A stretch of 64,000 nt of DNA from Acidimicrobiia bacterium. Its GTDB lineage: Bacteria > Actinomycetota > Acidimicrobiia > Spongiisociales > ZC4RG35. Shown piece by piece: positions 1 to 64,000 of this stretch. The stretch is from NCBI GenBank assembly GCA_965203555.1, contig CBDBCY010000004.1, positions 960,001 through 1,024,000 on the forward strand, written 5' to 3'. Each line of letters opens with the position of its first letter. Within the stretch, counting starts at the first letter, position 1. The translations under genes and the position numbers were made by a program. The notes beneath the pieces are model-generated. The model had not been told where the DNA came from. It made no database searches and saw nothing but the letters and a program-made list of their open reading frames with translations.

Positions 1-1890
1 ATCCGGCCGGGTGAGCACTTGTTCCACGATGCCCGACTCGATGGTCTTGCCCTCTTTCATCACTATGACCCGGTCGGCAAGCATGTTCATCACTCCCAAG
101 TCATGGGTTATGAAAACGAAGGCAAGTCCCTCTTGCTTGGCCAGCGAGGTCAGAAGCTCCAGTATCTGCGCCTGAATGCTGACATCCAATGCCGAGACCG
201 GTTCGTCGCATATGAGCACCTGCGGCTCAACCGACAGCGCTCGAGCGATGGCAACTCTCTGGCGCTGTCCCCCTGACATCTGGTGTGGGTAACGCTCTGC
301 GAAGGACGGATCCAAACCGACCCTCTCCAGCAATTGACCGGCTTGCTCCCAGGGAGAATCGGAAGAGTCAAGAGCGTGAGCCCGGGGTCCTTCCATCAGG
401 AGATCAACAACCTTGCGTCGGGGGTTGAGGCTTCCGTAGGGATCTTGAAAGATGATCTGCGCTCTCCTCCGTATATCTCTGAGTGCGCTCTTGCCCAATT
501 CGTCAAGATCGGCGCCAAGGATTTCTCGACGTCCCTCGACGAGAGCGTTACGTGGCTCGAGCCGTATCAGGGACAGAGCGACCGTTGACTTTCCACTCCC
601 TGATTCTCCCACCACCGCCACCGTCTCCGCTCTCCTCAACTCGATGTTGAACTCCCGAACGGCTGGAGTGGCTTTGGTCCCATAAGAGACCAGGCGGCCC
701 TCCCGGTAGGCCACCGACAATCCCGTAGCCCTGAGGATGACTTCATGGCTGCTCTCGGACTCCCCTCCAACTTCAGAAGAGAACGCGGCGGTCTTGAGAG
801 AAAGCGGTGCTAATACCGGGGTTGGGTCCGTTAGTGTCCTGTCCGATCTCTCAGGTGCGTCATCGGCAAGTCCGTCTCCCAACGGATAGAAGCAGGCCGC
901 ACTGTGCAGTCCACCGTAGTCTTCGAGCGGGGGAGAGTGGTTTCGGCACTTGTCGGCGGCTCGAGAACATCGCGGCGCGTAGACGCAATTGTCCCAGGTT
1001 GACTCCAGGGTGATCGGAGCGGTCCCGGTGATGGGCTGTACCTCGGTGCGGAAACCGCCCCTCAGGTCCAGTGGACAACTCTCGATGAGGCCTTTCGTGT
1101 AAGGGTGCCGAGGTTCAGAGAGCACGTTCGGTGTCCTACCCCTTTCGACCACGCGGCCGGAATAGAGCACCGCCAATCGATCCGAAACGCTGGCGATGAC
1201 CCCCACATCGTGGGTAACCAGCAACATGCTCAAACCCATGTCGTCCACCAGGGAACGAAGCAGTCTCAGGATTCGGGCCTGTGTTCGAACATCCAGAGCG
1301 GTTGTGGCCTCGTCGGCAATCAACAACAACGGGTCGCAGGCAATGGCCATGGCGATGGCGACTCTCTGCTGCTGCCCACCTGACAACTCATGTGGATAAC
1401 GGGAAAGGAAGCCCCTGTCGCCCCGAAGCCCCACAGCTTCCATCAATTCGACCACTCGTTGATCTCGATCACGCCTATTCAAAGTCAGATGTGCCTTGAT
1501 GACCTCGCGCACCTGAGTCCCCACTCTCATCACCGGGTTGAGGCTTGAAATGGGGTCTTGGAAGATCGTTCCAACCAGAACGCCCCGAACCTCTCGCCAG
1601 TTGACCCGATCAGATGTCAGGGCTTGCCCACCGAGACTGATCGAACCGCCCGTGACGTCGATTCCCCTGGGCAGGAGTCCCACGATGGCCTTGGCCGTCA
1701 GGCTCTTTCCCGCCCCGGACTCTCCAACCAGCCCCAGACATTGGCCTTGCTCGATTTCCAGGCTGACGCCCTTGACCAGGTCCAGGGGATCAGCGCCTCC
1801 TCCGTGCAGAGACAATGTCAAGTCCGTGATCTCAAGCGTCGGTGGGCGACTGCTGTCTTCGGATCTTCGTTCAGTCCCGGTCATGGCCAT
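1..1890 (-). CDS. Dipeptide/oligopeptide ABC transporter ATP-binding protein with two fused ABC domains (3' end runs off the window)
   Basis: Manual translation from ATG 1890 is open to base 1. It has two Walker A motifs (GESGAGKS, GESGSGKS), two signatures (LSGGQQQR, MSGGQRQR) and an HPYT plus Cys-rich oligopeptide-ABC tail after domain 1. Confidence 0.9.
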   Translation of the reverse strand, partial: MAMTGTERRSEDSSRPPTLEITDLTLSLHGGGADPLDLVKGVSLEIEQGQCLGLVGESGAGKSLTAKAIVGLLPRGIDVTGGSISLGGQALTSDRVNWREVRGVLVGTIFQDPISSLNPVMRVGTQVREVIKAHLTLNRRDRDQRVVELMEAVGLRGDRGFLSRYPHELSGGQQQRVAIAMAIACDPLLLIADEATTALDVRTQARILRLLRSLVDDMGLSMLLVTHDVGVIASVSDRLAVLYSGRVVERGRTPNVLSEPRHPYTKGLIESCPLDLRGGFRTEVQPITGTAPITLESTWDNCVYAPRCSRAADKCRNHSPPLEDYGGLHSAACFYPLGDGLADDAPERSDRTLTDPTPVLAPLSLKTAAFSSEVGGESESSHEVILRATGLSVAYREGRLVSYGTKATPAVREFNIELRRAETVAVVGESGSGKSTVALSLIRLEPRNALVEGRREILGADLDELGKSALRDIRRRAQIIFQDPYGSLNPRRKVVDLLMEGPRAHALDSSDSPWEQAGQLLERVGLDPSFAERYPHQMSGGQRQRVAIARALSVEPQVLICDEPVSALDVSIQAQILELLTSLAKQEGLAFVFITHDLGVMNMLADRVIVMKEGKTIESGIVEQVLTRPD

Positions 1891-1905
1891 GGCAAATCCG
1901 ATTGT

Positions 1906-2820
1906 CTACGGTAGATCGAGAAGCCGGACCGGATTCTCATGGAAGATCGTGCGGAACTCCTGGTCACCGAACCCGACCCCTCGCAGAGAGTCGAAGAAGT
2001 CCGTGACGCAATAGGGGTAACCACCCCCGTCGAAGGCACGCAGATGTGACCGGAAGCACACATCGTTGGAAATCACGACCTGATCCAGGCAACCTCGCTC
2101 AGCCAGCCATGCCAAACCGGCGATGCGAACCTTGACGTCATACGGAAAGTGAGGCCTGACAGTGTCAAAGCCGAGAGTGACCCCCATTTCGAGCAACTCC
2201 GACCAGTACTCCTTCCGGGGAACCGTATCAGAGTGGCCTATGACTATCCGCTCGGGTGGAACACCCATTCTCAGCAGGATGTTGGCTTGCTCGATCCCCA
2301 CCGTGCTCCGGGCGGCGTGCGTGTATATCGCGACTCCGGTCTCCAGGTGCGCAAACCCCCCGGCACGCAACACTCGCTCCTCGGCGGGAGTCATCGGATT
2401 CCTGTACGCACCGATTTCTCCTATGATCCCCGGCCGTACTCCGCCCTCGGCAACCCCTTTGGTTATCTCTGATATCAGTATGTCCGCCAGACCGTCTGCG
2501 GTCGTCTCAAAGACCTGGCGCGGCAGGTAGGGGTCACGGTACCATCCACATCCGCCAACGATATTGAGCCCGGTGCTCAAGGCGATCCCTCGCAGAGTCT
2601 TGAGATCTCTACCCAGTCCGCCGCTCGTCACGTCCACCACGGTTCGCACCGGGGTAGATGCCAGGTGTCGAAGCTCGCTGATGGCAAGGTCAACATCATC
2701 GAGCAGATGGTCCGAATTGCCGGAGACCCGGTATAGGTCACACATGATGTGCTCGTGCATCAACACCGCGCCGATGTCCGTACTGGGTATTTCACCCGTC
2801 ACGGTCACGACGGAGCCCAT
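1906..2820 (-). CDS. Phosphotriesterase-family (PTE/PHP-like) amidohydrolase
   Basis: HEH metal motif, GIIGEIG (Glu bridging ligand as in PHP), YTHA, GHSD, SND. Start set at MGSVVTV by comparison with the paralog at 8760-9680. Confidence 0.9.
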   Translation of the reverse strand: MGSVVTVTGEIPSTDIGAVLMHEHIMCDLYRVSGNSDHLLDDVDLAISELRHLASTPVRTVVDVTSGGLGRDLKTLRGIALSTGLNIVGGCGWYRDPYLPRQVFETTADGLADILISEITKGVAEGGVRPGIIGEIGAYRNPMTPAEERVLRAGGFAHLETGVAIYTHAARSTVGIEQANILLRMGVPPERIVIGHSDTVPRKEYWSELLEMGVTLGFDTVRPHFPYDVKVRIAGLAWLAERGCLDQVVISNDVCFRSHLRAFDGGGYPYCVTDFFDSLRGVGFGDQEFRTIFHENPVRLLDLP

Positions 2821-2830
2821 CAGCTCTCCT

Positions 2831-3901
2831 TCAACGGCCCAGCACACCGGCGAACGCTTCTATCACTCGTCCGAGATCGTGCTGCCTTGATTCACGATTG
2901 ACAACGAGACGAATGGACCGGGCAGACCGCGGCTTTGCCAGAACCCCCCTGGCGGCAAGTCGTCTACAGAACTGGGCGGCGGTCAGGTCCACAAGAACGT
3001 CGAAGAGAATGATGTTCGTCTGAGGGGCCGGAACGGCCAGTTCGGAATCGAAATGTTGGGTGAGCGACCGCGCCAAGTCTCTTGCTCCGCAATTGTCAAG
3101 GTATGGATGGTCCCGGTTGTTTTCCAGGGCCTCCAGCGCCATGGTCGCCAAGAGGCCTTCCTGGTGTATCGACGCAACTCCCAATTGACCTCGGAGACTC
3201 CTCACTCGGACGATGACATCTTCGGGACCTGCCAGCACGGCGCCGTACGGTGCTCCCAGACTCTTGTTGAGACTCAACGCCACTGTCGTCGCCGAAGCGC
3301 ACAGATCCCTTATTTCAACATCAAGGCCGGCTGCCGCATTGAAGATTCGCGCCCCGTCGACATGAATGCGGGCGCCACATTCGAACGCCAGGCTTGAGAC
3401 TCTCTTCATGTCAGACCGGCTCACCACCATTCCGCCCGCGTTGTTGTGGGTGTTCTCGACACAGATCAGGCCCACGGGCGGAAGTCCGAACAGAGACGAT
3501 CGCTCAGCAAACTCGACAACGGCGGCAGCGTCAACAACGCTGCCCGCTCTCGGCACCGGTACCAATTGGACGCCGCCTGTCACCGCGGCACTGTTTGCCT
3601 CCATCCACCGAATGTGCGAGTCGGCGTCGACAACCACGTTCTCGGCCGGTTTGGCAAGCGCCATCACCGCCAGTAGGTTCGCCGCACTGCAGGTAGGCAG
3701 GAACACGGCCGCTTCCTTGGCAGTCAGTTCGGACACCGCCTGCTCCAAGTCTTTGGTGTACCCTTCCGGACCGCCGTCTCGGGGAGATTCAACGGCGGAT
3801 CTCAAACGGTCCAGCATGCTGTGGGTGGGCAGGTTGTAGGTATCGCTGCGCAGGTCAACGAATCCGTCGGACAGTCCTTTCGACTCTCCCGCAGGCATCA
3901 T
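2831..3901 (-). CDS. Low-specificity L-threonine aldolase / beta-eliminating lyase family (PLP)
   Basis: DLRSDT, ENTHN, HVDGARIFNA, SLNKSLGAP (PLP Lys). ATGA overlap with the upstream stop. Confidence 0.88.
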   Translation of the reverse strand: MMPAGESKGLSDGFVDLRSDTYNLPTHSMLDRLRSAVESPRDGGPEGYTKDLEQAVSELTAKEAAVFLPTCSAANLLAVMALAKPAENVVVDADSHIRWMEANSAAVTGGVQLVPVPRAGSVVDAAAVVEFAERSSLFGLPPVGLICVENTHNNAGGMVVSRSDMKRVSSLAFECGARIHVDGARIFNAAAGLDVEIRDLCASATTVALSLNKSLGAPYGAVLAGPEDVIVRVRSLRGQLGVASIHQEGLLATMALEALENNRDHPYLDNCGARDLARSLTQHFDSELAVPAPQTNIILFDVLVDLTAAQFCRRLAARGVLAKPRSARSIRLVVNRESRQHDLGRVIEAFAGVLGR

Positions 3902-5610
3902 CGGACCGGCCTTGAAACTGGCAGGGAGACGCTGCAAAGGTCGTCCGGTCCACTTAGAAGTGACTGCGTAGCCGGTACAAGACGAGCATCCGAGTAGGGG
4001 TCGGTCCCGAGATTGTGATTGCGGTCATAGTCCGGGAAGTCACTGCTGGAGATCTTCACCACCAGGCGAGACCCCTCCGCCAATCGGTAGACGGTCGGGC
4101 GACACCGGATCCGGATCGTCTCGGGCTTTCCCGGTTCCAGGAACTGTTCCTGATCGATCCCGTTGCGGTACCGAGCTCGAACAAAGCCGCTCGCAATGAG
4201 AATCGAGGCGCCGTCCTGGCGTTCTTCGGCAACCCATGCGCAGAAGTCTGTGTCGACCGCGCTGCTGGTCACCAACAGGTCCACAGTCACCGGTCCGCGG
4301 ATCTCAACCGGCTGGTCAACCGGCGCCGTGGCAAAGGACAGCACATCCGGTCGCATGTCCATGTAGCCGATGTCGAAAGGGCCGTAGTACGCGTCCTCGT
4401 CCACGGCCGAGGGAACCGGATCCCGGGGGTCGTATACATAGCTCCAGGTTGCGGTCTCCGTGGACGGGGACTCCGAGAGGGCGCCGCCACTGCTGCCTGA
4501 AGCGACAGAGGATGTGAGAAAAAGCCGCTGCGGGGCGCCGACCACCTCGGACCAGCGCTCGGCCTCCCTCCACTGGTTGGCGCCATCCCCCATCGCAAAA
4601 TATCGGATGGATGGTCCGGGGAACAAGTGTCCGGACTCTCCTTTCAGCACGAAGTCGGACCATTGGACGAGAACCTCCGGATAGGACCATTGGGCCGCTT
4701 CGCCGAAGTCGATCTCCCCCCGATGTCGGCTCAGATCGTATTTGGGATCCATGTGCTTCCAGGGCCCCACGATCAGATAGACGGGACATGACTCGCCCCG
4801 ACGGTTCCTCAACCTCTCATGGAGGTCGATCATGCTACCGACATCTATGTCGAACCAGCCGGTCAGGAGCAACACGGGCCCTTCAAACTCGTCACAACGC
4901 CTCATCCATGACAGATAGTCACCCGGCCTGCTCTCAAGCAGGCTTCGGTAATGCGGCGACAGGCCACCCAGCAGGTAGTCCGGCAGTTCCTTCCAGGGGA
5001 GGAACCACAACCACCGATTTCTTTCGACCGTTCGCCAGTTCCGGTAGGCAGACTGCTCGTCGAGAGAGCGGCCGCCCTGGTCGGCGCGTCTGCGAGAGTC
5101 AGGCCCCATGCGGCCGACATACCAAAGGATTCGTCTGGCCGGCCTCAAAACCGGCGAATCGAGGGCGCTCATCGGAAGGCCCGAGGGAAAGATGGCATCG
5201 GGTTTCTGGTCCCCGTCGATAGCCACTTTCCACTGGGTCCAAGCCCCGTAGGAATCACCCCACATTGCAACGGCGCCGTCGCACCATTGCTGGGCCCTGA
5301 TCCAGGACACGGTCGCTGCTCCGTCCCGTGCGTCACTGTCGGGATTCTCGTGAAACGGCACGAACTCGCCCTCCGATTCGAAGCGCCCGCGAAGATCCTG
5401 AATGGCCACCGCGTAGCCGGCCTCGACTGCTTCAGCAATGATCCGTGTGTAGATCATCTTGCCGTCTTCCACCCGGGTCTTGTCGTAAGGCGTTCGCATG
5501 AGCAGCGCCGGGTAGGACCCCCCGCTTCCGGATGGAAGGAAGATATCGGTTGCCAGCCGAACACCGTCCTCCATCCGAAGCGGGGTCGTGAACGATTCCA
5601 CGATTTTCAC
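3898..5610 (-). CDS. CocE/NonD family serine hydrolase
   Basis: RTPY, QDLRGRFESEG, GDSYGA nucleophile, GWFD, GPWKH, YDPRDPVP C-terminal domain. Confidence 0.92.
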   Translation of the reverse strand: MKIVESFTTPLRMEDGVRLATDIFLPSGSGGSYPALLMRTPYDKTRVEDGKMIYTRIIAEAVEAGYAVAIQDLRGRFESEGEFVPFHENPDSDARDGAATVSWIRAQQWCDGAVAMWGDSYGAWTQWKVAIDGDQKPDAIFPSGLPMSALDSPVLRPARRILWYVGRMGPDSRRRADQGGRSLDEQSAYRNWRTVERNRWLWFLPWKELPDYLLGGLSPHYRSLLESRPGDYLSWMRRCDEFEGPVLLLTGWFDIDVGSMIDLHERLRNRRGESCPVYLIVGPWKHMDPKYDLSRHRGEIDFGEAAQWSYPEVLVQWSDFVLKGESGHLFPGPSIRYFAMGDGANQWREAERWSEVVGAPQRLFLTSSVASGSSGGALSESPSTETATWSYVYDPRDPVPSAVDEDAYYGPFDIGYMDMRPDVLSFATAPVDQPVEIRGPVTVDLLVTSSAVDTDFCAWVAEERQDGASILIASGFVRARYRNGIDQEQFLEPGKPETIRIRCRPTVYRLAEGSRLVVKISSSDFPDYDRNHNLGTDPYSDARLVPATQSLLSGPDDLCSVSLPVSRPVR

Positions 5611-5620
5611 AGGCTACCGG

Positions 5621-7255
5621 TCACTTATCGGTCAGCCAGGTCTCCCTGTAGTCGAGGTCTCCGCTATTGAGGTGCTTGAGGTCCTGGACGCGGTCCCGCA
5701 CACCATGGAACCACCGGTCGAAGTACAGGATCGGAGTTGGAACTTCCGCGTTCCAGACTTCCTGAACCTCACCGTAGGCCGCTATGCGAGCATCCAGATC
5801 CAGTTCGGCCGCCGCATCCGCAAGCAACTGCGAGAACGCCTCGTCACCGAATCCCCACGGGTTGACGTCGGGGTGGGCGAGGTTCCACAGGAATGCAGGA
5901 TCGTAGTCGGGCAACGCCGCATTGGCCACGATGGCGCCGGGATCCGGGTGTGGCGTGAAGGCTTCGCTCCACCCGCCCAGTTCCGGCATCGAGACGTTCA
6001 ACTGTATCCCGATCTTTCCGAGGGACTGTTCCATCACCTCTCCGATGATCCGGGTCCACGGCACGATGTTGAGTCCCACATAGCTGAGTTCGGTGACTCC
6101 CACCTCTTCGAACAGCGCCTTGGCGCGGTCCAGGTCATATGGGTATTCGGTTAGACCGGGGGCCTCCGCCCAGTGACCCGGTGGCAGCAGGTTGTTGGTC
6201 GGCACCGGTATTCCCGTGTCGAAGAACGCCAGGGTGTTGATGGTGTCGAGATCCAGCGCGTGAAGCAGCGCTTGGCGAGCGCGAACATCGTCAAACGGCG
6301 GGGCGCCGTTGTAGATGCTCATGTACGTGACGACAGAAGAGCTGGGAGCAAAGAGCGTACGCAATTCGCCCTCCTTGGCGATCTGCTGAACGAACCGCGG
6401 CTCCAGCTGCCAGTAGATGTCGACGTCGCCGGCGCTCAATGCCGTGAACAGACTGGTTGTGTCGGGGTTCACTGTGACGTCCACTCCGTCGAGGTAGGGC
6501 AAGCCTTCCTCCCAGTAGTTCTCGTTCCGGGTCATGATGAGGCGCTCGTCGGCCACATAGTCGACCATCACGAAGGGACCTGTTCCGATGCCCTCCTGGG
6601 CAATGGTGTCGCCTGATCCCTCGGGAATGATCATGGCTCTCGCCAGCCCCGCCAGCAGGATCGCGGAAGGCGCAGACAGGTGCAAGATGACCGTGTGATC
6701 GTCAACCACCTCGACCTCTTGGATCGTGTTTACAGCTTCGGCGTAGACGCCTGCATTGGTGTCGGGGTGGAGCAACCTGTCGAGCGAGTACTTGACGTCG
6801 GCAGCCGTGAATGGCTGACCATCGTGGAACTGCACGTCCTCTCGCAGGTGGAACGTCCATGCCGTCCCTGACTCGTCAATGTCCCAGGACACAGCCAGAT
6901 CCGGAACCGGTTCGAGTTCCTCCGTATAACGGGTCAGGCCGCTGTAGAGACCTGGCCAAGCGTTGCGGTTGTTGTAGATCCCGAACTGATGGGGATCAAG
7001 CGTCTGTATCGGCTGCGGGGTTCCCAGTTGCAGGGTCCCGCCTCTCTTCTCCGCATCAGGGTCGACCGGCTCGGGCGCAGCAGTGGTCGCCGGCGCAGCA
7101 GTGGTCGCCGGGGCGGCCGTAGTGGGCGCAGGCTCCGGCTCATCTTCCGCGCACCCGGCAAGCAGCGACACAGCCAGACAGAATGTAAGCGCTACTTTCA
7201 GACCTAGCCACCTGCGTGGCGGCCCGTGACTATGAGGTTTCAAAACTGTCCTCAT
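5621..7255 (-). CDS. ABC transporter substrate-binding lipoprotein, family 5 (Dpp/Opp/Nik-like)
   Basis: Lipobox LAGC, TTAAP linker, PDLAVSW..WTFHLREDVQFHDG, GTGPF, PFDDVRARQAL. Confidence 0.93.
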   Translation of the reverse strand: MRTVLKPHSHGPPRRWLGLKVALTFCLAVSLLAGCAEDEPEPAPTTAAPATTAAPATTAAPEPVDPDAEKRGGTLQLGTPQPIQTLDPHQFGIYNNRNAWPGLYSGLTRYTEELEPVPDLAVSWDIDESGTAWTFHLREDVQFHDGQPFTAADVKYSLDRLLHPDTNAGVYAEAVNTIQEVEVVDDHTVILHLSAPSAILLAGLARAMIIPEGSGDTIAQEGIGTGPFVMVDYVADERLIMTRNENYWEEGLPYLDGVDVTVNPDTTSLFTALSAGDVDIYWQLEPRFVQQIAKEGELRTLFAPSSSVVTYMSIYNGAPPFDDVRARQALLHALDLDTINTLAFFDTGIPVPTNNLLPPGHWAEAPGLTEYPYDLDRAKALFEEVGVTELSYVGLNIVPWTRIIGEVMEQSLGKIGIQLNVSMPELGGWSEAFTPHPDPGAIVANAALPDYDPAFLWNLAHPDVNPWGFGDEAFSQLLADAAAELDLDARIAAYGEVQEVWNAEVPTPILYFDRWFHGVRDRVQDLKHLNSGDLDYRETWLTDK

Positions 7256-7282
7256 ACCAAACTCCTTTACTTCGGTTCAAGG

Positions 7283-7316
7283 TTGTCTGTGATATGTGAT
7301 CACAGATCACAGACAA
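7283..7316. promoter_or_regulatory. 34-bp near-perfect palindrome, candidate repressor operator upstream of the ABC/CocE operon
   Basis: TTGTCTGTGATATGTGATCACAGATCACAGACAA matches its reverse complement except for one mismatched pair. It lies 28-61 bp upstream of the SBP start. Confidence 0.6.
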
Positions 7317-7420
7317 TACACCTGGAAGAGGTAGATGTCAACCGATACCCGGATATTGATTCGCGAAATACTGCACCCCTACCAGGACCGCGAGGCGGGA
7401 GGCCATTGCCCCTGGCTCCA

Positions 7421-7661
7421 CTGGGAGGCTGCTGAAAATTTGATGGTGGGTGAGGGTGGTTGGAGGTGGGGTTTCCCGCTGTTTGGTGTGGTTGGTGCCC
7501 CTTTCGGTGGTGGTGAGGTGCAGTCCGAGGTTGATGAGCCTGCGCAGATTGATCGCGGCGACGCGGGTGTGCAGTTGTCGTCGGTTTCGAGTGGCGCCCC
7601 CGTAGCGGAGTTTGCGGTGACCGTTGGAGACGAGGTGAGCGATCAGCCGTTGGACCGTCAA
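7421..7661 (-). mobile_element. Insertion-sequence remnant (IS1182-like DDE transposase C-terminus plus terminal repeat)
   Basis: TVQRLIAHLVSNGHRKLRYGGATRNRRQLHTRVAAINLRRLINLGL resembles a DDE transposase C-terminus. End-like sequence CTGGGAGGCTGCTGAAAA at 7421. Confidence 0.65.
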
Positions 7662-7689
7662 CAGAACCAGTCGCTACCGAAGTCCTTTC

Positions 7690-7959
7690 TACTTTGACCC
7701 CGTCGACCATTCCGACGAACACTCCCGCGGTGACCTGCCCCTCCGTGTAACTGTCCGCCGCGGCGGCGAGACGCCCGGCGACCTGTTGAGAGTCGAAGTC
7801 GTTCAGCATCAAGACGTCCACGTCGAACGACGCCCGGTGTTCAAGTTGCAGGGCGATAGCCGACCTGCCGACCATTACCCCTCCCAGAGGTTCGGTAACC
7901 GCGGCCACTTTTGGGAGGACCCTCTCGATCGCCTCCCGAGTGTGCTCCCAGCCCAACAT
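7690..7959 (-). pseudogene. Truncated AbiEii-like nucleotidyltransferase toxin
   Basis: MLGWEH...VGRSAIALQLEHRASFDVDV resembles the GGTALALQLGHRxSxDxD motif. The homology-like stretch stops after about 90 aa at the IS remnant. TGATG coupling to the upstream ORF. Confidence 0.6.
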
Positions 7960-8569
7960 CAGAAATCCCCCAAACGGTGTTTGATGCGTTCCACGACCGG
8001 TCCGTTCTGGTAGCCCCGCTTGCCCAACAGTTCCCGCAAAGCCTGAGAGGGTAGATGTTTCAGAGCCCACGTTTCGGCCAGGACATGCCGGGTGGATCCC
8101 TCGGGGACGAGCATGCGGGACGCCGCGTACACAGCGTCGTCGGGAAGGCGAAGATACATGGGGTCGATGCCCGACCAGAAAACCCACCACAGTCGGGGGG
8201 GTATGCGGTCCTGCTCCCGTGGGGCATCCTCGAAGGTCGGCATGGACTTTCCCAGGAACTCTCTCCGGGGTGTCTCTACCCACAGTTGCGCTTCTCGTTC
8301 CCGGTAGTACCAGGAGACCTTCTGTGGTTTGGGTTCGGCGAAGCCCCGTCTGTTCAAACGCCGCAGGGCCTGTTCGGCGTGACCGACGTTCAGGTGCGAC
8401 AGTTCGGCAACCCGGCGAGGTTCGGCGCCGGGTGCGTACGCTCGGAGGACGGCTAGGGCAGCGCCGACGCAAGAAGGCTCTGCTGCGAACGGCCCGTCTG
8501 GGGGGTAACGAACCCGGGCGGAGGGTCAGCCGTTCCCGTCGGCGGGCACCCACAAGAGGCATCGGTCAT
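7959..8569 (-). pseudogene. Putative antitoxin / winged-helix protein coupled to the AbiEii-like gene, frameshifted at a G6 run (~8500-8505)
   Basis: The frame of ORF 7959-8357 extends upstream as AALAVLRAYAPGAEPRRVAELSHLNVGHAEQALRRLNRRGF (HTH-like). One extra G at 8500-8505 would join it to ATG 8569. Confidence 0.45.
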
Positions 8570-8759
8570 CAGGGCTCAGACTAGCGGGGGTTACCGGTGC
8601 TGTCCATGTCCCCGATGACCGCCTCCCCCGCAGGCAGGAGGCGCTCAACTGTCGTTCGCCACCACCTCTCCCTTCTGGCCAGACCATCCAGGCGGAGCAG
8701 GCACAGAACCCCGGTCGAGGCGGGACACTCCAGATGTGGCTTCACCACCGGCTGTCTGA

Positions 8760-9680
8760 TCAGGTCCTTTCGAGCAGTCGGAGCGGGGTGTCCCAGAAGA
8801 TCATTTGGAACTCGCGGTCGCCGAACCCCACGCGGCGCAGAGAGTCCAGAAAGCCTGTGACGCAGTAGGAGTAACCCGCGCCTCCGAAGGCGCGAAGATG
8901 CGACCGGTAGCAGACGTCGTTGGAAACCACAACCTGATCGAGACACCCCCGCTCAGCCAGCCATGTCAGACCATCGATACGAATTCCCAGCTCATACGGG
9001 AAGTCAGGTCTTACCGTGTCGAAGCCGAGGGTGACGCCCATATCAAGCAGTTCCGACCAGTACGCTTTCCGGTTCCCGGGAATCGTATCGGCATGCCCGA
9101 TGACGATCCGCCCAGGTGGAACGCCGATGCTGATCAGTATCTTGGCTTGCTCGATCCCAACCGTACTCCGGGACGCATGCGTATAGATCGAGACCCCGGT
9201 CTCCAACTGCGCAAATCCACCGGCGCGCAACACTCGTTCCTCGGCGGGAGACATAGGACTCCTCTTGGCGCCGATCTCCCCGATAATTCCAGGCCGCACT
9301 CCCCCGTCCCGGGCCCCCTCACTGATTTCAGAGATCAAGATATCGGCCAGACCATCTGAAGTTGTCTCAAAGACCTCCCGTGGAAGAAAAGGGTCGCGGT
9401 ACCAACCACACCCGGCAACGATGTTGAGACCGGTGCGTAGAGCGATATCTCGAAGGCCCTTGAGGTCCCTGCCCAATCCGACACTCGTCGTTTCCACTAC
9501 CGTTTGCACCGAGGTGTCATCCAGGTAGCGGAGCTCCGCGGTAACAAGATCGGTGTCATCGAGCAAACGATTCAGATCATCGGAGACGCTGTAGAAATCA
9601 CACAGGATGTGCTCGTGCATCAAGACGGCGCCGAGTGCATCAATCGGCACTTCACCGGTCACTGTCAGGACAGAGCCCAT
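8760..9680 (-). CDS. Phosphotriesterase-family (PTE/PHP-like) amidohydrolase, paralog of 1906-2820
   Basis: HEH, GIIGEIG, YTHA, GHAD, SND. The longer ORF 8760-10070 overlaps citE on the antisense strand, so the real start is MGSVLTV. Confidence 0.9.
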   Translation of the reverse strand: MGSVLTVTGEVPIDALGAVLMHEHILCDFYSVSDDLNRLLDDTDLVTAELRYLDDTSVQTVVETTSVGLGRDLKGLRDIALRTGLNIVAGCGWYRDPFLPREVFETTSDGLADILISEISEGARDGGVRPGIIGEIGAKRSPMSPAEERVLRAGGFAQLETGVSIYTHASRSTVGIEQAKILISIGVPPGRIVIGHADTIPGNRKAYWSELLDMGVTLGFDTVRPDFPYELGIRIDGLTWLAERGCLDQVVVSNDVCYRSHLRAFGGAGYSYCVTGFLDSLRRVGFGDREFQMIFWDTPLRLLERT

Positions 9681-9738
9681 ACCGATACTATATGATTCCT
9701 GGCAGGCTGACCTGAAGAACAGGAGAAGGGAACCTGTG

Positions 9739-10611
9739 ATGGATGCGGTTCGCTCGATGCTCTTCACCCCCGGGCATCGTCCCGATTTGATAGCCAAGGC
9801 TTGCGGGTCGGCGGCGGATGCCGTGATCGTGGACCTGGAAGATGCGGTGGCGACCAGCGCCAAGGACCAGGCCCGCTCCAACCTCGCCTCCCTCCCCGAC
9901 AGCGTCATTCCGGTTTTCGTCCGCGTCAACGGGTTTGAGACGGGGTTGACGTGGGAAGACATCGTGGCGGCCGTACACGCCGGCGTGGCAGGGGTGATCC
10001 TTCCCAAGGCCGAAGACCGAAACGTGTTACTGAAGATTTGCGGCGCCCTCAGCGCCTTGGAAACAGCCACCGGGCAACCGGAGGGCTCTATTGCCCTGAT
10101 CCCGATGATCGAGACCGCGGCGGGGGTGCAAAACGCCTTCGAGATTCTCGACGGATGCCCCCGAGTGGAGGCGGTGATGTTCGGCAGCGGTGAGCAGGGA
10201 GACCTGGTTGCCGACCTCGGCGTGCAGTGGGAGCCCGCCGGAACGGGTCTCCACTACTCCCGGTCGCGAGTGCTCCTGGCCGCTCGTGCGGCAGGCGTTC
10301 CCCACCCCATGGACGGCGTGTTCATGAACTTCCGGGACCAGGACGCTTTGCGTGTCGAGAGCCAACTTGCCCGTCGCATGGGCTACGTCGCCAAACTCGC
10401 CATCCACCCGGCCCAGGTGGGCGTCATCAACGAAGTCTTTACCCCCACTCCCGAGGAGGTGGCTCGCCACCGGGCAATCCTTGAGGAGTTCGAGAAAGCC
10501 GAGGCAGAGGGAACCGCCTCAATAGACGCCGACGGCCGGATGGTCGACTACGCAGTGGCAAGAACCGCCAGATCAGTGCTGGCCCGCGCCGAAGCTGCAC
10601 GGCGCCCGTAG
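9739..10611 (+). CDS. HpcH/HpaI aldolase / citrate lyase beta (CitE-like) CoA-ester lyase
   Basis: RSMLFTPG, DLEDAV, VRVN, LPKAE, MIETA, AIHPAQV, GRMVD. AGGAG RBS upstream. Confidence 0.92.
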   Translation: MDAVRSMLFTPGHRPDLIAKACGSAADAVIVDLEDAVATSAKDQARSNLASLPDSVIPVFVRVNGFETGLTWEDIVAAVHAGVAGVILPKAEDRNVLLKICGALSALETATGQPEGSIALIPMIETAAGVQNAFEILDGCPRVEAVMFGSGEQGDLVADLGVQWEPAGTGLHYSRSRVLLAARAAGVPHPMDGVFMNFRDQDALRVESQLARRMGYVAKLAIHPAQVGVINEVFTPTPEEVARHRAILEEFEKAEAEGTASIDADGRMVDYAVARTARSVLARAEAARRP

Positions 10612-10916
10612 AATCACCGCAACGACGGTGAAGTTCGGTGTTCTTTTCTCTAGGCTGTGAGACGTGACCTGTCCCAAAAAACGCAAATCTGACCTTTCGC
10701 GCCGGGATGGGTTCGGAGAGTACCTACTCACTGAAACCAAGGAGACAACCCTCGCCTCTGGCAGCAGTCCAGAAGGGAAGCCTGTCGGCGGTTTGGAGGT
10801 TCCCCTGAAGGGAGCATTCCGCGGCCAGGAACTGTTGAAGGCTTTGGCAGAAGACCGGGCGCTCGATCGCTATTGAAATATTCTCTCTAGAACCTTCAGC
10901 ACCGTGTCCGTCGCCT

Positions 10917-11339
10917 TCAGAGGCAAGCATTCACACATTCGATTTCTCTCCGACCTGACGCCCAACTCAAAGTCTTCCGATCAGATGTGACCATCCTCCG
11001 TCGGGTAACGATCGCAGTCGCGGTGATCAACTGGTCAGCGGGATCCGCATGGAACCCGTGGAGAGCCTTCAGCGATCCGGCCAGAATTGCGATCTCGGAG
11101 GTGACCGGAATCTCGTGAACTCCTTCCCCCAGCAGGTCTCGAAACCACCTTGCTGGTGCTCCAGGGAGATCGATTCTGTCGGCCCAATGAAGGCGAGTGG
11201 CTTCCAGCATCGATACAGCCGAGAATCTGACGGAACCTCCATCAGAAGCCTGGTCGATCACAACCCTGGCCCTGGCACCGAGTCGAGGGCTGCCTTGCGC
11301 CACCCAGATCAAAGCATCCGTATCCAGCAGGAGATCCAT
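10917..11339 (-). CDS. vapC: Type II TA toxin, PIN-domain VapC family
   Basis: LLLDTDALIW, SAVSMLE, HADPADQLI, VTSD. Confidence 0.9.
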   Translation of the reverse strand: MDLLLDTDALIWVAQGSPRLGARARVVIDQASDGGSVRFSAVSMLEATRLHWADRIDLPGAPARWFRDLLGEGVHEIPVTSEIAILAGSLKALHGFHADPADQLITATAIVTRRRMVTSDRKTLSWASGRREIECVNACL

Positions 11340-11349
11340 CTGAATCTCC

Positions 11350-11631
11350 TTATTCCTTGGGAATTCCAGTCAGGACTCTCTCAGGATCGGAGACAATATG
11401 CCAGTCCTCCGTGGGAATGGCTGGTTTCGTGAAGTCTTCGTCTATACGGATTCCCTTGCTCCATCCAAAGAGACTTCTCTTGGGCCGTTCCACCACCGGC
11501 ATCACCGCGGCGACAGGCCTCCCGTGTTTGGTAACGATCAGCCCCTCACCGGTGGCGTTCACCTCATCAATGAGCTTCAAACACTGATTGCGAAACTGTG
11601 TCGCTGGAATGGTTTTGGTAGTGACATTCAA
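11350..11631 (-). CDS. Type II TA antitoxin, Phd/YefM family
   Basis: IPATQFRNQCLKLIDEV...IVTKHGRPVA; directly upstream of the PIN toxin. Confidence 0.9.
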   Translation of the reverse strand: MNVTTKTIPATQFRNQCLKLIDEVNATGEGLIVTKHGRPVAAVMPVVERPKRSLFGWSKGIRIDEDFTKPAIPTEDWHIVSDPERVLTGIPKE

Positions 11632-11789
11632 TAGGATGCCCTCCTTGTTATGTACAGATTATAACGTCCATTTTTAACAAATGGCTTCGGTTACTTTCCA
11701 CCTCTTTGCAGAGAGACCCTCTCTGGCCCTCTGGCGACCCACCTTATTGAAGATGGAAGCCTGAAATTGGCATTGGGATGAAACGGGTC

Positions 11790-13064
11790 TCAGAAGTCGA
11801 TAACCGTGATCTCGTCGATCGGCCAGCGGGTTAGGACTTCGGCGCCGTTTTCGCGGACCACGATCATCTCTTCCACCCGCATACCTGAGTCACCGTCGGG
11901 TTCCTGGGTCTCCACTGCCATAACCATGCCTTCCTGGATCTCGATGGGATGGTCCACTGAGACTCCTCGCCAGATCAGCGGGCGTTCGTACAACTGGAGT
12001 CCCAAGCCGTGCGCCCACTGGTTGGTGGTCATCTGCCAGTAGTGCTGGGCGCCGTACCAGTCCATGTGCTCGCCGTCCCGGTCGGGGAACATCATGGCCA
12101 CCTCGCCGGTGGTCACGCCGGGGCGGATCGCTTCTATGGCGTCGTACAACCAGTCGCGGGCGCGTTGGTAGGCGTCGATGGAGCGTTGTTTGGGCTTGCC
12201 GATGGAGAAGGTCCGGTATACGCACGACCGGTAACCCTGGAACGTGGCGCTGTAGAAGTCGGCGTACATGATGTCTCCGGGGCGGAGCATCCGGTCGGTG
12301 GTGTTGGCCTGGTGCTTGGGCCAGGTGTTCGGGCCGCTGGTGAGATACCCGCCTTCCACCGTGCCTCCCCGGCGCAGGACCGCCTCCACCGCCGCTCCCC
12401 ATATCTCCTGCTCGAGCATCCCCGGCTCGGCGGTCTTCTTGATCGCCATGAACCCGGCCTCACAGATCGCCGAGAGAACCCGAAAACACTCGATCTCGTC
12501 CTTCGTCTTGGTCTGGCGGGCGGTGTGCAGGGCATCCGCCGCTCCTTCTCGGACATCCAGTCCCCGCTCCCGCAACTTGGCCGCCAGAGCCGGTTGAGTG
12601 GCGTCGATGCCGACCGGATCGCGGTGGACGTCATAGTCGTGAGCAGCTTCGACGATCAGATCCGCCATGGTGTTCAGCAGGAACTCCCGGGCCGAGGGCG
12701 AGCCGCTGGCGCGGGGCACGTTTCCCAAACCGGGCGCCGCGTAGCGAATGTCGGGCAGCCAGGGACAGTTGGCCCGCTCGTTGCTGGCGTGATCGGCGGT
12801 GTCCCAGTGCACTATGTCCCCTCCGGCGGTGAGGAAACTGTAGTGGTCGGCGCCGGAGCCGCCCAGCATGGCCAAGCCGGTGACGTACCGAATGTTGGGG
12901 TCGTCCAGCAAGAGCACCGAGCCCAGCCCCGCCTCGGCGATGTAATGCTGAGCCCGGGCTTTGCGCTCGTCGCGCATCCGGGCCATATTGATCCGCTCCT
13001 CCCAGTCCACGGCCATCGTCCCCAAGGTGCCCTCCATGTACGTCGGCTCGTAAAGGCTCATCAT
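11790..13064 (-). CDS. M24 family (Xaa-Pro peptidase/creatinase-like) hydrolase
   Basis: Creatinase-type N-domain, KTKDEI, AHGLGL, VETQ, RVEEMIVV. Confidence 0.88.
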   Translation of the reverse strand: MMSLYEPTYMEGTLGTMAVDWEERINMARMRDERKARAQHYIAEAGLGSVLLLDDPNIRYVTGLAMLGGSGADHYSFLTAGGDIVHWDTADHASNERANCPWLPDIRYAAPGLGNVPRASGSPSAREFLLNTMADLIVEAAHDYDVHRDPVGIDATQPALAAKLRERGLDVREGAADALHTARQTKTKDEIECFRVLSAICEAGFMAIKKTAEPGMLEQEIWGAAVEAVLRRGGTVEGGYLTSGPNTWPKHQANTTDRMLRPGDIMYADFYSATFQGYRSCVYRTFSIGKPKQRSIDAYQRARDWLYDAIEAIRPGVTTGEVAMMFPDRDGEHMDWYGAQHYWQMTTNQWAHGLGLQLYERPLIWRGVSVDHPIEIQEGMVMAVETQEPDGDSGMRVEEMIVVRENGAEVLTRWPIDEITVIDF

Positions 13065-13092
13065 GCCCCCTTCGTTGCGTAGGTTTCAGATG

Positions 13093-14244
13093 TCATGTTG
13101 ATTGAAGAGACTCCAGTCGGGCTACGATGGCCGCCAGAAAAACGGCGCCCTCCATCCCGTCGAACACCCGGTGGTCTCCCGACAGGGTGAGTCGCACGGT
13201 GGGCGCCGCAGTCAGGCGCCCGTCCACCACGATCGGCCTGGGCTTCACCGCCCCGACCGCCAGGATGCCTGCCTCGGGTGGGTTGACCAGGGCAACGAAC
13301 TCGTCCACGCCCGCCCCTCCCAGATTGGAGACCGTGAACGTACCACCCTGTAGCTGGTCACCTCGCAATCTACCTCTCCGGACCGCGGCTTCGATCCGGC
13401 GACGTTCCGAGGCCATCTCCGCGAGGCTGAGAGCGGCGGCGTTACGGATCACCGGGACGATGAGCCCTTCATCGACCGCCACGGCCAACCCGAGATTGAC
13501 CTGGGAGTGAACTCGAACCGAGGGAGGGTCCTCATCGATCCAACTGGAGTTCACCGCCGGTGTCTGCTCAAGAGCCTGGGCCGTGGCCCAAAGCAGAATG
13601 TCGGTGTAACCGGCCTTCGGTCCCTTGCCGGAGTGTTCGAGCCGTTCCAGAACAACCTCTCGCATCAGTTGAAACTGCGGGACCGCGGCCGACTTGGACA
13701 TCTGCGCGGCAATGGCCCGCCGCATCCTCGACAGCTTCCGGTCTCCTTCCACCGGCGATCGGGCCTGCTCGTGGGCCCGCCCCACGTCATCGGCGGTGAC
13801 CCTCCCGCCGGGTCCCGTGCCTTCCACTTCCGCCAGGTCCACACCCAATTCGGCTGCCCGACGGCGGGCAAGAGGCGACACTGGTTTGCGGCGAGTCCTT
13901 CTCGCCACAGGCCTGGGCGCGCCTTCTCGGACGGCTGAGGCTGCTGGGCGCCCGTGATCGGAAGGATGTGGAACGGTCCGGGAGGGGGCGGAAGGCGGTT
14001 GACCGGCGGGATCGTCCGCGATCCAGGCGATCGGTTCTCCGGTGGCGGCTCTGCCGCCCGGATCCATCAGGACCGCCACGAGGAAACCTCCGGTGGGCGC
14101 CTCGAACGCCACTTCGGCCTTGTCCGTCTCGATAACCGCCAGGACCTCTCCCTCCCTGACCTCATCTCCCACCGACTTGAGCCACTCCACGATCACTCCC
14201 TCCTCCATGTCCTGGCCCAGTCGGGGCATCCTCACCAGCCGCAT
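13093..14244 (-). CDS. 2-oxoacid dehydrogenase E2 (dihydrolipoamide acyltransferase)
   Basis: Lipoyl motif ETDKA, E3-binding SPLARRRA..GTGPGGRVT, catalytic DHRVFDG. Confidence 0.93.
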   Translation of the reverse strand: MRLVRMPRLGQDMEEGVIVEWLKSVGDEVREGEVLAVIETDKAEVAFEAPTGGFLVAVLMDPGGRAATGEPIAWIADDPAGQPPSAPSRTVPHPSDHGRPAASAVREGAPRPVARRTRRKPVSPLARRRAAELGVDLAEVEGTGPGGRVTADDVGRAHEQARSPVEGDRKLSRMRRAIAAQMSKSAAVPQFQLMREVVLERLEHSGKGPKAGYTDILLWATAQALEQTPAVNSSWIDEDPPSVRVHSQVNLGLAVAVDEGLIVPVIRNAAALSLAEMASERRRIEAAVRRGRLRGDQLQGGTFTVSNLGGAGVDEFVALVNPPEAGILAVGAVKPRPIVVDGRLTAAPTVRLTLSGDHRVFDGMEGAVFLAAIVARLESLQST

Positions 14245-14277
14245 GGTCTCCGGTCCTTCCGACTCCTTGACATGGCC

Positions 14278-15030
14278 CTAGTGCAGCGTCCAGCCGCCGT
14301 CGGCGGTGACTATCGCTCCGGTGACGAAGCTCGGGTCGTCCGAGGCCAGGAAGGCTATCACCGCCGCGATCTCTTCAGGCTCGCCGTGCCGGCCCATCGG
14401 CGTACCGGCCAGCATCTCCGACCAACTTTCCGGGTCCTCCCGCAGGTCGGCGTTCATTGCGGTGGCGATCACGCCCGGAGACACCGCGTTGACACGGATC
14501 CCGTACGGCGCGGTCTCGAACGCCGCCGAGCGTGTGAGCATGGTTATCGCCCCCTTGGAGGCGGTGTAGGCCACATGTCCACGGCCCGGAAGCACTGCTT
14601 CGATGGAGGCCACGTTCACTATCGCGCCGCCGATCCCGGCCTCGATCATGGATGCGACCACATCCCTGGACAGCAGAAACGGCGCCCTCAAGTTGACGTC
14701 GAACGTCAGATCCCAGGATTCCCGAGAGTGCTCCAGTGTCGCTTCGCGGATCAGGATCGCCGCTGCGTTGACCAGGATGTGAATCTGGTTGTCCCAGTGC
14801 CTGAGCGCCGCTGCCACGACCTTTTCACATGACGATGCGAGGCTCAGATCGGCAGTGAATCCGACATGGCCCGCACCCAGGGTGTCGACCACCTTTGCCA
14901 GACCCTCCTCGTCCCGATCCACGCAGAACAGGTTGGCGCCGTCCGCCGCCAACCTGACGGCGGTGGCTCTCCCGATTCCCGAGGCGACTCCGGTGACGAT
15001 GGCGTTCTTTCCTGAAAGCTTCCCACTCAT
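14278..15030 (-). CDS. SDR family oxidoreductase
   Basis: TGVASGIG, NAA, YTASKG, NAVSPG, DGG. Confidence 0.93.
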   Translation of the reverse strand: MSGKLSGKNAIVTGVASGIGRATAVRLAADGANLFCVDRDEEGLAKVVDTLGAGHVGFTADLSLASSCEKVVAAALRHWDNQIHILVNAAAILIREATLEHSRESWDLTFDVNLRAPFLLSRDVVASMIEAGIGGAIVNVASIEAVLPGRGHVAYTASKGAITMLTRSAAFETAPYGIRVNAVSPGVIATAMNADLREDPESWSEMLAGTPMGRHGEPEEIAAVIAFLASDDPSFVTGAIVTADGGWTLH

Positions 15031-15779
15031 TGCAGCATGTATCCCCCGTCGGCATACAGGGCTGTGCCGGTCACGAAAGCGGCGTCGTCACTGAGCAGGA
15101 AGAAGACGCAGGCGCCGATGTCCTCCGGCCTCCCCAACCGGCCGATGGGCATGAGTTCGGGGGCCTGTCGGCGGTACACATCTGGGGTCATCTCGGTATC
15201 CACCGAACCGGGGCTGACCGCGTTCACCCTGATTCCCAGCGGCCCCCACTCCAGCGCCAGAACCTTGGTCATGGAGAGGAGGCCTCCCTTCGAGGAGGCG
15301 TAGGGGACCTGGTCCGGATAGGCGATGGTGTCCTCGGCCGAACTGATATTGACGATCGCTCCGGTCAAGCCGTTCCCAACCCAGTGGTTCGCCGCGGCCT
15401 GGCAGAGGAAAAAGGGTGCGGTGAGATTGGTGGCGATCGTCTCGTCGAGGTTGCTCTCGGACTGGGTCCAGAAGGGAGCAAAGAAATTGACTGCCGCATT
15501 GTTGACCAATCCGTCCAGGCGTCCGAAGCTGTCAAGAGCGGCACGGAGCAACCGGGAGGGGGTTTGGGGATCCTTCAGGTCGGCCACTACCACCACCGCC
15601 GCCGAGCCTGCCTGTTCGACCAGTGCCCGGGTGGTCTCCAGGTCCTGGCGGGTGCGGGAGGTGATGACCAGGTTGTATCCCCGCTCGGCCAGCGTGGTCG
15701 CGATTCCCTTTCCGATTCCCCGTCCGGCGCCGGTGAGGATCGCAACCCGCTTTTCTCCTCGATGAACGGTCAACGTCAT
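15027..15779 (-). CDS. SDR family oxidoreductase
   Basis: TGAGRGIG, NNAA, YASSKG, NAVSPG. Start MTLTVH overlaps the upstream stop. Confidence 0.92.
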   Translation of the reverse strand: MTLTVHRGEKRVAILTGAGRGIGKGIATTLAERGYNLVITSRTRQDLETTRALVEQAGSAAVVVVADLKDPQTPSRLLRAALDSFGRLDGLVNNAAVNFFAPFWTQSESNLDETIATNLTAPFFLCQAAANHWVGNGLTGAIVNISSAEDTIAYPDQVPYASSKGGLLSMTKVLALEWGPLGIRVNAVSPGSVDTEMTPDVYRRQAPELMPIGRLGRPEDIGACVFFLLSDDAAFVTGTALYADGGYMLQ

Positions 15780-17131
15780 GCCGCCATCCCCAGTACCGCG
15801 TCCAACGCCGTGGCCGACCGGTCGATGTCGGATTCGGTGTGGCCGTAACCCACCACCCCGGGATGGACCGGCGGCCAGAAGATCCCATGGGCGCACATAC
15901 CCAGCAGTACCGCGCTCAGCAGATCGTGGTCGCCCGCCAGAATCTCCCGGCGGTTGCGAGGCGGCGCCGCGGTGAAATGCAATTGGAATATCGAGCCGAA
16001 TCCGGTGATCTGTCCCATTCCATGCGAATCCAGCACCTCTTGCAGCGTGGACATCAATCTGGCGCCCAGGTAATCGACGTACTCCAGCACCGGTTCCCGG
16101 TCCACAATATCAAAGACCGCCATCCCGGCCGCCAACGACAGGGGATTGCCTGTGAAGGTACCGGAATGGAATATACGGGTCCCCTTGGCGATCGAATCGG
16201 GACCAAGCACCGCCTCCATGATGTCAGCCCGACCACCCAGGGCGGACAGTGGCAGACCTCCCCCGATCGCCTTCCCCAGGCAGGCCAAGTCCGGAGTCAC
16301 TCCCAGATACCCGGGCGCACCGGCGGTTCCCAGGCGCAAGCCCGTCACCACCTCGTCAAAGATCAACACGATCCCATTCTTGCCGGTGACCTCACGAACC
16401 GCCCTTGCGAAGTGGCGATCGGCAGCCACTCCGCCACCGGTTGAGAATGCCACGGGCTCCATCACCACGGCCGCCAGTTCTCCGGCATGTTCGGCAATGA
16501 GGGAGGCCGCGTTCTCCGCGTCGTTGTAGGGGAGCAACAGGACCTCTTCCGCAATCCGGGCCGGGACCCCGGCCGAGTCGAAAACCGGTTGGGGTCGATG
16601 GGGCGGCCCGGCCACCTGCCGAGACCCCGACGAGACCAGGAAATAGTCGTCGGACCCGTGATAATTCCCCTCGAACTTGCCGTAACGCGTCTTGCCGGTG
16701 ACTGCCCGCGCCGCTCGCAGGGCTGTTCGGACGGCCTCCGATCCGGTGTTGGCGAAGCGGACACGTTCCAGATAGGGCATCATTTCCCGCAACCGCTCCG
16801 CGAATCGCTGCTCGATGGGAGTTGGCGCCATCACCGTGGCCAACCGGCCGATCTGCTCCCGTACAGCCGCTATCACCGCGGGATGAGAATGGCCCAGCAG
16901 GGAAGAACCCGCGCCCATCAGGTAGTCGACATAGTCGTTTCCGTCAACGTCTGTCACATGCCCTCCCCGGCCGGAAGCCAGCACCACCGGATAGGGCTCA
17001 TAGAACTTGGCCGCCCCCGAAACGCCCATCGGCAGGACGCCGATGCTCTCTTCCCACAAAGCTCTCGAACCGGGCGTCCGCGCCCGGTAGAGGGCTTCGA
17101 TCTTCCCCCGAAACGGCGCCGGATCCCTCAT
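15776..17131 (-). CDS. Class III aminotransferase (glutamate-1-semialdehyde aminomutase-like)
   Basis: DVDGNDYVD, NTGSEA, FEGNYHG, FDEVVTGLR, LGKAIGGGLP, SGTFTGNP. Confidence 0.92.
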   Translation of the reverse strand: MRDPAPFRGKIEALYRARTPGSRALWEESIGVLPMGVSGAAKFYEPYPVVLASGRGGHVTDVDGNDYVDYLMGAGSSLLGHSHPAVIAAVREQIGRLATVMAPTPIEQRFAERLREMMPYLERVRFANTGSEAVRTALRAARAVTGKTRYGKFEGNYHGSDDYFLVSSGSRQVAGPPHRPQPVFDSAGVPARIAEEVLLLPYNDAENAASLIAEHAGELAAVVMEPVAFSTGGGVAADRHFARAVREVTGKNGIVLIFDEVVTGLRLGTAGAPGYLGVTPDLACLGKAIGGGLPLSALGGRADIMEAVLGPDSIAKGTRIFHSGTFTGNPLSLAAGMAVFDIVDREPVLEYVDYLGARLMSTLQEVLDSHGMGQITGFGSIFQLHFTAAPPRNRREILAGDHDLLSAVLLGMCAHGIFWPPVHPGVVGYGHTESDIDRSATALDAVLGMAA

Positions 17132-17464
17132 CCTCTGCGCACTCCCCGGACAAACTCGGCAGAAAGGCAACGACCAAGAACCCCCGGCTCGCGAAACCCC
17201 ACCGCTAAGTCGCGAAAACCGATCTTCTTCTCACCCTCAGGGCCCACCCCCGCCACCACCGCCGTCGGATGAAGGGCGCGATCCGGTGAGTGGGCCGGAG
17301 GGCTTCCTCCTGTATGAGTATGACCTCTCTTGGATATGGCGGTCTGAACGACGTCGGAACGGACCGGGAGGTGTTTTCGTGACAATGTCAGTGTGTATCG
17401 AAGGGGTGACGGTAACAACCCTTCGGGGCGTCTTTTTTTCGCGAACCGGTTCCCTGCCCTCATG

Positions 17465-19255
17465 TCAGCCGCCGTCTGCGCCTTCATCCCCGGCGCCGTC
17501 CCCCAGGACCCGGCGGCGGTCGAGGGTCGATTCCCGGTCGAGTGCTCCGTCATCGTCGAGCACCACCCCGTAGTCTTCGAAGGCGCTTCGGGCGGAGACG
17601 TAGCCGTACTCGACGTCGCGGACCACCGCCTCGGGGTCGCGCTCCAACGGATCACCGTATCCACCTCCCCCGGCCGTCTCCTGGCCGACCACCTGGTTGC
17701 GCTCCAAGGGGACCATCGACTTCTTGGCGCCGAACTCCGGGGCCGCCAATCGCTCCTGCGGCGTTCCGGGATCGAGCCGGTACCGGGCGGGCGCCCCGTG
17801 GTGGCCCCCGAACAGACCGTAGGGCGGGACCCGGACCCGGTTTCCTAGCACCGACAACTCCCCGGAAGGCGCAAGCAGCCGGTAATCACGCCTCACCGAC
17901 AAACCGCCCCGCCACTTGCCCGGCCCTCCCGAGTCCTGTCGAAGTTCGTAGCGGTCGATGCGGAGCGGGTACTTCATCTCGATCGCCTCCACGGGCAGGT
18001 TCCAGGTATTGCCCACTATCGAGTAGATGGCGCTCTGGCCGTCGCGGCCCTCGGCGCCGCCCCACCCGCCTTCGGGATACTCGTACAGGACGAAACGCTC
18101 CCCGTCGTCTCCAAAGCCGCTCAGGAACAGATTGTTGGAAGAACCCTGGTCGGCAGCCATCAAACGGACCGGGTTGGGGATGTCCCGGGGAATCTCGCCC
18201 AGAGCTCGATACACCGCGTTGTGGACCACCGACACGATCTCGTTGCCGCCCGTGCAGGCCGCCGGAAACCAGGGGTTGACGATGGTGCCCTCGGGAGCAA
18301 TAATCTCGACCGGGCGGTAACACCCCCCATTCGGAGGGATGGTGGGGTCGGTGCCGGCCTGAATGGTCATGTAGACCCCCGAGGCGGTGTAGCCCAGGAC
18401 ACTGTTCAACGGTCCCTCCACCTGCGGGTCGGTTCCGGTGAAGTCCACCACCACGCCGTCACCCCGCACCTTCACAGTTACCCGGACCGTGCGGGGAACA
18501 TCGGTTATACCGTCGTTATCCATGGAATCCTCGGCGTAGTAGTCACCGTCGGGCCATCCGGCGATGACCGAGCGAATTCGACGTTCCGAGTTGTCCATCT
18601 CTATCGCCATGCACTGTTCAACGGTTTCCAGTCCGTACCGTTCCACCAGTTCGATCAGGCGGCGGCGGGCGGTGAGATTGGCGGAAACCTGGCTCAAGAG
18701 GTCGGACCGCATGTTCTTGGGCAGCCGCACATTGGCCAGGATCATGTTCATGATCTCGTCGTCGATCTCCCCCTCTTTGATCAGCTTCACCGGCGGGATA
18801 CGCAAGCCCTCCTGGTAGTTCTCGCGCGCTTGGGCATAGAAGCTGCCGGGCACCGTGCCACCCACGTCCAGGTGATGGGCTCGGTTGGCGCCCCAGCCGA
18901 TCAACTGTCCCTGATAGAAAATGGGTGTCACCATCGTCACGTCCGGGAGGTGTGAACCACCGCGGAAGGGGTCGTTGAGAATGATCGAATCTCCGGGGCG
19001 GAACCGGTCGACACCTACTTCTTCGATGGAATAGTTCACCGAGTAGGGCAGGGACCCCAAATGGATGGGGAGGAACTCCCCGTGGCTCACCAGCTCGGTC
19101 TGGGCGTTGAAAATGCCGCAGGAATAGTCGTTTCCCTCATTGAAGATGGTGGAACTGGAGGTCTGGCGCATGGTGATGCCCATTTCCCGGGCGCCCGCGG
19201 CCAAGCCGCTGGTAACCACCTCGACGGTGACCGGATCAACCTGGTGGCGGGTCAC
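17465..19255 (-). CDS. Hydantoinase B / 5-oxoprolinase subunit
   Basis: DYSCG, PIHLGS, NDPFRGGSHLPD, HHLDVGG, EGLRIPP, DSGGPGKWRGG, GGGGYGDPLER. Confidence 0.93.
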   Translation of the reverse strand: MTRHQVDPVTVEVVTSGLAAGAREMGITMRQTSSSTIFNEGNDYSCGIFNAQTELVSHGEFLPIHLGSLPYSVNYSIEEVGVDRFRPGDSIILNDPFRGGSHLPDVTMVTPIFYQGQLIGWGANRAHHLDVGGTVPGSFYAQARENYQEGLRIPPVKLIKEGEIDDEIMNMILANVRLPKNMRSDLLSQVSANLTARRRLIELVERYGLETVEQCMAIEMDNSERRIRSVIAGWPDGDYYAEDSMDNDGITDVPRTVRVTVKVRGDGVVVDFTGTDPQVEGPLNSVLGYTASGVYMTIQAGTDPTIPPNGGCYRPVEIIAPEGTIVNPWFPAACTGGNEIVSVVHNAVYRALGEIPRDIPNPVRLMAADQGSSNNLFLSGFGDDGERFVLYEYPEGGWGGAEGRDGQSAIYSIVGNTWNLPVEAIEMKYPLRIDRYELRQDSGGPGKWRGGLSVRRDYRLLAPSGELSVLGNRVRVPPYGLFGGHHGAPARYRLDPGTPQERLAAPEFGAKKSMVPLERNQVVGQETAGGGGYGDPLERDPEAVVRDVEYGYVSARSAFEDYGVVLDDDGALDRESTLDRRRVLGDGAGDEGADGG

Positions 19256-21282
19256 GGCAGATCCACCACTATGGCACCGGTGGCGTGCACTCGGGCTTCA
19301 CCGAACGGCAGGTAGGTTGTCGAATCCAACTGCTGGATGACCGAAGGGGTGACCAGGGTCTGTCCGGGCAGGAGGTCGGCCCGGCGATAGATCGGCGCCT
19401 TCGACTCTTCTCCGCTGACCGAGACCACCCTCCGGCGAGAGCGCGGCTCGGCCTCTCCCGCGACCGCGGCATCCCCACCCAGAAGCGGCTTGGGTGTGGC
19501 GCCCAGACCGGTGAGCCGCACGTTGACCAGGTCGACCAGGTCGTCTCCCAGGGCATGGCCGTAGCGGGTCTTGTGCGCCAGGTGAAAGTCGCCGATCGCC
19601 TGCGACAACGTGGCCGCGTCCGGCCGCAGCGATGCGAGCGGGACGTTGATCTCATAGGCCTGCCCGGCGTAGCGCAAGTCGAGGCTGGCTCGCAGAGTCC
19701 GCATCCGGGGAGGGATACCGTCTTGTTCCAACTCGCGCCGGGCCTCCTCGGCCATTACCGTCAACGACTCCTGCAAGTCCGCCGGGTCCAATCGGATCAT
19801 CCGGGATCGCAGCGTGGCCACCAGGTCATGCCGGACATCGGAAGCAAGAATCCCCAGCGCCGAGTTACAGCCGGGAATGGGAGGAATCACCACGCGGCGC
19901 AGGGCAAGTTCCTCGGCGATGTGCACTCCATGGGTGGGACCCGCCCCGCCGAACGGCACCAACGCAAAGTCCCGGGGATCCCGACCCCGTTCGATGGACA
20001 CGGTTCGCAGGGCGTGCATCATGTTGGCGTTGACCAACCGCACTATCCCCACCGCCGCATCGGTTACGGAAAGCCCCAGCGGTTTGCCTACGTGCCTTTC
20101 GATGGCCCGGGCGGCCAGGTCGAGGTCGGGATAGATCTCGCCCCCCATTTGGAAATCGGGGTCGTAGACACCCAACACGAGATTGGCGTCGGTGACGGTA
20201 GGCAACTCCCCTCCCCGACCGTAACATGCCGGGCCGGGATCGGAACCTGCCGAATCCGGGCCGACCGAGATCCTTCCGAAGTCGTCCACCTTGGCGATGC
20301 TTCCCCCGCCTGCGCCCACCGTGTGGATGTCGAGAGTGGGATAGGAGACCGCATAGCCGCCGACTTCGAAGTCGAGCCTCGTGTCCGGCTGCCCGTCCGT
20401 TATGCCGGCCACGTCACAACTCGTGCCGCCCATGTCCAGGGTGAGCAGATGGGTCTCACCGAGCAATTCTCCCAGATAGGCCGACGCCATCACCCCGCCG
20501 GCCGGGCCCGAGAGGAGGGTCAGGATCGGAAAGGACGCTGCCCGTTCGGGACGAACCAGACCTCCATTGGACTGCATCATCTGCAGCCAGGCGTAAAGCT
20601 TGCTCTCCTGCAGTTCGGCCCGGAGTCGGCGAAAATACCTCCTCACCAGAGGAGTCAGGTAGGCGTTCATCACGGTGGTGCTGGTGCGCTCGTACTCGCG
20701 GTGCAGGGGAAGAGCCTCCGACGAGATCGTTATGTCCTCGGACAGCTCCGGCAGTTCCTCCGCCAGGATCCGGCGGGTCCGCAACTCGTGGTCGGGGTTC
20801 ATAAAGGAAAAGAGGTAGGAAACGGCGATCGACTCCACCCCGGCCTGCCGGATGCAGCTCGCCGCGGTTCTCACCGCCTGCTCGTCCAGGGCCCGAACCT
20901 CGCTCCCGTCCGCCGCCGTCCGCTCGGGGATTTCGAACCGCAGAGGCCGGGGGACGATCGGGCGAGGAATCTTCTCGTATATGTCGAACAGGGTGGAACG
21001 GTGGGTGCGACGGATCTCCAGGACGTCCCTGAAACCTTCGGTGGTCAACAGGGCGGTCTTGGCGCCTGACTTGGTCAGGACCGCATTGGTGGCCAACGTG
21101 GTTCCGTAGCCGACCGTCTCCAGGGCGGACCGGTCGGTGGCTTTGGAGAGGGCCTTGAGAAAGCCGGGCGTGGGATCGGGGTAGGTGGTCAGCGACTTGG
21201 CCTGGATGAGTTCACCGGTGGACTCCTCAACAGTCACCACGTCGGTGAAGGTGCCGCCGATATCCACCGCCGCCCTGGTCAT
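19252..21282 (-). CDS. Hydantoinase A / 5-oxoprolinase ATP-binding subunit
   Basis: DIGGTFTD, GTTLATNA, SGPAGG, DMGGTSCD, GAGGGS, PGPACYGRGG, FGGAGP. Confidence 0.93.
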   Translation of the reverse strand: MTRAAVDIGGTFTDVVTVEESTGELIQAKSLTTYPDPTPGFLKALSKATDRSALETVGYGTTLATNAVLTKSGAKTALLTTEGFRDVLEIRRTHRSTLFDIYEKIPRPIVPRPLRFEIPERTAADGSEVRALDEQAVRTAASCIRQAGVESIAVSYLFSFMNPDHELRTRRILAEELPELSEDITISSEALPLHREYERTSTTVMNAYLTPLVRRYFRRLRAELQESKLYAWLQMMQSNGGLVRPERAASFPILTLLSGPAGGVMASAYLGELLGETHLLTLDMGGTSCDVAGITDGQPDTRLDFEVGGYAVSYPTLDIHTVGAGGGSIAKVDDFGRISVGPDSAGSDPGPACYGRGGELPTVTDANLVLGVYDPDFQMGGEIYPDLDLAARAIERHVGKPLGLSVTDAAVGIVRLVNANMMHALRTVSIERGRDPRDFALVPFGGAGPTHGVHIAEELALRRVVIPPIPGCNSALGILASDVRHDLVATLRSRMIRLDPADLQESLTVMAEEARRELEQDGIPPRMRTLRASLDLRYAGQAYEINVPLASLRPDAATLSQAIGDFHLAHKTRYGHALGDDLVDLVNVRLTGLGATPKPLLGGDAAVAGEAEPRSRRRVVSVSGEESKAPIYRRADLLPGQTLVTPSVIQQLDSTTYLPFGEARVHATGAIVVDLP

Positions 21283-22274
21283 GCCGAGTACTCCACAAGG
21301 CCGAGACACTCCCGCACCCGCTGGGCGATAAGCCGTTCGTCGCAGATCATGACGGTTTCCAACTCCCGGGCGAACGGAATGGGAGTCGCCCTGCTCCCTG
21401 CCCGCAGCGGAGGCGCGTCCAGTTCATCAAACCCCTCCGCCACCACCCGGCTGATCAACTCCCCGGCCCAGCCTCCCCTCTCCACCGCTTCGTGGGCCAC
21501 GACCAGTTGATGGGTCCGCGACACAGACTCCAACACCAGGTCGACATCCATGGGAACCAGGGTGCGCAGGTCGATGACCTCGACCGATATCCCCTCCTCC
21601 TCCAGCTGCCGGGCAGCCACCAGCGCCTGATGGACCGACTTGCCGATAGCCGCCACCGTTATATCCTCCCCCCAACGTCTGACCACGCCCCGCCCAAGCG
21701 GTATCGGCGCCACGGGATCGGAGACCATCCCCTTGGTTCTGTACAAGGCCCGGTGCTCGATGAAGAGGACCGGATGGTCCAGAGCCACCGCGGTCTTGAA
21801 GAGCCCCTTCACGTCGTGGGGCACGGACGGCATCACCACCGCCAGGCCCGGAACGTGCAGGAACCAGCTTTCCAGGGTCTGAGAGTGCTGGGACCCGTGA
21901 TGGGTGCCGGAGCCCCCCTGGGTCCGGATCACCATCGGCGCCCGCAACTGGTCACCCGACATGTATCGCATCTTGGCGGCGTGATTGACGATGGCATCCA
22001 TCCCGCAGGCGATGAAGTCCATGAACATCACCTCCACGATGGGGCGCATCCCCATCACCGCCGCACCCACCCCCGCCCCCAGCATGGACTGCTCGGCGAT
22101 GGGCATGTCGCGAACCCGGTGGGCGCCGAATCTCTCCGCAAGGCCCTGCGTGGCGCGGAACACACCGCCGTATTCTCCGATCTCCTGGCCCATGATGAAA
22201 ACCCGGTCGTCGGCGGCCATGGCCTCCGCCTGCGCCTGGAGTACCGCCTCGATGAAGGTGATCTCCGCGGTCAC
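21279..22274 (-). CDS. 2-oxoacid/acetoin dehydrogenase E1 beta subunit
   Basis: GGVFRAT, DMPIAE, FMDF, QHSQ, EVIDLRTL. Confidence 0.93.
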   Translation of the reverse strand: MTAEITFIEAVLQAQAEAMAADDRVFIMGQEIGEYGGVFRATQGLAERFGAHRVRDMPIAEQSMLGAGVGAAVMGMRPIVEVMFMDFIACGMDAIVNHAAKMRYMSGDQLRAPMVIRTQGGSGTHHGSQHSQTLESWFLHVPGLAVVMPSVPHDVKGLFKTAVALDHPVLFIEHRALYRTKGMVSDPVAPIPLGRGVVRRWGEDITVAAIGKSVHQALVAARQLEEEGISVEVIDLRTLVPMDVDLVLESVSRTHQLVVAHEAVERGGWAGELISRVVAEGFDELDAPPLRAGSRATPIPFARELETVMICDERLIAQRVRECLGLVEYSA

Positions 22275-23308
22275 AGACTCCCCTCCAGGGCGGACCGTGG
22301 CTCGGGAGGGGGAGATTGGTCGGCGAACACGACTGCTTCCGCGATCTCCACCTCCACCGCCGCCTCGATCTCTGCCAGGGACTCGGGGGAAAGGCGCTCC
22401 GACGCGGCCGACCGGAATCTGTCGAGGGGATCGTCCCGCCGGGCTTTCTCCACTTCCTCACGCGGCCGGTAGAGATGCTCGGCATCTCCGAGATTGTGTC
22501 CTCTCCACCGGTAACACTTCGCCTCCAGCAAAGTCGGTCCACCGCCCGCCCTGGCCCTGTCAACCGCTTCCCTGGTGGCGGCGTACACCGCGAAGACATC
22601 TATCCCGTCCACCACCACGCCCGCAATCCCGTAGCCGTCCGCCCGGGAAGCGATGTCGGCGTTCAATTGCATCTGCTCGGCCCGGAAGGAATGGGCAAAT
22701 CCATTGTTCTCCACCACAAAAACCACCGGGAGCCTCCAGATGGCCGCCAGGTTGAGGGTTTCGTGGAAGACCCCCTGCCCCACTGCCCCGTCACCCATGA
22801 ACGACACCGCCACCCGCGATTCCCTGCCCAGATCGAAGGCCAGCGCTGCCCCGGTGGCCAGCAACTCGCTCCCGCCGATAATCGGACTCTGCCCCACAAA
22901 GCCGTGCGCCATGCTGACAATGTGCATCGAGCCGCCTTTTCCTCCGCAATACCCGGTGGATCGACCCCAAAGTTCAGCGCAGATCGGACCCAGCGCCGCG
23001 CCTTTGGCGATGGCGTGACCATGGCCGCGGTGAGTCGAAGTCACCACGTCATCGGCCTGCAGCGCCGAGCAAACCCCCACCGAGACAGCTTCCTGCCCCA
23101 TCGAAGAGTGGAACGGTCCGTAAAGGGCGCCGGCCAGATGGTTGCGCTCCATCACCACTTCAAAGCGGCGAATGGTGTACATGAGCCTGAACATCTCCAT
23201 CAGCCGAGCGTCACTCATCTCATCAATCCCTTCCGGCGAACAACCGTCGCCCGAAGGGAGTGTGTCGGGATCGGGGACTGCCGAGATGGCGTTCGTGCCG
23301 TTACTCAC
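22271..23308 (-). CDS. 2-oxoacid/acetoin dehydrogenase E1 alpha subunit (TPP)
   Basis: GQEA, STHRGHGH, GKGGSMH, GDGA...ENN TPP motif, YRWRGH. Start uncertain (23218, 23308 or 23383). Confidence 0.92.
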   Translation of the reverse strand: MSNGTNAISAVPDPDTLPSGDGCSPEGIDEMSDARLMEMFRLMYTIRRFEVVMERNHLAGALYGPFHSSMGQEAVSVGVCSALQADDVVTSTHRGHGHAIAKGAALGPICAELWGRSTGYCGGKGGSMHIVSMAHGFVGQSPIIGGSELLATGAALAFDLGRESRVAVSFMGDGAVGQGVFHETLNLAAIWRLPVVFVVENNGFAHSFRAEQMQLNADIASRADGYGIAGVVVDGIDVFAVYAATREAVDRARAGGGPTLLEAKCYRWRGHNLGDAEHLYRPREEVEKARRDDPLDRFRSAASERLSPESLAEIEAAVEVEIAEAVVFADQSPPPEPRSALEGSL

Positions 23309-23386
23309 ATTTCCACCGTTCGCCTTGCCGGGCCAATCCCCAACATTCTCCGCAAATGTCCGCATAGCAGACACTCTGTCCACATT

Positions 23387-24601
23387 CTAAGACTCGCCTC
23401 GCCGACTCGCCCCGGTCCGCACCACCCCTCGGTCCTCCAAGTCTGCGATGGTCTCGGACGCGTAGGCAAGCTTGGCCGTCAACACCTCGGCGGTGTGCTC
23501 GCCCAGCATGGGAGCAGGCTCGGTGGGATGCCGCCAGTCGCTCCATTTCATGGGACTGGGCGGGTACGAGATTTCACCCAACCTGGGATGGCGGGACTGC
23601 TGGACCATCTCTCTCGCCCGGACCTGTGGGTCTGCAAACGCCTCCGCTATGTCATTGACCGGAGCGACGGGAAGATCGTACTTCTCCATCATCGCCATCC
23701 ATTCAGCCCTGGTGCGTTGGGCGAACGCCTCGGCCAGGATCTTTTCGACGAAAGCACGATTCTCCAGGCGGGCGGCGTTGTCCCTGGTGCGGGGATCATC
23801 CTTGAGTTCGGGACGACCGATGGCGTCGCACAGGTTTCTCCAGAATTTCTCCCCGCGAGCGGCAACCACCACGAAGCCGTCCTTTGCCTCCAGAGCCTGC
23901 CAGGGCACGATGTGGGCATGGGCCGTGCCTCGCCTTGCGATCCTGGCCCCGGTGTTCAAGTGGTCGAAGGCGTCGTAGGAAAGCATCGAGACCAATGCGT
24001 CCAACATTGAGATGTCGGCATGCTGACCTTCTCCGTGGAGTTCCCTTCCCACCAGGGCGCCCAGCACCGCCAGGCAGGCGAAGATCCCACCGCATATGTC
24101 GGCGATGGGAATCCCGACCCGCGCCGGGGGACCGTCGGCCGGGCCGGTCATATCCATCAGTCCGCTGTAGGCCTGCACCACCAGATCGAACGCCGGCCGA
24201 TCACGGGCCGGGCCGGTGGCGCCGAAGCCGGTGACGGAAACGGTGATGATCCGGTGGTTGTGTCTGCGTAGGCTGCGGCGGTCAATTCCCAGACGGTCCA
24301 TCACACCGGGCCGGAAGTTGTCGATCACCACGTCCGAGCAGGCGACCAGGGCGTAGAAGACCTCTCTACCCGACTCGCTCTTCAGGTCTAGGACCATACT
24401 CTTTTTGCCGCGATTCATCTGCAAGTGAATGGCGCTCTCCCCTCTCACGGGAGTTATCTTCGGGTTCCGGGCCGCATCGCCCCAGGGAGGTTCGATCTTG
24501 ATCACCTCGGCGCCCAGGTCGGCCAGGATCATGCCCCCATACGTGCCGGCGATCACCTGCCCCAATTCCAGGACCGTCACTCCCGATAGCATGCCCCTCA
24601 T
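23387..24601 (-). CDS. CaiB/BaiF (class III) CoA-transferase
   Basis: LADLGAEVIKIE, NRGKKS, NFRPG, catalytic Asp in ADICGG, APMLGEHT. Confidence 0.93.
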   Translation of the reverse strand: MRGMLSGVTVLELGQVIAGTYGGMILADLGAEVIKIEPPWGDAARNPKITPVRGESAIHLQMNRGKKSMVLDLKSESGREVFYALVACSDVVIDNFRPGVMDRLGIDRRSLRRHNHRIITVSVTGFGATGPARDRPAFDLVVQAYSGLMDMTGPADGPPARVGIPIADICGGIFACLAVLGALVGRELHGEGQHADISMLDALVSMLSYDAFDHLNTGARIARRGTAHAHIVPWQALEAKDGFVVVAARGEKFWRNLCDAIGRPELKDDPRTRDNAARLENRAFVEKILAEAFAQRTRAEWMAMMEKYDLPVAPVNDIAEAFADPQVRAREMVQQSRHPRLGEISYPPSPMKWSDWRHPTEPAPMLGEHTAEVLTAKLAYASETIADLEDRGVVRTGASRRGES

Positions 24602-24643
24602 GGCGCCGGCGGACCTTCAAAGTATCCCGCTGGGGTCAAGAGA

Positions 24644-25999
24644 TCAACTCTCCTTGATGGTCTCGAGCACGGCTTGGCAGACGTCCAGTACCTCGTCGAT
24701 CTCCGAGTCGCTCTGGGACGCGTTGGTAAAGCCCAGGTGATAGGGGGTGATATACACCCCATGGGCTACCAGGCCTAGATAGAAGGTCCCCGCCATCTCC
24801 CGGTCGCTTGCTAACACGTCGCGGATGCTGCGCACCGGTTCATCGGCAAAGTACACGCCGAAAATGGGTCCCTGCCCGGTGGCCTGGACGGGCAGACCCA
24901 GGTTGGCGCCCATCTTCTCTATCCCCTCGCGCACCCGGTCGCCAGTGTCGTTCAGCTTCTCGTACATGCCGGGCTTCTCCAGTTCCGACAGCATCGCCAT
25001 GCCGGCTGCCAACGACACCAGGTTGGTCTGGAAGGTCCCCGATTGGAAAATGGTAACCCGCTCATCGTCGGCGTCGCGGCGGGGAGTGACGACCTGTTCC
25101 ATGACGTCGCGCCGGCCTCCGAAGGCGCCCATGGGAAATCCGCCCCCGATAGTCTTGGCAAGCGCCACCAGGTCAGGGGTGACGCCCGTCACCGCGGTGC
25201 TGCCGCCCAGGGCGACCCTGAAACCGGTGATCACCTCGTCGAAGATCAGAAGAATTCCGTGGCGGGCGGTGACCTCCCGCAGGGCCTCCAAAAACCCCTG
25301 TTCGGCCACGATCCCGGCCAGCCACGTCCCTCCCACCGCCTCCACCACCACCCCGGCCAACTCGGAGGCGTGCTCGGAGATAAGCGCCACCGTGGCGTCG
25401 GTGTTGTTGAACGGCAGGACCACCGTGTCGTCCAGGACGCCCTGGGGAATGCCGGCCCCCTCGGGTAGCGCCAGCGGGCGTTCCTCGGGTCCCCCGTAGG
25501 AGGTCCCACTGATCAGCAGATTGTCGTAGCCTCCGTGGAAATTGCCTTCGAACTTTCCGATCTTCCGTCTGCCTGTGAAGGCGCGGGCCACCCGCATCGA
25601 CATGTGGACCGCCTCGGAACCGGTGTGGACGAAGCGAATCATCTCCATGTGAGGCATGTGCTTTCGAATAAGATCAGCCATGGCCAGGTTGTTGGGAGAC
25701 GGCGCGATCGTGCTGGTGCCCCTGGAGAGTTGCTTGGCGACGGCATTCATCACCGGGGGCGGCGAATGGCCCAGAATGTGGGGCCCGCCGCCGATAAGGG
25801 AATCGATGTACCGGTTGCCGTCGACATCCCACAGAAACGGCCCGCCGGCCCGTTCCACGTACAACGGGTAAGGGGGGCGGAAGCCGGCGTTGCCCGGAAC
25901 CCCGCCCGGCAAATGGTTTCTGGCCTCCTCGTAGAGTCGCAGGGACTCTGGCGTGCGTTGGGTGTAAAGGTCCACGAATCTCTTTCGGGCGTCTGTCAT
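24644..25999 (-). CDS. Class III aminotransferase (GSA-aminomutase-like)
   Basis: DVDGNRYID, TGSEA, FEGNFHG, FDEVITGFR, LAKTIGGGFP, SGTF. Confidence 0.92.
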   Translation of the reverse strand: MTDARKRFVDLYTQRTPESLRLYEEARNHLPGGVPGNAGFRPPYPLYVERAGGPFLWDVDGNRYIDSLIGGGPHILGHSPPPVMNAVAKQLSRGTSTIAPSPNNLAMADLIRKHMPHMEMIRFVHTGSEAVHMSMRVARAFTGRRKIGKFEGNFHGGYDNLLISGTSYGGPEERPLALPEGAGIPQGVLDDTVVLPFNNTDATVALISEHASELAGVVVEAVGGTWLAGIVAEQGFLEALREVTARHGILLIFDEVITGFRVALGGSTAVTGVTPDLVALAKTIGGGFPMGAFGGRRDVMEQVVTPRRDADDERVTIFQSGTFQTNLVSLAAGMAMLSELEKPGMYEKLNDTGDRVREGIEKMGANLGLPVQATGQGPIFGVYFADEPVRSIRDVLASDREMAGTFYLGLVAHGVYITPYHLGFTNASQSDSEIDEVLDVCQAVLETIKES

Positions 26000-27843
26000 G
26001 ATTGCTGCTCTCCTGTGTCAGATCGGGCGGCGCGCAGTTCGGCGCGCAAACTTTCGGTTGCATCGACATCTATCCGGTAGTCGAGAAGGTCGGCGTCCCG
26101 CACTTCGATCGCCACCCCGTAGTCGTTGCGGGCGGACTCGAGCGATATGTACCGGTCCATTACATCTTCCAGCACGGCCCCGGGATCCCGCTCCAGGGGA
26201 TCGCCGTACCCCCCGCCTCCCGAAGAGACGTGATAGAAGGTGCCGTGCCGGCCGACGAACTCGTCGGCGAAGTAGATGGGAAGGTCCTCCTCCCGGTCGG
26301 TACCAAGATTCTTGGCCACCCGGATGGGGATCCCGTCCTTCCCGCCGAACAGCCCGCGTGGACCGCCGGGGCCGTCCTCTCCCCGATCGGCGATGTAGGA
26401 GAGCCGCACGCCGCCGGCGTTCTCCGCTCGCAGCACCGACTCCAGTCCCGCCCCTCCCCTCCACTTTCCCGCTCCCATCGAGTCGGTGACCGGCGCCAGA
26501 CGGTCAAAGGTGACCGGCCACATCCTCTCGATCACCTCGCTCGACTGGTTGAGGATTCCCAGCCCGAAGATGGCGGCGCCGCAGTCCCGCCCGTCCGCGC
26601 CGTACTTGCCGCCCCAGCCGCCGGTGTGCCAGTGGTAGTAGACGAAGTAATTGTTGTGCCGGCCGGGACGGTCGTCCACCCCGCCGGCCACCACGTATTC
26701 CAGGTTGAAGTTGCCGGCAAAGGACCGCTGTGGCGCGACCTGCGCCCAAACCCTTTGCACGCAGGCCGTGGTCTTCTCATACGCTCCCGACACCTCCCCG
26801 CACACTGCGTAGGGACGGACCGCGTTGACCACGCTCGTCTCGGGAAAGACCGCCTTGATGATGCGCAGCCACCCCGCATTCATGAGAGGCTTGGGAAAGA
26901 TGTACTTGGTGCCGGCCACCAGGGCGCCGGTGGTCGACCCGCGGGTGCCGTTCATGCCCGATTGCACCGGCGGTCCCGACCCCGTCATGTCATAGATGAC
27001 CCTCGGAGGATCGTGCTGGATGGTCATCTTGAGAGAGACCTTCACCGGGCCATCCTCGGGCGCCTGGGGATCGTAGTCGATGTAGTCATCGGTCTCCCAT
27101 GTCCCCTCGGGGCACCGGAGGATCTCGGCGGCCAACTCCCGCTCGGAGTGGTCCAGGGTGCCCTTCATGGACCCCACGACGGTCTCCAGCCCGTACTTTG
27201 CTATCAGGGTGTGGAGCCGGGCCTCCCCCACCCGGGCGGCCTCGATGTGAGCGATCAGATCACCCGTGGAGTTGACGGGGATGCGGATGTTGGCCATGAT
27301 CAGGTTCTTCACGTCATGGCGCATCACCCCCCGTGAGACCACCTTGAGCGGAGGAATCACCAGACCCTCGGCATAGATGTCCGCCGCCAGGGCGTTCATG
27401 GAGCCCGGAGTGGCGCCGCCCACATCCGACCAGTGGCCCTTGGTTGCCGTGAATGCGATCAGCTCGTCCTGCCAGAAGATCGGGCTGATGAAGGTCATGT
27501 CGGGCAGGTGGGTTCCTCCCCGGTAGGGCTCGTTGAAGGCAAAGACGTCCCCTTCCTCCAAGCCTTCCTCCACGTCGACGAAGTCCTCGATCACCGACTG
27601 TGTGCTGGGTTGCAGGGCCCCGACATGGACCGCCACATCCCGGGTTCCCTGGGCGACCAGTTCCCCCCGGGCGTTCATCAGGCCGCCGCTGACATCCCCG
27701 CAGTAGATCACAAACGACAGACAGGAATCCCGAAGTGCCTCCACCATCTCGTCAACCAGGCTCACGAATGCGCTGGAGAGAATCGAGAAAGTCACCGGAT
27801 CGACCTGGTGAACCGGATCCGGCCGGGGCTGGTCGCCGCTCAT
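25996..27843 (-). CDS. Hydantoinase B / 5-oxoprolinase subunit (second copy)
   Basis: NEPYRGGTHLPD, HWSDVGG, EGLVIPP, DSMGAGKWRGG, GGGGYGDPLER. Start MSGDQP is coupled to the upstream stop. Confidence 0.92.
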   Translation of the reverse strand: MSGDQPRPDPVHQVDPVTFSILSSAFVSLVDEMVEALRDSCLSFVIYCGDVSGGLMNARGELVAQGTRDVAVHVGALQPSTQSVIEDFVDVEEGLEEGDVFAFNEPYRGGTHLPDMTFISPIFWQDELIAFTATKGHWSDVGGATPGSMNALAADIYAEGLVIPPLKVVSRGVMRHDVKNLIMANIRIPVNSTGDLIAHIEAARVGEARLHTLIAKYGLETVVGSMKGTLDHSERELAAEILRCPEGTWETDDYIDYDPQAPEDGPVKVSLKMTIQHDPPRVIYDMTGSGPPVQSGMNGTRGSTTGALVAGTKYIFPKPLMNAGWLRIIKAVFPETSVVNAVRPYAVCGEVSGAYEKTTACVQRVWAQVAPQRSFAGNFNLEYVVAGGVDDRPGRHNNYFVYYHWHTGGWGGKYGADGRDCGAAIFGLGILNQSSEVIERMWPVTFDRLAPVTDSMGAGKWRGGAGLESVLRAENAGGVRLSYIADRGEDGPGGPRGLFGGKDGIPIRVAKNLGTDREEDLPIYFADEFVGRHGTFYHVSSGGGGYGDPLERDPGAVLEDVMDRYISLESARNDYGVAIEVRDADLLDYRIDVDATESLRAELRAARSDTGEQQS

Positions 27844-29901
27844 TCTCCACCTCCGGCCCCGGTGGTGTCCACCACCAGATTGAGAAAGCGATCGACCGTC
27901 ATCGTCATCCCGGGCGGCACCAGAGTGGTCGAGTCCATCTGCTCGACCACCGCCGGACCCACCGTCCGGAAACCGACCGGCAGGGAGGGCCGCGACCACA
28001 CCGGGGTGTCCACCCATCCTCCGGCCTCCCGCCAGTGGACGGGACGCCGGTCCGGGGCGGCGGGCACGGTCGAAGTAGCTTCGACAGCACCCGGCCGGTA
28101 TTTGTCGGAAATTCCCGTGCCCGTCACCGCGATTCCGTGGATCTCGACTTCCCGTTCACCCAGGTCGAAGGTGAACCTCTTCAAATACAGACTCTTGAAC
28201 AGCTCCACGATATCCAACAGGCTCTGGGGGGTCATCCTGCCTGTCACCGGGATGGCGAACACCCTCCACTGCCCGGCGTAGCACATGTCGATGGTCCACT
28301 CCACGGACTGGCGCTCGGGCGGAATGCCCTCCCGGTCAAGGGCGGCCCGTACCCGGGCATCGAATTCCTCGAATTGATCATTCATCTCGTCGATGTCGAC
28401 CGCCGCCGCCTCCCCGTAGAACATGCTGGCGCCCAGGTCATGACGGATGTCGGCCATGAGACAACCCAGTGCCGAGGTGAGCCCCGGCCGGGGAGGCACC
28501 AACACGGTGGGAATGCTCATCTCGGCCGCCACCCGGGCGCCGTGGAACGGTCCGGCTCCGCCGAATGCCACCAAGGCGAAGTCGCGGGGATCCAGGCCTC
28601 GCCTCATGGTCGCCAACCTTATGGCATTGGCCATGTTCGCCTCCGCGACCGCCACAACCGCCGCCGCCGCGGAGACCGTGTCGCTGCCGAGCATGCGACC
28701 GATCCGGTCGCGGATCACCTTCTCGGCCAGCGCCGGGACGATCTCCATCGCCCCGCCCAGCATGGCGCCGGGCCGGAGGTTCCCCAGCACCACGTGCGCA
28801 TCGGTGTTGGTGGGCCGGTCGCCTCCCCTTCCGTAGCAGGCCGGGCCGGGGACCGCCCCCATACTGTGCGGTCCCGACCGGAGCTTTCCTCCCGGGTCGA
28901 ACCACGCCACCGATCCTCCCCCCGCCCCCACGGTGATAATGTCCACCGCCGGGAACATGATCGGATGGCCCCACTCCACCTCCCAGGTCTCGGTGGTCCT
29001 CAACCGGCCGTCCAGAGTCACCGAGACATCGGTGCTGGTTCCCTCCGATGTCAAGCCCGATTATGTTCTCAAAGCCCGCCAGTGCGCCTATCTCCCGGGC
29101 CGCTATCGCGCCCGCCGAAGGACCGGAATTGGCGGTCCGGACCGGGATGTTGGAGGTGGCCTCCACCCCCATCAGGCCTCCTGCCGACTGGACGATCAGC
29201 ACATCGCCCTGGTAGTCCCGGTCCCGCAGACCCTGCTCCAGGGCTTTCAGGTAATCGATCATCACCGGGATGAGCGCCACGTTGAGGATGGTGGTGGTGA
29301 ATCGCTCGTACTCGAGAATGCGGGGGATGGTCTCATGGGACGTGCGGACCAGCGCCTCCGGGTATTCCTCCAGGATGATCTCTTTCATTCTCCGCTCGTT
29401 GCGCCCGTTGGTGTAGGAGTGGAGGAAGCACACCGCGATGGTCCGGATGCCCCGACCCCGCAGGATCCGGGCCACGGCGCGCGCCTCCTCTTCGTCGAGG
29501 GGGGTACGGACCTGCCCGGAACTGAGGGTTCGCTCGGTGACTTCCAGGCGGTCGCGGGGCTTGACGATGGAGGGAAGGGGAGACTCGTGGTAGATGTCCC
29601 AGATGTCCTCCTTCGAGCCCCGGGCAGCCTGGGTCAGCACGGCGGTGACTCCCCTGGTGGTCACCATCCCCACCCGCGGCAGGCGCCTCTCTATCAAGGC
29701 GTTGGTCCCCAGGGTCGTCCCGTGAGCAAAGGAGCGGAACCTCTCTCCGCCGACTCCCGCCTCGTCCATGGCGTTGAACACCCCGGCGAAGCCATCCCGG
29801 GTGGTCGGTGTCTTGACGACCCGTACCTCTCCGTCGGGGTCCACCATCACCCAGTCGGTGAAGGTTCCTCCGATGTCTACCCCGATCCTGAACTCAGTCA
29901 T
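27840..29901 (-). pseudogene. Hydantoinase A / oxoprolinase ATP-binding subunit (second copy) with a 1-bp frameshift near 29040
   Basis: The N-half (DIGGTFTD, GTTLGTNA, SGPSAG) and C-half (TSTDV, GAGGGS, PGPACYGRGG) are in different frames. Deleting one base in GGAGGGAACC restores DIGGTSTD. Confidence 0.85.
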
Positions 29902-30605
29902 CAGATCCCCAGGTAGGCGCGTCGCACCAGATCACTTTCGAGCACGGCTCGGGTCTCGCCGCTCTCCACCACCGAGCCCGACTCCATCACATAGGCTTTC
30001 TTGGCGATCTCCAGCGCCAGAAAGGCGTTCTGTTCCACCAGCAGCACCGTCAGGCCCTGCTCGTTGAGGTCGAGGATGATTTCCGCCAAGTGGTCGACGA
30101 TGATGGGGGCCAGTCCTGCCGACGGCTCATCCAGCAGCAGCAGGCTGGGATTACCCATCAATGCCCTGGCGATGGCCAGCATCTGTTGCTCCCCGCCGCT
30201 GAGCGTGCCGGCTCGTTGACGCGCCCGCTCGGAAAGCCGCGGGAAGAAATCGAACGCCCTGGCGAGCCGATGCTGGTATTCGTCCTGCTCCTTGACCAGG
30301 TGGGCGCCCATTTCCAGGTTCTCTAGAACCGTCATGGCCGGGAAGAGTTCTTTGCCCTGCGGCACGTGACCCAGCCCCATTCCGACTATCTCGTGGGGTC
30401 TGAGGTTGTCGATTCGGTCCCCGTCGAAGGTGATCTCTCCCCCCATGGGTCGGAGCACCCCCGAGACGGTGAGGAGCAGGGTGGTCTTGCCTGCCCCGTT
30501 GGCGCCGATCACGGTCACCAGTTCGCCTTGGCCGACGCTGATCGAGACGTCGAACAGCACCTGCACCCGCCCGTAGGCCACATTCAAAGAACTGATTTCA
30601 AGCAC
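29901..30605 (-). CDS. livF: Branched-chain amino acid-type ABC ATP-binding protein
   Basis: GANGAGKT, LSGGEQQMLAIARAL, LDEPSAGLAP, VEQN. Confidence 0.93.
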   Translation of the reverse strand: MLEISSLNVAYGRVQVLFDVSISVGQGELVTVIGANGAGKTTLLLTVSGVLRPMGGEITFDGDRIDNLRPHEIVGMGLGHVPQGKELFPAMTVLENLEMGAHLVKEQDEYQHRLARAFDFFPRLSERARQRAGTLSGGEQQMLAIARALMGNPSLLLLDEPSAGLAPIIVDHLAEIILDLNEQGLTVLLVEQNAFLALEIAKKAYVMESGSVVESGETRAVLESDLVRRAYLGI

Positions 30606-31365
30606 CGCGACGCTTCCCCAGATAGGCGGTCACCACATCTTCGTCGCCAACTATCTCTTCGGGAGTGCCCTCTGCGATCTTGGCCCCGAAGTTGAGCACC
30701 GTAATCCTGGTGCAAATGTTGGTTATCAGACGCATGTTGTGCTCGACCAGCAACACCGTGACGCCCTTGTCTCGCAAGGTTCTGATCAGGTCCATCAGAA
30801 ACCCCGCTTCCTCGGGGTTCAACCCGGTGGCAGGCTCATCGAGCAGGAGCATCCGGGGTTTGGCGGCCAGCGCGATGGCGATCTCCAGGTACCGGTGTTC
30901 GCCGGCGGACAGGTCTCGAGCCACCGCCTCGATGCGTCCGTCCAGACCCACCGCCGCCAGTAGTTCCCGGACCCGCTCCTCCAGCACCGCACACTGCTTC
31001 CGGTATCTGCGGGACCGGGTCAGAGCTCCCAAAAGAGTGGTGGGATTGTTGAGATGGCGGCCGTGGAGAACATTGTCCCGAACCGTCAAGTTCTCGAACA
31101 AGGTGGTGATCTGGAATGTGCGGACCAGTCCCATCCGAGCCAGGTCGTGAGGCTGGGCGCCGGTGATGTTCTCTCCCTGATAGGTCACCACTCCCCCGGT
31201 GGGCTTGATAAAGCCCGTAATGAGATTCAGGGCGGTGGTCTTCCCGGAGCCGTTCGGGCCGATCAGACCCCGGATCTCCCCTTCCTCCACGGACAAATCC
31301 AACTCGTCGACCGCCGACAGGCCGCCGAACATTCTGGTGAGCCCGGTGGTCTCGAGGATCGGCAT
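30598..31365 (-). CDS. livG: Branched-chain amino acid-type ABC ATP-binding protein
   Basis: FGGL, GPNGSGKTT, RTFQ, LDEPATGLN, VEHNM, AYLG. Confidence 0.93.
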   Translation of the reverse strand: MPILETTGLTRMFGGLSAVDELDLSVEEGEIRGLIGPNGSGKTTALNLITGFIKPTGGVVTYQGENITGAQPHDLARMGLVRTFQITTLFENLTVRDNVLHGRHLNNPTTLLGALTRSRRYRKQCAVLEERVRELLAAVGLDGRIEAVARDLSAGEHRYLEIAIALAAKPRMLLLDEPATGLNPEEAGFLMDLIRTLRDKGVTVLLVEHNMRLITNICTRITVLNFGAKIAEGTPEEIVGDEDVVTAYLGKRRGA

Positions 31366-31368
31366 TCG

Positions 31369-32391
31369 CTACTCCACCCCCACCCCGTCCACGGCATGAT
31401 CTTCGCCGGCTACCGTGACCTCTTCTCCCGATTCCTCGCGTTTCCTCCGCCGCCGAAATGCTTTCTGGAGAGCGGGAAAGACCCCGATCGGCATGAAAAG
31501 CACCACCAGGAGCAACACCACACCGAAAATCACGAAACGATACTCCTGTAGGGCCCGGAGCCACTCACTCACCAGGACGAAAATCGCCGCACCGAAAACC
31601 GGACCCCACAGGGTCCCCGTCCCTCCCACCAGAACAACGATCAAGAAGATGAACATGTATTGGAGGCCCAACAGATTCGGGTTGACAAACCGGAAATGGT
31701 GAGCGTACAGGGCGCCGGAGAACCCCACCAGCGCGCAGGCGAACGAGAACGCCAGGACGTAATATCTGGTGGCCGCCACACCGATGGACTTGGCGAGGTC
31801 TTCGTTCTCGTGAATGCTGCGCACCGCCCTGCCGAAGCGGGACTCCCGCATCCTGGACAGGATGAAGACCACTCCCAGCAGCAACAACAGGGCGAAGTAG
31901 AAATAGGCCAACTCCGACCGTATTTCCCAGCCGAACAGACTGGGCGGGGGGACCTGGCGCAATCCCGACGGGCCGCCGGTGACCGGCCGCCACCGCAGGG
32001 CCACGGTCCAGGCCAAAACCCCGAAGCCCAGCGTGACGATCGCCAATTCGAGTCCGCGGGTCCTGCGCAGAGCGACATAGCCGATCAAAAGACCCACCAG
32101 GCCGGCGGCCGCCGGCGCAGCCAGGAAACCTATCCATGGGGAGATCCCCAGGTCCAGGGCCAGTTTGGCCGAGACATAGGCGCCGAACCCCCAGAACGCG
32201 GCATGTCCGAAGGAGAACTGCCCCATCTCGCCCATGATGTAATCAAGGCTGAGTCCCGCCACCGCATAGATCACGATCAACACCAACAGTCCCCGGTTGT
32301 AGGCGTTGGTAAAGAGAAACAACGGCACCAGCAGGGTCACCAGCAGCGCCGGGGCGCCCAACCAGAAACCGGAAGGCACTTTCAGCCTCAC
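31369..32391 (-). CDS. livM: Branched-chain amino acid-type ABC permease
   Basis: GQFSFGHAAFWGFGAY, TGGPSG, SRFGRA..IHENE, GGTGTLWGP. Confidence 0.92.
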   Translation of the reverse strand: MRLKVPSGFWLGAPALLVTLLVPLFLFTNAYNRGLLVLIVIYAVAGLSLDYIMGEMGQFSFGHAAFWGFGAYVSAKLALDLGISPWIGFLAAPAAAGLVGLLIGYVALRRTRGLELAIVTLGFGVLAWTVALRWRPVTGGPSGLRQVPPPSLFGWEIRSELAYFYFALLLLLGVVFILSRMRESRFGRAVRSIHENEDLAKSIGVAATRYYVLAFSFACALVGFSGALYAHHFRFVNPNLLGLQYMFIFLIVVLVGGTGTLWGPVFGAAIFVLVSEWLRALQEYRFVIFGVVLLLVVLFMPIGVFPALQKAFRRRRKREESGEEVTVAGEDHAVDGVGVE

Positions 32392-32392
32392 G

Positions 32393-33256
32393 TCACTTCC
32401 TCCCGAACAGGCCCTGGGGGCGAAGCAGCAGGACGACGATCATCACCACGTACAGGTATCCCTGGCGGTAGTAGGTGGAGATGAACTGGCCGAACAACGC
32501 CTCGGTAACACCCATGAACAGCCCCACCGCCACCGCTCCCGCCACATTCCCCATCCCGGCGACTATCACCACCGCAAAACCGGTGATGAGCAGAGGTTGT
32601 CCCAGGTTGGGGGATGCAGACGAAACCAGGACTATCAACACTCCGGCCAGGGCCGCCAATCCCGATGCGACTATCAGGGTGGTGTCATAGATGGCGGTGG
32701 TATTGATCCCTATCAGGCGGGCGCCCAGCAGGTTCTGGCCGGTGGCTCGGGTCTTCTTGCCCAGCTTGGTGTGGGTGAGCATGAGATACAACCCCAGGAC
32801 CGCCGCAAAGCACACCCCCACCAGCAACAGGCTGGCGGTGGTGATGTACACCCCTCCCACCTGGAGAATTTCATTGAATGGCTCCTCCACCCCCTTGGGC
32901 CCGGATCCCCACACCACAAGACTGCCGTTCAGCAACATGAAACTGAGAGCCACGGTCGAGAGGATCACCACCAATTCGGAGTGTCCCAGGAACGGGCGGA
33001 CCGTGACTCGGTTTACGAGAAAGCCGGCCAGGGCCATGACCAACACCACCACGGCAGCGCCCGCGAAGTAACCCAGCCCCACCACATTGGTGACCGTGTA
33101 CAACAACATGGCCCCCAGCATGGTCAGCTCGCCATGCGCCATGTTGATCACCCTCATGACTCCGAACACCAGGCTCAACCCTGCCGCGAATATCACGTAG
33201 ATCGAGCCGTTCAGAAGCCCGTTCCACAGTTGCTGGCCGATGACATCCCAACTCAT
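32393..33256 (-). CDS. livH: Branched-chain amino acid-type ABC permease
   Basis: NGLLNGSIY, GLSLVFGVMRVINMAHGE, TKLGKKTRA, AGMGNVAGA. Start MSWDVI. Confidence 0.92.
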   Translation of the reverse strand: MSWDVIGQQLWNGLLNGSIYVIFAAGLSLVFGVMRVINMAHGELTMLGAMLLYTVTNVVGLGYFAGAAVVVLVMALAGFLVNRVTVRPFLGHSELVVILSTVALSFMLLNGSLVVWGSGPKGVEEPFNEILQVGGVYITTASLLLVGVCFAAVLGLYLMLTHTKLGKKTRATGQNLLGARLIGINTTAIYDTTLIVASGLAALAGVLIVLVSSASPNLGQPLLITGFAVVIVAGMGNVAGAVAVGLFMGVTEALFGQFISTYYRQGYLYVVMIVVLLLRPQGLFGRK

Positions 33257-33311
33257 CCGCCGGACCTCCCTGGGATGCCGACCAATCCGGATTGAAACCA
33301 CCGAATCATGG

Positions 33312-34112
33312 CTAGCCGTAGATCGGGACCCGGTTGTCGAAGCGTATTGCCGAAATCTCCCCGCTGATCCTGTCCACGAAGGACCTGAGGATCGGACCGT
33401 ATGTGTTCTCCAGCGTTTCGATGTCAGCCCGCGTGGCAAGGGTGGCCACCCCCACGGCCCCTATCACGTCGGTCCCGTGAAACACCGGGGCGGACACCGA
33501 TCTCAACCCCTCCGTCAGTTCCTGGTCGTTCAATGCGATCCCCTTGATCCGCGCCTCCTCCAGTTGCCCCCGGTAGTCATCGGCCCCGGTAACCGTGGTG
33601 ATGGTCCTCGGCTCGAACTCCATCTGGTTCAGCACCGCCTCCACGTCGTCGGGCGGCATGGCCGAGAGAATGGCCTTGCCCAATGAACTCAGATGGGCGG
33701 GCAGCCGACTGCCCACTTGAAGATTGATTGTGATGATGTCGTCGCGGTGACGTCTGGCCATGTAGATGACCTCGGCCCCCTCCAGCACGCCGTAATTGAC
33801 AGCCGTGGCCTCCGGCAATGCCAGGCTGATCTCATCCAGGTAGGGGCGGATGTGCTCCACGAACTCCCTTGACTCCACCGCGGCCACCCCCAGCCTCAGC
33901 ACCTTCTTGGAAGGCCGGTAGAGTCGCTCCGTTCTGCTTATGTATCCCAACTCTTCCAAAGCACCGGTTAGTCGGTAGACGCTCGCCCGGCTGATCTGGG
34001 TGCGCCGTGCGATGTCGGCCACCGAAAGCGCCGGGGACTTCTCGTCAAAGGCGGACAGAATCTGCAGACCCTTGGAAAGAGACCCTCGCTGATGGCTGGG
34101 AACAGCCGTCAT
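33312..34112 (-). CDS. IclR family transcriptional regulator (PcaR-like)
   Basis: SLSKGLQILSAF, HTH SVADIARRTQISRASVYR, VGSRLPAHLSSLGKAIL, GLRSVSAPV. Confidence 0.93.
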   Translation of the reverse strand: MTAVPSHQRGSLSKGLQILSAFDEKSPALSVADIARRTQISRASVYRLTGALEELGYISRTERLYRPSKKVLRLGVAAVESREFVEHIRPYLDEISLALPEATAVNYGVLEGAEVIYMARRHRDDIITINLQVGSRLPAHLSSLGKAILSAMPPDDVEAVLNQMEFEPRTITTVTGADDYRGQLEEARIKGIALNDQELTEGLRSVSAPVFHGTDVIGAVGVATLATRADIETLENTYGPILRSFVDRISGEISAIRFDNRVPIYG

Positions 34113-34127
34113 CCGGAGTCGGCGAGT

Positions 34128-34457
34128 CTATTCGACAACGAACTCGTCCTCCTCGACGATCACGAACACCGAATCTTGGGTCTTGGCGCCCATGAAGTTC
34201 TTCTCGTCAGCCAGCAGCGCGGCATACTCGGGAGAATCGGCCGTGGCCAGAAAGTCCTCCACGCTGTCGTACCACACCTCCGCCACTCCGTCGCAAGGGG
34301 CCTGCCGCCCCGGTACTTCCAAGGGTCGGCATTGAACGTAGCGGCGCACCCTGGGCATGGCCAGCACCAGGGGCGCATGGACATTCTTCCAGTGTTCATG
34401 GAATTGTTCACTGGTCAGGTCGGACCTCCTGGTGAGAATGGTTACTGTCTTGATCAT
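34128..34457 (-). CDS. EthD family protein
   Basis: MIK..LTRRSDLTSEQFHEHWKNVHAPL, YVQ, DGVAEVWYDS, DEKNF. Confidence 0.88.
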   Translation of the reverse strand: MIKTVTILTRRSDLTSEQFHEHWKNVHAPLVLAMPRVRRYVQCRPLEVPGRQAPCDGVAEVWYDSVEDFLATADSPEYAALLADEKNFMGAKTQDSVFVIVEEDEFVVE

Positions 34458-34512
34458 CTTCCACTCCCCCGAGGGAGGCTCGGGTCACCGGGAAGACGGC
34501 GCCGGAAAAGGA

Positions 34513-34917
34513 TCATCCGTCTTCGTCCACCACTGCCACCGCCTCGATGTCTATCAGGGCGTGGTGAATCAGTTCGGCGACCACCACCGTCACCCGAGCC
34601 GGCTGTCGATCGGGGAAATACCGGGCATACACGGGCTCGTACCGGTGGTAGTGGTCGTGATCGATCAGATACACCCTGGTCAAGACCACATCGCTCATCT
34701 TGGCGCCGGCTCTTTCCAGGGCCCCCTTGAGATTCCCCAGGGCCAGTTCGGCCTGCTCCTCCAGGGTCTCCGCCAGAGCCCCGGTCCTCTTGTCCCAGCC
34801 CAGTTGCCCCGTAACCCATAGGGTGTTACCCGCCCGCACAACATCGTTCCACCGGCTCTTCGACCCGATGGCTTGGAAGAGTTCCTCCTCAACCGGGACG
34901 AACACTCTCTCCACCAT
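34513..34917 (-). CDS. RidA/YjgF family protein
   Basis: VRAGNTLWVTGQ, QAELALGNL, PARVTVVVAEL, IDIEAVA. Confidence 0.9.
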   Translation of the reverse strand: MVERVFVPVEEELFQAIGSKSRWNDVVRAGNTLWVTGQLGWDKRTGALAETLEEQAELALGNLKGALERAGAKMSDVVLTRVYLIDHDHYHRYEPVYARYFPDRQPARVTVVVAELIHHALIDIEAVAVVDEDG

Positions 34918-34945
34918 CTGCCCAGCCTCCTTCCTCGGTCAATAG

Positions 34946-34990
34946 GATGTATCGGTCCGGCCCTGAGTCAAGGGCGCAGACCGATACATC
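34946..34990. terminator. Strong stem-loop downstream of the SBP gene (attenuator or mRNA-stabilising hairpin)
   Basis: GATGTATCGGTC...GACCGATACATC is a perfect 12-bp inverted repeat with an inner GCCCT/AGGGC stem. Confidence 0.55.
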
Positions 34991-35011
34991 AAAGTATGGG
35001 ATTAGTTTCGT

Positions 35012-36256
35012 CTACCCGGCGAGCGGAACGGCGTCAACGGGTTGCAGGACGCCGCCAGTCGACTGAATTATGATCCAGTCGTCAACCAGTCGGAGTCCCT
35101 TGTCGTTGAAGCGCAACGGCTTACCGCGAGGAGTGACGAACCCATGCTCGTCATTCATCAGGGGAGCAACCGCCGAATACTCGGTCGTTCCGGCCGCCTC
35201 GATTGCCGCCATCAACTGCAGGGCAGCCGTGTAGCCCAACTCCGACCACCAGTCCGGAGCGGATCCGAACTCGGCCTCATAAGCCTCCGAGAAGGCGGCC
35301 GCCTCGGGAATGGACTCGTCCAGAATCCACCCGGTGGAACTGTAAATGCCTTCGGAGAGATCACCCAGGGCTTCCACTTCCGGCGGGGTGTAAACGACCT
35401 CGTTGACCATGATGTCACCCTCGTAGCCGATTTCGCGAGCGGCCTGGACGGCGTTGACCACCACGTCCTTACCCCACAGACCGAGATACAGAAGATCCGG
35501 ATCGTTGCCGACGCCCTTGGTGACTTCCACCCGGGCTTCAGCTGTTCCATAGGGGAAGTAAATCATCCCGGTGTACTCGAAGTCAGCCGGGGCTTCCTCT
35601 GCGAAAATACGGGTGAATTCATCGTTGGTGAGCAACACCCAATCCGAATCCACTCCTACACCCTGGACCCGCTTGTATCCCTGCTTGATCATCCACCGGG
35701 CCAGCACTGAGAGTGCGTTGCTGTCCGACTGGGTTTGCTTGACCGGAGCGCGGATGTGCACTGCGCCGTCATAGCCCTCGGTGGTAATCAACTCCGAGCC
35801 GCAGGCAGTCACCACCAGCGGGACACTTTCCTCCTTGAACACATCCTTCATCGCCACACAGGTCGTGGCATCGTTGCCGCCGGCAACGCCCGCCACTCCG
35901 TCGGCGATGGCCTTGCGAGCCGAAGCCACCGATTCATCAGCCGAATAGCCTTCGTCATAGTGGACAACCTCGACCTGGCGTCCCAGTAGGCCGCCCGCCT
36001 CGTTCTGCTGCATCACGGCCAACTCGAACCCGTTGCGCATGATGTCGCCCAAACCGACCGCCGTTCCCGAGTTGAACCAGACGGTTCCCAGCTTGATGGG
36101 CTCTGCCGGTTCGGGCGCCGCGGTGGTGGTTGGAGCCGCGGTGGTGGGAGCCGCCGTGGTCTCGGCCGCTTCTTCTCCGTCACCACAAGCAGTGGCGACC
36201 AGAGCCAGGACGGACAGCACCACTGCCACTCGTACCCAAGATCTACGTTTACTCAT
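35012..36256 (-). CDS. Branched-chain amino acid-type ABC substrate-binding lipoprotein (LivK-like)
   Basis: Lipobox ATAC, TTAAP linker, NEAGGLLGRQVEVVHYD, AIEAAGT; head of a liv-type operon. Confidence 0.9.
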   Translation of the reverse strand: MSKRRSWVRVAVVLSVLALVATACGDGEEAAETTAAPTTAAPTTTAAPEPAEPIKLGTVWFNSGTAVGLGDIMRNGFELAVMQQNEAGGLLGRQVEVVHYDEGYSADESVASARKAIADGVAGVAGGNDATTCVAMKDVFKEESVPLVVTACGSELITTEGYDGAVHIRAPVKQTQSDSNALSVLARWMIKQGYKRVQGVGVDSDWVLLTNDEFTRIFAEEAPADFEYTGMIYFPYGTAEARVEVTKGVGNDPDLLYLGLWGKDVVVNAVQAAREIGYEGDIMVNEVVYTPPEVEALGDLSEGIYSSTGWILDESIPEAAAFSEAYEAEFGSAPDWWSELGYTAALQLMAAIEAAGTTEYSAVAPLMNDEHGFVTPRGKPLRFNDKGLRLVDDWIIIQSTGGVLQPVDAVPLAG

Positions 36257-36409
36257 TTGCCTGCCTTCTCCTTCCGAACCCATACCTCCCCAAAGAGGAT
36301 GGGCATAGAGTCACGCTGCTTCACTTTGTAGGTCATCTCGACCCGCGTACCTCCACCTGACATCGTCTGGGGCCACCCCGGTCAAAATGCCCGTTTACCG
36401 GAATCTTTA

Positions 36410-36463
36410 TCCGATATACGGACGCTAGTAAACCCAAACCCCGTCATGTCCAGAAAACGGAGA
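36410..36463. promoter_or_regulatory. Two candidate IclR-type operator boxes upstream of the catabolic cluster
   Basis: Palindrome TCCGATATACGGA (36410-36422) and related TGTCCAGAAAACGGAGA (36447-36463) in an AT-richer intergenic region; the cluster encodes an IclR. Confidence 0.45.
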
Positions 36464-36586
36464 CTTATTTCTGTATCCCGATTCGCCCGTCGAATCCGAC
36501 CGCGCCGCGTCGGTCGCTTCGGTTGCTGGGAGAAGGGGGTCAACCAGGCGGCAGAAGCCTTCATGCCCGGCGCCCGGGGCGAGGAC

Positions 36587-36994
36587 TCAGCGAACCTGAT
36601 CGAGGTTGTGGAGGCGAAGGCGACCCTGGGCAACCATCTTTCCATCGGAGGCCCGTGTGATCGTGACCTGCCAGATTTGCTGGCTGCGACCCTGGTGGAT
36701 TGGCACGGCCTCGCCGTCAAGGCGTCCGAATCGATGAGACCGAAAGAAGTCGGTGGCGTTGTGCACACCCACCGCCGCCATCATGCCATGTTCCTGCGCC
36801 CATATGAAGGCGCCCGTCGATGCCAGGGTTTCCACCATGGTGGTGTGCAGACCGGCGTTCACCATCCCGAACGGCTGATGATGTTCCTCCCCCACCTCGA
36901 CATGTCCTTTCACCATTGAAGAAGACGACTCGTCCAACACCAATCCGACCATCTCGGCGAACCCGCCACCTCTGCCCAACACGGATCGATCCAT
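36587..36994 (-). CDS. PaaI family thioesterase
   Basis: HHQPFGMVNAGLHTTMVETLAS, VGVHNATDFFR, PIHQGRSQQIWQV. Confidence 0.9.
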   Translation of the reverse strand: MDRSVLGRGGGFAEMVGLVLDESSSSMVKGHVEVGEEHHQPFGMVNAGLHTTMVETLASTGAFIWAQEHGMMAAVGVHNATDFFRSHRFGRLDGEAVPIHQGRSQQIWQVTITRASDGKMVAQGRLRLHNLDQVR

Positions 36995-37027
36995 TTTCAG
37001 GCTGCCAACTCTACCGATGTCGAACTA

Positions 37028-37070
37028 TCGCCGATCCGTCCAACCCTTCAGGCGGCGGACCGCTTCGGCG
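37028..37070. repeat. 43-bp direct repeat, copy 1 (duplicated 3' end of the aminotransferase gene)
   Basis: TCGCCGATCCGTCCAACCCTTCAGGCGGCGGACCGCTTCGGCG is identical to 37803-37845. Confidence 0.95.
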
Positions 37071-37074
37071 CACG

Positions 37075-37467
37075 CTATCGATGTCGATCGCGACTACGGA
37101 CGCCGTAAACGAACACTCCGGCCCAGCCCACCAGATTCATCCCGACCATGGACACCCCGGCCCAATCATGACCTGTGGCCACAAGTACAATTCCTCCAAT
37201 GATGATCGACGCCGATAAGACAATTCCCGCCGCCAGTCGATAATTCGCCCTCTTGGACTCTGCCTCAGATTCAACCCGCTCTATTTGCAACCGGTCACTG
37301 ACCTGTCGTTCGAACATCGATGTCAAACGTTCCGGAAGATCAGGAACTACCTCCCCATACTCCTTGAGCATCTGTGGGGGAGGCAGAAGTCCCCAGGTAG
37401 CCGAGACGACCGTCGTCGTTTGCTGGACTGCGACTACGTCCTCAGGTTGGTTCGAAACCTCACTCAA
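37075..37467 (-). CDS. DUF2335-like membrane protein
   Basis: GLLPPPQMLKEYGEVVPDLPERLTSMFERQ followed by two hydrophobic segments. Confidence 0.75.
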   Translation of the reverse strand: MSEVSNQPEDVVAVQQTTTVVSATWGLLPPPQMLKEYGEVVPDLPERLTSMFERQVSDRLQIERVESEAESKRANYRLAAGIVLSASIIIGGIVLVATGHDWAGVSMVGMNLVGWAGVFVYGVRSRDRHR

Positions 37468-37753
37468 TTCGTCTCCCTGATTCGACTGTTTTCGTCCTCT
37501 CCATTTCCGCCACGAACTCGCTGGTGGCTATGCGGAAATCCTGAGAAATGATCTCCCAATCCCGGCAGATGATCTCCCAATCCCTCTGGAGCGCCTGCAT
37601 ATCCGCTTCTGTGGCCGAGTCAGACTGGTTGCGCCTGTCTCGTGTGCCCCAAAAACCCACGAGTCGGGACATCTCATCTGCGAGCCGCGCCATCTCTTCC
37701 AAAAAAGACCCCTTCGGCCGACGTGGAACGCGAACCGGCGCCCCCATTCGCAT
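37460..37753 (-). CDS. Small hypothetical protein coupled to the DUF2335-like gene
   Basis: GGGAGAAAGG RBS, DMQALQRDWEIICRDWEIISQDF motif, 8-bp overlap with the downstream gene. Confidence 0.6.
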   Translation of the reverse strand: MRMGAPVRVPRRPKGSFLEEMARLADEMSRLVGFWGTRDRRNQSDSATEADMQALQRDWEIICRDWEIISQDFRIATSEFVAEMERTKTVESGRRIE

Positions 37754-37775
37754 GCTGCCCTTTCTCCCTGGCGTC

Positions 37776-38945
37776 TTATGACGCAATCATGGCCGCGGAG
37801 ACTCGCCGATCCGTCCAACCCTTCAGGCGGCGGACCGCTTCGGCGATGTCATCGGTGGACTCGGAGTAGGAAAACCGCACCCAGCGGTCGCCCTGCTCCG
37901 GATCGAAGTCGATTCCCGGGGTGGCCGCCACGCCTATCTCCTCCAGCCAGCGCGCGCACAGGGCTGGAGAGCCCATGCCCAGATGGGAGACATCGGCGTA
38001 CACGTAAAAGGCGCCGTCCGGAGGAGCGATCCGGGTGATTCCGGCTTCGGCCAAACCTGCCACCAGTATCTCACGGCTATCGGCGTAAGCGGCGACGTTG
38101 GCGTCCAACTCTTCTGCGCAGTCGAATGCCTCCAGGGCGCCCAACTGGGAGACGGTTGGAGGAGCGATGAAGAGATTCTGGGCCAGCCGTTCGAGCGGGC
38201 GGAACATCTCGGGGGGCGCCACCAGCCAGCCCAGCCGCCAGCCGGTCATCGAAAAGTACTTGGAGAAACTCTGGACCACCACTGCCGAGTCGCTGAATCC
38301 GAGTGCCGTCGCCGCCCGCTCCCCGTAGTCGATTCCGTGATAGATCTCATCGGAGATCAGCACGGCGCCGGTGTTCGAGCAGAAGTCAGCCACCTCTTTC
38401 ATCTCGTCGGCGGTCAGAGTCACTCCGGTGGGATTGGAAGGGCTTGCCACAACCAGCCCGTCCAAGGGACCCGCCATCTCCAGACGATCCACCGATGGGA
38501 CGAAGCGAGTTTCGGCATCCACCCTGACTTCCACCAGTTCCAGGCCCAGCGCGCTGAGAACATTGCGATAGGCCGAATACCCGGGGACGGTCATTGCCAC
38601 CCGGTCACCGGGATCGAACAGCGCCAGGCAAGCCAGGACAAAGCCGGCCGAAGCGCCGATTGTCATCACCACCCGTTCGTGCGACACGTTCAGTCCGTAC
38701 CGCTCCCCGTAGAAGCGCCCAATTCTCGCCCGGAGGGCCACCAGGCCGGTGGCGGCGGTGTAACCGAGCCGATCATCCGTCAAGCCTCTCCGGGCCGCCT
38801 CCCGGACGCGTGAAGGAGCGGGGGTCATCGGCTGGCCCACCTCCAAGTGAAGAACGTCGCCGCCCTCCACCTCTCGACGGGCGGCGGCCTTCATCACCTC
38901 CATCACATAGAAGGGAGGAATCTGGGAGCGGAGAGACTCCTTCAC
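37776..38945 (-). CDS. Class I/II PLP-dependent aminotransferase
   Basis: HLEVGQP, SPSNPTG, SDEIYHG, SFSKYFSMTGWRLGW, PDGAFY, TPGIDF. Confidence 0.93.
   Translation of the reverse strand: MKESLRSQIPPFYVMEVMKAAARREVEGGDVLHLEVGQPMTPAPSRVREAARRGLTDDRLGYTAATGLVALRARIGRFYGERYGLNVSHERVVMTIGASAGFVLACLALFDPGDRVAMTVPGYSAYRNVLSALGLELVEVRVDAETRFVPSVDRLEMAGPLDGLVVASPSNPTGVTLTADEMKEVADFCSNTGAVLISDEIYHGIDYGERAATALGFSDSAVVVQSFSKYFSMTGWRLGWLVAPPEMFRPLERLAQNLFIAPPTVSQLGALEAFDCAEELDANVAAYADSREILVAGLAEAGITRIAPPDGAFYVYADVSHLGMGSPALCARWLEEIGVAATPGIDFDPEQGDRWVRFSYSESTDDIAEAVRRLKGWTDRRVSAAMIAS
37803..37845. repeat. 43-bp direct repeat, copy 2
   Basis: Identical to 37028-37070; lies inside the aminotransferase 3' end. 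Confidence 0.95.
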
Positions 38946-38957
38946 CGATCGCCAGGT

Positions 38958-39620
38958 TTATCCGGTAGCTTTTTGAGCCTGGGCCGGAGTGCAGTAGGAA
39001 ACGCCGGTCCCACCGATGCCGCAGTATCCCCACGGGTTCTTGGACAGGTACTGCTGGTGGTAGTCCTCGGCGTAGTAGAAAGGCTTGTCCACACCGATTT
39101 CGGTGGTAACCCGGTCATAACCGCTGCGGTAAAGCTCTTTCTGGTAGGCCTCCAGGCTTGCCCAGACCGCCGGCAGTTGCTCTTCCCTGCTGACATAGAC
39201 CGCGGAGCGGTACTGGGTGCCGTAGTCATTGCCCTGCCTCATCCCCTGGGTGGGATCATGTCCCTCCCAAAAGACCTGCATGAGTTGGTCGAGACTGACT
39301 ACGTGAGGCCTGAACACCACCTGCACCACCTCGGTGTGTCCGGTCATGCCCGAACAGACCTCTTCATAAGTGGGATTGGGGGTGAACCCCCCTTGGTAGC
39401 CGGCCGCGGTGGAATACACCCCGTCGGTCTGCCAGAACATCCGTTCCGCTCCCCAAAAGCACCCCATGCCGAACCAGATGATCTCCGTTTCTTCGGGAAA
39501 CGGTGGAACGATCCGCGCTCCGGAAACATCGTGGAATTCAGGCACTGAAAGGGGGGTCCGCCTGCCGGCCAGAGCCTGATTCTCGCCGGGAAGACTATTG
39601 GGCTTTTTGCGCCATGACAT
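38958..39620 (-). CDS. msrA: Peptide-methionine (S)-S-oxide reductase
   Basis: [40 protein letters not shown]. Confidence 0.96.
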
Positions 39621-39680
39621 AGGCCGGAGGCTACCAGTTGCCGGTTCCGGGGGCAACAGAATATGTCAAAGGACGTGTGC

Positions 39681-41759
39681 TTATCCCAACGAACCGAACC
39701 ACTGGTCGTGAAGCTGCCGGTAGACGCCGCTTTCGATGAGGTCCAGCAGAGCCAGGTTGACCTGTTCCCGGAAGGCGGCGTCGTCCTGGCTCAGAACCAA
39801 CCCGTACTGGACCTTCTCGAAGTCGGGCCCCACTGTCGTCACCTCGCCGCCTCCTTCCCGGGCAGCGTGGAAGTGAAGCACCGGCGCGTCGAACACAACT
39901 GCGTCGATTTCGCCTGCTTCCAGAAGGGAGTAGGCCTCCCCGATCTCGCCTACCAGCACCGGTCCCACGCCGACGGAGGTCATGTATACCTCCCCCGCCG
40001 ATTGCGAGACCGTGGCAATCCGGTGACCGGGCAGGTCGGAGGGGCCGGAAATCTCGCCCCGCAGTTCATTCACCGCCAGGGAAGAGGCGATAGAAGCAGT
40101 GAAGCTGGCGAACACCAGCGTCCCCAGGGCTATCCATACCAGGGCGAACACCCTCCCTTTGGCGCCCCTCGCCACCTTGTCGCCATACCCGACCGTACTC
40201 ATGGTCACCACCGACCAGTAGAACGAGTCCCAGATCCCCTGGCGGTAGGGCACCGCGAAGTCGGCGTTGTCATGGCGTTCCAGCCACCAGATCACATGGG
40301 CCGAGACCAGCACCACCACCCCGAACAGAACCAACAGCCAGGGAAGATCCGAAGAACCGATGGCACGGAAGAACTGAAGGATCCGATCACCGATGTGCCT
40401 GGACGACTCCGTGGGCGCCAAGATGGTCAGTCCGGCATCGAGCACCGGCATCGAGAAGTCGACCAACCGCTCTCTTGATTCGGTGATGGCCACTCCCCCC
40501 AGAGCCACCCGGGCAACGCCGCGGTTGATGTCGTCGATCTGCTTTGCAACGGTGTCCACCGCGTAGATGTCCGCTTCCATCCCCAGGCGGGCGGCGAGCA
40601 GACGCGCCAATTCCACCTCGAAGCCGCTGTAGGAGCGGTTGTCATAAGTGGCGAAGGGAGGAAGAAGACGAACTGCCACCGGCAGTCGTCCCCCGGCTGC
40701 CGAGACCTCGCCGCTGGTCTCCGCCAGTCCGACCGCTTCCGGATCCGCAGCCTCGATCCAACGCTGCACGATGACCTCATTGGCTTCCACCCACTCTTTG
40801 GCATGGCGACGGATATCCTCGGGATCTCCCTCGTCGGCCACCATCAGCGCGTTTTGAGCGGAGATGTCCGCCAGTGGTATAACCACCAGCTCCAACAGCT
40901 TGCGGATCGATGGGTTGGCTTCCAGGAATTCGGTGTTGGCGACCACCCGGATGTCGTTGGGGGGCCACCCGACCCCGCAGGGATCGTTGGCGCATCCCGG
41001 AATACCGGCAATGGCGGTCCGGTCCAGGTATGCAGCCTGTTCCGCCGGCAAGGAGGGGAAGGGCGTCTCCAGCCAGACCACGTCCCGGCCGGGCACCAAC
41101 TCACCCACTGTCCAGTTGGGTGTCCAGGTGTAGTAGAGAACCGGCTGCCCGGCTCGATATTGGTCGAAGGTCGCCCTTATCAAAGGGGAGTACGCGCCCT
41201 GCACCTGCTCGACAGTCTCCCGCAATCCATAGGCGTCAAGGTGGTGGTCTATGATCGCCGCACATCCCCAGGAGGGTTCACAGCCGATCAAGTCGGCCAA
41301 CCCGTCCCCGTCATGATCGAAGAGGGCGGCAACCTCCCGTGATGACAAGTCACCGAGGTTGGTGATCCCATGGGCTTGCGCAGTGGATCTGTCCACAAAG
41401 TATCCCTGCAGCGCTCCGTCGTCGACTTGAGTGCCCACCCGCTCCGCGAATTCCTCCTGTACGAAGGAGTCCTGCGTCGGGAACCATCCGTTCGCCCACA
41501 AATCCACTTCCCCCGCCGCCACGGCGGTGTAGAACTCGTCATTGTCCATGGTGAGAGGACCCTCGACCTCGTAGCCGAGTTGCTGGATCAAAAGCCGGTA
41601 AACCTCGGCCTGGAACCAACCGGTGTCCCAGGTTGCGCGAGCCATCCGCACCGGCGGGTTATCGGCAGGCTCGTCGTCGGATTGGGCCACCGCTATCCCC
41701 GCACCTATGGAAATGAGCAACAGCACTGTCAGGGTTACAGCGATGGAGATTCTGCGCAT
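39681..41759 (-). CDS. Fusion protein: ProX/OpuAC betaine-binding domain plus GluR0-like ligand-gated K+ channel (S1-M1-P-M2-S2)
   Basis: Signal peptide; ProX motifs NGWFP, GCEPSWGC, YTWTPNW; S1 ITESRERLVDFS; M1 ..WWLERHDNADF; filter TMSTVGYGD; SFTASIASSL; S2 FDAPVL..YGLVL. Confidence 0.88.
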   Translation of the reverse strand: MRRISIAVTLTVLLLISIGAGIAVAQSDDEPADNPPVRMARATWDTGWFQAEVYRLLIQQLGYEVEGPLTMDNDEFYTAVAAGEVDLWANGWFPTQDSFVQEEFAERVGTQVDDGALQGYFVDRSTAQAHGITNLGDLSSREVAALFDHDGDGLADLIGCEPSWGCAAIIDHHLDAYGLRETVEQVQGAYSPLIRATFDQYRAGQPVLYYTWTPNWTVGELVPGRDVVWLETPFPSLPAEQAAYLDRTAIAGIPGCANDPCGVGWPPNDIRVVANTEFLEANPSIRKLLELVVIPLADISAQNALMVADEGDPEDIRRHAKEWVEANEVIVQRWIEAADPEAVGLAETSGEVSAAGGRLPVAVRLLPPFATYDNRSYSGFEVELARLLAARLGMEADIYAVDTVAKQIDDINRGVARVALGGVAITESRERLVDFSMPVLDAGLTILAPTESSRHIGDRILQFFRAIGSSDLPWLLVLFGVVVLVSAHVIWWLERHDNADFAVPYRQGIWDSFYWSVVTMSTVGYGDKVARGAKGRVFALVWIALGTLVFASFTASIASSLAVNELRGEISGPSDLPGHRIATVSQSAGEVYMTSVGVGPVLVGEIGEAYSLLEAGEIDAVVFDAPVLHFHAAREGGGEVTTVGPDFEKVQYGLVLSQDDAAFREQVNLALLDLIESGVYRQLHDQWFGSLG

Positions 41760-42018
41760 GGAAGTGTCCGGTGGGTTTCAACCACAGGGTAGTGGGGCTG
41801 TGGCGCAGTGTAGCAAGCTGCAAGGACGTGTAGGAATACTGAAGAATAAGGTGTCTGGCGCCAGTTTTGCGGGGAAAACCTGTAGTTTTCGCGGCGCGCC
41901 CCCAGGACTTTAGGCTAAGGTTTTACCCAACAGACGCCTCCCTACAGGTAAGGGGGACGTAACCAAGGCGGCAGAAAGGAGACGCACATGATTGATCTGC
42001 GAATAGAAAGGAGTTCGT

Positions 42019-43785
42019 ATGGCTGACAAAGAAGATCTCGATCTCACTCAGATTGCCGAGGCCTTAGAGGATTGGGAAGATCAAGAGGAACGCGCCCGCG
42101 ATGCGGCGATCCGTAATCGACCCCAGTTCGAAGGCCTCCAGATCGATCCCGAGATCGATTTCTACCCCGAAGTGGCCGATCGGGAGCCTGGTGACAAGAA
42201 CATCGTCAGGTGGGGATTCGACATCCATCCGCAGGTGACGTTCGTCGCCGCCGGATTCCTGTTGCTCTTCATCGCTTGGTCTTTGCTGTTTCCGGAGTCG
42301 GCCGGCGGTGTCTTCGGCGCCATTCTCAACTTCATCAACGAGAAGGTGGGTTGGCTGTACATCATCTCCTTCAACGTCTTCATCGGCGCGGCGCTCTACT
42401 TTGCGTTAGGCCGGTACGGCAAGATTCGACTAGGCGGTCCAGGCGCCCTTCCGGAGTTTTCCACCGGGGCCTGGTACGCAATGCTGATCTCTGCCGGTCT
42501 TGGCATCGGGTTGATGTTCTGGGGTGTGGCTGAGCCAATCTTCCACCTGACCGCACCGCCTCCCTTGTTCGAGGTGGAACCCCTGTCAACGGGCGCGGCC
42601 AGAGGAGCACTGGCGACCTCCTACCTCCATTGGGGGATTCATGGATGGGCGCTTTACGGACTGGTAGCCCTGGCCCTGGGATTCTTCGCCTACAACCGAG
42701 GATTGCCACTGACCTTCCGATCGGTCTTCTATCCGATTCTCGGTCCGAGGATCTACGGTACATGGGGCAACGCGATCGACATCCTCACTGTGGTGGCCAC
42801 CCTCTTCGGTCTCGCCACCTCACTGGGATTCGGCGCCGGACAGGCGGCTGCGGGGTTGAACAAGCTCTTCGGTCTCCCGTCGGGCACCGGCTTTCAGATC
42901 GTCCTGATCGCCTTCATCACCGGGCTGGCAACCATCTCGGTTGTGGCCGGTTTGGACGCCGGGGTCAAGAGGCTGAGCCAGCTCAACGTGTGGCTGGCCG
43001 CGGCCTTCCTGGTCTTCGTGCTGTTGGTGGGCCCCACTCTGCTGGTGCTGTCACTGTACGTTGAGAGCATCGGAGTGTATCTCCAGATACTGCCAGAGTT
43101 CTCGTTCTGGAACGCTGCTTTGATCGACACGCAATGGCAACAATGGTGGACAATCTTCTACTGGGGATGGTGGATCTCCTGGTCTCCCTTCGTCGGTATG
43201 TTCATCGCCCGGATCTCCAAGGGACGTTCGGTGCGGGAAATGATCATTGGTGTGATCGTCCTCCCCTGCCTCCTTTGCTTCCTGTGGTTCGCGGTGTTCG
43301 GCGGAGCGGCCATGGATCTGCAGATGCGCGGCGAACTGGACGTTGCCACGGCGGTCAACGAAAACGTGGCGACTGCCCTGTTCGTGATGTTGGAGGCCTT
43401 CCCATGGACCTTCTTCGTCTCCATAGTCGGCATTCTGCTGTTGGTTTCGTTCTTCGTCACCTCTTCGGACTCCGGATCCTTGGTGGTGGACCACCTCACC
43501 TCTGGAGGAAAACTCGATTCGCCCAAGCCCCAGCGGGTGTTCTGGGCCTTGATGGAAGGCTTGGTGGCATGCGTGTTGCTGTTGGGAGGTGGCCTGTCGG
43601 CGCTCCAAACGGCCGCAGTGGCCACCGGACTGCCATTCCTCTTCGTGCTCTTGATCATGCTCTGGAGCCTCAAGAAGGCCTTCGATGAGGAACTCGACCT
43701 CTTGGAAGCCCACTACGACGAGGCCATCTTCCAATCCCAGCACGCCGGTCTGATCGAGAAACTGGGTAGAGGGGGTGCAAAGTGA
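42019..43785 (+). CDS. BCCT family transporter (betaine/choline/carnitine)
   Basis: GKIRLG, SAGLGIGLMFWGVAEP, LHWGIHGW, WTIFYWGWWISWSPFVGMFIARISKGR, TSSDSGS. Confidence 0.95.
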   Translation: MADKEDLDLTQIAEALEDWEDQEERARDAAIRNRPQFEGLQIDPEIDFYPEVADREPGDKNIVRWGFDIHPQVTFVAAGFLLLFIAWSLLFPESAGGVFGAILNFINEKVGWLYIISFNVFIGAALYFALGRYGKIRLGGPGALPEFSTGAWYAMLISAGLGIGLMFWGVAEPIFHLTAPPPLFEVEPLSTGAARGALATSYLHWGIHGWALYGLVALALGFFAYNRGLPLTFRSVFYPILGPRIYGTWGNAIDILTVVATLFGLATSLGFGAGQAAAGLNKLFGLPSGTGFQIVLIAFITGLATISVVAGLDAGVKRLSQLNVWLAAAFLVFVLLVGPTLLVLSLYVESIGVYLQILPEFSFWNAALIDTQWQQWWTIFYWGWWISWSPFVGMFIARISKGRSVREMIIGVIVLPCLLCFLWFAVFGGAAMDLQMRGELDVATAVNENVATALFVMLEAFPWTFFVSIVGILLLVSFFVTSSDSGSLVVDHLTSGGKLDSPKPQRVFWALMEGLVACVLLLGGGLSALQTAAVATGLPFLFVLLIMLWSLKKAFDEELDLLEAHYDEAIFQSQHAGLIEKLGRGGAK

Positions 43786-44714
43786 TGAAGCGATCGAGTG
43801 TTTTCGTCGCCGCTCTTGCGGCTTTCGTGTTGATGCTTTCGGCTTGCGCCACCGAGGAAGTTGCCGGGCCGGTGAAGATCGCCCGGGCCAACTGGGACTC
43901 CGGTTACATGCAGGCCGCCATCTACGCGGCTCTGATCGAGGAGTTGGGGCACGAGGTCACTGACCCCGCCGCCGCCACCCTCAGCCCCTATTCGTTCTAT
44001 CCGGCTTTGGCCGCTCGCCAGTACGACCTGTGGGCCAATGGCTGGTTCCCCCTCCACAACATCTACCTGGAAGGAGAGAACGTCACCGGCCAAGCGGTTG
44101 AACTCCCCATCGAGCCGATCGGCACGCAGGTGGGTGGTGGAGCCACAGACGGCTTGATGATCGACAAGGCCACAGCTGACAGACTGGGAATCAGAGACAT
44201 GGATGGGGTCGCCGCCAACGCCGGCGCCTTCGACCACGACGGCGACGGCAAGGCCGACCTCTACGGATGCAACGTCGGATGGGGATGCGAAACCGCCATC
44301 AACGAACAGATCGCCAATGAAAGTTGGGGCTCAGGAGTCGAACAGATTTCCGGTACCTACAACGACTTGGCGCAAGGCGTCGTGGAGAGAGTGGCGGCCG
44401 GTGAATCGGCCCTGTTCTACGCTTGGACGCCCAACTGGACGAACACCGTCCTAGTGGCGAACAGCAATGTGGTTTGGCTGCAATCCAACGTGAATGACAT
44501 CCGAGCGGTGGCCAACACCGACTTCCTGGATGAATACCCGGACATCAAAGCTCTCCTCGATGCGGTGGTAATCCCGCTGACCGACATCGCGGCTCAAAAC
44601 GCCAAGATGGCCGCCGGGGATTACAGCGAGGCTGACATCAGAGCTGACGCCGAAGCCTGGATCGCGGCCAACCGCGACACGGTCGACAGCTGGCTCGCAG
44701 CCGCCCGAGGCTAA
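43782..44714 (+). CDS. Glycine betaine/proline-binding lipoprotein (ProX/OpuAC-like)
   Basis: Lipobox LSAC, NGWFP, GCNVGWGC, YAWTPNW; GTGA overlap with the BCCT stop. Confidence 0.9.
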   Translation: MMKRSSVFVAALAAFVLMLSACATEEVAGPVKIARANWDSGYMQAAIYAALIEELGHEVTDPAAATLSPYSFYPALAARQYDLWANGWFPLHNIYLEGENVTGQAVELPIEPIGTQVGGGATDGLMIDKATADRLGIRDMDGVAANAGAFDHDGDGKADLYGCNVGWGCETAINEQIANESWGSGVEQISGTYNDLAQGVVERVAAGESALFYAWTPNWTNTVLVANSNVVWLQSNVNDIRAVANTDFLDEYPDIKALLDAVVIPLTDIAAQNAKMAAGDYSEADIRADAEAWIAANRDTVDSWLAAARG

Positions 44715-44727
44715 CTTACGACTAACT

Positions 44728-44780
44728 GGTTGGGTTTGGTCGGCGCTCCCGCCGGCCAGACCCAACCGCTTTTTTTCTTT
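44728..44780 (+). terminator. Intrinsic terminator after the BCCT-ProX operon
   Basis: GGTTGGGTTTGGTCGGCG / CGCCGGCCAGACCCAACC stem followed by a T-run. Confidence 0.85.
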
Positions 44781-44789
44781 GGCAGGTTT

Positions 44790-44930
44790 TCAGACTGCCT
44801 ATCGTGTCCTCCACCCGCTCAATGGTGCCCCGAATTTCCTTGCACCTCTCGAACATCTCAGGATCCGGATCGGAGATGAGATCCCTGGTCACCGGATCGA
44901 CCAGCATGTACTCCTCCTCGATTCCCGGTG
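44790..44930 (-). pseudogene. Fragment of a glutamate-cysteine ligase family 2 (YbdK-like) gene
   Basis: GIEEEYMLVDPVTRDL matches the GxEEEyxLVD N-terminal motif; only about 45 codons remain. Confidence 0.55.
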
Positions 44931-45283
44931 GCAAACCAAGGTTTCCGCAAGACTATGAAATTGTCTCCCCCGGATTCGACAACCACTTCTGGAGTGTCCA
45001 CTCCCGCGTCGTGAACACCGGGATTCCCAAAACAACAGCTCAGATTCCCTCACCGGAGCAACGGCAACGTCTGGGACCACACGGGCGCCACATGGACCTT
45101 TGACGGGAGGACCAGAACGAATCCCCGGTAAGGGGCGAGCGACAGGGAACCGACCCCCCGAGAATCCATTTATTCCCAGTAAAAGGGGAAAAAATCCGGC
45201 ATTTCCTCACAAATAAACAGTGCCATTACCACCATCCCAGCCAAACGAGCGATAGTGTAAAAGGGCAATCTTGTGATTGATGT

Positions 45284-45610
45284 GAGCAGTCCCGAGTCGG
45301 GTTGCTCGCTGAATACCATAGCCCGCCAACAGATCGGGGAGTAGCTACCGCCGACTCTGGGCGAATAGGCGAGGCCATCTGTGTCCTCACGTCAATCACA
45401 GGAACAACCCGACGACGTGAGGACAACCATGATAACGCGCATGGGAACCCCATGACGCCCTTGAGGCAGATAGGCGCCCACCCCACCGCCACCATCCCCG
45501 CCGAATGCGGGATCACCCACCCGCCGGGGAGAACACCACCCCGCCGGCAAAACCCTCGCAGGATCAGGAAACGATCCCGCCCTCCAATCGTATGTGAAGG
45601 GCTAATACGC
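45284..45610 (+). ncRNA. Putative structured 5' leader RNA with yybP-ykoY-like (Mn2+ riboswitch) motifs
   Basis: ACAGAT-CGGGGAGTAGC...GGCGAGGCC-ATCTGT (45329-45382), then a 12-bp stem TGTCCTCACGTC/GACGTGAGGACA enclosing AATCAC (45382-45425), then several further short hairpins. Confidence 0.4.
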
Positions 45611-45773
45611 ATGTTAATAGCAGTTAGCACGCAACGTCCCGACCCGTCTTAGGTGATCGAACAACCGGACAACCCCGGACCCCGAGAAGAAGGGAGAAGA
45701 GCCCCCATGGCCGACAACGACGACCAAACCATACAGCTACGCCGATCAAGAATCCTGAAAGGATCAAAACACC

Positions 45774-48188
45774 ATGGGAACCAGTAAACGAATTATCACG
45801 GTCGCAATCGCGACCATCTTCATGTTCACCACCGCCCTACCCGCTATAGCCCGACCACCCGACCACCCCGGAGAACAGGGGAGCAGTAGCAGCGGATCGA
45901 GCGAAAGCGGATCAGGATCAGGAAGCGGATCAGGATCAGGAAGCGGATCAGGATCAGGAAGCGGATCAGGATCAGGAAGCGGAAGCCGGGGAGGTGGCAG
46001 CCCCCACGATCCCAGCAACAACCCGCCCGGCGGATCGAGCGGAGGCGGATCGAGCGGAGGCGGAAGCCCCAACCCCGATCACGATCCCAACAATCCCGAC
46101 AGCCACGACAACCGCGGAAGCGGATCAGGATCAGGAAGCGGATCAGGATCAGGAAGCGGATCAGGATCAGGAAGCGGAAGCCGGGGAGGTGGCAGCCCCC
46201 ACGATCCCAGCAACAACCCGCCCGGCGGATCGAGCGGAGGCGGATCGAGCGGAGGCGGAAGCCCCAACCCCGATCACGATCCCAACAATCCCGACAGCCA
46301 CGACAACCGCGGAAGCGGATCAGGATCAGGAAGCGGATATTGCGACCCCGGCAGATGCGGAAGCGGATCATCCCCATCAGCGACCAACCCCACGCTAAAG
46401 ACAACAAAGACCATAGGCGGCACAACCATAACCACCAGCAGCGACGGATCTATGTCGGCTACGGGAACCACCAGATCAGGAGCCAAGGTAACCGTTACCA
46501 GAAACCCAGACGGAACAACGACCATGTCCGTCGCGGGAAGCACCACTATCGCCGGAGTCAAGACAACCGTGACCGGCAAAGACGGAACCGTCACAGTCAC
46601 CGGCACAGGACCCCTAGGCACCAAGGTAACCACAACCATTGACGCCACCACCGGCGAGATCGAAACCAAAGTCGAAGCCACCCCCGAATCAGTAGCCGCC
46701 GCCATCGAGAAAGCCGGGAAGGACAAGGCCAGGAAAGAGATCGACAAACGAACCCCCAAAGGCGCAAGCGGCGGCGGAGGAGGCCGCGGCGGAGGCGGGG
46801 GCCGCGGCGGAGGCGGAGGCGGAGGCGTGACCTGCTTCAACAGTTGCCTCAACCACAACACAGGAACACCTAACAATCCAGCCAATACCAACGCTTTCAA
46901 CAGACGCACAACCACCACCCAACCACCCACTGGCAGCCCCCACGATCCCAGCAACAACCCGCCCGGCGGATCGAGCGGAGGCGGATCGAGCGGAGGCGGA
47001 AGCCCCAACCCCGATCACGACCCCAACAATCCCGACAGCCACGACAACCGCGGAAGCGGATCAGGATCAGGAAGCGGATCAGGATCAAGCGGAAGCCGCG
47101 GCGACGGAGGCGGAGGCGAAGAAACCCGCACCGGCCAAGCCACCACCGAAAGCGGAAGCAAAGAGCCGGAGAACCCGGGCAACCAGGAGCCGGAGCCGAG
47201 AACGTATTGGTGCGGGAGCGGACAGCTGGCCAGCAACTACCGCCAATGCAGCGAATCCGAATTCAACGAGAAGGTCCGCCAGGAAGAGCAGGCAGAGCGG
47301 GACCGCCGGGCAGAGCGGGACCGCCAGCGGGAGCTAGCACGCGAGCAGGAACGCCTAAACCAGGAGGCCCGGGAACGGGAACGCCAGGAGCAGGAAGCCA
47401 CCAGCCGCACGACGGCCACCACCGGAGGCGGAGGCGGAAGCTATACAGCCACCGGCCAACCAGAAACGACCACCTACTCCGATGGAACGAAGATAACCAC
47501 GACTACACATGCCGACGGATCAATAACCGGGACAGCAGTAAGACCCGACGGCAAAACCGTTACCGTAGTCGTGGATAGAACCGGCAAGGTCTTAAGCAAA
47601 AAGACAACCGACACCGGAGGCGAAACACCACGCCAGGAGCCGGAGCAGCGCCAAGAGCAAGAGCAGGCCCCGCCGCCGAAACCCGAACCCGAGCCGGTTT
47701 ATCGGACGGAAACCCGCTACCGCACGGTAACCCGCACCCGAACGGAAACCACCTACCAGACGGAAACCCGCTACCGGACCGAGACCCGCTACCGGACAGA
47801 GACCCGCTACCGGATAGAGTGGGAGCGCGGCACTGCACCCGTCCGCAAGATAGTCAAAAAGACCCGCATGGTCCGCAAGTCCCGGCTGGAGGACCGCACT
47901 TACACACAGCCAGCATATTGGCAGTATGACCCCAAGACCGGCCGGGTGAACAGGGTTCCGGAGAAAGCGGTGACCTACCAAGTTCCCGTCGACTACTACG
48001 AGGAGGAAGAGTACGACGTGGTCGTGGAAACCGGGGAGACCTACCCGACCTTCTACCGGAAGGTGATTCCCTACACGGTACAGGTGTCCTACAGCACGCA
48101 GGTACCGTACACCGTCGAGGTAGAGGGAACCCGCCAGGTGTCCTACGAAGAGCAGGAGGCGTACACCGTCCAGGTACGCGACCAGTAA
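45774..48188 (+). CDS. Large secreted low-complexity repeat protein (Gly/Ser, His/Asp/Asn/Pro repeats, Thr-rich region, coiled coil, C-terminal YRTETR/YTVQV beta-hairpin)
   Basis: 804-aa open frame with AAAGGA RBS and signal peptide MGTSKRIITVAIATIFMFTTALPAIA; in-frame repeats; downstream hairpin. Confidence 0.8.
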   Translation: MGTSKRIITVAIATIFMFTTALPAIARPPDHPGEQGSSSSGSSESGSGSGSGSGSGSGSGSGSGSGSGSGSRGGGSPHDPSNNPPGGSSGGGSSGGGSPNPDHDPNNPDSHDNRGSGSGSGSGSGSGSGSGSGSGSRGGGSPHDPSNNPPGGSSGGGSSGGGSPNPDHDPNNPDSHDNRGSGSGSGSGYCDPGRCGSGSSPSATNPTLKTTKTIGGTTITTSSDGSMSATGTTRSGAKVTVTRNPDGTTTMSVAGSTTIAGVKTTVTGKDGTVTVTGTGPLGTKVTTTIDATTGEIETKVEATPESVAAAIEKAGKDKARKEIDKRTPKGASGGGGGRGGGGGRGGGGGGGVTCFNSCLNHNTGTPNNPANTNAFNRRTTTTQPPTGSPHDPSNNPPGGSSGGGSSGGGSPNPDHDPNNPDSHDNRGSGSGSGSGSGSSGSRGDGGGGEETRTGQATTESGSKEPENPGNQEPEPRTYWCGSGQLASNYRQCSESEFNEKVRQEEQAERDRRAERDRQRELAREQERLNQEARERERQEQEATSRTTATTGGGGGSYTATGQPETTTYSDGTKITTTTHADGSITGTAVRPDGKTVTVVVDRTGKVLSKKTTDTGGETPRQEPEQRQEQEQAPPPKPEPEPVYRTETRYRTVTRTRTETTYQTETRYRTETRYRTETRYRIEWERGTAPVRKIVKKTRMVRKSRLEDRTYTQPAYWQYDPKTGRVNRVPEKAVTYQVPVDYYEEEEYDVVVETGETYPTFYRKVIPYTVQVSYSTQVPYTVEVEGTRQVSYEEQEAYTVQVRDQ
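45896..47090 (+). repeat. Intragenic repeats: GGATCAGGATCAGGAAGC arrays and three near-identical ~150-bp blocks (starts 45996, 46191, 46932)
   Basis: Seen directly. Each block encodes GSPHDPSNNPPGGSSGGGSSGGGSPNPDHDPNNPDSHDNRGSGSG. Confidence 0.9.
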
Positions 48189-48213
48189 CCCGACCGCCCC
48201 CAGACAGGATCAG

Positions 48214-48242
48214 CCGGGGAGGCGACCCCCTCGCCTCCCCGG
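48214..48242. terminator. GC-rich hairpin between the converging secreted-protein gene and purB
   Basis: CCGGGGAGGCGA-CCCCC-TCGCCTCCCCGG, a perfect 12-bp stem. Confidence 0.7.
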
Positions 48243-48317
48243 ACCCCAAACCCAGCGAGCCCCCAGCCCAATACACCCCCAACCACCCAACACACCACCC
48301 CTTACGAACAATCAGGG

Positions 48318-49628
48318 CTAGCTGTTGGAGGTGAGTTGCAGCGCGCGGAGTCGGTTGAAAACCGCCCCGGTTTCGGCCAGGAAACGGGTTGGATCGGAAA
48401 GATCTTCCAGGCGCTCTGCCGGGACGGTCACCTCGGGGTCCGAAGCGAGTTTCTCCCATAGAGTCCCGCCGCTTTCCAATACATGGGAAGCTGCCCGCTG
48501 GACGATCCGGTAGGCTTGGTTTCTGCTCAAACCCTGCCGGCTGATCAACTCTGACAGCAGGGCGCCGCTGACCACCAGCCCGCCGGTGGCGTCCAGGTTG
48601 GCCCTCATCCGGACGGTGTTGACCTCCAAGCGTCGCATCACCCGGGTAAAGGTGGCCAGCATGTAGTGCAGAATCGTGCAGGCATCGGGGATTATGATCC
48701 GCTCCACGGAGGAGTGGCTTATGTCCCGCTCGTGCCACAGCGCCACGTTCTCCAAAGCTGTCGTCGAGTAGCCCCGCAGCAGACGGGCCATTCCGGCCAT
48801 TTGCTCCGAGGAAATCGGGTTTCGTTTGTGGGGCATGGCCGATGAGCCCTTCTGACCGGACCGGAATCCCTCCGCCACTTCCCCCACCTCGTTGCGCTGC
48901 AATAGCCGTATCTCCGTAGCGAAACGCTCCAGCGAGGCCCCGGCCAAGGCGATGGCGCCCAGAAACTGGGCGTGACGGTCTCGGGCGGTCACCTGGGTCG
49001 AGGCCGGTTCTGACCCGATCCCCAGTTCCCTGCACACAAATTCCTCTATAGCCGGGGGGCACTGCGCGTAGGTGCCCACCGCCCCGCTCACCTTGCCCAC
49101 CGCCACCGCCTCCCGGGCGGCGTTCAGACGCTCATGGTCCCTGGCGAGTTGGAAGGCCCAGTTGGCAAGTTTCAAACCCCACGATGTCGGCTCGGCCCAC
49201 ATACCGTGAGTGCGACCCAGGATCAGAGTGTCCTGGTGTGACAGTGCCGCCTCCTTGACCACTGAAAAGAGAACTTCCACATCCCGGGTCAACAATCGAG
49301 CGGCCTCGCCCATGATCACACCGGAGGCGGTGTCGATCACATCGGATGAGGTGAGCCCGTAGTGGACCCACTCCCCTCCCGCCTCCATTCCTGCCGCCAG
49401 AACATCGACAAAGGCGGCAAGATCGTGATTAATGATCGCTTCCCGTTCTGCTACCTGCTCGGGGGTAGGCACTCTCGCTTCTCGAATGGCCGTCACCGCT
49501 TCCGACGGCACCACTCCCTGCAGAGCCCAAGCCTCCAGCGCCAGCTCCTCCACCCTCTTCCAAGTGGCCAAGCGCCGCTCCGGAGACCACACTTCGGCCA
49601 TTTCCGGAAGCGTGTAGCGATCAATCAT
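48318..49628 (-). CDS. purB: Adenylosuccinate lyase
   Basis: MIDRYT, HYGLTSSD, GRTHG, GSSAMPHKRNP, WHERDISHSSVER. Confidence 0.97.
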   Translation of the reverse strand: MIDRYTLPEMAEVWSPERRLATWKRVEELALEAWALQGVVPSEAVTAIREARVPTPEQVAEREAIINHDLAAFVDVLAAGMEAGGEWVHYGLTSSDVIDTASGVIMGEAARLLTRDVEVLFSVVKEAALSHQDTLILGRTHGMWAEPTSWGLKLANWAFQLARDHERLNAAREAVAVGKVSGAVGTYAQCPPAIEEFVCRELGIGSEPASTQVTARDRHAQFLGAIALAGASLERFATEIRLLQRNEVGEVAEGFRSGQKGSSAMPHKRNPISSEQMAGMARLLRGYSTTALENVALWHERDISHSSVERIIIPDACTILHYMLATFTRVMRRLEVNTVRMRANLDATGGLVVSGALLSELISRQGLSRNQAYRIVQRAASHVLESGGTLWEKLASDPEVTVPAERLEDLSDPTRFLAETGAVFNRLRALQLTSNS

Positions 49629-49922
49629 CTTGTCCGACCGGGTACCACGATCCCACTGCCTACCGGAGACTACCCGCCGGGGGGACCAACTCGGTTAGAA
49701 GAACAGGCTTCAGGGTCTGTGCTTCCTATCTGGAGTTGAGGTCTCATCACCACTTTCGCACGGGTTGCGGGGATTCGACGCGGTTGACAGGAAGGACAAC
49801 CGTGCTCCTGCCCTCTGCGGGAGTGGGTGTCCATCTTCCGATTGCAGGCCATATAGGCTCCCCTGAAATGGACACCTCAACCATGCCGCCTCCCCGATAG
49901 CAAGCCAGGTGCGGTTGGAGGC

Positions 49923-51101
49923 ATGACTCGACTCTCCATTTCCGAGGCCAGACGGCTTGCCATCTCCGCAACCGGTTTGGCGGGCGCCCGACCGTCTGGA
50001 AGAAGGGATGTTCGCCACTATCGGAAGGTCCTCCGTAGCACCGGTCTCATCCAGTTGGATTCGGTGAATGTGCTGGCCAGGGCCCACTACCTGCCGTTCT
50101 TTTCGCGGCTGGGCGGCTATCCCCGAGATCGCCTCGACCGATGGCTGTGGACCTCGCAGGAACTCTTCGAGTACTGGGGGCACGAACGATCCCTGATCCC
50201 GATCGACCATCGCCCCCTGTTCGTCCACCGCATGCGCCAAACGCCGCACAGATGGATCGAGTCCGTCAACTACGACAATCCTGCGTATGTGCAGCAGGTG
50301 GGCCGGGAGGTGGAGGAGCGAGGGCCGCTGCGCGCTTCAGACCTGAGCGAACCCGGGACCTCCGGCGGGTCCTGGTGGGGACCCTCCATGGGAAAGCGGG
50401 CCCTGGAGTGGCTGTTCTGGACGGGCGCCGTCACCGTGGCGGACCGGCCCCGCTTCATCCGGTGGTACGACCTTCCCGAGCGGGTTCATTCCGCGGCGGC
50501 GATGGCCCGGCCGCCGATCGAAGAACCGGAGGCCCTCCGCCGACTCCTGCACCTGGCGGTGGCGCGCTCCGGCGTGGGAACCGCGGGCGACCTGGCCGAT
50601 TACTACCGCATGGGGGTCCGGTCGGCCCGCGCCGCGCTGGCCGACCTGGTCGCCTCCGGCGAGATCCGACAGGTGGAAGTGAAAGGTTGGTCGGAGCCAG
50701 CCTTTGTGGATCCCGATGCCGTCATTGCCCGCCGGGTCACGGGACGGGCACTCCTCTCCCCCTTTGATCCCTTGGTGTGGCGTCGACCGCGTCTGCAGAG
50801 GTTGTTCGACTTCCGATACCGGATCGAGATCTACGTTCCTCGCCCCAAGCGGGTTCACGGCTACTACGTGCTGCCCTTCCTGCTCGGAGACACCATGGTC
50901 GCCCGCGTGGACCTCAAGTTGGACCGCAAAGGCAGGCGCCTGCGGGTGTTGGGAAGTTATGGCGAGGGCGGCATTGATGTGGACAGAGTGTGCCGGAACC
51001 TGGCCGCAGAACTCTCCGAGATAGCTGAATGGCTTGGCGCAAACAAGATAACCGTGTCTCCCAAGGGCGACCTCGCTCTACCCCTGTCCCGTCAATTCTG
51101 A
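49923..51101 (+). CDS. YcaQ/AlkZ-like crosslink-repair DNA glycosylase (HTH_42 family)
   Basis: IQLDSVNVLARAHY (QxD), FEYWGHE, LLSPFDPLVW, YRIEIYVP..KRVHGYYVLP. Confidence 0.9.
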   Translation: MTRLSISEARRLAISATGLAGARPSGRRDVRHYRKVLRSTGLIQLDSVNVLARAHYLPFFSRLGGYPRDRLDRWLWTSQELFEYWGHERSLIPIDHRPLFVHRMRQTPHRWIESVNYDNPAYVQQVGREVEERGPLRASDLSEPGTSGGSWWGPSMGKRALEWLFWTGAVTVADRPRFIRWYDLPERVHSAAAMARPPIEEPEALRRLLHLAVARSGVGTAGDLADYYRMGVRSARAALADLVASGEIRQVEVKGWSEPAFVDPDAVIARRVTGRALLSPFDPLVWRRPRLQRLFDFRYRIEIYVPRPKRVHGYYVLPFLLGDTMVARVDLKLDRKGRRLRVLGSYGEGGIDVDRVCRNLAAELSEIAEWLGANKITVSPKGDLALPLSRQF

Positions 51102-51118
51102 AGGTTCTTCGATCAGAA

Positions 51119-52390
51119 CTATCGGACCACCAGTTGGCTGCGCTCGGGACCGACGGAGACCCATCCCACCGGGACTCCCACCGCCTCCTCGATGAACCTG
51201 ATGTAGCGGCGAGCGGCCGGGGGAAAGTCCTCGAATCGTCTCGCCCCGGTGATGTCCTCGGACCAACCTTCCAGTTCCCGGTACACAGGGGTGCACTTGT
51301 ACAGCACCCGCTGCTGGCGGGGAAACTCCGCATAACCCTGCCCCTCACCCTCATAACCCACCGCCACCCGCAAAGTGTCGAGCCCGGAGAGAATGTCCAG
51401 CTTGGTGATGAACAGATGGGTCAACCCGTTGATCCTGGCCGCATAGCGAAGGGCTACCAGATCGAGCCATCCGCAGCGCCGGCGCCTACCGGTGACCGTG
51501 CCGAACTCCCGGCCCCGGTCCACCAGCCAATCCCCCGTCTCGTCGAACAACTCGGTAGGGAACGGTCCGCTACCAACCCGGGAGATGTAAGCCTTGGCCA
51601 CTCCCACCACGTTGTCAATGGCGGTTGGGCCCAGCCCGGTGCCGATCAGTGCTCCACCGGCCGTGGGGTTGGAAGAGGTAACGAAGGGATAGGTGCCGTG
51701 ATCGATGTCCAGGAGTGTGCCCTGGGCGCCTTCGAACAGCACCTCCCGGCCATTGGCGATCGCCTCCCATAGAAGAAGGGACGTGTCGGTCACATAGGGA
51801 AGTAGGCGATCGGCCATCTCCAGATACCGAGAGATCACCGCCTCGGGGTCCATGGGAAGGCGGTTGTACACCCTGGTGAGTATCTTGTTCTTGTCCCCCA
51901 GCGCCGCCTCCACCTTCTCCCGAAAGATCCGATGGTCGAACAGGTCCTGCACCCGGATACCCACCCGGGAATACTTGTCGGTGTATGCGGGACCGATTCC
52001 TCGCTTGGTGGTACCGATCCGGTTGCGCCCCAGGTAACGCTCCATCACCCCGTCGAGGACCCGGTGATAGGGCATGATCAGATGAGCATTGGAAGAGATG
52101 CGAAGACGCCCGGGGTCTATCCCTTCCCGGGTCAGCATCTCGATCTCCTCGAGCAGCACCGCCGGATCCAGCACGCAACCCGAAGCGATCACCGGAACGC
52201 ACTCGGGGTACATCACCCCCGAGGGGACAACCGACAGGGCATAGGAGTCTTCGCCGATGGTTACAGTGTGCCCTGCGTTGTTTCCTCCCTGGTAGCGGAC
52301 GACATAATCGGCGGACTCCGCGAAGAAATCGGTTACCCGGCCCTTCCCCTCGTCGCCCCACTGTGCACCTAACACGATGGTGGCTGTCAC
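51119..52390 (-). CDS. purA: Adenylosuccinate synthetase
   Basis: GAQWGDEGKG, GGNNAGHT, IGTTKRGIGPAY, EGAQG, GTYPFVTSS, GTVTGRRRRCGW. Confidence 0.97.
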   Translation of the reverse strand: MTATIVLGAQWGDEGKGRVTDFFAESADYVVRYQGGNNAGHTVTIGEDSYALSVVPSGVMYPECVPVIASGCVLDPAVLLEEIEMLTREGIDPGRLRISSNAHLIMPYHRVLDGVMERYLGRNRIGTTKRGIGPAYTDKYSRVGIRVQDLFDHRIFREKVEAALGDKNKILTRVYNRLPMDPEAVISRYLEMADRLLPYVTDTSLLLWEAIANGREVLFEGAQGTLLDIDHGTYPFVTSSNPTAGGALIGTGLGPTAIDNVVGVAKAYISRVGSGPFPTELFDETGDWLVDRGREFGTVTGRRRRCGWLDLVALRYAARINGLTHLFITKLDILSGLDTLRVAVGYEGEGQGYAEFPRQQRVLYKCTPVYRELEGWSEDITGARRFEDFPPAARRYIRFIEEAVGVPVGWVSVGPERSQLVVR

Positions 52391-52570
52391 AAGGCAGAGA
52401 TGTTAGCCAATCCCCCGGATGGGTTAAATCTCATGTTTGACGGTCACGGTTGTCGGAGTGAAGAAGTGGCAACACTGCGGACCAGTCGATGAAAGATCCC
52501 TTGCGCAGGCGCATCATGACCAAAGTGGGGGTGGCTCTGAGCGCAATGATCCGTCCAGGTTTTCGAATGG

Positions 52571-53572
52571 TCAGCGGGTGAAGTAGAGCAGAAACTCCAT
52601 GACGCCGTGATCCTCAACCGAGATAACGCTGGCCGATGTCGGGGCGGTCACTCCGTAGTCGCCGAAGACCACCTCGCTCGATCCCACGGCCACGATGGTG
52701 TCCCCAACGAGTCGGGCACTCAGATCGAACACCGCGCGGTTGGTGACACCCTTGATTGTGAGGTCGCCTTCCGCCGGCCCCGAGAAGGTCTCACCTTCGA
52801 ATACCCCGATGGGCAGTTCCAAGGGCTCGACGAGAGTGAAAACCGCCAGTGGAAACTCGTCGGTCTCCAGAGCCTGCCGCATGTGGCTGTCACGATGGCT
52901 GTTGTCGGTGCGCAACGTTGCAATCTCGACCTCCATCGTGGCGGCCACCAGCAGGGCGCCGCTCAGTTCGATGGAACCGACCACCTCGGCAGTGCGGCCC
53001 ACCGCGGTGGACTCGGCGACGCCGCCCGCCAGCACCTCCACCACCCGGAACCCTACGAAGCTGACGGCGGGCTCTCCCGGCAGGCCGTCGGCGTTCTCGG
53101 ACTTCGCCAGGGTCCACAGCCCGGCGAAGGCATCCGCCGACGTGGTCTCCGTTTCGATCTCCCGGACATCGTCCGCGGCCACGCCGCTCGACATGTTGCT
53201 GGAGGTCTCCGCGCGGGTGCTCGAAGTCGCGCCGACATCATCGGTGGGCTCAGCAACCGGCGCCGGACTGGTAGTAGACGTCGTTTCCGTTCCGACGCCT
53301 CCTTCTGTTGATCGGGCATCGTCGAGGACCTCGGCTTCCGTCGTGACCACGAGAGTCGGGGGGTCCGTGCTTGATGTCGTGCTGCCGCCACCATCGGACT
53401 CTGCGACCGAGGAGTCGTCGGGGTTGTCACGGGCTGCCGGTTCCATCTGGGCCACCGCCGTCTCCAGATCGACGGCCTCGGGACCCTCATCGCTCCACCA
53501 CAAGAAAGCCGCTATCGCCGCAACCGCGATCGCGACTGCCAAACCTGCGATGATCTTGGTGAGCTTCCTCAT
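52571..53572 (-). CDS. YceI family protein with N-terminal anchor and Thr/Ser-rich linker
   Basis: SFVGFRVVEVL, AVGRT, LRTDNSHRDSHM, LETDEFP, GDLTIKGVT, DYGVTAP. Confidence 0.85.
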   Translation of the reverse strand: MRKLTKIIAGLAVAIAVAAIAAFLWWSDEGPEAVDLETAVAQMEPAARDNPDDSSVAESDGGGSTTSSTDPPTLVVTTEAEVLDDARSTEGGVGTETTSTTSPAPVAEPTDDVGATSSTRAETSSNMSSGVAADDVREIETETTSADAFAGLWTLAKSENADGLPGEPAVSFVGFRVVEVLAGGVAESTAVGRTAEVVGSIELSGALLVAATMEVEIATLRTDNSHRDSHMRQALETDEFPLAVFTLVEPLELPIGVFEGETFSGPAEGDLTIKGVTNRAVFDLSARLVGDTIVAVGSSEVVFGDYGVTAPTSASVISVEDHGVMEFLLYFTR

Positions 53573-53636
53573 GTATTGCCCTTGCCGGCCACCGGTCCTC
53601 TTGTATCACCTGGGGCATATATTCCGCGGGCGGCGT

Positions 53637-53987
53637 TTAGTCCGCATCAAGCACTATACAAGGTCGGCGGTCGGCTGGGTAGTAGGTCACTCTGAGTCTC
53701 TGACCTGCGACTTCGCCATACAAACTGACCCACCACCCGGGATCGACCCAATGGTCGTGACTGCCGTTCCCCGCGGGCGACTGCATGCCGTCCTCCTCAT
53801 TGCCGGCGCCGTCCACCACTACCTCGGTCGGCAATACTTCCACAATGGCGACGCGATTGGAAGCGTCTACGACCGCGACCGCGTCGTAGCTTCCTCTCCC
53901 CAACGCCACGGATCCAGTTCCAACCAGCGGCAACAGCCATCGCAAACATTGCTTGGGCGGGTTTTCTCCTTTCTCTCTTTCGGCCAT
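53637..53987 (-). CDS. Hypothetical protein (doubtful)
   Basis: 116-aa ORF filling the gap between thiP and yceI; no recognisable motif. Confidence 0.3.
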   Translation of the reverse strand: MAEREKGENPPKQCLRWLLPLVGTGSVALGRGSYDAVAVVDASNRVAIVEVLPTEVVVDGAGNEEDGMQSPAGNGSHDHWVDPGWWVSLYGEVAGQRLRVTYYPADRRPCIVLDAD

Positions 53988-54098
53988 GCGCCAACAATCT
54001 TCTGCTCGAATCCTGGGCCTTACCTTGGATGAAGGCGAGATTGAATGAGAAACCGGCGAGGGAGTTTTCAGGGGACCTTTCCAGGCCGGACTTGCCGC

Positions 54099-55661
54099 CT
54101 AGAAGCTTCCCAGTTCTCCGAGTCGGATCCGGTCGACAGCCATGATCAACAGGGTCACCATGGCGGCCAACACCACAGCCATCGCCATGGCGCCGGTGTA
54201 ACTGACCGCACCCGGACGTCCCAGCAATCGGAAGATCAAGGCCGGAACAGTGATGGTGTCGGGGCGGGCTATGAAAGCCGTGGCCCCGAACTCGCCCAGC
54301 GACACGGCCGCGGCAAAACCCGCTCCCACCGCCGTGGCCCGGGCCGCGATGGGCAGATCGATCTCCCGGAAGACCCTCCAGGGAGACGCCCCGAGCACCG
54401 AAGCCGCCTCCCGCAGACCGGTTTTCACCGAACGCAGCATGGGAGTGACCGTGCGAACCACAAACGGTGTGGCCACCAAGGCGTGAGCAAGGGGCACCAG
54501 CACCACCGTAGCTCGCAGATCGACCGGCCAGTCCAAGGCCACCAGCATCCCGAACCCCACCGTCACCGCCGAGGCGCCCAACGGCAGCATCAGGACCACA
54601 TCGAACCAGCGGGCCGCCCGACCCCTGCCGGAGACAATCACGGTGGATGCGCACAATCCCACCGTCACCGCGACCAGTGCGGTGGCCAGTGCGTACAGCA
54701 GGGAATTGATCATCGCCCGGCCCGGCGTGACCGCCAGCGGCCCCGGATCCGCCAGAAAGCGCCATCCTGCCCCGCCGGAGCGCAACGATCTGGCCACCAG
54801 CATCACCAGGGGAACCGACAGAGCCGCAAGGGTCCCACCTACCGCCACTCCCAACGCCAGTCGTTGCCCGAGAGTGCCCGGACGTTGCAGATTGCGATCC
54901 TCCGCCGCCAACTCCAGGCCCACCGACTGGCGCTCTTGATAACGGGAATACCAGGCCAGGACCGCGGTCACTCCCACCAACTGCAGGATGGCCAGGGCGG
55001 CAGCGACCGGGAGATTCAAGAACACTACGGTCTGCTGCCAGATTTCCACTTCCAGGGTCCGGTAACGGAGCCCTCCGAGAATGAGCACCACCCCGAAGGA
55101 GGTGAAGGTGAACAAAAAGACGATCGCGGAAGAGGCGGCCAGGGCAGGGCGAAGGAGAGGGAGGGTCAGACGCCAGAAGACCTGCCGGGGGTTGGCGCCC
55201 AGGGTCCGGGCCGCGTCGAACAGGGACCGGTCGATCCGGGCCCACACACCTCCCACCGTTCGCACCACAACCGCCACGTTGTAGAAGACGTGGGCGGCGA
55301 GGATGGCCCACACGCTTCCTCCTATTCCCAGCGAGAGAAAAGCCGACGCCACCACCACCGTGGGCAACACGAAGGGGGCCGTAACCAGGGCCTTGGCCAG
55401 AGCGCGGCCGGGGAACCTGAACCTCGACACGGCCCAGGTAATGGGAGCGGCCGCCACCAAGGTCAAAGCCACCGAGGCAGCGGACTGCCACACCGAAAAC
55501 CACAGTGCCTTTCGCAGACCCGGATTGGCCAGCACTTCCCCGAAGGCGCCCCAGGAGCCTTCCGCTCCCAGGGACAGTCCCAGGATGCGGGCCAGGGGAT
55601 AGAGGAACAGATAACCCAGGAAGGCCACCGCCACCCCGGCGGCAACCCAACGGTAGGTCAC
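54099..55661 (-). CDS. thiP: Thiamine ABC transporter permease
   Basis: Duplicated permease with PFVLPTVVV, AHVFYN, AARTLGA and EAASVLGA, SLGEFGAT; follows thiB. Confidence 0.88.
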   Translation of the reverse strand: MTYRWVAAGVAVAFLGYLFLYPLARILGLSLGAEGSWGAFGEVLANPGLRKALWFSVWQSAASVALTLVAAAPITWAVSRFRFPGRALAKALVTAPFVLPTVVVASAFLSLGIGGSVWAILAAHVFYNVAVVVRTVGGVWARIDRSLFDAARTLGANPRQVFWRLTLPLLRPALAASSAIVFLFTFTSFGVVLILGGLRYRTLEVEIWQQTVVFLNLPVAAALAILQLVGVTAVLAWYSRYQERQSVGLELAAEDRNLQRPGTLGQRLALGVAVGGTLAALSVPLVMLVARSLRSGGAGWRFLADPGPLAVTPGRAMINSLLYALATALVAVTVGLCASTVIVSGRGRAARWFDVVLMLPLGASAVTVGFGMLVALDWPVDLRATVVLVPLAHALVATPFVVRTVTPMLRSVKTGLREAASVLGASPWRVFREIDLPIAARATAVGAGFAAAVSLGEFGATAFIARPDTITVPALIFRLLGRPGAVSYTGAMAMAVVLAAMVTLLIMAVDRIRLGELGSF

Positions 55662-55716
55662 CGTCCCCCTGTGGACTCGACCCGCATCCGTTCAGTGATT
55701 TGCCAGGGTAACCCGG

Positions 55717-56841
55717 TTACCCCAGCACCAACTCGGTCCACTCCTGGATCCACCGTTCGCGGTTGGCGTCAATCAGAGCCGGATCGACCGATGCCGGTTG
55801 CTCGGGAAGAGCGGTGTGCTCAACGAATTCGGGAGGAAGCGAGGCTTCGGTATTGGCCGGGAAAACGAACCAGGTGAGAGGGATCTGCTCCTGGAACTGC
55901 ACTGACAGCATGTAGTCGATCAAATCGCCGGCAGCCTCCGGAAACTCGGTCCCGTCCAGGATCCCGGCAAACTCGATCTGTCGATAGCACCCGTGCGTTA
56001 CCACCCCGGTGGGCGCCACATCAGTCGGGGGATCGGAGTAGATCACCTCGGCGGGCGGCGAAGAGGCATAGGAGACAACCAGCGGACGGTCTCCTCCCCA
56101 CCGGGTGAACGAGGAGTAATAGGCGGTGTCCCAGTCCGGGACCACCTCCACGTCGTTGTCCACCAGGGCTTGCCAGTAGTCCTTCCAGCCGTCTTCCCCG
56201 AACACTGCGATGGTGGTTAGCAGGAAGGCCAGCCCGGGGGAAGAGGTGGCCGGGCTCTCCACCACCAACTTACCCCGGTAGGGCTCGGTGATCAGGTCCT
56301 CGAGGTTGCGAGGAGCTTCGGCGTCGGCCATCACCTCGCGGTCGTAGTTGAGGCACACGTCGCCGAAGTCGATGGGAGTCACCCGGTTCTCGGGGTCAAG
56401 TCGGATGTTCTCGGGGGTCTTGTCCAGCAGGGAGGAACGGTGTGAACGGAACACGTCGGCGTCCAGCGCCCTCGACAGGAAGGTGTCATCCACGCCGAAC
56501 AAGACATCGGCCAAGGGATTGTCCCTGGTCAGAATGGCCTGGTTGACCAGCGAACCGGTATCTCCCGCCGGCAGGACCTCCACCGCGATGCCGGTTTCGG
56601 CGGTAAACGGCGCGAAGGTTTCCTCGCTCACGCCCCCGGCGAAGGAATCGTGGCTGATAATGGTAAGAGTTTCGGGTACGGTTTCAGGCGCCGCCGTCGT
56701 GGTTGGGGCCGCCGTCGTAGTTGGGGCCGCCGTCGTGGTTGGCGCCGCGGTTGTATCGGTGGAGTCGCCCGCCTCATCGGCACCGCATGCTGCTAGCACC
56801 AGCGCCAGAATGCTCATCCCCACCACCAGTTTTCTACTCAT
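55717..56841 (-). CDS. thiB: Thiamine ABC transporter substrate-binding lipoprotein
   Basis: Lipobox LAAC, HDSF, DVLFGVDD, PATSSPGLAFL, WDTAYY, SYASSPP, CYRQIEFAG; TPP riboswitch upstream. Confidence 0.92.
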   Translation of the reverse strand: MSRKLVVGMSILALVLAACGADEAGDSTDTTAAPTTTAAPTTTAAPTTTAAPETVPETLTIISHDSFAGGVSEETFAPFTAETGIAVEVLPAGDTGSLVNQAILTRDNPLADVLFGVDDTFLSRALDADVFRSHRSSLLDKTPENIRLDPENRVTPIDFGDVCLNYDREVMADAEAPRNLEDLITEPYRGKLVVESPATSSPGLAFLLTTIAVFGEDGWKDYWQALVDNDVEVVPDWDTAYYSSFTRWGGDRPLVVSYASSPPAEVIYSDPPTDVAPTGVVTHGCYRQIEFAGILDGTEFPEAAGDLIDYMLSVQFQEQIPLTWFVFPANTEASLPPEFVEHTALPEQPASVDPALIDANRERWIQEWTELVLG

Positions 56842-56897
56842 TGCCTGGCTCCTTTTCTTTCTGAGAGGAGCCCGAGAAACTGGAGACTTGTTCAACG

Positions 56898-56992
56898 AAA
56901 GCTTCCTTCGCCGGCATTATCCGGATCAGGTGCTAACGGTCGGAGGAGCCCATCCTCCCTCTCAGCCCGGTCTCGCCGAGCTCCCGTGTTTG
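56898..56992 (-). promoter_or_regulatory. TPP riboswitch (THI element)
   Basis: Minus strand ACGGGAGCTC...GGGCTGAGAG...GACCGTTAGCACCTGATCCGGATAATGCCGGCGAAGGAAG matches the TPP consensus; directly upstream of thiB. Confidence 0.95.
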
Positions 56993-56999
56993 CTTGACT

Positions 57000-57671
57000 T
57001 CAATGATAGTGGTCGAAAAGGCGGGGTGCTCCCGAATCAGGGTCTCTCAGTAACTGGTAATCCACCTCCCGCACACCCAGCATGCGGGATTCGGCCAGCA
57101 CCCTCGCCTGGGGTGTGACGGCCGTGGCAACCAGTATCCCCCGCACCGGGGTGAGTCTCGGGTCGAGGGCCAGCTGGGTCACGTACCGGGTCAACTGCTC
57201 CACCCCCGATATTTCCCCTCGCCTTTTGACCTCCACTGCCACTGTTCCTCCCTCCGGGTCGGTGCAAAGCAGGTCGATGGGTCCGATGGCAGTGGGATAC
57301 TCCCGGCGAATGAGTTTCAAACCCGGCCCGATCACCTCCGGATTGTCAGCCAGCAACTCCTGCAGATGAATCTCCACCCCGTCTTTCTCCAGACCCGGAT
57401 CGATGCCCAACTCGTGGGAGATGTCCGACAACACCTCGTGGAGGGTGATCTCCAAACTCTCCCCCTTGGGATTGGTGACCAGCCACAGGTCCTCGCCCTC
57501 TTCCAACGTGTTGGGCGCCGACATCCAGTTGAGGGGCTTGTAGGCGCCTCCGTCGGCGTGTACCGCCACACAGCCGTCGGCCTTGATCATTATCAGACGC
57601 CGGGAGCGAGGAAGATGGGCGTCCACCCGGCCTTGATAGTTGACCGTGCATTCTGCGATCACCAGCCTCAT
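57000..57671 (-). CDS. nucS: Mismatch-specific endonuclease NucS/EndoMS
   Basis: [61 protein letters not shown]. Confidence 0.95.
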
Positions 57672-59035
57672 GGCTGGACGGAACCCGCCCCCAGGATTCG
57701 CAGAGCAACCGCCTCGGCGACGGTCGCCCTCTCCAGTTCCCCCAGGTCCAGGCTCTCGTTGGGAGCGTGAATGGCCGAGCCGGGATCTCCCATCCCGGCC
57801 AACAGAAGGGGCGCGTCCGGAAACACTGTTGCAAAAGACGCCAGGAAGGGAATGGTCCCGCCCTCCCCTTTGTCCACCGGGGCAACCCCCCATGCCGCCT
57901 CCAAACCCCGGCGCCAGGCATCGATGGCGGGGTGGGAGGGGACCTGTTGGAAGCCCTCCGCTTCCTCGACGAAGTCCACCTTCAGCTGGGCTCCCCACGG
58001 CAGGTTCTCCCTCAGGTGATCCGAGAGGGCCTGTCGAGCCGATTCCGGGTCCTGTCCCGGGGCGGTCCGCAAGCTCACTTTTGCCCTGGCCACGGGCACC
58101 AGCAGGTTGATCGCCTCCGAGATTGCAGGGGCGTCCACCGCCAGCACCGAGATCGCAGGTTTGGTCCACAGCCGGGATGCCGCCGAACCGGTGCCGATGG
58201 TCTCCAAGCCGGCGACGGCTCCCAGGTTCTCGGCCAGGCCTTCCACGGACATCTCCAGATCGGTCACGTCCTTTCGGACCAGACCCCTCACCGCCACATC
58301 GCCTGCATCGTCATGAAGGGTCGAGAGCAGGCGGACCAGGGTGGTTATGGCATCGGGGAACAACCCGCCGAAGACACCGGAATGTCCCCCGAGTTGGGCG
58401 GTCCGGACTTCCACGGTGCACCCCACCAGCCCACGCAGGGAGGTGGTGATGGCCGGAACCCCCACCGCCCAGTTGCTGGCGTCGGCTATCACCACCGCAT
58501 CACAGGCCAGCAACTCCGTGTACCGCTCCAGGAAGGCTTCCAGGTTGGGCGAGCCAATCTCCTCCTCACCCTCCAGGAACACCTTCATTCCCACGGGCGG
58601 CGACCCTCCAAACGCCTTGGCGGCCCCCAGATGCGCGATCACCCCGCACTTGTCATCGGCTGCCCCCCGGCCGTACATGCGACCCTTCTTCACCACCGCC
58701 TCGAAGGGCTCGGTCTCCCACACCTCAAGATCACCGACCGGCTGGACGTCGTAGTGGGCGTAGAGAAGGACGGTGGGGGCGCCCTCGGGGCCGGGCAGGT
58801 GGCCGTACACCGCCGGGTGTGCCCCTTCGACCTCCAACAACCGGACGTCCCGGTACCCCGCTTCCTCCAGGAGGCGGGCGCATGACTCCCCCGTCCGTCT
58901 CACCTCCCCAGCATGGGATGCGGAGGCGCTGATCGAGGGAATGGCCACCAGTTCAGCCAGATCCTCGACCAGATAGGGAAAGAAAGACGCCACGCCGTCC
59001 CGCAGGTCTTGGTGGGGGGAGGGACTCTGGTTCAT
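57668..59035 (-). CDS. M20 family dipeptidase
   Basis: [44 protein letters not shown]. Confidence 0.93.
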
Positions 59036-59250
59036 CGACTGTCCACCCCGATGATTGCCGCCGATGGGGAGTGGACCCGCCTGATCGTCGAGCATTTCCT
59101 CCTCACACCCCTCCAGTTTCTCTCTCGAGCCAACCCCCCGGTTCCTAATCGAGCCGCCCGAGCAACGCTTTCCACAACCGGCAAGGTTACCAATGGTCCG
59201 TCAAAGGGGTTGGGTTAGCCTTCGGCGCACCGCCAACATTAAAGAACATT

Positions 59251-59994
59251 GTGACCGTCACGCTCTTCGGGATCCCCCTTCGGGTAAAGCTTTCTTTCCT
59301 GTTGGTGATCTGTCTGTTGGGTATGCCGCTGGTCCGCGGAGTCTCCACCGATCCCCTTGCCCTCGTGGGACGGTTGGTTATCTGGCTGGTGGTGGTTGGG
59401 TTCTCCGTAATAGTCCACGAGTTGGGACACGCGCTGTTGGCCCGCCGATACGGAGCGACGGTGAGCATGGAACTGTGGGCAATGGGCGGCCTGACCTCCT
59501 GGCGTCCCGGCCCCAGGCCGATCACCCCGGCCAGACGGGCAGCCATCGCCGCGGCCGGTTCGGCGTTTGGATTCCTGGTGGGAGGGGCGGCCTTCCCGCT
59601 GTGGAGGCTGGTCGGACCGGATCCCGGCCTTCTCTCTCTGACCCTGGGGTGGCTGGTGTGGGTCAACCTGGGATGGGGACTGATCAACTGGTTGCCCATC
59701 CGGCTTTTGGACGGGGGTCACATATTCAGAGGCGCCATAGAAGTGTTATGGCCTCAAAAGTCCGAAGCAATAGCCAACTACTTCTTCCTCTGCACCTCGG
59801 CGGCCGCCGCCCTGATCGCTTACCACCAAGGTTTCCCCATAGCCGCTCTGTTCGCGGCCGTCATGTTCTTCATGGAAGTCCGACGGCTGCTGCCTGCCAA
59901 TCAGAAGACCAGACGCCCCGCCCCACCACCCCCCGCCGAGAACTTTCTGCTCCCCCCTCCTCCCCCCTCCTCCGACCGGGACATGGACAGGTAG
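59251..59994 (+). CDS. Site-2 protease / M50 family zinc metalloprotease
   Basis: HELGH, IAAAG, NWLPIRLLDGG, multiple TM segments. Confidence 0.88.
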   Translation: MTVTLFGIPLRVKLSFLLVICLLGMPLVRGVSTDPLALVGRLVIWLVVVGFSVIVHELGHALLARRYGATVSMELWAMGGLTSWRPGPRPITPARRAAIAAAGSAFGFLVGGAAFPLWRLVGPDPGLLSLTLGWLVWVNLGWGLINWLPIRLLDGGHIFRGAIEVLWPQKSEAIANYFFLCTSAAAALIAYHQGFPIAALFAAVMFFMEVRRLLPANQKTRRPAPPPPAENFLLPPPPPSSDRDMDR

Positions 59995-60235
59995 ATTCGC
60001 AAGGACTGGGCGGGGGTGAGAACTACCCGGGGTAATGGCCGCACAGGCGTGAATGACATCCACAGTGCCTGTGGATCCACCGGGGCCCGCCTTCCCGCCC
60101 GTTCGGCGATTCGGTGTTACCCCGATGACGCCTGCTGCGACAAACTACAAAACCGCCCGCATGGCAGGACAAGCTATAAGATTCTGAACAGCAGTTCAAA
60201 CCTGGATTGCCCATCGGGAGAAAGGATGCGGTGAG

Positions 60236-60892
60236 ATGGAGAGTTTTGTGAATGGAGTGTCAAGCGGCATCCAGGAGGCATGGCAGGATGTGATCACGTT
60301 CGTGCCGAAGTTCGTAGGGGCGTTGGTAATCCTATTTGTCGGATGGCTGGTGGCGCGACTGGTCTACCGGGCCGCCACCCGCTTGCTGGAAGGTGTAGGG
60401 CTTGACCGGTTGTTGGAGAGAGCTGGCCTCGGGGAGAGGATCAAAGCCGCCCAAATCACTGCCGCCGACCTGGTGGCTCGGGCGATCTATTGGTTCCTGC
60501 TGCTGGTGGTCCTGCTGCTCGCCGCCCAAACCCTGGAAGTGCGGCATCTGAGTGATCTGCTGAGCGAACTGATTTCCTACCTGCCCTTGGTGGTGGTGGC
60601 AATCATCATCGTGATCGTTGCATCAGCAGTCGGCGCCTTCCTGGCTGAGGTTGCAACGCCCTGGTCGCGCGATCACAGCATCAGGTGGCTGCCGGAAGTG
60701 GCCCGATGGATGGTGATCGGATTCGGCGCCCTGGCGGCTCTCAACACCTTGAATATCGCCGAGGAAATCGTCAACACCCTGTTCATCGCAGTGGTGGGCA
60801 CCATAGGAGTCAGCCTCGCCATAGCCTTTGGGGTGGGCGGCATCCCGGTTGCGAGGAAGTGGTGGGAGAAGATTCTGCCCGACCGGGACTGA
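60236..60892 (+). CDS. Membrane protein, CmpX / mechanosensitive-channel TM-helix family
   Basis: FVPKFVGALVILFVGW and YLPLVVVAIII repeated TM-helix motif, AIAFGVGG. Confidence 0.8.
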   Translation: MESFVNGVSSGIQEAWQDVITFVPKFVGALVILFVGWLVARLVYRAATRLLEGVGLDRLLERAGLGERIKAAQITAADLVARAIYWFLLLVVLLLAAQTLEVRHLSDLLSELISYLPLVVVAIIIVIVASAVGAFLAEVATPWSRDHSIRWLPEVARWMVIGFGALAALNTLNIAEEIVNTLFIAVVGTIGVSLAIAFGVGGIPVARKWWEKILPDRD

Positions 60893-61120
60893 TATCGCCT
60901 TGTTCTTCCTCTTTCGGAGAACTCGACCAGAGGTCAGGCCGGTCGTCGGGCAGATCGCCGAGGGGCGTGCCGGTTGGGCTTGTCTTCGCGGTGACATGAC
61001 TTGGTTCTCATAGTGGCAGACCAGCCTCAATACTCGCACTTTCCCTCCTGGCCACCTACTGCAAAGCCGTTGCTCTCTGAGAGTTGGATCTAACAGCACT
61101 CCCGATAATGTATCACAGAT

Positions 61121-62359
61121 ATGGATTTCTCTTACACCCCCAAAGTCGAAGCCCTTCGTAAGCAGCTGCGGACATTTGTCGAGGAGCGGGTCATCCCCTC
61201 CGAGCATGTCTACGAGCAACAGATCAGAGACTCCGGAGATCCCCACCACCACCCGCAGATCATAGAGAACCTCAAGGCAGAAGCCCGCGCGCAGGGCCTG
61301 TGGAATCTGTTCCTGCCTGACCCCGAACATGGCGCCGGTCTGTCGGTCTCCGAATACGCCCCCCTGGCGGAGATCACCGGTCACAGCCCCGAAATCGCAC
61401 CCGAAGCGGTCAACTGCTCGGCGCCCGACACCGGCAACATGGAAATACTCCACATGTTCGGCACGCCCTATCAACAGGAACGCTGGCTACATCCCTTATT
61501 GGAAGGCAAAATCCGTTCGGTTATATCTATGACCGAACCGGATGTCGCTTCAAGCGACCCCCGCAACATCCGCACTCGTATACAGCGGGATGGAGCTCAC
61601 TATGTGATAAGAGGGCGAAAGTGGTTTTCCTCGGGAGGGGCGTCTTCTCGGGCCAAGGTGGCCATAGTGATGGGAGTTACCAACCCCGACGCCGATCCTT
61701 ACCGGCGCCAGAGCATGATACTGGTACCCCTGGACATTCGGGGGGTCAACCTCGAGCACACACCCACTGTGTTCGGCTACCAGCATCGAGGCGGACACGC
61801 CACCATCCACTTTGACCGGGTCAGGGTGCCCGTCGAGAACCTTCTGGGTACCGAAGGGTCGGGTTTTGCCATCGCCCAGGCTCGGTTGGGCCCCGGTCGG
61901 ATCCACCATTGCATGCGGGCCATCGGGGCTGCTGAGAGATGCTTTGCCATGATGGTGAGCCGCGCCAAGGCGCGGACCGCCTTCCGTAAGACCGTGGCCG
62001 AACAGGGGGTGGTTCGGGAATGGATCGCCGAGTCGCGAATCAAGATCGAACAGGCCAGGCTGCTGGTGCTCAAGACAGCCTGGTTGATCGACAAGGTCGG
62101 CGTGCGTTCAGCGCGGGTGGAAATCTCGGCCATCAAAGTGGTCGTGCCCGAGATGCTTTGCTACGTCGCCGATCGGGCCATCCAGGTGTTCGGGGCGGCC
62201 GGATTCACCGACGACTTCCCTCTGGCCTCTTTCTACACGTTGGGTCGTTGGCTGCAGATGGCGGACGGACCCGACGAAGTGCACCGCCGAGCGGTGGCCA
62301 GGGCCGAGATAGGGCGTTTCAAACCCGGGTTCGTACCCGAACCCTACGTCTGGGATTGA
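61121..62359 (+). CDS. Acyl-CoA dehydrogenase family protein
   Basis: GLWNLFLP, NCSAPDTGNME, MTEPDVASSD, GRKWF, AQARLGPGRIHHCMR, DGPDEVH. Confidence 0.94.
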   Translation: MDFSYTPKVEALRKQLRTFVEERVIPSEHVYEQQIRDSGDPHHHPQIIENLKAEARAQGLWNLFLPDPEHGAGLSVSEYAPLAEITGHSPEIAPEAVNCSAPDTGNMEILHMFGTPYQQERWLHPLLEGKIRSVISMTEPDVASSDPRNIRTRIQRDGAHYVIRGRKWFSSGGASSRAKVAIVMGVTNPDADPYRRQSMILVPLDIRGVNLEHTPTVFGYQHRGGHATIHFDRVRVPVENLLGTEGSGFAIAQARLGPGRIHHCMRAIGAAERCFAMMVSRAKARTAFRKTVAEQGVVREWIAESRIKIEQARLLVLKTAWLIDKVGVRSARVEISAIKVVVPEMLCYVADRAIQVFGAAGFTDDFPLASFYTLGRWLQMADGPDEVHRRAVARAEIGRFKPGFVPEPYVWD

Positions 62360-62377
62360 GCGGGGAGGAATAAGGCG

Positions 62378-62953
62378 ATGAAGTTCGGCGTCACTTTCGA
62401 CTATCTCTGTCCCTTTGCGTGGAACGCTCACGAGGCTGTGTTGGCCGGTCTGGCGGAGGGCCGGCCCTGGAAGGTGGACTTTCTGGCTTTTTCCCTCGCC
62501 CAGGCTCATACCTCCGAGGATGATCCGGCGGTGTGGTTCAACCCGGAAGGGCAATCCGGCCTGGACGCTCTCCAATGGGGGGTGGCGGTTCGCGACCACT
62601 GGCCGGAGCGGTTCGGCAAGGCCCACTTGGCTTTGTTCGCGGCCCGCCACGAACACGGCCTCGATCTGAAGGACACCCAGGTGCTGGCGGACGCCGTATC
62701 GGGAGCGGGCTGCGACCCGGACGGGGTGGCGAGAGTGGTCTCCACCGGGGAACCGCTGTGCAAGATCGCCGGAGAACACATGATGGTGGTGGATCGGTGG
62801 ATGGCATTCGGCGTGCCTACCTTCATCACCGACGAACAGGCCGTTTTCATCCGGTTCATGGAGCGAGGCCGACTGGATGATCTGGATCGCGCCCTGGAAC
62901 TACTCTCTTGGAACCGCCTCAACGAGTACAAGCACACCACCATTCCGCGCTGA
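62378..62953 (+). CDS. DsbA-like thioredoxin-fold protein
   Basis: FDYLCPFAW, FGVPTF. Confidence 0.8.
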   Translation: MKFGVTFDYLCPFAWNAHEAVLAGLAEGRPWKVDFLAFSLAQAHTSEDDPAVWFNPEGQSGLDALQWGVAVRDHWPERFGKAHLALFAARHEHGLDLKDTQVLADAVSGAGCDPDGVARVVSTGEPLCKIAGEHMMVVDRWMAFGVPTFITDEQAVFIRFMERGRLDDLDRALELLSWNRLNEYKHTTIPR

Positions 62954-63022
62954 AGCCCGTTCCGTCCACCGTTTCAGACAATGCGACCCTCCAAGAGGGG
63001 TGTGGATCAGACCGCCGCGTCC

Positions 63023-63811
63023 CTAGAGACCGGATTCGCCTGCTGCGTCGTGTGCGTCCACCCCTACGATCAGGGTGACCAGCCGGTCCATGGAGATGTC
63101 CTCGGTCAGTTCCGCCACCTTCTGACCGTGTCGCAGGACCACTACCCGGTCGGCCAACTCCATCACGTGGGGCAGGATGTGGCTGATCAACACCACCGCC
63201 ACCCCGCTACCGGCAATCTGGCGGGCAAGGCGCAGCACTCTTGAGGATTCCCTGACCCCGAGGGCGGCGGTGGGCTCGTCCATGAACATGGCCGTCTTGG
63301 CCCAGAACGCACCCCGTGCCACCGCCACCGACTGCTGCTGCCCACCTGACATCTCCCCGATGGACACGCCCGTGGACCGGGGAATATTGACGCCCAGGGC
63401 ATCTATCTGGGTGAGCGCACGGGCTTCCATCTCCCCCCTATCAAGCATGCCGATCTTCCCGGCCAGTCCCTTCCTCAGAACCTCTCTTCCCAGGAAAAGG
63501 TTGGTGACCACATCCCGATCCGGCGCCAGCGCCAAGTCCTGGAAAATGGTCTCTATGCCCAGATCCCGGGCGTCGGCCGGGGTCTTGAGCACCACCCTTT
63601 CACCGTTGACTCGGACCTCGCCCCCATCCGGGATCACAGCCCCCGCCAGGATCTTGATCAGGGTTGACTTACCGGCCCCGTTGTCACCCACCAGCGCCGT
63701 TATCTCCCCGGCGCGGATCTCGATGTCCACATTGTCGAGCGCGATGATCGGCCCGTAGGACTTGCTGAGGCCCCTTCCTTCAATTACCACTCGGCCTTTT
63801 TCAACCGACAT
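63023..63811 (-). CDS. Sugar ABC transporter ATP-binding protein
   Basis: GDNGAGKST, FQDLAL, MSGGQQQSVAVAR, MDEPTAALG, ISH. Confidence 0.93.
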   Translation of the reverse strand: MSVEKGRVVIEGRGLSKSYGPIIALDNVDIEIRAGEITALVGDNGAGKSTLIKILAGAVIPDGGEVRVNGERVVLKTPADARDLGIETIFQDLALAPDRDVVTNLFLGREVLRKGLAGKIGMLDRGEMEARALTQIDALGVNIPRSTGVSIGEMSGGQQQSVAVARGAFWAKTAMFMDEPTAALGVRESSRVLRLARQIAGSGVAVVLISHILPHVMELADRVVVLRHGQKVAELTEDISMDRLVTLIVGVDAHDAAGESGL

Positions 63812-64000
63812 CAGGCTTCCTCCGTTCCCGCTCGAAGTCCGCGGAAGACGCCCCTTCCTCCCAGCGTCCGTCCGGACAGTTGATCGGTGGCCACCGCCCC
63901 GACCAGCAGTAGGCCTCTCGAAATGTCCTGGTACGGCACCGGCAGTCCGACCAGGTTGAGGGAGTTGGCAATGACGCCCAACAGCACCACTCCCAGAATC
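63811..64000 (-). CDS. Sugar ABC transporter permease, 3' end (partial)
   Basis: Manual translation gives ILGVVLLGVIANSLNLVGLPVPYQDISRGLLLVGAVATD...*; TGATG coupling to the ATPase. Confidence 0.85.
   Translation of the reverse strand, partial: ILGVVLLGVIANSLNLVGLPVPYQDISRGLLLVGAVATDQLSGRTLGGRGVFRGLRAGTEEA

What the first reader, a model, noticed from the sequence alone, without database searches (positions are those of the whole stretch)
39681..41759. GluR0-type ligand-gated K+ channel fused to an N-terminal ProX betaine-binding domain
Seen: one continuous 692-aa ORF. It has a signal peptide, a full ProX/OpuAC-like domain (Trp motifs NGWFP, GCEPSWGC, YTWTPNW), a short linker, then S1 (ITESRERLVDFS, with the conserved Arg), M1, a pore with the intact K+ filter TVGYGD (40179-40196), M2 with SFTASIASSL (compare iGluR SYTANLAAF), and S2. 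Established: cyanobacterial GluR0 is S1-M1-P-M2-S2 without an amino-terminal domain, whereas eukaryotic iGluRs carry a LIVBP-type ATD. Inference: this is a two-binding-domain prokaryotic receptor channel that gained a different kind of ATD independently. It could couple sensing of betaine, or another quaternary-ammonium/sulfonium osmolyte, to K+ flux.
Basis: partly seen in the sequence, partly recalled or inferred. Interest (0 to 1): 0.85.

Follow-up and report, generated by a model that had tools for sequence, protein, structure and literature searches.

The report
Betaine-sensor domain fused to bacterial glutamate-receptor channel
This is a real, conserved bacterial gene in which a glutamate-receptor-type potassium channel carries an extra outer domain of the kind that binds the osmoprotectant glycine betaine, a layout that reviews say prokaryotic receptors lack and that nobody appears to have studied.

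Summary
The ORF at 39681-41759 (-) encodes 692 aa in this order: signal peptide, ProX/OpuAC domain, ~20-aa disordered linker, then GluR0-type S1-M1-P(TVGYGD)-M2-S2, with no M4.

It is not an assembly chimera. The same architecture is found in all 16 other genomes of the genus and in 13 of 401 sampled genomes of the class. It also occurs in cyanobacterial MAGs and in MAGs named Desulfobacterales.

In 129 homologues at 33-59% identity these features are almost invariant:
- the three Trp of the betaine cage
- the S1 Arg and S2 Asp of the amino-acid site
- the K+ filter

dN/dS of the ProX domain (~0.10) equals that of the pore. In Acidimicrobiia the gene lies next to a BCCT betaine transporter plus a ProX-like lipoprotein.

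Best reading: a tetrameric ligand-gated K+ channel whose gating is modulated by betaine-type osmolytes through an independently acquired amino-terminal layer that is not of the LIVBP type. Ligand binding, gating and the direction of K+ flux are inferred, not shown.

Databases name these proteins "ProX". Nine literature searches found no description. I rate it a new variant of a known kind; interest 0.72.

The parts
39681..41759 (-). Whole gene, 692 aa: signal peptide, ProX domain, linker, S1-M1-P-M2-S2
   Evidence: ORF; domains; AF2 model
41685..41759 (-). Residues 1-25. Predicted Sec signal peptide (hydrophobic helix 2-19, AVA|Q); no lipobox Cys
   Evidence: secondary structure and motif position. 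The cleavage site is inferred; no predictor was run
40743..41654 (-). Residues 36-339. ProX/OpuAC-type substrate-binding domain, acting as the amino-terminal layer. Aromatic cage: W92 (nt 41484-41486), W164 (41268-41270), W212 (41124-41126). Cys160/Cys166 and Cys256/Cys261 pairs
   Evidence: alignment to 1r9l: Trp65/140/188 align with W92/164/212; TM 0.91; conservation
40686..40742 (-). Residues 340-358. Variable, disordered linker between the ProX domain and S1
   Evidence: pLDDT <50 at 346-356; variable columns in A1 and A2; dN/dS 0.33
40395..40685 (-). Residues 359-455. S1 half of the ligand-binding clamshell, with T426 and R429 (nt 40473-40475)
   Evidence: 2pyy alignment; R429 in 120 of 120 and 127 of 129
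40056..40394 (-). Residues 456-568. Pore module: pre-M1 helix, M1 472-494, pore helix 505-521, filter, M2 533-568 with SFTASIASSL
   Evidence: alignment to GluN2B M3
40179..40196 (-). K+ selectivity filter TVGYGD, residues 522-527
   Evidence: present in 120 of 120 close and 127 of 129 distant homologues
39684..40055 (-). Residues 569-692. S2 half of the clamshell, with D624 (nt 39888-39890). The protein ends here, with no M4
   Evidence: 2pyy domain 2, E 5e-23
41760..42018 (.). 259-bp divergent intergenic region between the channel gene and the BCCT gene
   Evidence: No Rfam family and no sigma-70-like site
42019..43785 (+). BCCT-family betaine/choline/carnitine transporter, 588 aa, divergently transcribed
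   Evidence: Pfam BCCT E 4e-185; TIGR00842 above its cut-off; synteny
43782..44714 (+). ProX-like lipoprotein, 310 aa (LSAC lipobox, inferred). Its start overlaps the BCCT stop by 4 nt. It is 39% identical to the channel's ProX domain and keeps the three Trp
   Evidence: synteny
37776..39656 (-). msrA (38958-39656) and a class I/II aminotransferase (37776-38945), directly downstream on the same strand. Possibly one operon. Conserved only within the genus

Best explanation
The gene encodes one subunit of a tetrameric, extracellular-ligand-gated K+ channel of the prokaryotic glutamate-receptor (GluR0) type. It has acquired a second, outer ligand-binding layer: a complete ProX-type, betaine-binding Venus-flytrap domain.

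Topology, read from sequence and model:
- The signal peptide is cleaved.
- The ProX domain and both halves of the S1/S2 clamshell lie outside the cell.
- M1, a re-entrant P-loop with TVGYGD and M2 form an inverted K+ pore.
- There is no M4.

Proposed mechanism (inferred):
- The S1/S2 clamshell binds an alpha-amino acid through R429, T426 and D624. As in GluR0 and iGluRs, its closure pulls M2 open.
- The ProX domain binds glycine betaine or a related quaternary-ammonium or sulfonium osmolyte in its W92/W164/W212 cage.
- Through the short linker and contacts with the upper lobe of the clamshell, the ProX domain tunes or co-gates opening. NMDA-receptor ATDs do this allosterically.

Proposed physiology (inferred): the channel links the availability of external compatible solute to K+ movement or membrane potential during osmoadaptation. 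In Acidimicrobiia it acts together with the neighbouring BCCT betaine transporter and ProX-like lipoprotein. Possible roles are exchange of accumulated K+ for betaine, or charge compensation for cation-coupled betaine uptake.
For: Shown:
1. One intact ORF carries all modules.
2. The model is confident, with mean pLDDT 90.4. Only the linker and the signal region score low. Best structural matches are ProX with bound glycine betaine (1r9l, TM 0.91, rmsd 2.6) and AMPA-receptor LBD-TMD chains (E ~1e-19 to 1e-20, TM ~0.5).
3. In the printed alignment, Trp65, Trp140 and Trp188 of 1r9l align with W92, W164 and W212.
4. Functional residues are conserved.
   - Close homologues (>=69% identity): W92, W164, W212, R429 and TVGYGD in 120 of 120; D624 in 117 of 120.
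   - Distant fused homologues (33-59% identity): W92 127 of 129; W164 126; position 212 aromatic in 129 (113 W, 15 F, 1 Y); R429 127; D624 123; TVGYGD 127.
5. Purifying selection on the ProX domain is as strong as on the pore. Median pairwise dN/dS is 0.096 for ProX, 0.095 for the TMD, 0.139 for the LBD, 0.33 for the linker and 0.40 for the signal region.
6. The fusion is kept over a wide phylogenetic range.
   - 19 of 41 relatives, including all 16 other genomes of the genus.
   - 13 of 401 genomes of the class.
   - 5 of 401 in the phylum of a cyanobacterial MAG.
   - 10 divergent 50%-identity cluster representatives aligned end to end with the query. Pfam confirmed the domains in all 8 fused representatives tested: 7 of these 10 plus the 1008-aa form P0123.
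   - All 120 listed long relatives of a GluR0-only protein carry OpuAC + SBP_bac_3 + Lig_chan + Ion_trans_2.
7. The gene clusters with BCCT and a ProX-like lipoprotein.
   - G002, G009, G011, G033 (L016 and L021 are this same locus) and L023 show the full cluster.
   - L022 has a partial BCCT at its contig end.
   - G018 has the three genes rearranged.
8. Dedicated ProV-type ABC systems lie elsewhere in the genome, the nearest about 39 kb away. The fused domain is therefore not the local ABC binding protein.

Established knowledge, recalled rather than taken from a call:
- GluR0 is a glutamate-gated K+ channel (Chen et al. 1999, cited in PMC12551409).
- The E. coli ProX Trp box binds the trimethylammonium group.
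- In osmoadaptation, K+/glutamate accumulate first and are then replaced by betaine.
Against: - No binding, current or expression data exist. Every functional step is inferred from homology.
- The linker is predicted to be disordered, and pTM is only 0.70. No defined ProX-LBD interface is shown.
- The window's own protein has Gln where E. coli ProX has His69. The split is 104 H to 16 Q among 120 close homologues.
- The BCCT neighbourhood is missing at the cyanobacterial locus L024. The transporter link may therefore be specific to one lineage.
- A few family members have lost one cage Trp (P0124, P0126, P0129), the S2 Asp (P0126, P0128, P0129, P0133) or the K+ filter (P0123 and P0133 read REGWGK). 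The family is not functionally uniform.
- dS is about 1, close to saturation, so the dN/dS values are rough.
- The direction of K+ flux cannot be deduced from sequence.
Confidence: 0.6

Rival explanations
1. Two independent functions share one polypeptide. The ProX domain is a membrane-tethered capture domain that hands betaine to a transporter: the neighbouring BCCT, or a ProVW ABC system. The GluR0 part is an ordinary amino-acid-gated K+ channel that merely anchors it. There is no allosteric coupling.
For: - BCCT is adjacent in Acidimicrobiia.
- NCBI and JGI name these proteins as ABC betaine-binding proteins.
- The linker is disordered, as in substrate-binding domains tethered to transporters.
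- SBDs fused to ABC permeases, such as OpuA, are known (PMC2861598; abstract in the listing only).
Against: - A separate ProX-like lipoprotein is already encoded with the BCCT, with start and stop overlapping.
- ProV-type ABC loci with their own ProX paralogues lie elsewhere.
- The cyanobacterial member has no BCCT nearby.
- The fusion partner is always an intact ligand-gated channel across three phyla. A mere anchor would not need that.
Confidence: 0.13
2. The ProX domain is a structural or assembly layer only. Like the tetramerisation role of iGluR ATDs, it no longer signals ligand occupancy, and gating is set by the S1/S2 clamshell alone.
For: - Eukaryotic ATDs have assembly roles (PMC12551409, passages read).
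- Some distant members have lost a cage Trp.
- The window protein has Q in place of the His69 equivalent.
Against: - The cage Trp residues are kept in 120 of 120 close homologues and in 126-127 of 129 distant ones.
- dN/dS is 0.096.
- The NCBIfam ProX equivalog score lies well above its cut-off.
Confidence: 0.12
3. The channel is a chemosensory or electrical-signalling device, not an osmoadaptation device. External betaine and amino acids, for example from a host or from neighbours, trigger K+ flux that changes membrane potential, as in biofilm K+ signalling.
For: - One full-length relative comes from a MAG named Candidatus Spongiisocius.
- Glutamate/K+ electrical signalling in biofilms is mentioned in PMC12551409.
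- The sequence evidence does not distinguish this purpose from osmoadaptation.
Against: No signalling partner lies in the locus. The conserved neighbours are a transporter and a binding protein. This is a difference of physiological purpose, not of molecular mechanism.
Confidence: 0.1
4. The gene is an assembly chimera, or a decaying fusion of two genes.
For: In G011 the match comes in two pieces.
Against: - The G011 break is a run of N in that assembly, not a stop or a frameshift.
- The same 690-aa architecture sits on many independent contigs, including single-contig genomes of 2.6-5 Mb.
- The ORF has no internal stops.
Confidence: 0.01

Closest known systems
GluR0, the prokaryotic glutamate-gated K+ channel (Synechocystis; Nostoc punctiforme LBD, PDB 2pyy)
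   Same: - S1-M1-P-M2-S2 order.
- TVGYGD K+ filter.
- No M4 or C-terminal domain.
- The LBD is the best PDB match for residues 359-689 (E 3.4e-36).
- S1 Arg and S2 Asp are conserved; the S2 stretch DAVVFDAPVL is identical.
   Different: - It carries a ~310-aa ProX domain and a linker ahead of S1. GluR0 proper has only a signal peptide there.
- The S2 ligand loop differs: ATVSQSAGEVY against ATTAGSTAATY. Side-chain specificity may therefore differ.
- On the channel-part tree the 26 fused proteins all sit within one 33-row group that has no GluR0-only row from the 28-row opposite side but does include 5 rows labelled GluR0-only and 2 other forms. The support is weak (SH-aLRT 90, quick search).
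E. coli ProX, the periplasmic glycine betaine/proline betaine binding protein of ProU (PDB 1r9l)
   Same: - Full-length alignment, E 4e-64.
- TM 0.91, rmsd 2.6 A.
- Trp65/140/188 and the Cys136/Cys142 pair are conserved.
- The NCBIfam equivalog score is above its cut-off.
   Different: - It is not a free periplasmic protein and has no adjacent ProVW. It is covalently joined to an ion channel.
- The His69 equivalent is Gln in this protein, and His in 104 of 120 close homologues.
- It has an extra conserved Cys256/Cys261 pair.
Eukaryotic ionotropic glutamate receptors (AMPA, kainate, NMDA; plant GLRs)
   Same: - A layered design: outer clamshell domain, LBD clamshell, pore.
- LBD-TMD fold match, E ~1e-19.
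- An M3-like gating helix, SFTASIASSL against SYTANLAAF.
- A plausible analogy to allosteric ATD modulation in NMDA receptors (recalled).
   Different: - The outer layer is OpuAC/ProX type, not LIVBP/ANF_receptor type.
- There is no M4 and no CTD.
- The filter is K+-selective rather than the Q/R/N-site pore.
- A 2025 review states that prokaryotic iGluR-like proteins lack the NTD, M4 and CTD (PMC12551409; passages read).
Engineered EhuB-GluR0 chimera (Bernhard and Laube, bioRxiv 10.1101/2021.01.27.428399; abstract and outline read)
   Same: A binding protein for a compatible solute (ectoine) is coupled functionally to the GluR0 pore. This shows that osmolyte-binding proteins can gate this pore.
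   Different: The chimera is artificial, and the binding protein replaces the LBD. Here the fusion is natural, the LBD is kept, and the osmolyte-binding domain is added in front of it.
Substrate-binding domains fused to ABC transporters (OpuA of Lactococcus lactis; GlnPQ tandem SBDs, PDB 6h30)
   Same: An OpuAC-type or SBP_bac_3-type domain is tethered to a membrane protein by a flexible linker. 6h30 appears among the fold hits.
   Different: The membrane partner here is a K+ channel pore that cannot translocate betaine. The tethered domain can therefore only sense, not deliver, at least for this polypeptide.

Membership tests
GluR0-type prokaryotic iGluR | Ligand-binding clamshell (S1, S2) interrupted by a two-helix pore module with a re-entrant P-loop | tested here: met
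   SBP_bac_3 366-689 is split by Ion_trans_2/Lig_chan 474-578. Model helices are M1 472-494, P 505-521 and M2 533-568
GluR0-type prokaryotic iGluR | K+ channel signature filter (TVGYG) | tested here: met
   TVGYGD at residues 522-527; conserved in 120 of 120 and 127 of 129 homologues
GluR0-type prokaryotic iGluR | No M4 helix or C-terminal domain after S2 | tested here: met
   The protein ends at residue 692 within S2. There is no hydrophobic helix after 568
GluR0-type prokaryotic iGluR | No amino-terminal domain (signal peptide directly followed by S1) | tested here: not met
   A ~310-aa ProX domain and a linker precede S1
GluR0-type prokaryotic iGluR | Residues that hold the alpha-carboxyl and alpha-amino groups of an amino-acid agonist (S1 Arg, S1 Thr, S2 Asp/Glu). 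The roles of these residues are recalled from iGluR structures | tested here: met
   R429, T426 and D624 align with the 2pyy and GluN2B positions. Conservation is given
GluR0-type prokaryotic iGluR | Amino-acid-gated, K+-selective current | not testable with these tools
   Needs electrophysiology or flux assays
ProX/OpuAC glycine-betaine binding proteins | Sequence membership above curated thresholds | tested here: met
   NF008334 ProX equivalog, 342 bits against a cut-off of 215. Pfam OpuAC, 167 bits against 21.2
ProX/OpuAC glycine-betaine binding proteins | Aromatic (Trp) cage for the trimethylammonium head group. That Trp65/140/188 form the cage is recalled from the 1r9l paper | tested here: met
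   W92, W164 and W212 align with Trp65, Trp140 and Trp188 of 1r9l. They are invariant in 120 of 120 close homologues
ProX/OpuAC glycine-betaine binding proteins | Class II binding-protein fold like ProX | tested here: met
   Foldseek match to 1r9l: TM (target) 0.91, rmsd 2.6, E 1.8e-28
ProX/OpuAC glycine-betaine binding proteins | Works as the soluble or lipid-anchored receptor of a ProVW/OpuA ABC importer encoded alongside | tested here: not met
   No ABC genes flank it. The nearest ProV-type ATPase above its cut-off is about 39 kb away, and a second one lies about 2.6 kb upstream of three other ProX paralogues
ProX/OpuAC glycine-betaine binding proteins | Measured binding of glycine betaine or proline betaine | not testable with these tools
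   Needs ITC or DSF on the isolated domain
Eukaryotic iGluR (ATD-LBD-TMD-M4-CTD) | LIVBP/ANF_receptor-type amino-terminal domain | tested here: not met
   No ANF_receptor or Peripla_BP hit appears. The N-terminal domain is OpuAC
Eukaryotic iGluR (ATD-LBD-TMD-M4-CTD) | M4 helix and a cytoplasmic C-terminal domain | tested here: not met
   the protein ends in S2

The most novel reading that the evidence does not exclude
These proteins are natural betaine/amino-acid coincidence detectors. Occupancy of the ProX layer by an external compatible solute allosterically opens or closes a glutamate-receptor-type K+ pore. A single polypeptide would then hard-wire the switch between the K+/glutamate phase and the compatible-solute phase of bacterial osmoadaptation. 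It would also show that an allosteric amino-terminal layer on iGluR-type channels evolved at least twice, from two unrelated classes of periplasmic binding protein.
Probability: 0.4. Interest if true: 0.85.

Novelty: new variant of a known kind. Interest (0 to 1): 0.72.

Why it matters
**iGluR evolution.** The standard account, restated in a 2025 review (PMC12551409), is that prokaryotic receptors lack an amino-terminal domain and that the eukaryotic ATD came from a LIVBP-type protein. This family shows a second, independent way to build a two-layer receptor. It is small (692 aa), bacterial and free of auxiliary subunits. It is predicted with high confidence, which makes it an attractive model for how an outer clamshell talks to the LBD and the gate.

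**Microbial physiology.** The protein joins in one molecule the three main currencies of osmoadaptation: K+, an amino-acid ligand (probably glutamate-like) and betaine. In Acidimicrobiia it sits beside a betaine transporter. If coupling is real, it would be a new regulatory principle for K+ homeostasis.

**Annotation.** NCBI names these proteins as the ProX binding protein of an ABC transporter, and JGI names include 'ABC-type proline/glycine betaine transport system substrate-binding protein'. The NCBI name hides the ion channel altogether.

**Synthetic biology.** A natural osmolyte-sensing channel complements the engineered EhuB-GluR0 chimera.

Tried and rejected
**Complex prediction.** I ran the ProX domain (residues 30-345) against the LBD-TMD (357-692), each with alignment A2. 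The verdict was 'no answer': median score 0.52, while a control with chain 1 replaced scored 0.50. It counts neither for nor against a ProX-LBD contact.

**Reads.** I wanted reads or RNA across the domain junction. The look-up of sequencing runs was unreachable four times, so read laying was never used. The chimera question was settled from relatives instead.

**Intergenic region.**
- Rfam on the whole window found nothing in the divergent intergenic region. The only hit was a TPP riboswitch elsewhere.
- The promoter/terminator scan of 39400-42200 gave no promoter-like site. It gave one terminator-like site inside the gene, fewer than expected by chance.

**Rosetta-stone test.** If stand-alone GluR0 genes sat next to stand-alone ProX or BCCT genes, that would support docking. 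Of 38 GluR0-only loci (L025-L062, up to 6 kb of flank on each side, less where a contig ends), none had a ProX or BCCT match.

**Apparent split gene in G011.** This was rejected; the break is a run of N in that assembly.

**Single origin of the fusion.**
- The quick tree puts all 26 fused rows in one 33-row group.
- That group has SH-aLRT 90, unstarred, and also holds 5 rows labelled GluR0-only.
- Three of the five look like fragments (P0145, P0163, P0196); two do not (P0201, P0203).
- I therefore claim only 'consistent with one origin plus losses'.
- I ran no careful search and no AU test.

**Papers.**
- Nine searches found no description of a natural OpuAC/ProX + GluR0 protein.
- Ger et al. 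2010 (PMC2950845) has no occurrence of betaine, OpuAC or ProX in its main text. Its supplementary diagrams of 100 sequences could not be seen.
- Subscription papers, such as Stroebel and Paoletti 2021, are outside the library.


Full report
**1. The observation.**

The window holds one uninterrupted ORF at 39681..41759 on the minus strand, 692 aa with an ATG start.

Domain searches gave these hits:
- Pfam: OpuAC at 36-325 (E 7e-49).
- Pfam: SBP_bac_3 over 366-689 as a split match (E 2.6e-25).
- Pfam: Ion_trans_2 at 481-561 and Lig_chan at 474-578 between the two halves.
- NCBIfam: the ProX equivalog at 342 bits, against a curated cut-off of 215.

An AlphaFold2 model built on an 82-sequence alignment has mean pLDDT 90.4 and pTM 0.70. 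Confidence is low only around residues 23-28, next to the signal peptide, and at 346-356, the linker. The model shows M1 at 472-494, the pore helix at 505-521 and M2 at 533-568. No helix follows S2, so there is no M4.

Foldseek against the PDB returns two kinds of match:
- E. coli ProX with bound glycine betaine (1r9l; TM 0.91, rmsd 2.6 A, E 1.8e-28) for the first half.
- AMPA-receptor LBD-TMD chains (E about 1e-19 to 1e-20) for the second half.

By sequence, the closest solved LBD is the Nostoc punctiforme GluR0 core, 2pyy (E 3.4e-36).

**2. Not a chimera; a family.**

The word-index search found 591 homologues. The best 120 are 69-100% identical, about 690 aa long, and all carry PF04069 + PF00497 + PF00060 + PF07885. 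Many sit on contigs of megabase size.

Counts in whole genomes:
- 19 of 41 relatives have the full-length gene. These are the window's genome, all 16 other genomes of the genus, one other genus of the family (G018, 64% identity) and one genome of another family (G033, 69%).
- The other 22 genomes have no full-length match. One of them is the unpublished G027.
- The two-piece match in G011 is caused by a run of N in that assembly.
- An even sample of the class gave 13 of 401 genomes, or 8 of 177 genera, at E <= 1e-150.

The exhaustive search of 1.84 billion cluster representatives gave 10 divergent representatives (33-49% identity) that align with the query end to end: P0121, P0122, P0124-P0129, P0131 and P0133. 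It also gave a 1008-aa form, P0123, with two OpuAC domains. Pfam confirmed the domains in all 8 fused representatives I tested, which were seven of those ten plus P0123. Two further long forms in the same call were P0143, with a partial OpuAC hit, and P0179, with no OpuAC hit.

I then asked for proteins longer than 695 aa related to a plain GluR0-type protein, P0157. All 120 listed, of 132 with E <= 1e-10, have the OpuAC + SBP_bac_3 + Lig_chan + Ion_trans_2 set. Their source names include Desulfobacterales, Desulfosarcinaceae, Xenococcaceae, Symploca and Actinomycetia MAGs.

A GTDB scan returned full-length loci from these MAGs:
- an Acidimicrobiia MAG
- Candidatus Spongiisocius variivorans
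- an unclassified MAG
- a cyanobacterial MAG, L024 (47% identity)

L024 has genuinely cyanobacterial neighbours: Ycf48, NdhK and NdhJ. In a sample of that MAG's phylum, 5 of 401 genomes carry the gene, counting the MAG itself and one match cut at a contig end.

**3. Are both sites and the pore alive?**

In the printed alignment to 1r9l, Trp65, Trp140 and Trp188 fall on W92, W164 and W212. Cys136 and Cys142 fall on C160 and C166. His69 falls on Q96. That these Trp residues form the betaine cage is recalled from the ProX structure paper, not taken from a call.

Conservation of the key residues:

| Position | 120 close homologues | 129 distant fused homologues, 33-59% identity, median 48% |
|---|---|---|
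| W92 | 120 | 127 |
| W164 | 120 | 126 |
| W212 | 120 | 113 W, 15 F, 1 Y |
| R429 | 120 | 127 |
| TVGYGD | 120 | 127 |
| D624 | 117 | 123 |
| Position 96 | His 104, Gln 16 | His 108 |

Exceptions exist and should not be hidden:
- P0124, P0126 and P0129 lack the second Trp.
- P0126, P0128, P0129 and P0133 have Ser or His in place of D624.
- P0123 and P0133 have REGWGK instead of the K+ filter.

Pairwise Nei-Gojobori dN/dS over 16 coding sequences:

| Region | Median dN/dS |
|---|---|
| ProX domain | 0.096 |
| Pore module (TMD) | 0.095 |
| LBD | 0.139 |
| Linker | 0.33 |
| Signal peptide | 0.40 |

dS is about 1, so these values are rough. The ranking is still clear: the outer domain is constrained as tightly as the pore.

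**4. Context.**

The gene is transcribed divergently from a BCCT transporter (42019-43785; Pfam E 4e-185). A 259-bp spacer separates the two. A ProX-like lipoprotein (43782-44714) follows the BCCT gene, and its GTG start overlaps the BCCT stop. This paralogue is 39% identical to the channel's ProX domain and keeps the three Trp.

Synteny of the ProX-like/BCCT pair with the channel gene:
- Conserved in G002, G009, G011, G033 (L016 and L021 are this same locus) and L023.
- Partly visible in L022, which ends inside the BCCT gene.
- Rearranged but still adjacent in G018.
- Absent around the cyanobacterial gene.

Downstream msrA and an aminotransferase follow within 24 and 12 nt, but only within the genus.

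The genome also has ProV-type ABC ATPases above the family cut-off about 39 kb and about 68 kb away. The second lies about 2.6 kb upstream of three tandem ProX paralogues. The fused domain is therefore not the binding protein of a local ABC importer.

None of 38 loci with plain GluR0-type genes had a ProX or BCCT gene within the flanks held, up to 6 kb on each side.

**5. Mechanism.**

Shown: the parts list, the topology, and the conservation of both ligand sites and of the filter.

Inferred from the behaviour of GluR0 and iGluRs (recalled): four subunits form the pore. Closure of the S1/S2 clamshell on an alpha-amino acid opens it.

Inferred by analogy with NMDA-receptor ATDs, and from the fact that a betaine-binding domain tied to a K+ pore cannot be a transport component of that pore: ligand-dependent closure of the ProX clamshell modulates or co-gates opening.

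A physiological rationale is at hand. K+ and glutamate are the first osmolytes that bacteria accumulate, and betaine replaces them (established, recalled). The neighbouring BCCT would import betaine. Whether the channel lets K+ out, lets it in or clamps the membrane potential cannot be read from sequence.

My confidence in the parts of this reading:
- real GluR0-type K+ channel with an external ProX domain: about 0.95
- the domain binds a betaine-like ligand: about 0.7
- binding regulates gating: about 0.5-0.6

**6. Comparison and membership.**

The protein works like GluR0 plus an ATD. It meets the GluR0 criteria of split LBD, K+ filter and no M4. It fails the 'no amino-terminal domain' criterion.

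It meets the ProX sequence, cage and fold criteria. It fails the 'ABC-transporter receptor' criterion.

It is not a eukaryote-type iGluR: it has no LIVBP-type ATD, no M4 and no Q/R/N pore.

On a quick ML tree of the channel part, all 26 fused proteins fall within one 33-row group, and 28 of the plain GluR0 proteins fall on the other side. That group also holds 5 rows labelled GluR0-only, 3 of them probable fragments, and 2 other forms. Support is modest (SH-aLRT 90), so one origin with later losses is plausible but not shown.

**7. Novelty.**

Nine full-text searches returned no description of a natural ProX/OpuAC-GluR0 protein. What I read:
- The 2010 census of prokaryotic iGluRs does not mention betaine, OpuAC or ProX in its main text. 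Its supplements were not visible.
- A 2025 review states that prokaryotic iGluR-like proteins lack the NTD (passages read).
- The nearest published item is an engineered ectoine-binding-protein/GluR0 chimera (abstract and outline read).

The proteins are in public databases under misleading names. This is therefore an unrecognised variant of a known kind rather than a new kind. The library omits most subscription journals, so prior mention elsewhere cannot be excluded.

**8. Verdict.**

The functional coupling is untested. I score interest at 0.72: a specialist in iGluR evolution or bacterial osmoregulation would find it surprising, and it is directly testable with standard binding and electrophysiology assays.

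Noticed in passing
window 42019-44714 (+): A BCCT secondary transporter is followed by a ProX-like lipoprotein gene whose GTG start overlaps the BCCT stop by 4 nt. The pair is conserved across three families. BCCT carriers are not known (recalled) to use binding proteins, so this could be an SBP-assisted BCCT system, or a free partner for the channel.
   Followed up: partly
proteins P0123 (1008 aa) and P0133 (689 aa): These are family variants. P0123 has two OpuAC domains ahead of the channel. Both have REGWGK instead of TVGYGD, and P0133 also lacks the first cage Trp. Both are reported on contigs of the same length (29437), so they may be neighbouring paralogues with a non-K+ pore.
   Followed up: partly
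window 45774-48188 (+): An 804-aa ORF with a signal-like N-terminus has long Gly/Ser and Asn/Pro-rich repeats and a C-terminal block of TRYRTE-type repeats. It has no Pfam hit. Strong AT skew in this stretch.
   Followed up: no
window 56886-56997 (-): TPP riboswitch, 68.5 bits against a gathering score of 54.3. It is the only Rfam hit in the window.
   Followed up: no
window 29901-36283 (-): A branched-chain-amino-acid-type ABC system: a Peripla_BP_6 (LIVBP-type) lipoprotein, two permeases and two ATPases, with an IclR-family regulator. The LIVBP-type fold that eukaryotic receptors use as ATD is thus encoded about 3.4 kb from the channel gene, but is not fused to it.
   Followed up: no
G000:C4:1069863-1076617 (outside the window, about 68 kb downstream): A ProV-type ATPase above its cut-off lies about 2.6 kb upstream of three tandem ProX paralogues (36-37% identical to the channel's ProX domain). 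The genome therefore holds at least five ProX-type domains.
   Followed up: partly
protein P0179 (500 aa): A GluR0-type channel has a ~160-aa N-terminal extension with no Pfam hit. On the tree it is sister to the fused protein P0131. It may be a truncated or different outer domain.
   Followed up: no

Follow-up and report, generated by a model that had tools for sequence, protein, structure and literature searches.

A structured leader in an Acidimicrobiia genome belongs to a mobile RNA family related to sRNA-Xcc1 and is a candidate translational switch

In this study, we analyzed a structured region within a 64,000-nucleotide stretch of an Acidimicrobiia genome (hereafter the window) and found that, judging from sequence comparison, positions 45262-45417 (+ strand) represent the folded leader of a rare RNA family that is horizontally spread across bacterial phyla. 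Members of this family lie upstream of genes for exported proteins, whose translation is probably under the control of the leader. In our view, the best explanation, to which we give a probability of about 60%, is that this segment encodes a 5' mRNA leader that acts as a translational switch in cis and belongs to a mobile family related to sRNA-Xcc1. A previous sequence-only reading of 45284-45773 had proposed a ~500-nt leader with a rearranged yybP-ykoY (Mn2+) riboswitch or, as a fallback, an RNA motif of a new type that regulates the secreted repeat protein; its observation was partly confirmed and its interpretation partly supported. The features of the locus are as follows.

44790-48315, no strand: ~3.5-kb segment unique to the source genome, between opuAC and the adenylosuccinate-lyase gene, defined by comparison with genus-mates
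45253-45258, +: -10-like hexamer TAGTGT of a putative promoter, assigned from sequence; the same TAGTGT is found in paralogue L002
45262-45417, +: whole conserved RNA motif (156 nt), a long-P1 variant of the sRNA-Xcc1-like family, delimited by covariance model R1
45270-45286, +: 5' strand of P1, a 5' extension absent from canonical sRNA-Xcc1; 17/17 pairs with 45386-45402, including two G-U
45296-45304, +: 5' strand of helix A, GUCGGGUUG; 9/9 Watson-Crick pairs with 45405-45413
45305-45310, +: 5' strand of P3, CUCGCU, pairing with GGCGAG at 45368-45373
45311-45320, +: conserved internal-loop strand GAAUACCAUA (family consensus GAAUACAAYA; AAUACAAuA in the RF02221 consensus)
45321-45362, +: P2, with its base GCCC (45321-45324) paired with GGGC (45359-45362) and a variable apical hairpin (45325-45358) that includes GGGGAGTAGC
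45363-45373, +: loop strand GAAUA (45363-45367), then the 3' strand of P3, GGCGAG (45368-45373), within GGCGAGGCC
45383-45424, +: alternative hairpin, GUCCUCACGUC (45383-45393) with GACGUGAGGAC (45414-45424), 11/11 pairs, burying the Shine-Dalgarno (SD)-like GAGGA (45419-45423)
45386-45402, +: 3' strand of P1, at the place of RF02221 hairpin 2; contains CGTCAATCAC
45405-45413, +: 3' strand of helix A, CAACCCGAC
45429-45455, +: candidate mini-ORF of 8 codons (MITRMGTP and stop), 5 nt after GAGGA, at the position where the cargo gene of homologues starts
45456-45773, +: unconserved spacer separating the large gene from the motif, absent from paralogue L002 and with no Rfam match
45774-48188, +: presumed cargo gene for an 804-aa protein with a hydrophobic N-terminus (predicted signal peptide), Gly/Ser-rich, Thr-rich and YRTE repeats, and no Pfam family

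Covariance model R1 matched 45262-45417 with 101.1 bits (E ~1e-18), which is as high as the score of typical members, and had matches in 36 of 97 sources. Four copies were present in the source genome, 4 of 16 genus-mates carried the core, and the copies were distributed over at least five phyla (Pseudomonadota, Acidobacteriota, Verrucomicrobiota, Binatota and Actinomycetota). The initial search pattern with 17 fixed bases returned 99 loci, 38 of which were judged real and ~60 chance; R1 matched none of the 61 searched loci that were judged chance pattern matches. In L010-L108, the invariance of TCGGG and CTCGCTGAATAC was dictated by this pattern. When 150 genomes spread evenly over the phylum were sampled, no additional copy was detected, and neither blastn searches of plasmids and phages nor a scan of viral contigs turned up the motif; a metagenome scan yielded four motif loci, corresponding to two distinct sequences. 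When the main texts of the literature were searched by core sequence and by topic, no description of the motif was found, and the passages searched in a 2026 preprint on noncoding clusters contained nothing relevant to it.

The boundaries of the element differ from those given previously. A paralogue in the source genome shared similarity only over -85 to +136 relative to 45297; since this similarity ends at +136, the '~500-nt leader' consists of a 156-nt conserved RNA, which begins at about 45262 and thus upstream of 45284, followed by ~320-350 nt of unconserved spacer. On the other hand, the claim that the region is structured was borne out. The + strand of 45284-45773 folded better than shuffled sequences (z = -3.96, 0/100 shuffles as good), as did that of 45262-45460 (z = -4.44, 0/200), and the - strand gave z = -1.9.

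Comparison of the copies revealed the fold itself. In the alignment, 95.3% of the cells were paired (88.9% in shuffles; at most 49% in slid registers), and the covariation score of 0.343 (0.216 in shuffles) was reached by 0/500 shuffles. The outer stem P1, which comprises 17 bp in the window copy, covaries: the mean duplex energy of cognate strands was -29.1 kcal/mol, compared with -13.7 kcal/mol (sd 4.6) when strands were swapped between copies, and the cognate partner ranked 1 or 2 in 29 of 32 copies. Helix A is a 9-bp long-range helix that crosses P1 and thus creates a pseudoknot, and covariation was evident within it (column 43/200: GC13, AU9, UA2, GU1; column 35/208: GC30, AU3). For P3, 97.7% of the cells were paired in alignment A4, and the compensatory versions CCUGUC/GACAGG (L119) and CCCGUC/GGCGGG (L121) occurred in copies that were found independently of the search pattern. 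At the base of P2, all four pairs showed changes on both sides. In the two paralogues, all helix differences were compatible with pairing, namely C-to-U changes that result in G-U pairs in helix A and P2; given the many U-G pairs, the fold is specific to the + strand. The conserved fold is a pseudoknotted junction in which helix A stacks on P3, followed by the internal loop GAAUACAAYA/GAAUA and then P2; the long outer P1 ties the 5' extension to the stretch that lies downstream of P3 and upstream of the helix A 3' strand. Compared by eye with the consensus features of the hammerhead core, the k-turn, the sarcin-ricin loop, an HDV-like topology and a tRNA-like acceptor stem with RCCA, the motif fitted none of them.

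Two pairings suggested earlier found no support in the homologues. All the strings involved are present, namely GGGGAGTAGC (45336-45345), GGCGAGGCC (45368-45376), CCCGAGTCGGGTTGCTC (45291-45307), ACAGAT (45329-45334) and ATCTGT (45377-45382). However, neither the closure by ACAGAT/ATCTGT nor the pairing of 45291-45307 with GAGTAGC..CCGACTCTGGG was supported, because the strands are either unconserved or cross conserved helices.

As judged by model comparison, the window family is a distant, 5'-extended variant of the mobile sRNA-Xcc1 (RF02221), a small RNA carried on integrons, transposons and plasmids that was originally discovered in Xanthomonas campestris. The RF02221 model matched sibling copies exactly over the motif with 27.4, 28.4 and 33.6 bits (curated cut-off 53), and it gave no match at E<=10 on the window copy; conversely, R1 matched 11 of 25 canonical RF02221 loci with 25-34 bits. 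Cross-detection by the two models thus stays below threshold in both directions. Their consensus architectures are superimposable. Both families have a 9-bp GC-rich outer helix (GnCnGGnnn/nnnCCnGnC), which in the window is 45296-45304/45405-45413 (9/9 pairs, aligned to the outer helix of the model), and both have an inner stem, an AAUACAAYA/GAAUA internal loop and then a CCC/GGG stem, corresponding to P3, the loop and P2 at 45305-45373. In both, complementarity to the SD of the ORF that follows can reside in a segment preceding the outer helix's 3' strand. At 15 of 20 canonical loci, a perfect complement of 6-10 nt to the hairpin-2 loop lay directly next to the SD of an ORF starting 30-49 nt downstream. 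In the window copy, this second local hairpin of RF02221 is replaced by the 3' strand of P1 paired with the 5' extension, and the SD complementarity (11 bp) is kept.

The differences between the two families are also clear. The window family carries a ~33-nt 5' extension that pairs with the hairpin-2 region, which generates a P1 of 15-22 bp and the pseudoknot. The RF02221 consensus ends in a U-run (3' tail aCCCuuuu), whereas the window copy has GACGUGAGG after 45413 and most variant copies lack such a run; among them, a U-run after helix A was noted only in L049, L082 and L091. The variant occurs in hosts that include Actinomycetota, Acidobacteriota and others, unlike sRNA-Xcc1, and its cargo encodes exported or membrane proteins in contrast with the cytoplasmic ones of canonical sRNA-Xcc1. 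The fallback of the sequence-only reading came close to our result.

A mobile context is common to both families, and the window copy resides in a genome-specific insert of 3.5 kb. Similarity to genus-mates ends at 44716-44789 and restarts at 48316-48334. In 13 of 15 genus-mates a lyase match was located inside the 1.5-kb opuAC flank (in 11 the match was complete or truncated solely where the locus ended, and in two it was a fragment of 84-92 aa), and R1 found the motif in 0/15 of these opuAC loci. Transposases of the IS1595 or IS1 type were encoded within 3.5 kb of the motif at 21 of 46 loci; there was no transposase gene beside the window copy, and an IS1-like gene adjoined the copy on contig C1. 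The promoter, the leader and the exported-protein gene probably travel as cargo near such transposases, and the module of the window reached the source genome inside the 3.5-kb insert.

The proposal of a -10 element at 45253 (TAGTGT) agreed well with the homologues, as 18 of 28 had a TANNNT hexamer 8-22 nt before the first pair of P1, and many had TTGACA ~17 nt further upstream. On this basis, transcription is predicted to begin some 33 nt upstream of helix A, only a few bases 5' of 45270. The only RNA-library run gave a single contig, 45006-45230, upstream of the motif. In homologues, the ORF usually started 17-50 nt after helix A. Hydrophobic N-termini were found in 21 of 25 ORFs downstream of variant copies, part of which were picked by eye, versus 1 of 18 for canonical members. 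Among 20 downstream ORFs compared with Pfam, 14 had no family and the rest included DUF732, chemoreceptor (MCP), PEGA and CsgG, with weak matches to DUF3558 and DUF5719. The cargo genes of the copies are mutually unrelated and encode exported proteins. The gene 3' of the motif in L002 has an N-terminus (MGACKRIII...) like that of the 804-aa protein. In the window, control of the 804-aa gene would be indirect at best, because its start lies 345 nt past the SD hairpin with the 8-codon ORF in between.

How might such a leader act? Because the ribosome-binding site immediately downstream can pair with the same segment that provides the 3' strand of P1, two alternative folds are possible. The long stem described previously is real, with 11 perfect pairs between 45383-45393 and 45414-45424, and it excludes both P1 and helix A. 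The idea of two mutually exclusive folds was therefore close to our result, with partners other than those proposed (P1 and helix A versus 45383-45393/45414-45424). The duplex energy of the 11-bp arms was -19.6 kcal/mol; with the longer strands of the paralogue it was -23.7 kcal/mol (z = -2.5). Single-sequence MFE prediction chose the alternative hairpin, giving -83.0 kcal/mol for this OFF-like fold compared with -75.2 kcal/mol when P1, P3 and P2 were enforced. Helix A, which nested folding cannot count, adds -14.7 kcal/mol to the latter, and the two folds are close in energy under this model. In the ON state, P1 and helix A would be formed, leaving the SD (GAGGA, 45419-45423) and the AUG at 45429 free; in the OFF state, the 11-bp hairpin would bury the SD and break P1 and helix A. 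What tips this balance is presumably a small ligand, an ion or a protein bound by the invariant core. A translational switch in cis, with P1 competing against the 11-bp hairpin, is the likely mechanism. Leaders and riboswitches of the anti-SD/anti-anti-SD type likewise contain three competing segments, which here would be the 5' strand of P1 (anti-anti-SD), its 3' strand (anti-SD) and the SD; compared with them, the P1 of the window RNA is unusually long, and the putative sensing core is joined to the switch via a pseudoknot.

Across the family, clear SD complementarity was present in only about one-third of the variant copies; pairing between the SD region and the segment equivalent to the hairpin-2 loop reached z < -2 in 8 of 29. 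In a duplex test, 8 of 24 non-actinobacterial copies and 0 of 5 actinobacterial ones had a significant hairpin downstream that would compete with helix A. By a cruder measure, the count of helix A 3'-strand bases with a downstream partner, the copies did not exceed shuffled tails (7.3 vs 6.5). For these reasons, a hairpin after helix A is not treated as family-wide. A P1 of 17 bp is much longer than typical switching helices of riboswitches, and it could simply lock the ON fold, because it is transcribed first. A more far-reaching and speculative proposal, which we regard as possible but doubtful, is that the core (helix A, P3, the GAAUACAAYA/GAAUA loop and P2) is the aptamer of an undescribed riboswitch-like sensor that is carried by transposons between phyla and comes pre-wired to its cargo by a covarying anti-SD. 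The published 'trans-acting sRNA-Xcc1' would then be the same sensor working in cis, and the long-P1 variant would be a specialised form switching on exported or surface proteins.

Several other explanations deserve consideration. In the yybP-ykoY aptamer, a four-way junction keeps the conserved L1 and L3 loops in place, and the class is usually located upstream of genes for metal homeostasis or membrane transporters. The window RNA resembles it in being a structured 5' leader with two short strings, GGGGAGUAGC and GCGAGGCC, that look like the two L1 strands of this class. Nevertheless, it lacks the four-way junction, its gene context is unrelated, and no Mn-homeostasis gene was found among the 20 downstream ORFs scanned. 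The supposed L1, GGGGAGUAGC, is the tip of the P2 hairpin; at least 7 of 36 homologues lack the apical part of this hairpin, and in others the tip reads GGGGUCGCUCCCC or GGGUAGCUCCC. The second L1 strand, within GGCGAGGCC, is the 3' strand of P3 in a plain helix, and the L3-like CGTCAATCAC falls in the 3' strand of the outer stem P1, which is not conserved. RF00080 (curated cut-off 45 bits) did not match the locus at E<=10 in segments of 181 and 1001 bases, and its best hit in the whole genome was noise at a different place (12.1 bits). More generally, scans at Rfam gathering thresholds identified only a TPP riboswitch elsewhere in the window and no family at the motif in 18 homologous loci, and at E<=10 there was only noise (PyrD_leader, D12-methyl, ROSE_3, mir-B6 and sX9) in 44900-45900, 45255-45435 and L076. 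By these comparisons, membership in the yybP-ykoY family is already refuted, and the chance that a rearranged Mn2+ riboswitch is present is negligible.

The RNA might instead be a stand-alone sRNA that pairs with distant mRNAs in trans, its position before an ORF being incidental. sRNA-Xcc1 was reportedly called a trans-acting sRNA in the title of a 2011 paper by Chen et al., and the U-run that ends the RF02221 consensus would suit such a molecule. In X. campestris, it was detected as a discrete RNA of ~100 nt with mapped ends (88 nt) and the 5' end at the outer helix (PMC2996969). However, the U-run is absent from most variant copies, an SD-preceded ORF follows at a fixed short distance, and the SD-complementary loop or strand changes in step with the SD from locus to locus; moreover, antisense matches of the core elsewhere in the genome were chance-level 10-12-mers in a search of one orientation without a control. 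We thus consider action in trans to be quite improbable. It is unlikely, too, that the window copy is an inactive relic that arrived with the 3.5-kb insert and lost all regulation when its cargo ORF decayed to 8 codons. This would account for a mini-ORF at the site of the homologues' gene, followed by ~320 nt of unconserved spacer, and the C1 copy is indeed clearly degenerate (33 bits), but the window copy scores like typical members with every helix intact, and paralogue C4:1485260, whose structure is kept by G-U-compatible changes, precedes a secreted-protein gene with a similar N-terminus. Finally, the nearby transposases, the multiple identical copies in some genomes and the long inverted repeats (P1) could indicate an element working as DNA, for instance the end of a transposon, a site of recombination or an ssDNA hairpin. 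Opposite to what is seen in transposon ends, the inverted repeats vary between copies and the interior is conserved; G-U pairs favor one strand, the promoter lies upstream and the ORF downstream in fixed orientation, and the transposase gene varies in its orientation and distance to the motif, all of which makes a DNA-level role very improbable.

Our results remove a false riboswitch call and define a branch of a mobile RNA family that is well supported, uncatalogued and overlooked at current Rfam thresholds. If the reading as a leader acting in cis is true, a widely annotated 'sRNA' would be a portable module of translational control that mobile elements supply together with the cargo, and in the long-P1 branch, spanning at least five phyla, this module would have become specialised for proteins that are secreted or located in the membrane. 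The ~150-nt RNA, with its predicted ON and OFF folds, could then be used in the search for a ligand or protein, and the module would serve as a marker of recently acquired surface-protein genes in uncultured bacteria.

We found that the region between opuAC and an 804-aa open reading frame (ORF) holds a conserved RNA element, a variant of the mobile sRNA-Xcc1-like RNAs that is well supported, uncatalogued and extended at its 5' end. The features are listed below.

opuAC, ends at 44714; terminator hairpin at 44727-44768
44722-44934, minus strand: ORF of 70 codons with a strong SD (GAGGAGG), then AUG near 44912; no Pfam family
45270-45286 with 45386-45402, plus strand: P1, whose 5' strand pairs with the strand just before the 3' end
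45296-45304 with 45405-45413, plus strand: helix A (GUCGGGYYR/YRRCCCGRC), found by RNAalifold
directly after helix A, plus strand: P3 (CUCGCU with GGCGRG)
between P3 and P2, plus strand: internal loop (GAAUACAAYA opposite GAAUA)
45383-45393 (GUCCUCACGUC) with 45414-45424 (GACGUGAGGAC), plus strand: alternative hairpin, 11 of 11 pairs
45774-48188, plus strand: 804-aa ORF with a signal-peptide-like N-terminus; no Pfam family

One architecture was common to all copies. The P1 strand sequences were unrelated among copies (27% ungapped identity), and cognate duplexes averaged -29.1 kcal/mol versus -13.7 (sd 4.6) when partners were swapped. In 29 of 32 copies the cognate partner took one of the top two ranks, the weak loci being L045, L099 and L063. 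Helix A showed compensatory changes at both ends (GC13/AU9/UA2 and GC30/AU3), its 5' strand, like that of P3, being fixed in sequence by the search pattern in L010-L108, and P2 changed on both sides at all four pairs. Two copies found independently via RF02221 had CCUGUC/GACAGG and CCCGUC/GGCGGG as P3, which represent compensatory change. Helix A crosses P1, which makes this a pseudoknotted fold. Paired cells amounted to 95.3% versus 88.9% in column shuffles, and slid registers reached at most 49%. Collection of homologues and a covariation test had been proposed in the sequence-only reading; copies were found, and the covariation score (0.343 versus 0.216) was matched by none of 500 shuffles.

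That reading had offered, as the first of two options, a rearranged yybP-ykoY (Mn2+) riboswitch. All strings it quoted were present at the positions given, and the plus strand folded better than shuffles (z = -3.96 for 45284-45773 and -4.44 for 45262-45460; minus strand, z = -1.9). The Rfam 15 scan of the whole window at gathering thresholds revealed nothing at the motif, and a yybP-ykoY match was absent from 44900-45900 and 45255-45435 at E<=10 with permissive filters. Direct search of the whole genome with the yybP-ykoY model RF00080, whose cut-off was passed in 2 of 14 control genomes, gave at most 12 bits, away from the motif. Thus, yybP-ykoY membership was rejected, as was the manganese-riboswitch reading. 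In the homologue-based map, the strings that had been read as riboswitch motifs take other places: GGGGAGTAGC caps an optional extension of P2, GGCGAGGCC forms the 3' strand of P3 and CGTCAATCAC that of P1. The fallback proposal, a new RNA motif ahead of a secreted protein, was essentially right; the original observation was confirmed in part. The only Rfam match in the window at gathering thresholds was a TPP riboswitch (RF00059; 56886-56997, minus strand; 68.5 bits, above the gathering score).

The closest relative is sRNA-Xcc1 (RF02221), which was reportedly studied as a trans-acting sRNA by Chen et al. in 2011. The RF02221 model did not match the window copy; it matched sibling copies precisely on the motif (27.4 bits, genome of L065/L079) and scored 33.6 and 28.4 bits on related copies, against a cut-off of 53 bits. 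Reciprocally, R1, our covariance model of the motif, scored 25-34 bits on 11 of the 25 canonical RF02221 loci. RF02221 itself was found in 14 of 151 genomes at E<=0.01, nine above the cut-off, a tally that counts two unpublished genomes whose loci were left out of the analysis. Both RNAs have an outer 9-bp helix, an inner stem, an AAUACAAuA/GAAua loop and a CCC/GGG stem. However, a local second hairpin stands in canonical members at the place of the variant's P1 3' strand; they also lack the 5' extension and end in a U-run, unlike the variant. Given this shared architecture, the three differences and the scores below cut-off, we filed the window RNA as a new variant related to RF02221 and not a member.

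The core (45296-45376) was present again in this genome, and 4 of 16 genus-mates had it as well. Scanning 185,579 species genomes with a pattern of 17 fixed bases gave 99 loci, with an estimated 70 or so expected by chance; 38, including five exact duplicates, were judged real by their downstream sequence. R1, built from 29 copies, gave matches in 36 of 97 sources, with none among the pattern hits taken to be chance. Going by record titles, hosts were Gamma- and Alphaproteobacteria, Acidobacteriota, Verrucomicrobiota, Binatota and one Acidimicrobiia MAG, in which the motif and ~180 nt of flank were identical to the copy of one genus-mate. No further hits came from 150 genomes sampled evenly across the phylum, a metagenome collection yielded four loci, and the motif was absent from the viral contigs, phage records and plasmid records searched. 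The motif is rare.

Promoter-like hexamers precede P1, in many copies as TTGACA, a 17-nt spacer and a TANNNT-like box; TAGTGT stands at 45253-45258 in the window and recurs in the paralogue. Downstream ORFs mostly start 17-50 nt past helix A and are mutually unrelated, 14 of 20 having no Pfam family (the others: DUF732, chemoreceptor, PEGA, CsgG and two weak DUF hits). A hydrophobic N-terminal segment occurred in 21 of 25 downstream ORFs, some chosen by eye, versus 1 of 18 canonical cargo proteins. Of 46 loci, 21 had a transposase no farther than 3.5 kb away, in variable orientation (14 IS1595-type and 7 IS1-like), and all eight IS1595-type enzymes tested had the DDE_Tnp_IS1595 domain. Five paralogues in one Acidobacteriota genome (L017, L020, L053, L057 and L093) share the RNA and the N-terminal part of a lipoprotein: identity is ~99% from -80 to between +272 and +525, a span comprising RNA, signal peptide and Pro/Thr-rich lipoprotein start, with divergence beyond. 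They therefore form one family of paralogues that share the leader and N-terminus and differ in their C-termini.

Several copies had other neighbors. On contig C1 of this genome (55395-58866), a degenerate (33 bits) and an intact (98 bits) copy in the same orientation (loci L003 and L004) flank its only intact IS1-like transposase gene (55972-56733, minus strand), and a 266-bp repeat brackets the unit (55687-55951 and 58601-58866, 91% identical). On contig C4, a DUF222 + HNH endonuclease gene of the 13E12-repeat type (L002, 142-1383, plus strand) is directly upstream of the second motif copy. In an alphaproteobacterial MAG, the motif is preceded, ~2.6 kb upstream, by a group II intron (L011, 1077-1300, plus strand; D1-D4 model, 172 bits), and in the second copy, L055, the shared region is broken by 2.6 kb of extra sequence.

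The window locus appears only in this genome: a stretch of ~3.5 kb (44790-48315) that separates opuAC from the adenylosuccinate-lyase gene and carries both the motif and the 804-aa gene is missing in genus-mates. In 13 of 15 genus-mates a lyase match lay no more than 1.5 kb from opuAC; it was full-length or cut only by the locus end in 11, with a gap of ~95-190 nt where measured, and R1 found no motif in these 15 opuAC loci. The 70-codon minus-strand ORF extends into the terminator hairpin of opuAC; its left part overlaps a sequence that genus-mates conserve. The 804-aa protein has a modular build: a ~45-aa unit (SPHDPSNNPPGGSSGGGSSGGGSPNPDHDPNNPDSHDNRGSGSG...) occurs three times, and there are runs of GS, stretches rich in Thr, a charged segment rich in ER and, towards the C-terminus, YRTETR repeats.

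sRNA-Xcc1, treated in PMC2996969, PMC12189769 and an integron preprint, is labelled a trans-acting sRNA in the literature. However, at canonical loci (L125-L149) the hairpin-2 loop was a perfect 6-10-nt complement abutting the SD in 15 of 20, and the ORF behind that SD begins 30-49 nt further on. The loop and the flank of the SD change in step between loci, which favors cis action and suggests that canonical sRNA-Xcc1 may act on its own cargo gene. In the variant, the P1 3' strand is the equivalent of this loop. Its pairing with the SD region reaches z < -2 in 8 of 29 copies, and a perfect complement of at least 7 nt to it occurs in 10 of 29, six of these at an SD. At L005 and L104, UUGACGCGAGAGAGGACGCC, comprising the helix A 3' strand and the SD-containing arm, is in tandem duplicate before a lipoprotein start codon, ~110-150 nt after the TCGGG block.

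In the window, the alternative hairpin buries GAGGA, 5 nt before the AUG at 45429. It uses 45386-45393 of P1 and holds the helix A 3' strand in its loop, and therefore excludes the conserved fold. Nested folding favors this OFF-like state (-83.0 kcal/mol), whereas enforcing P1, P3 and P2 gave -75.2 kcal/mol, to which helix A would add -14.7; thus, the two states are comparable in energy. We infer a translational switch in which stabilization of the conserved core would hold P1 and helix A and free the ribosome-binding site. Its weak points are that P1 is long and transcribed first, and that the SD is followed by an ORF of no more than 8 codons (MITRMGTP, stop); the 804-aa gene begins 345 nt beyond the predicted SD hairpin, so its control would have to be indirect. 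The long-P1 element most likely acts in cis on translation.
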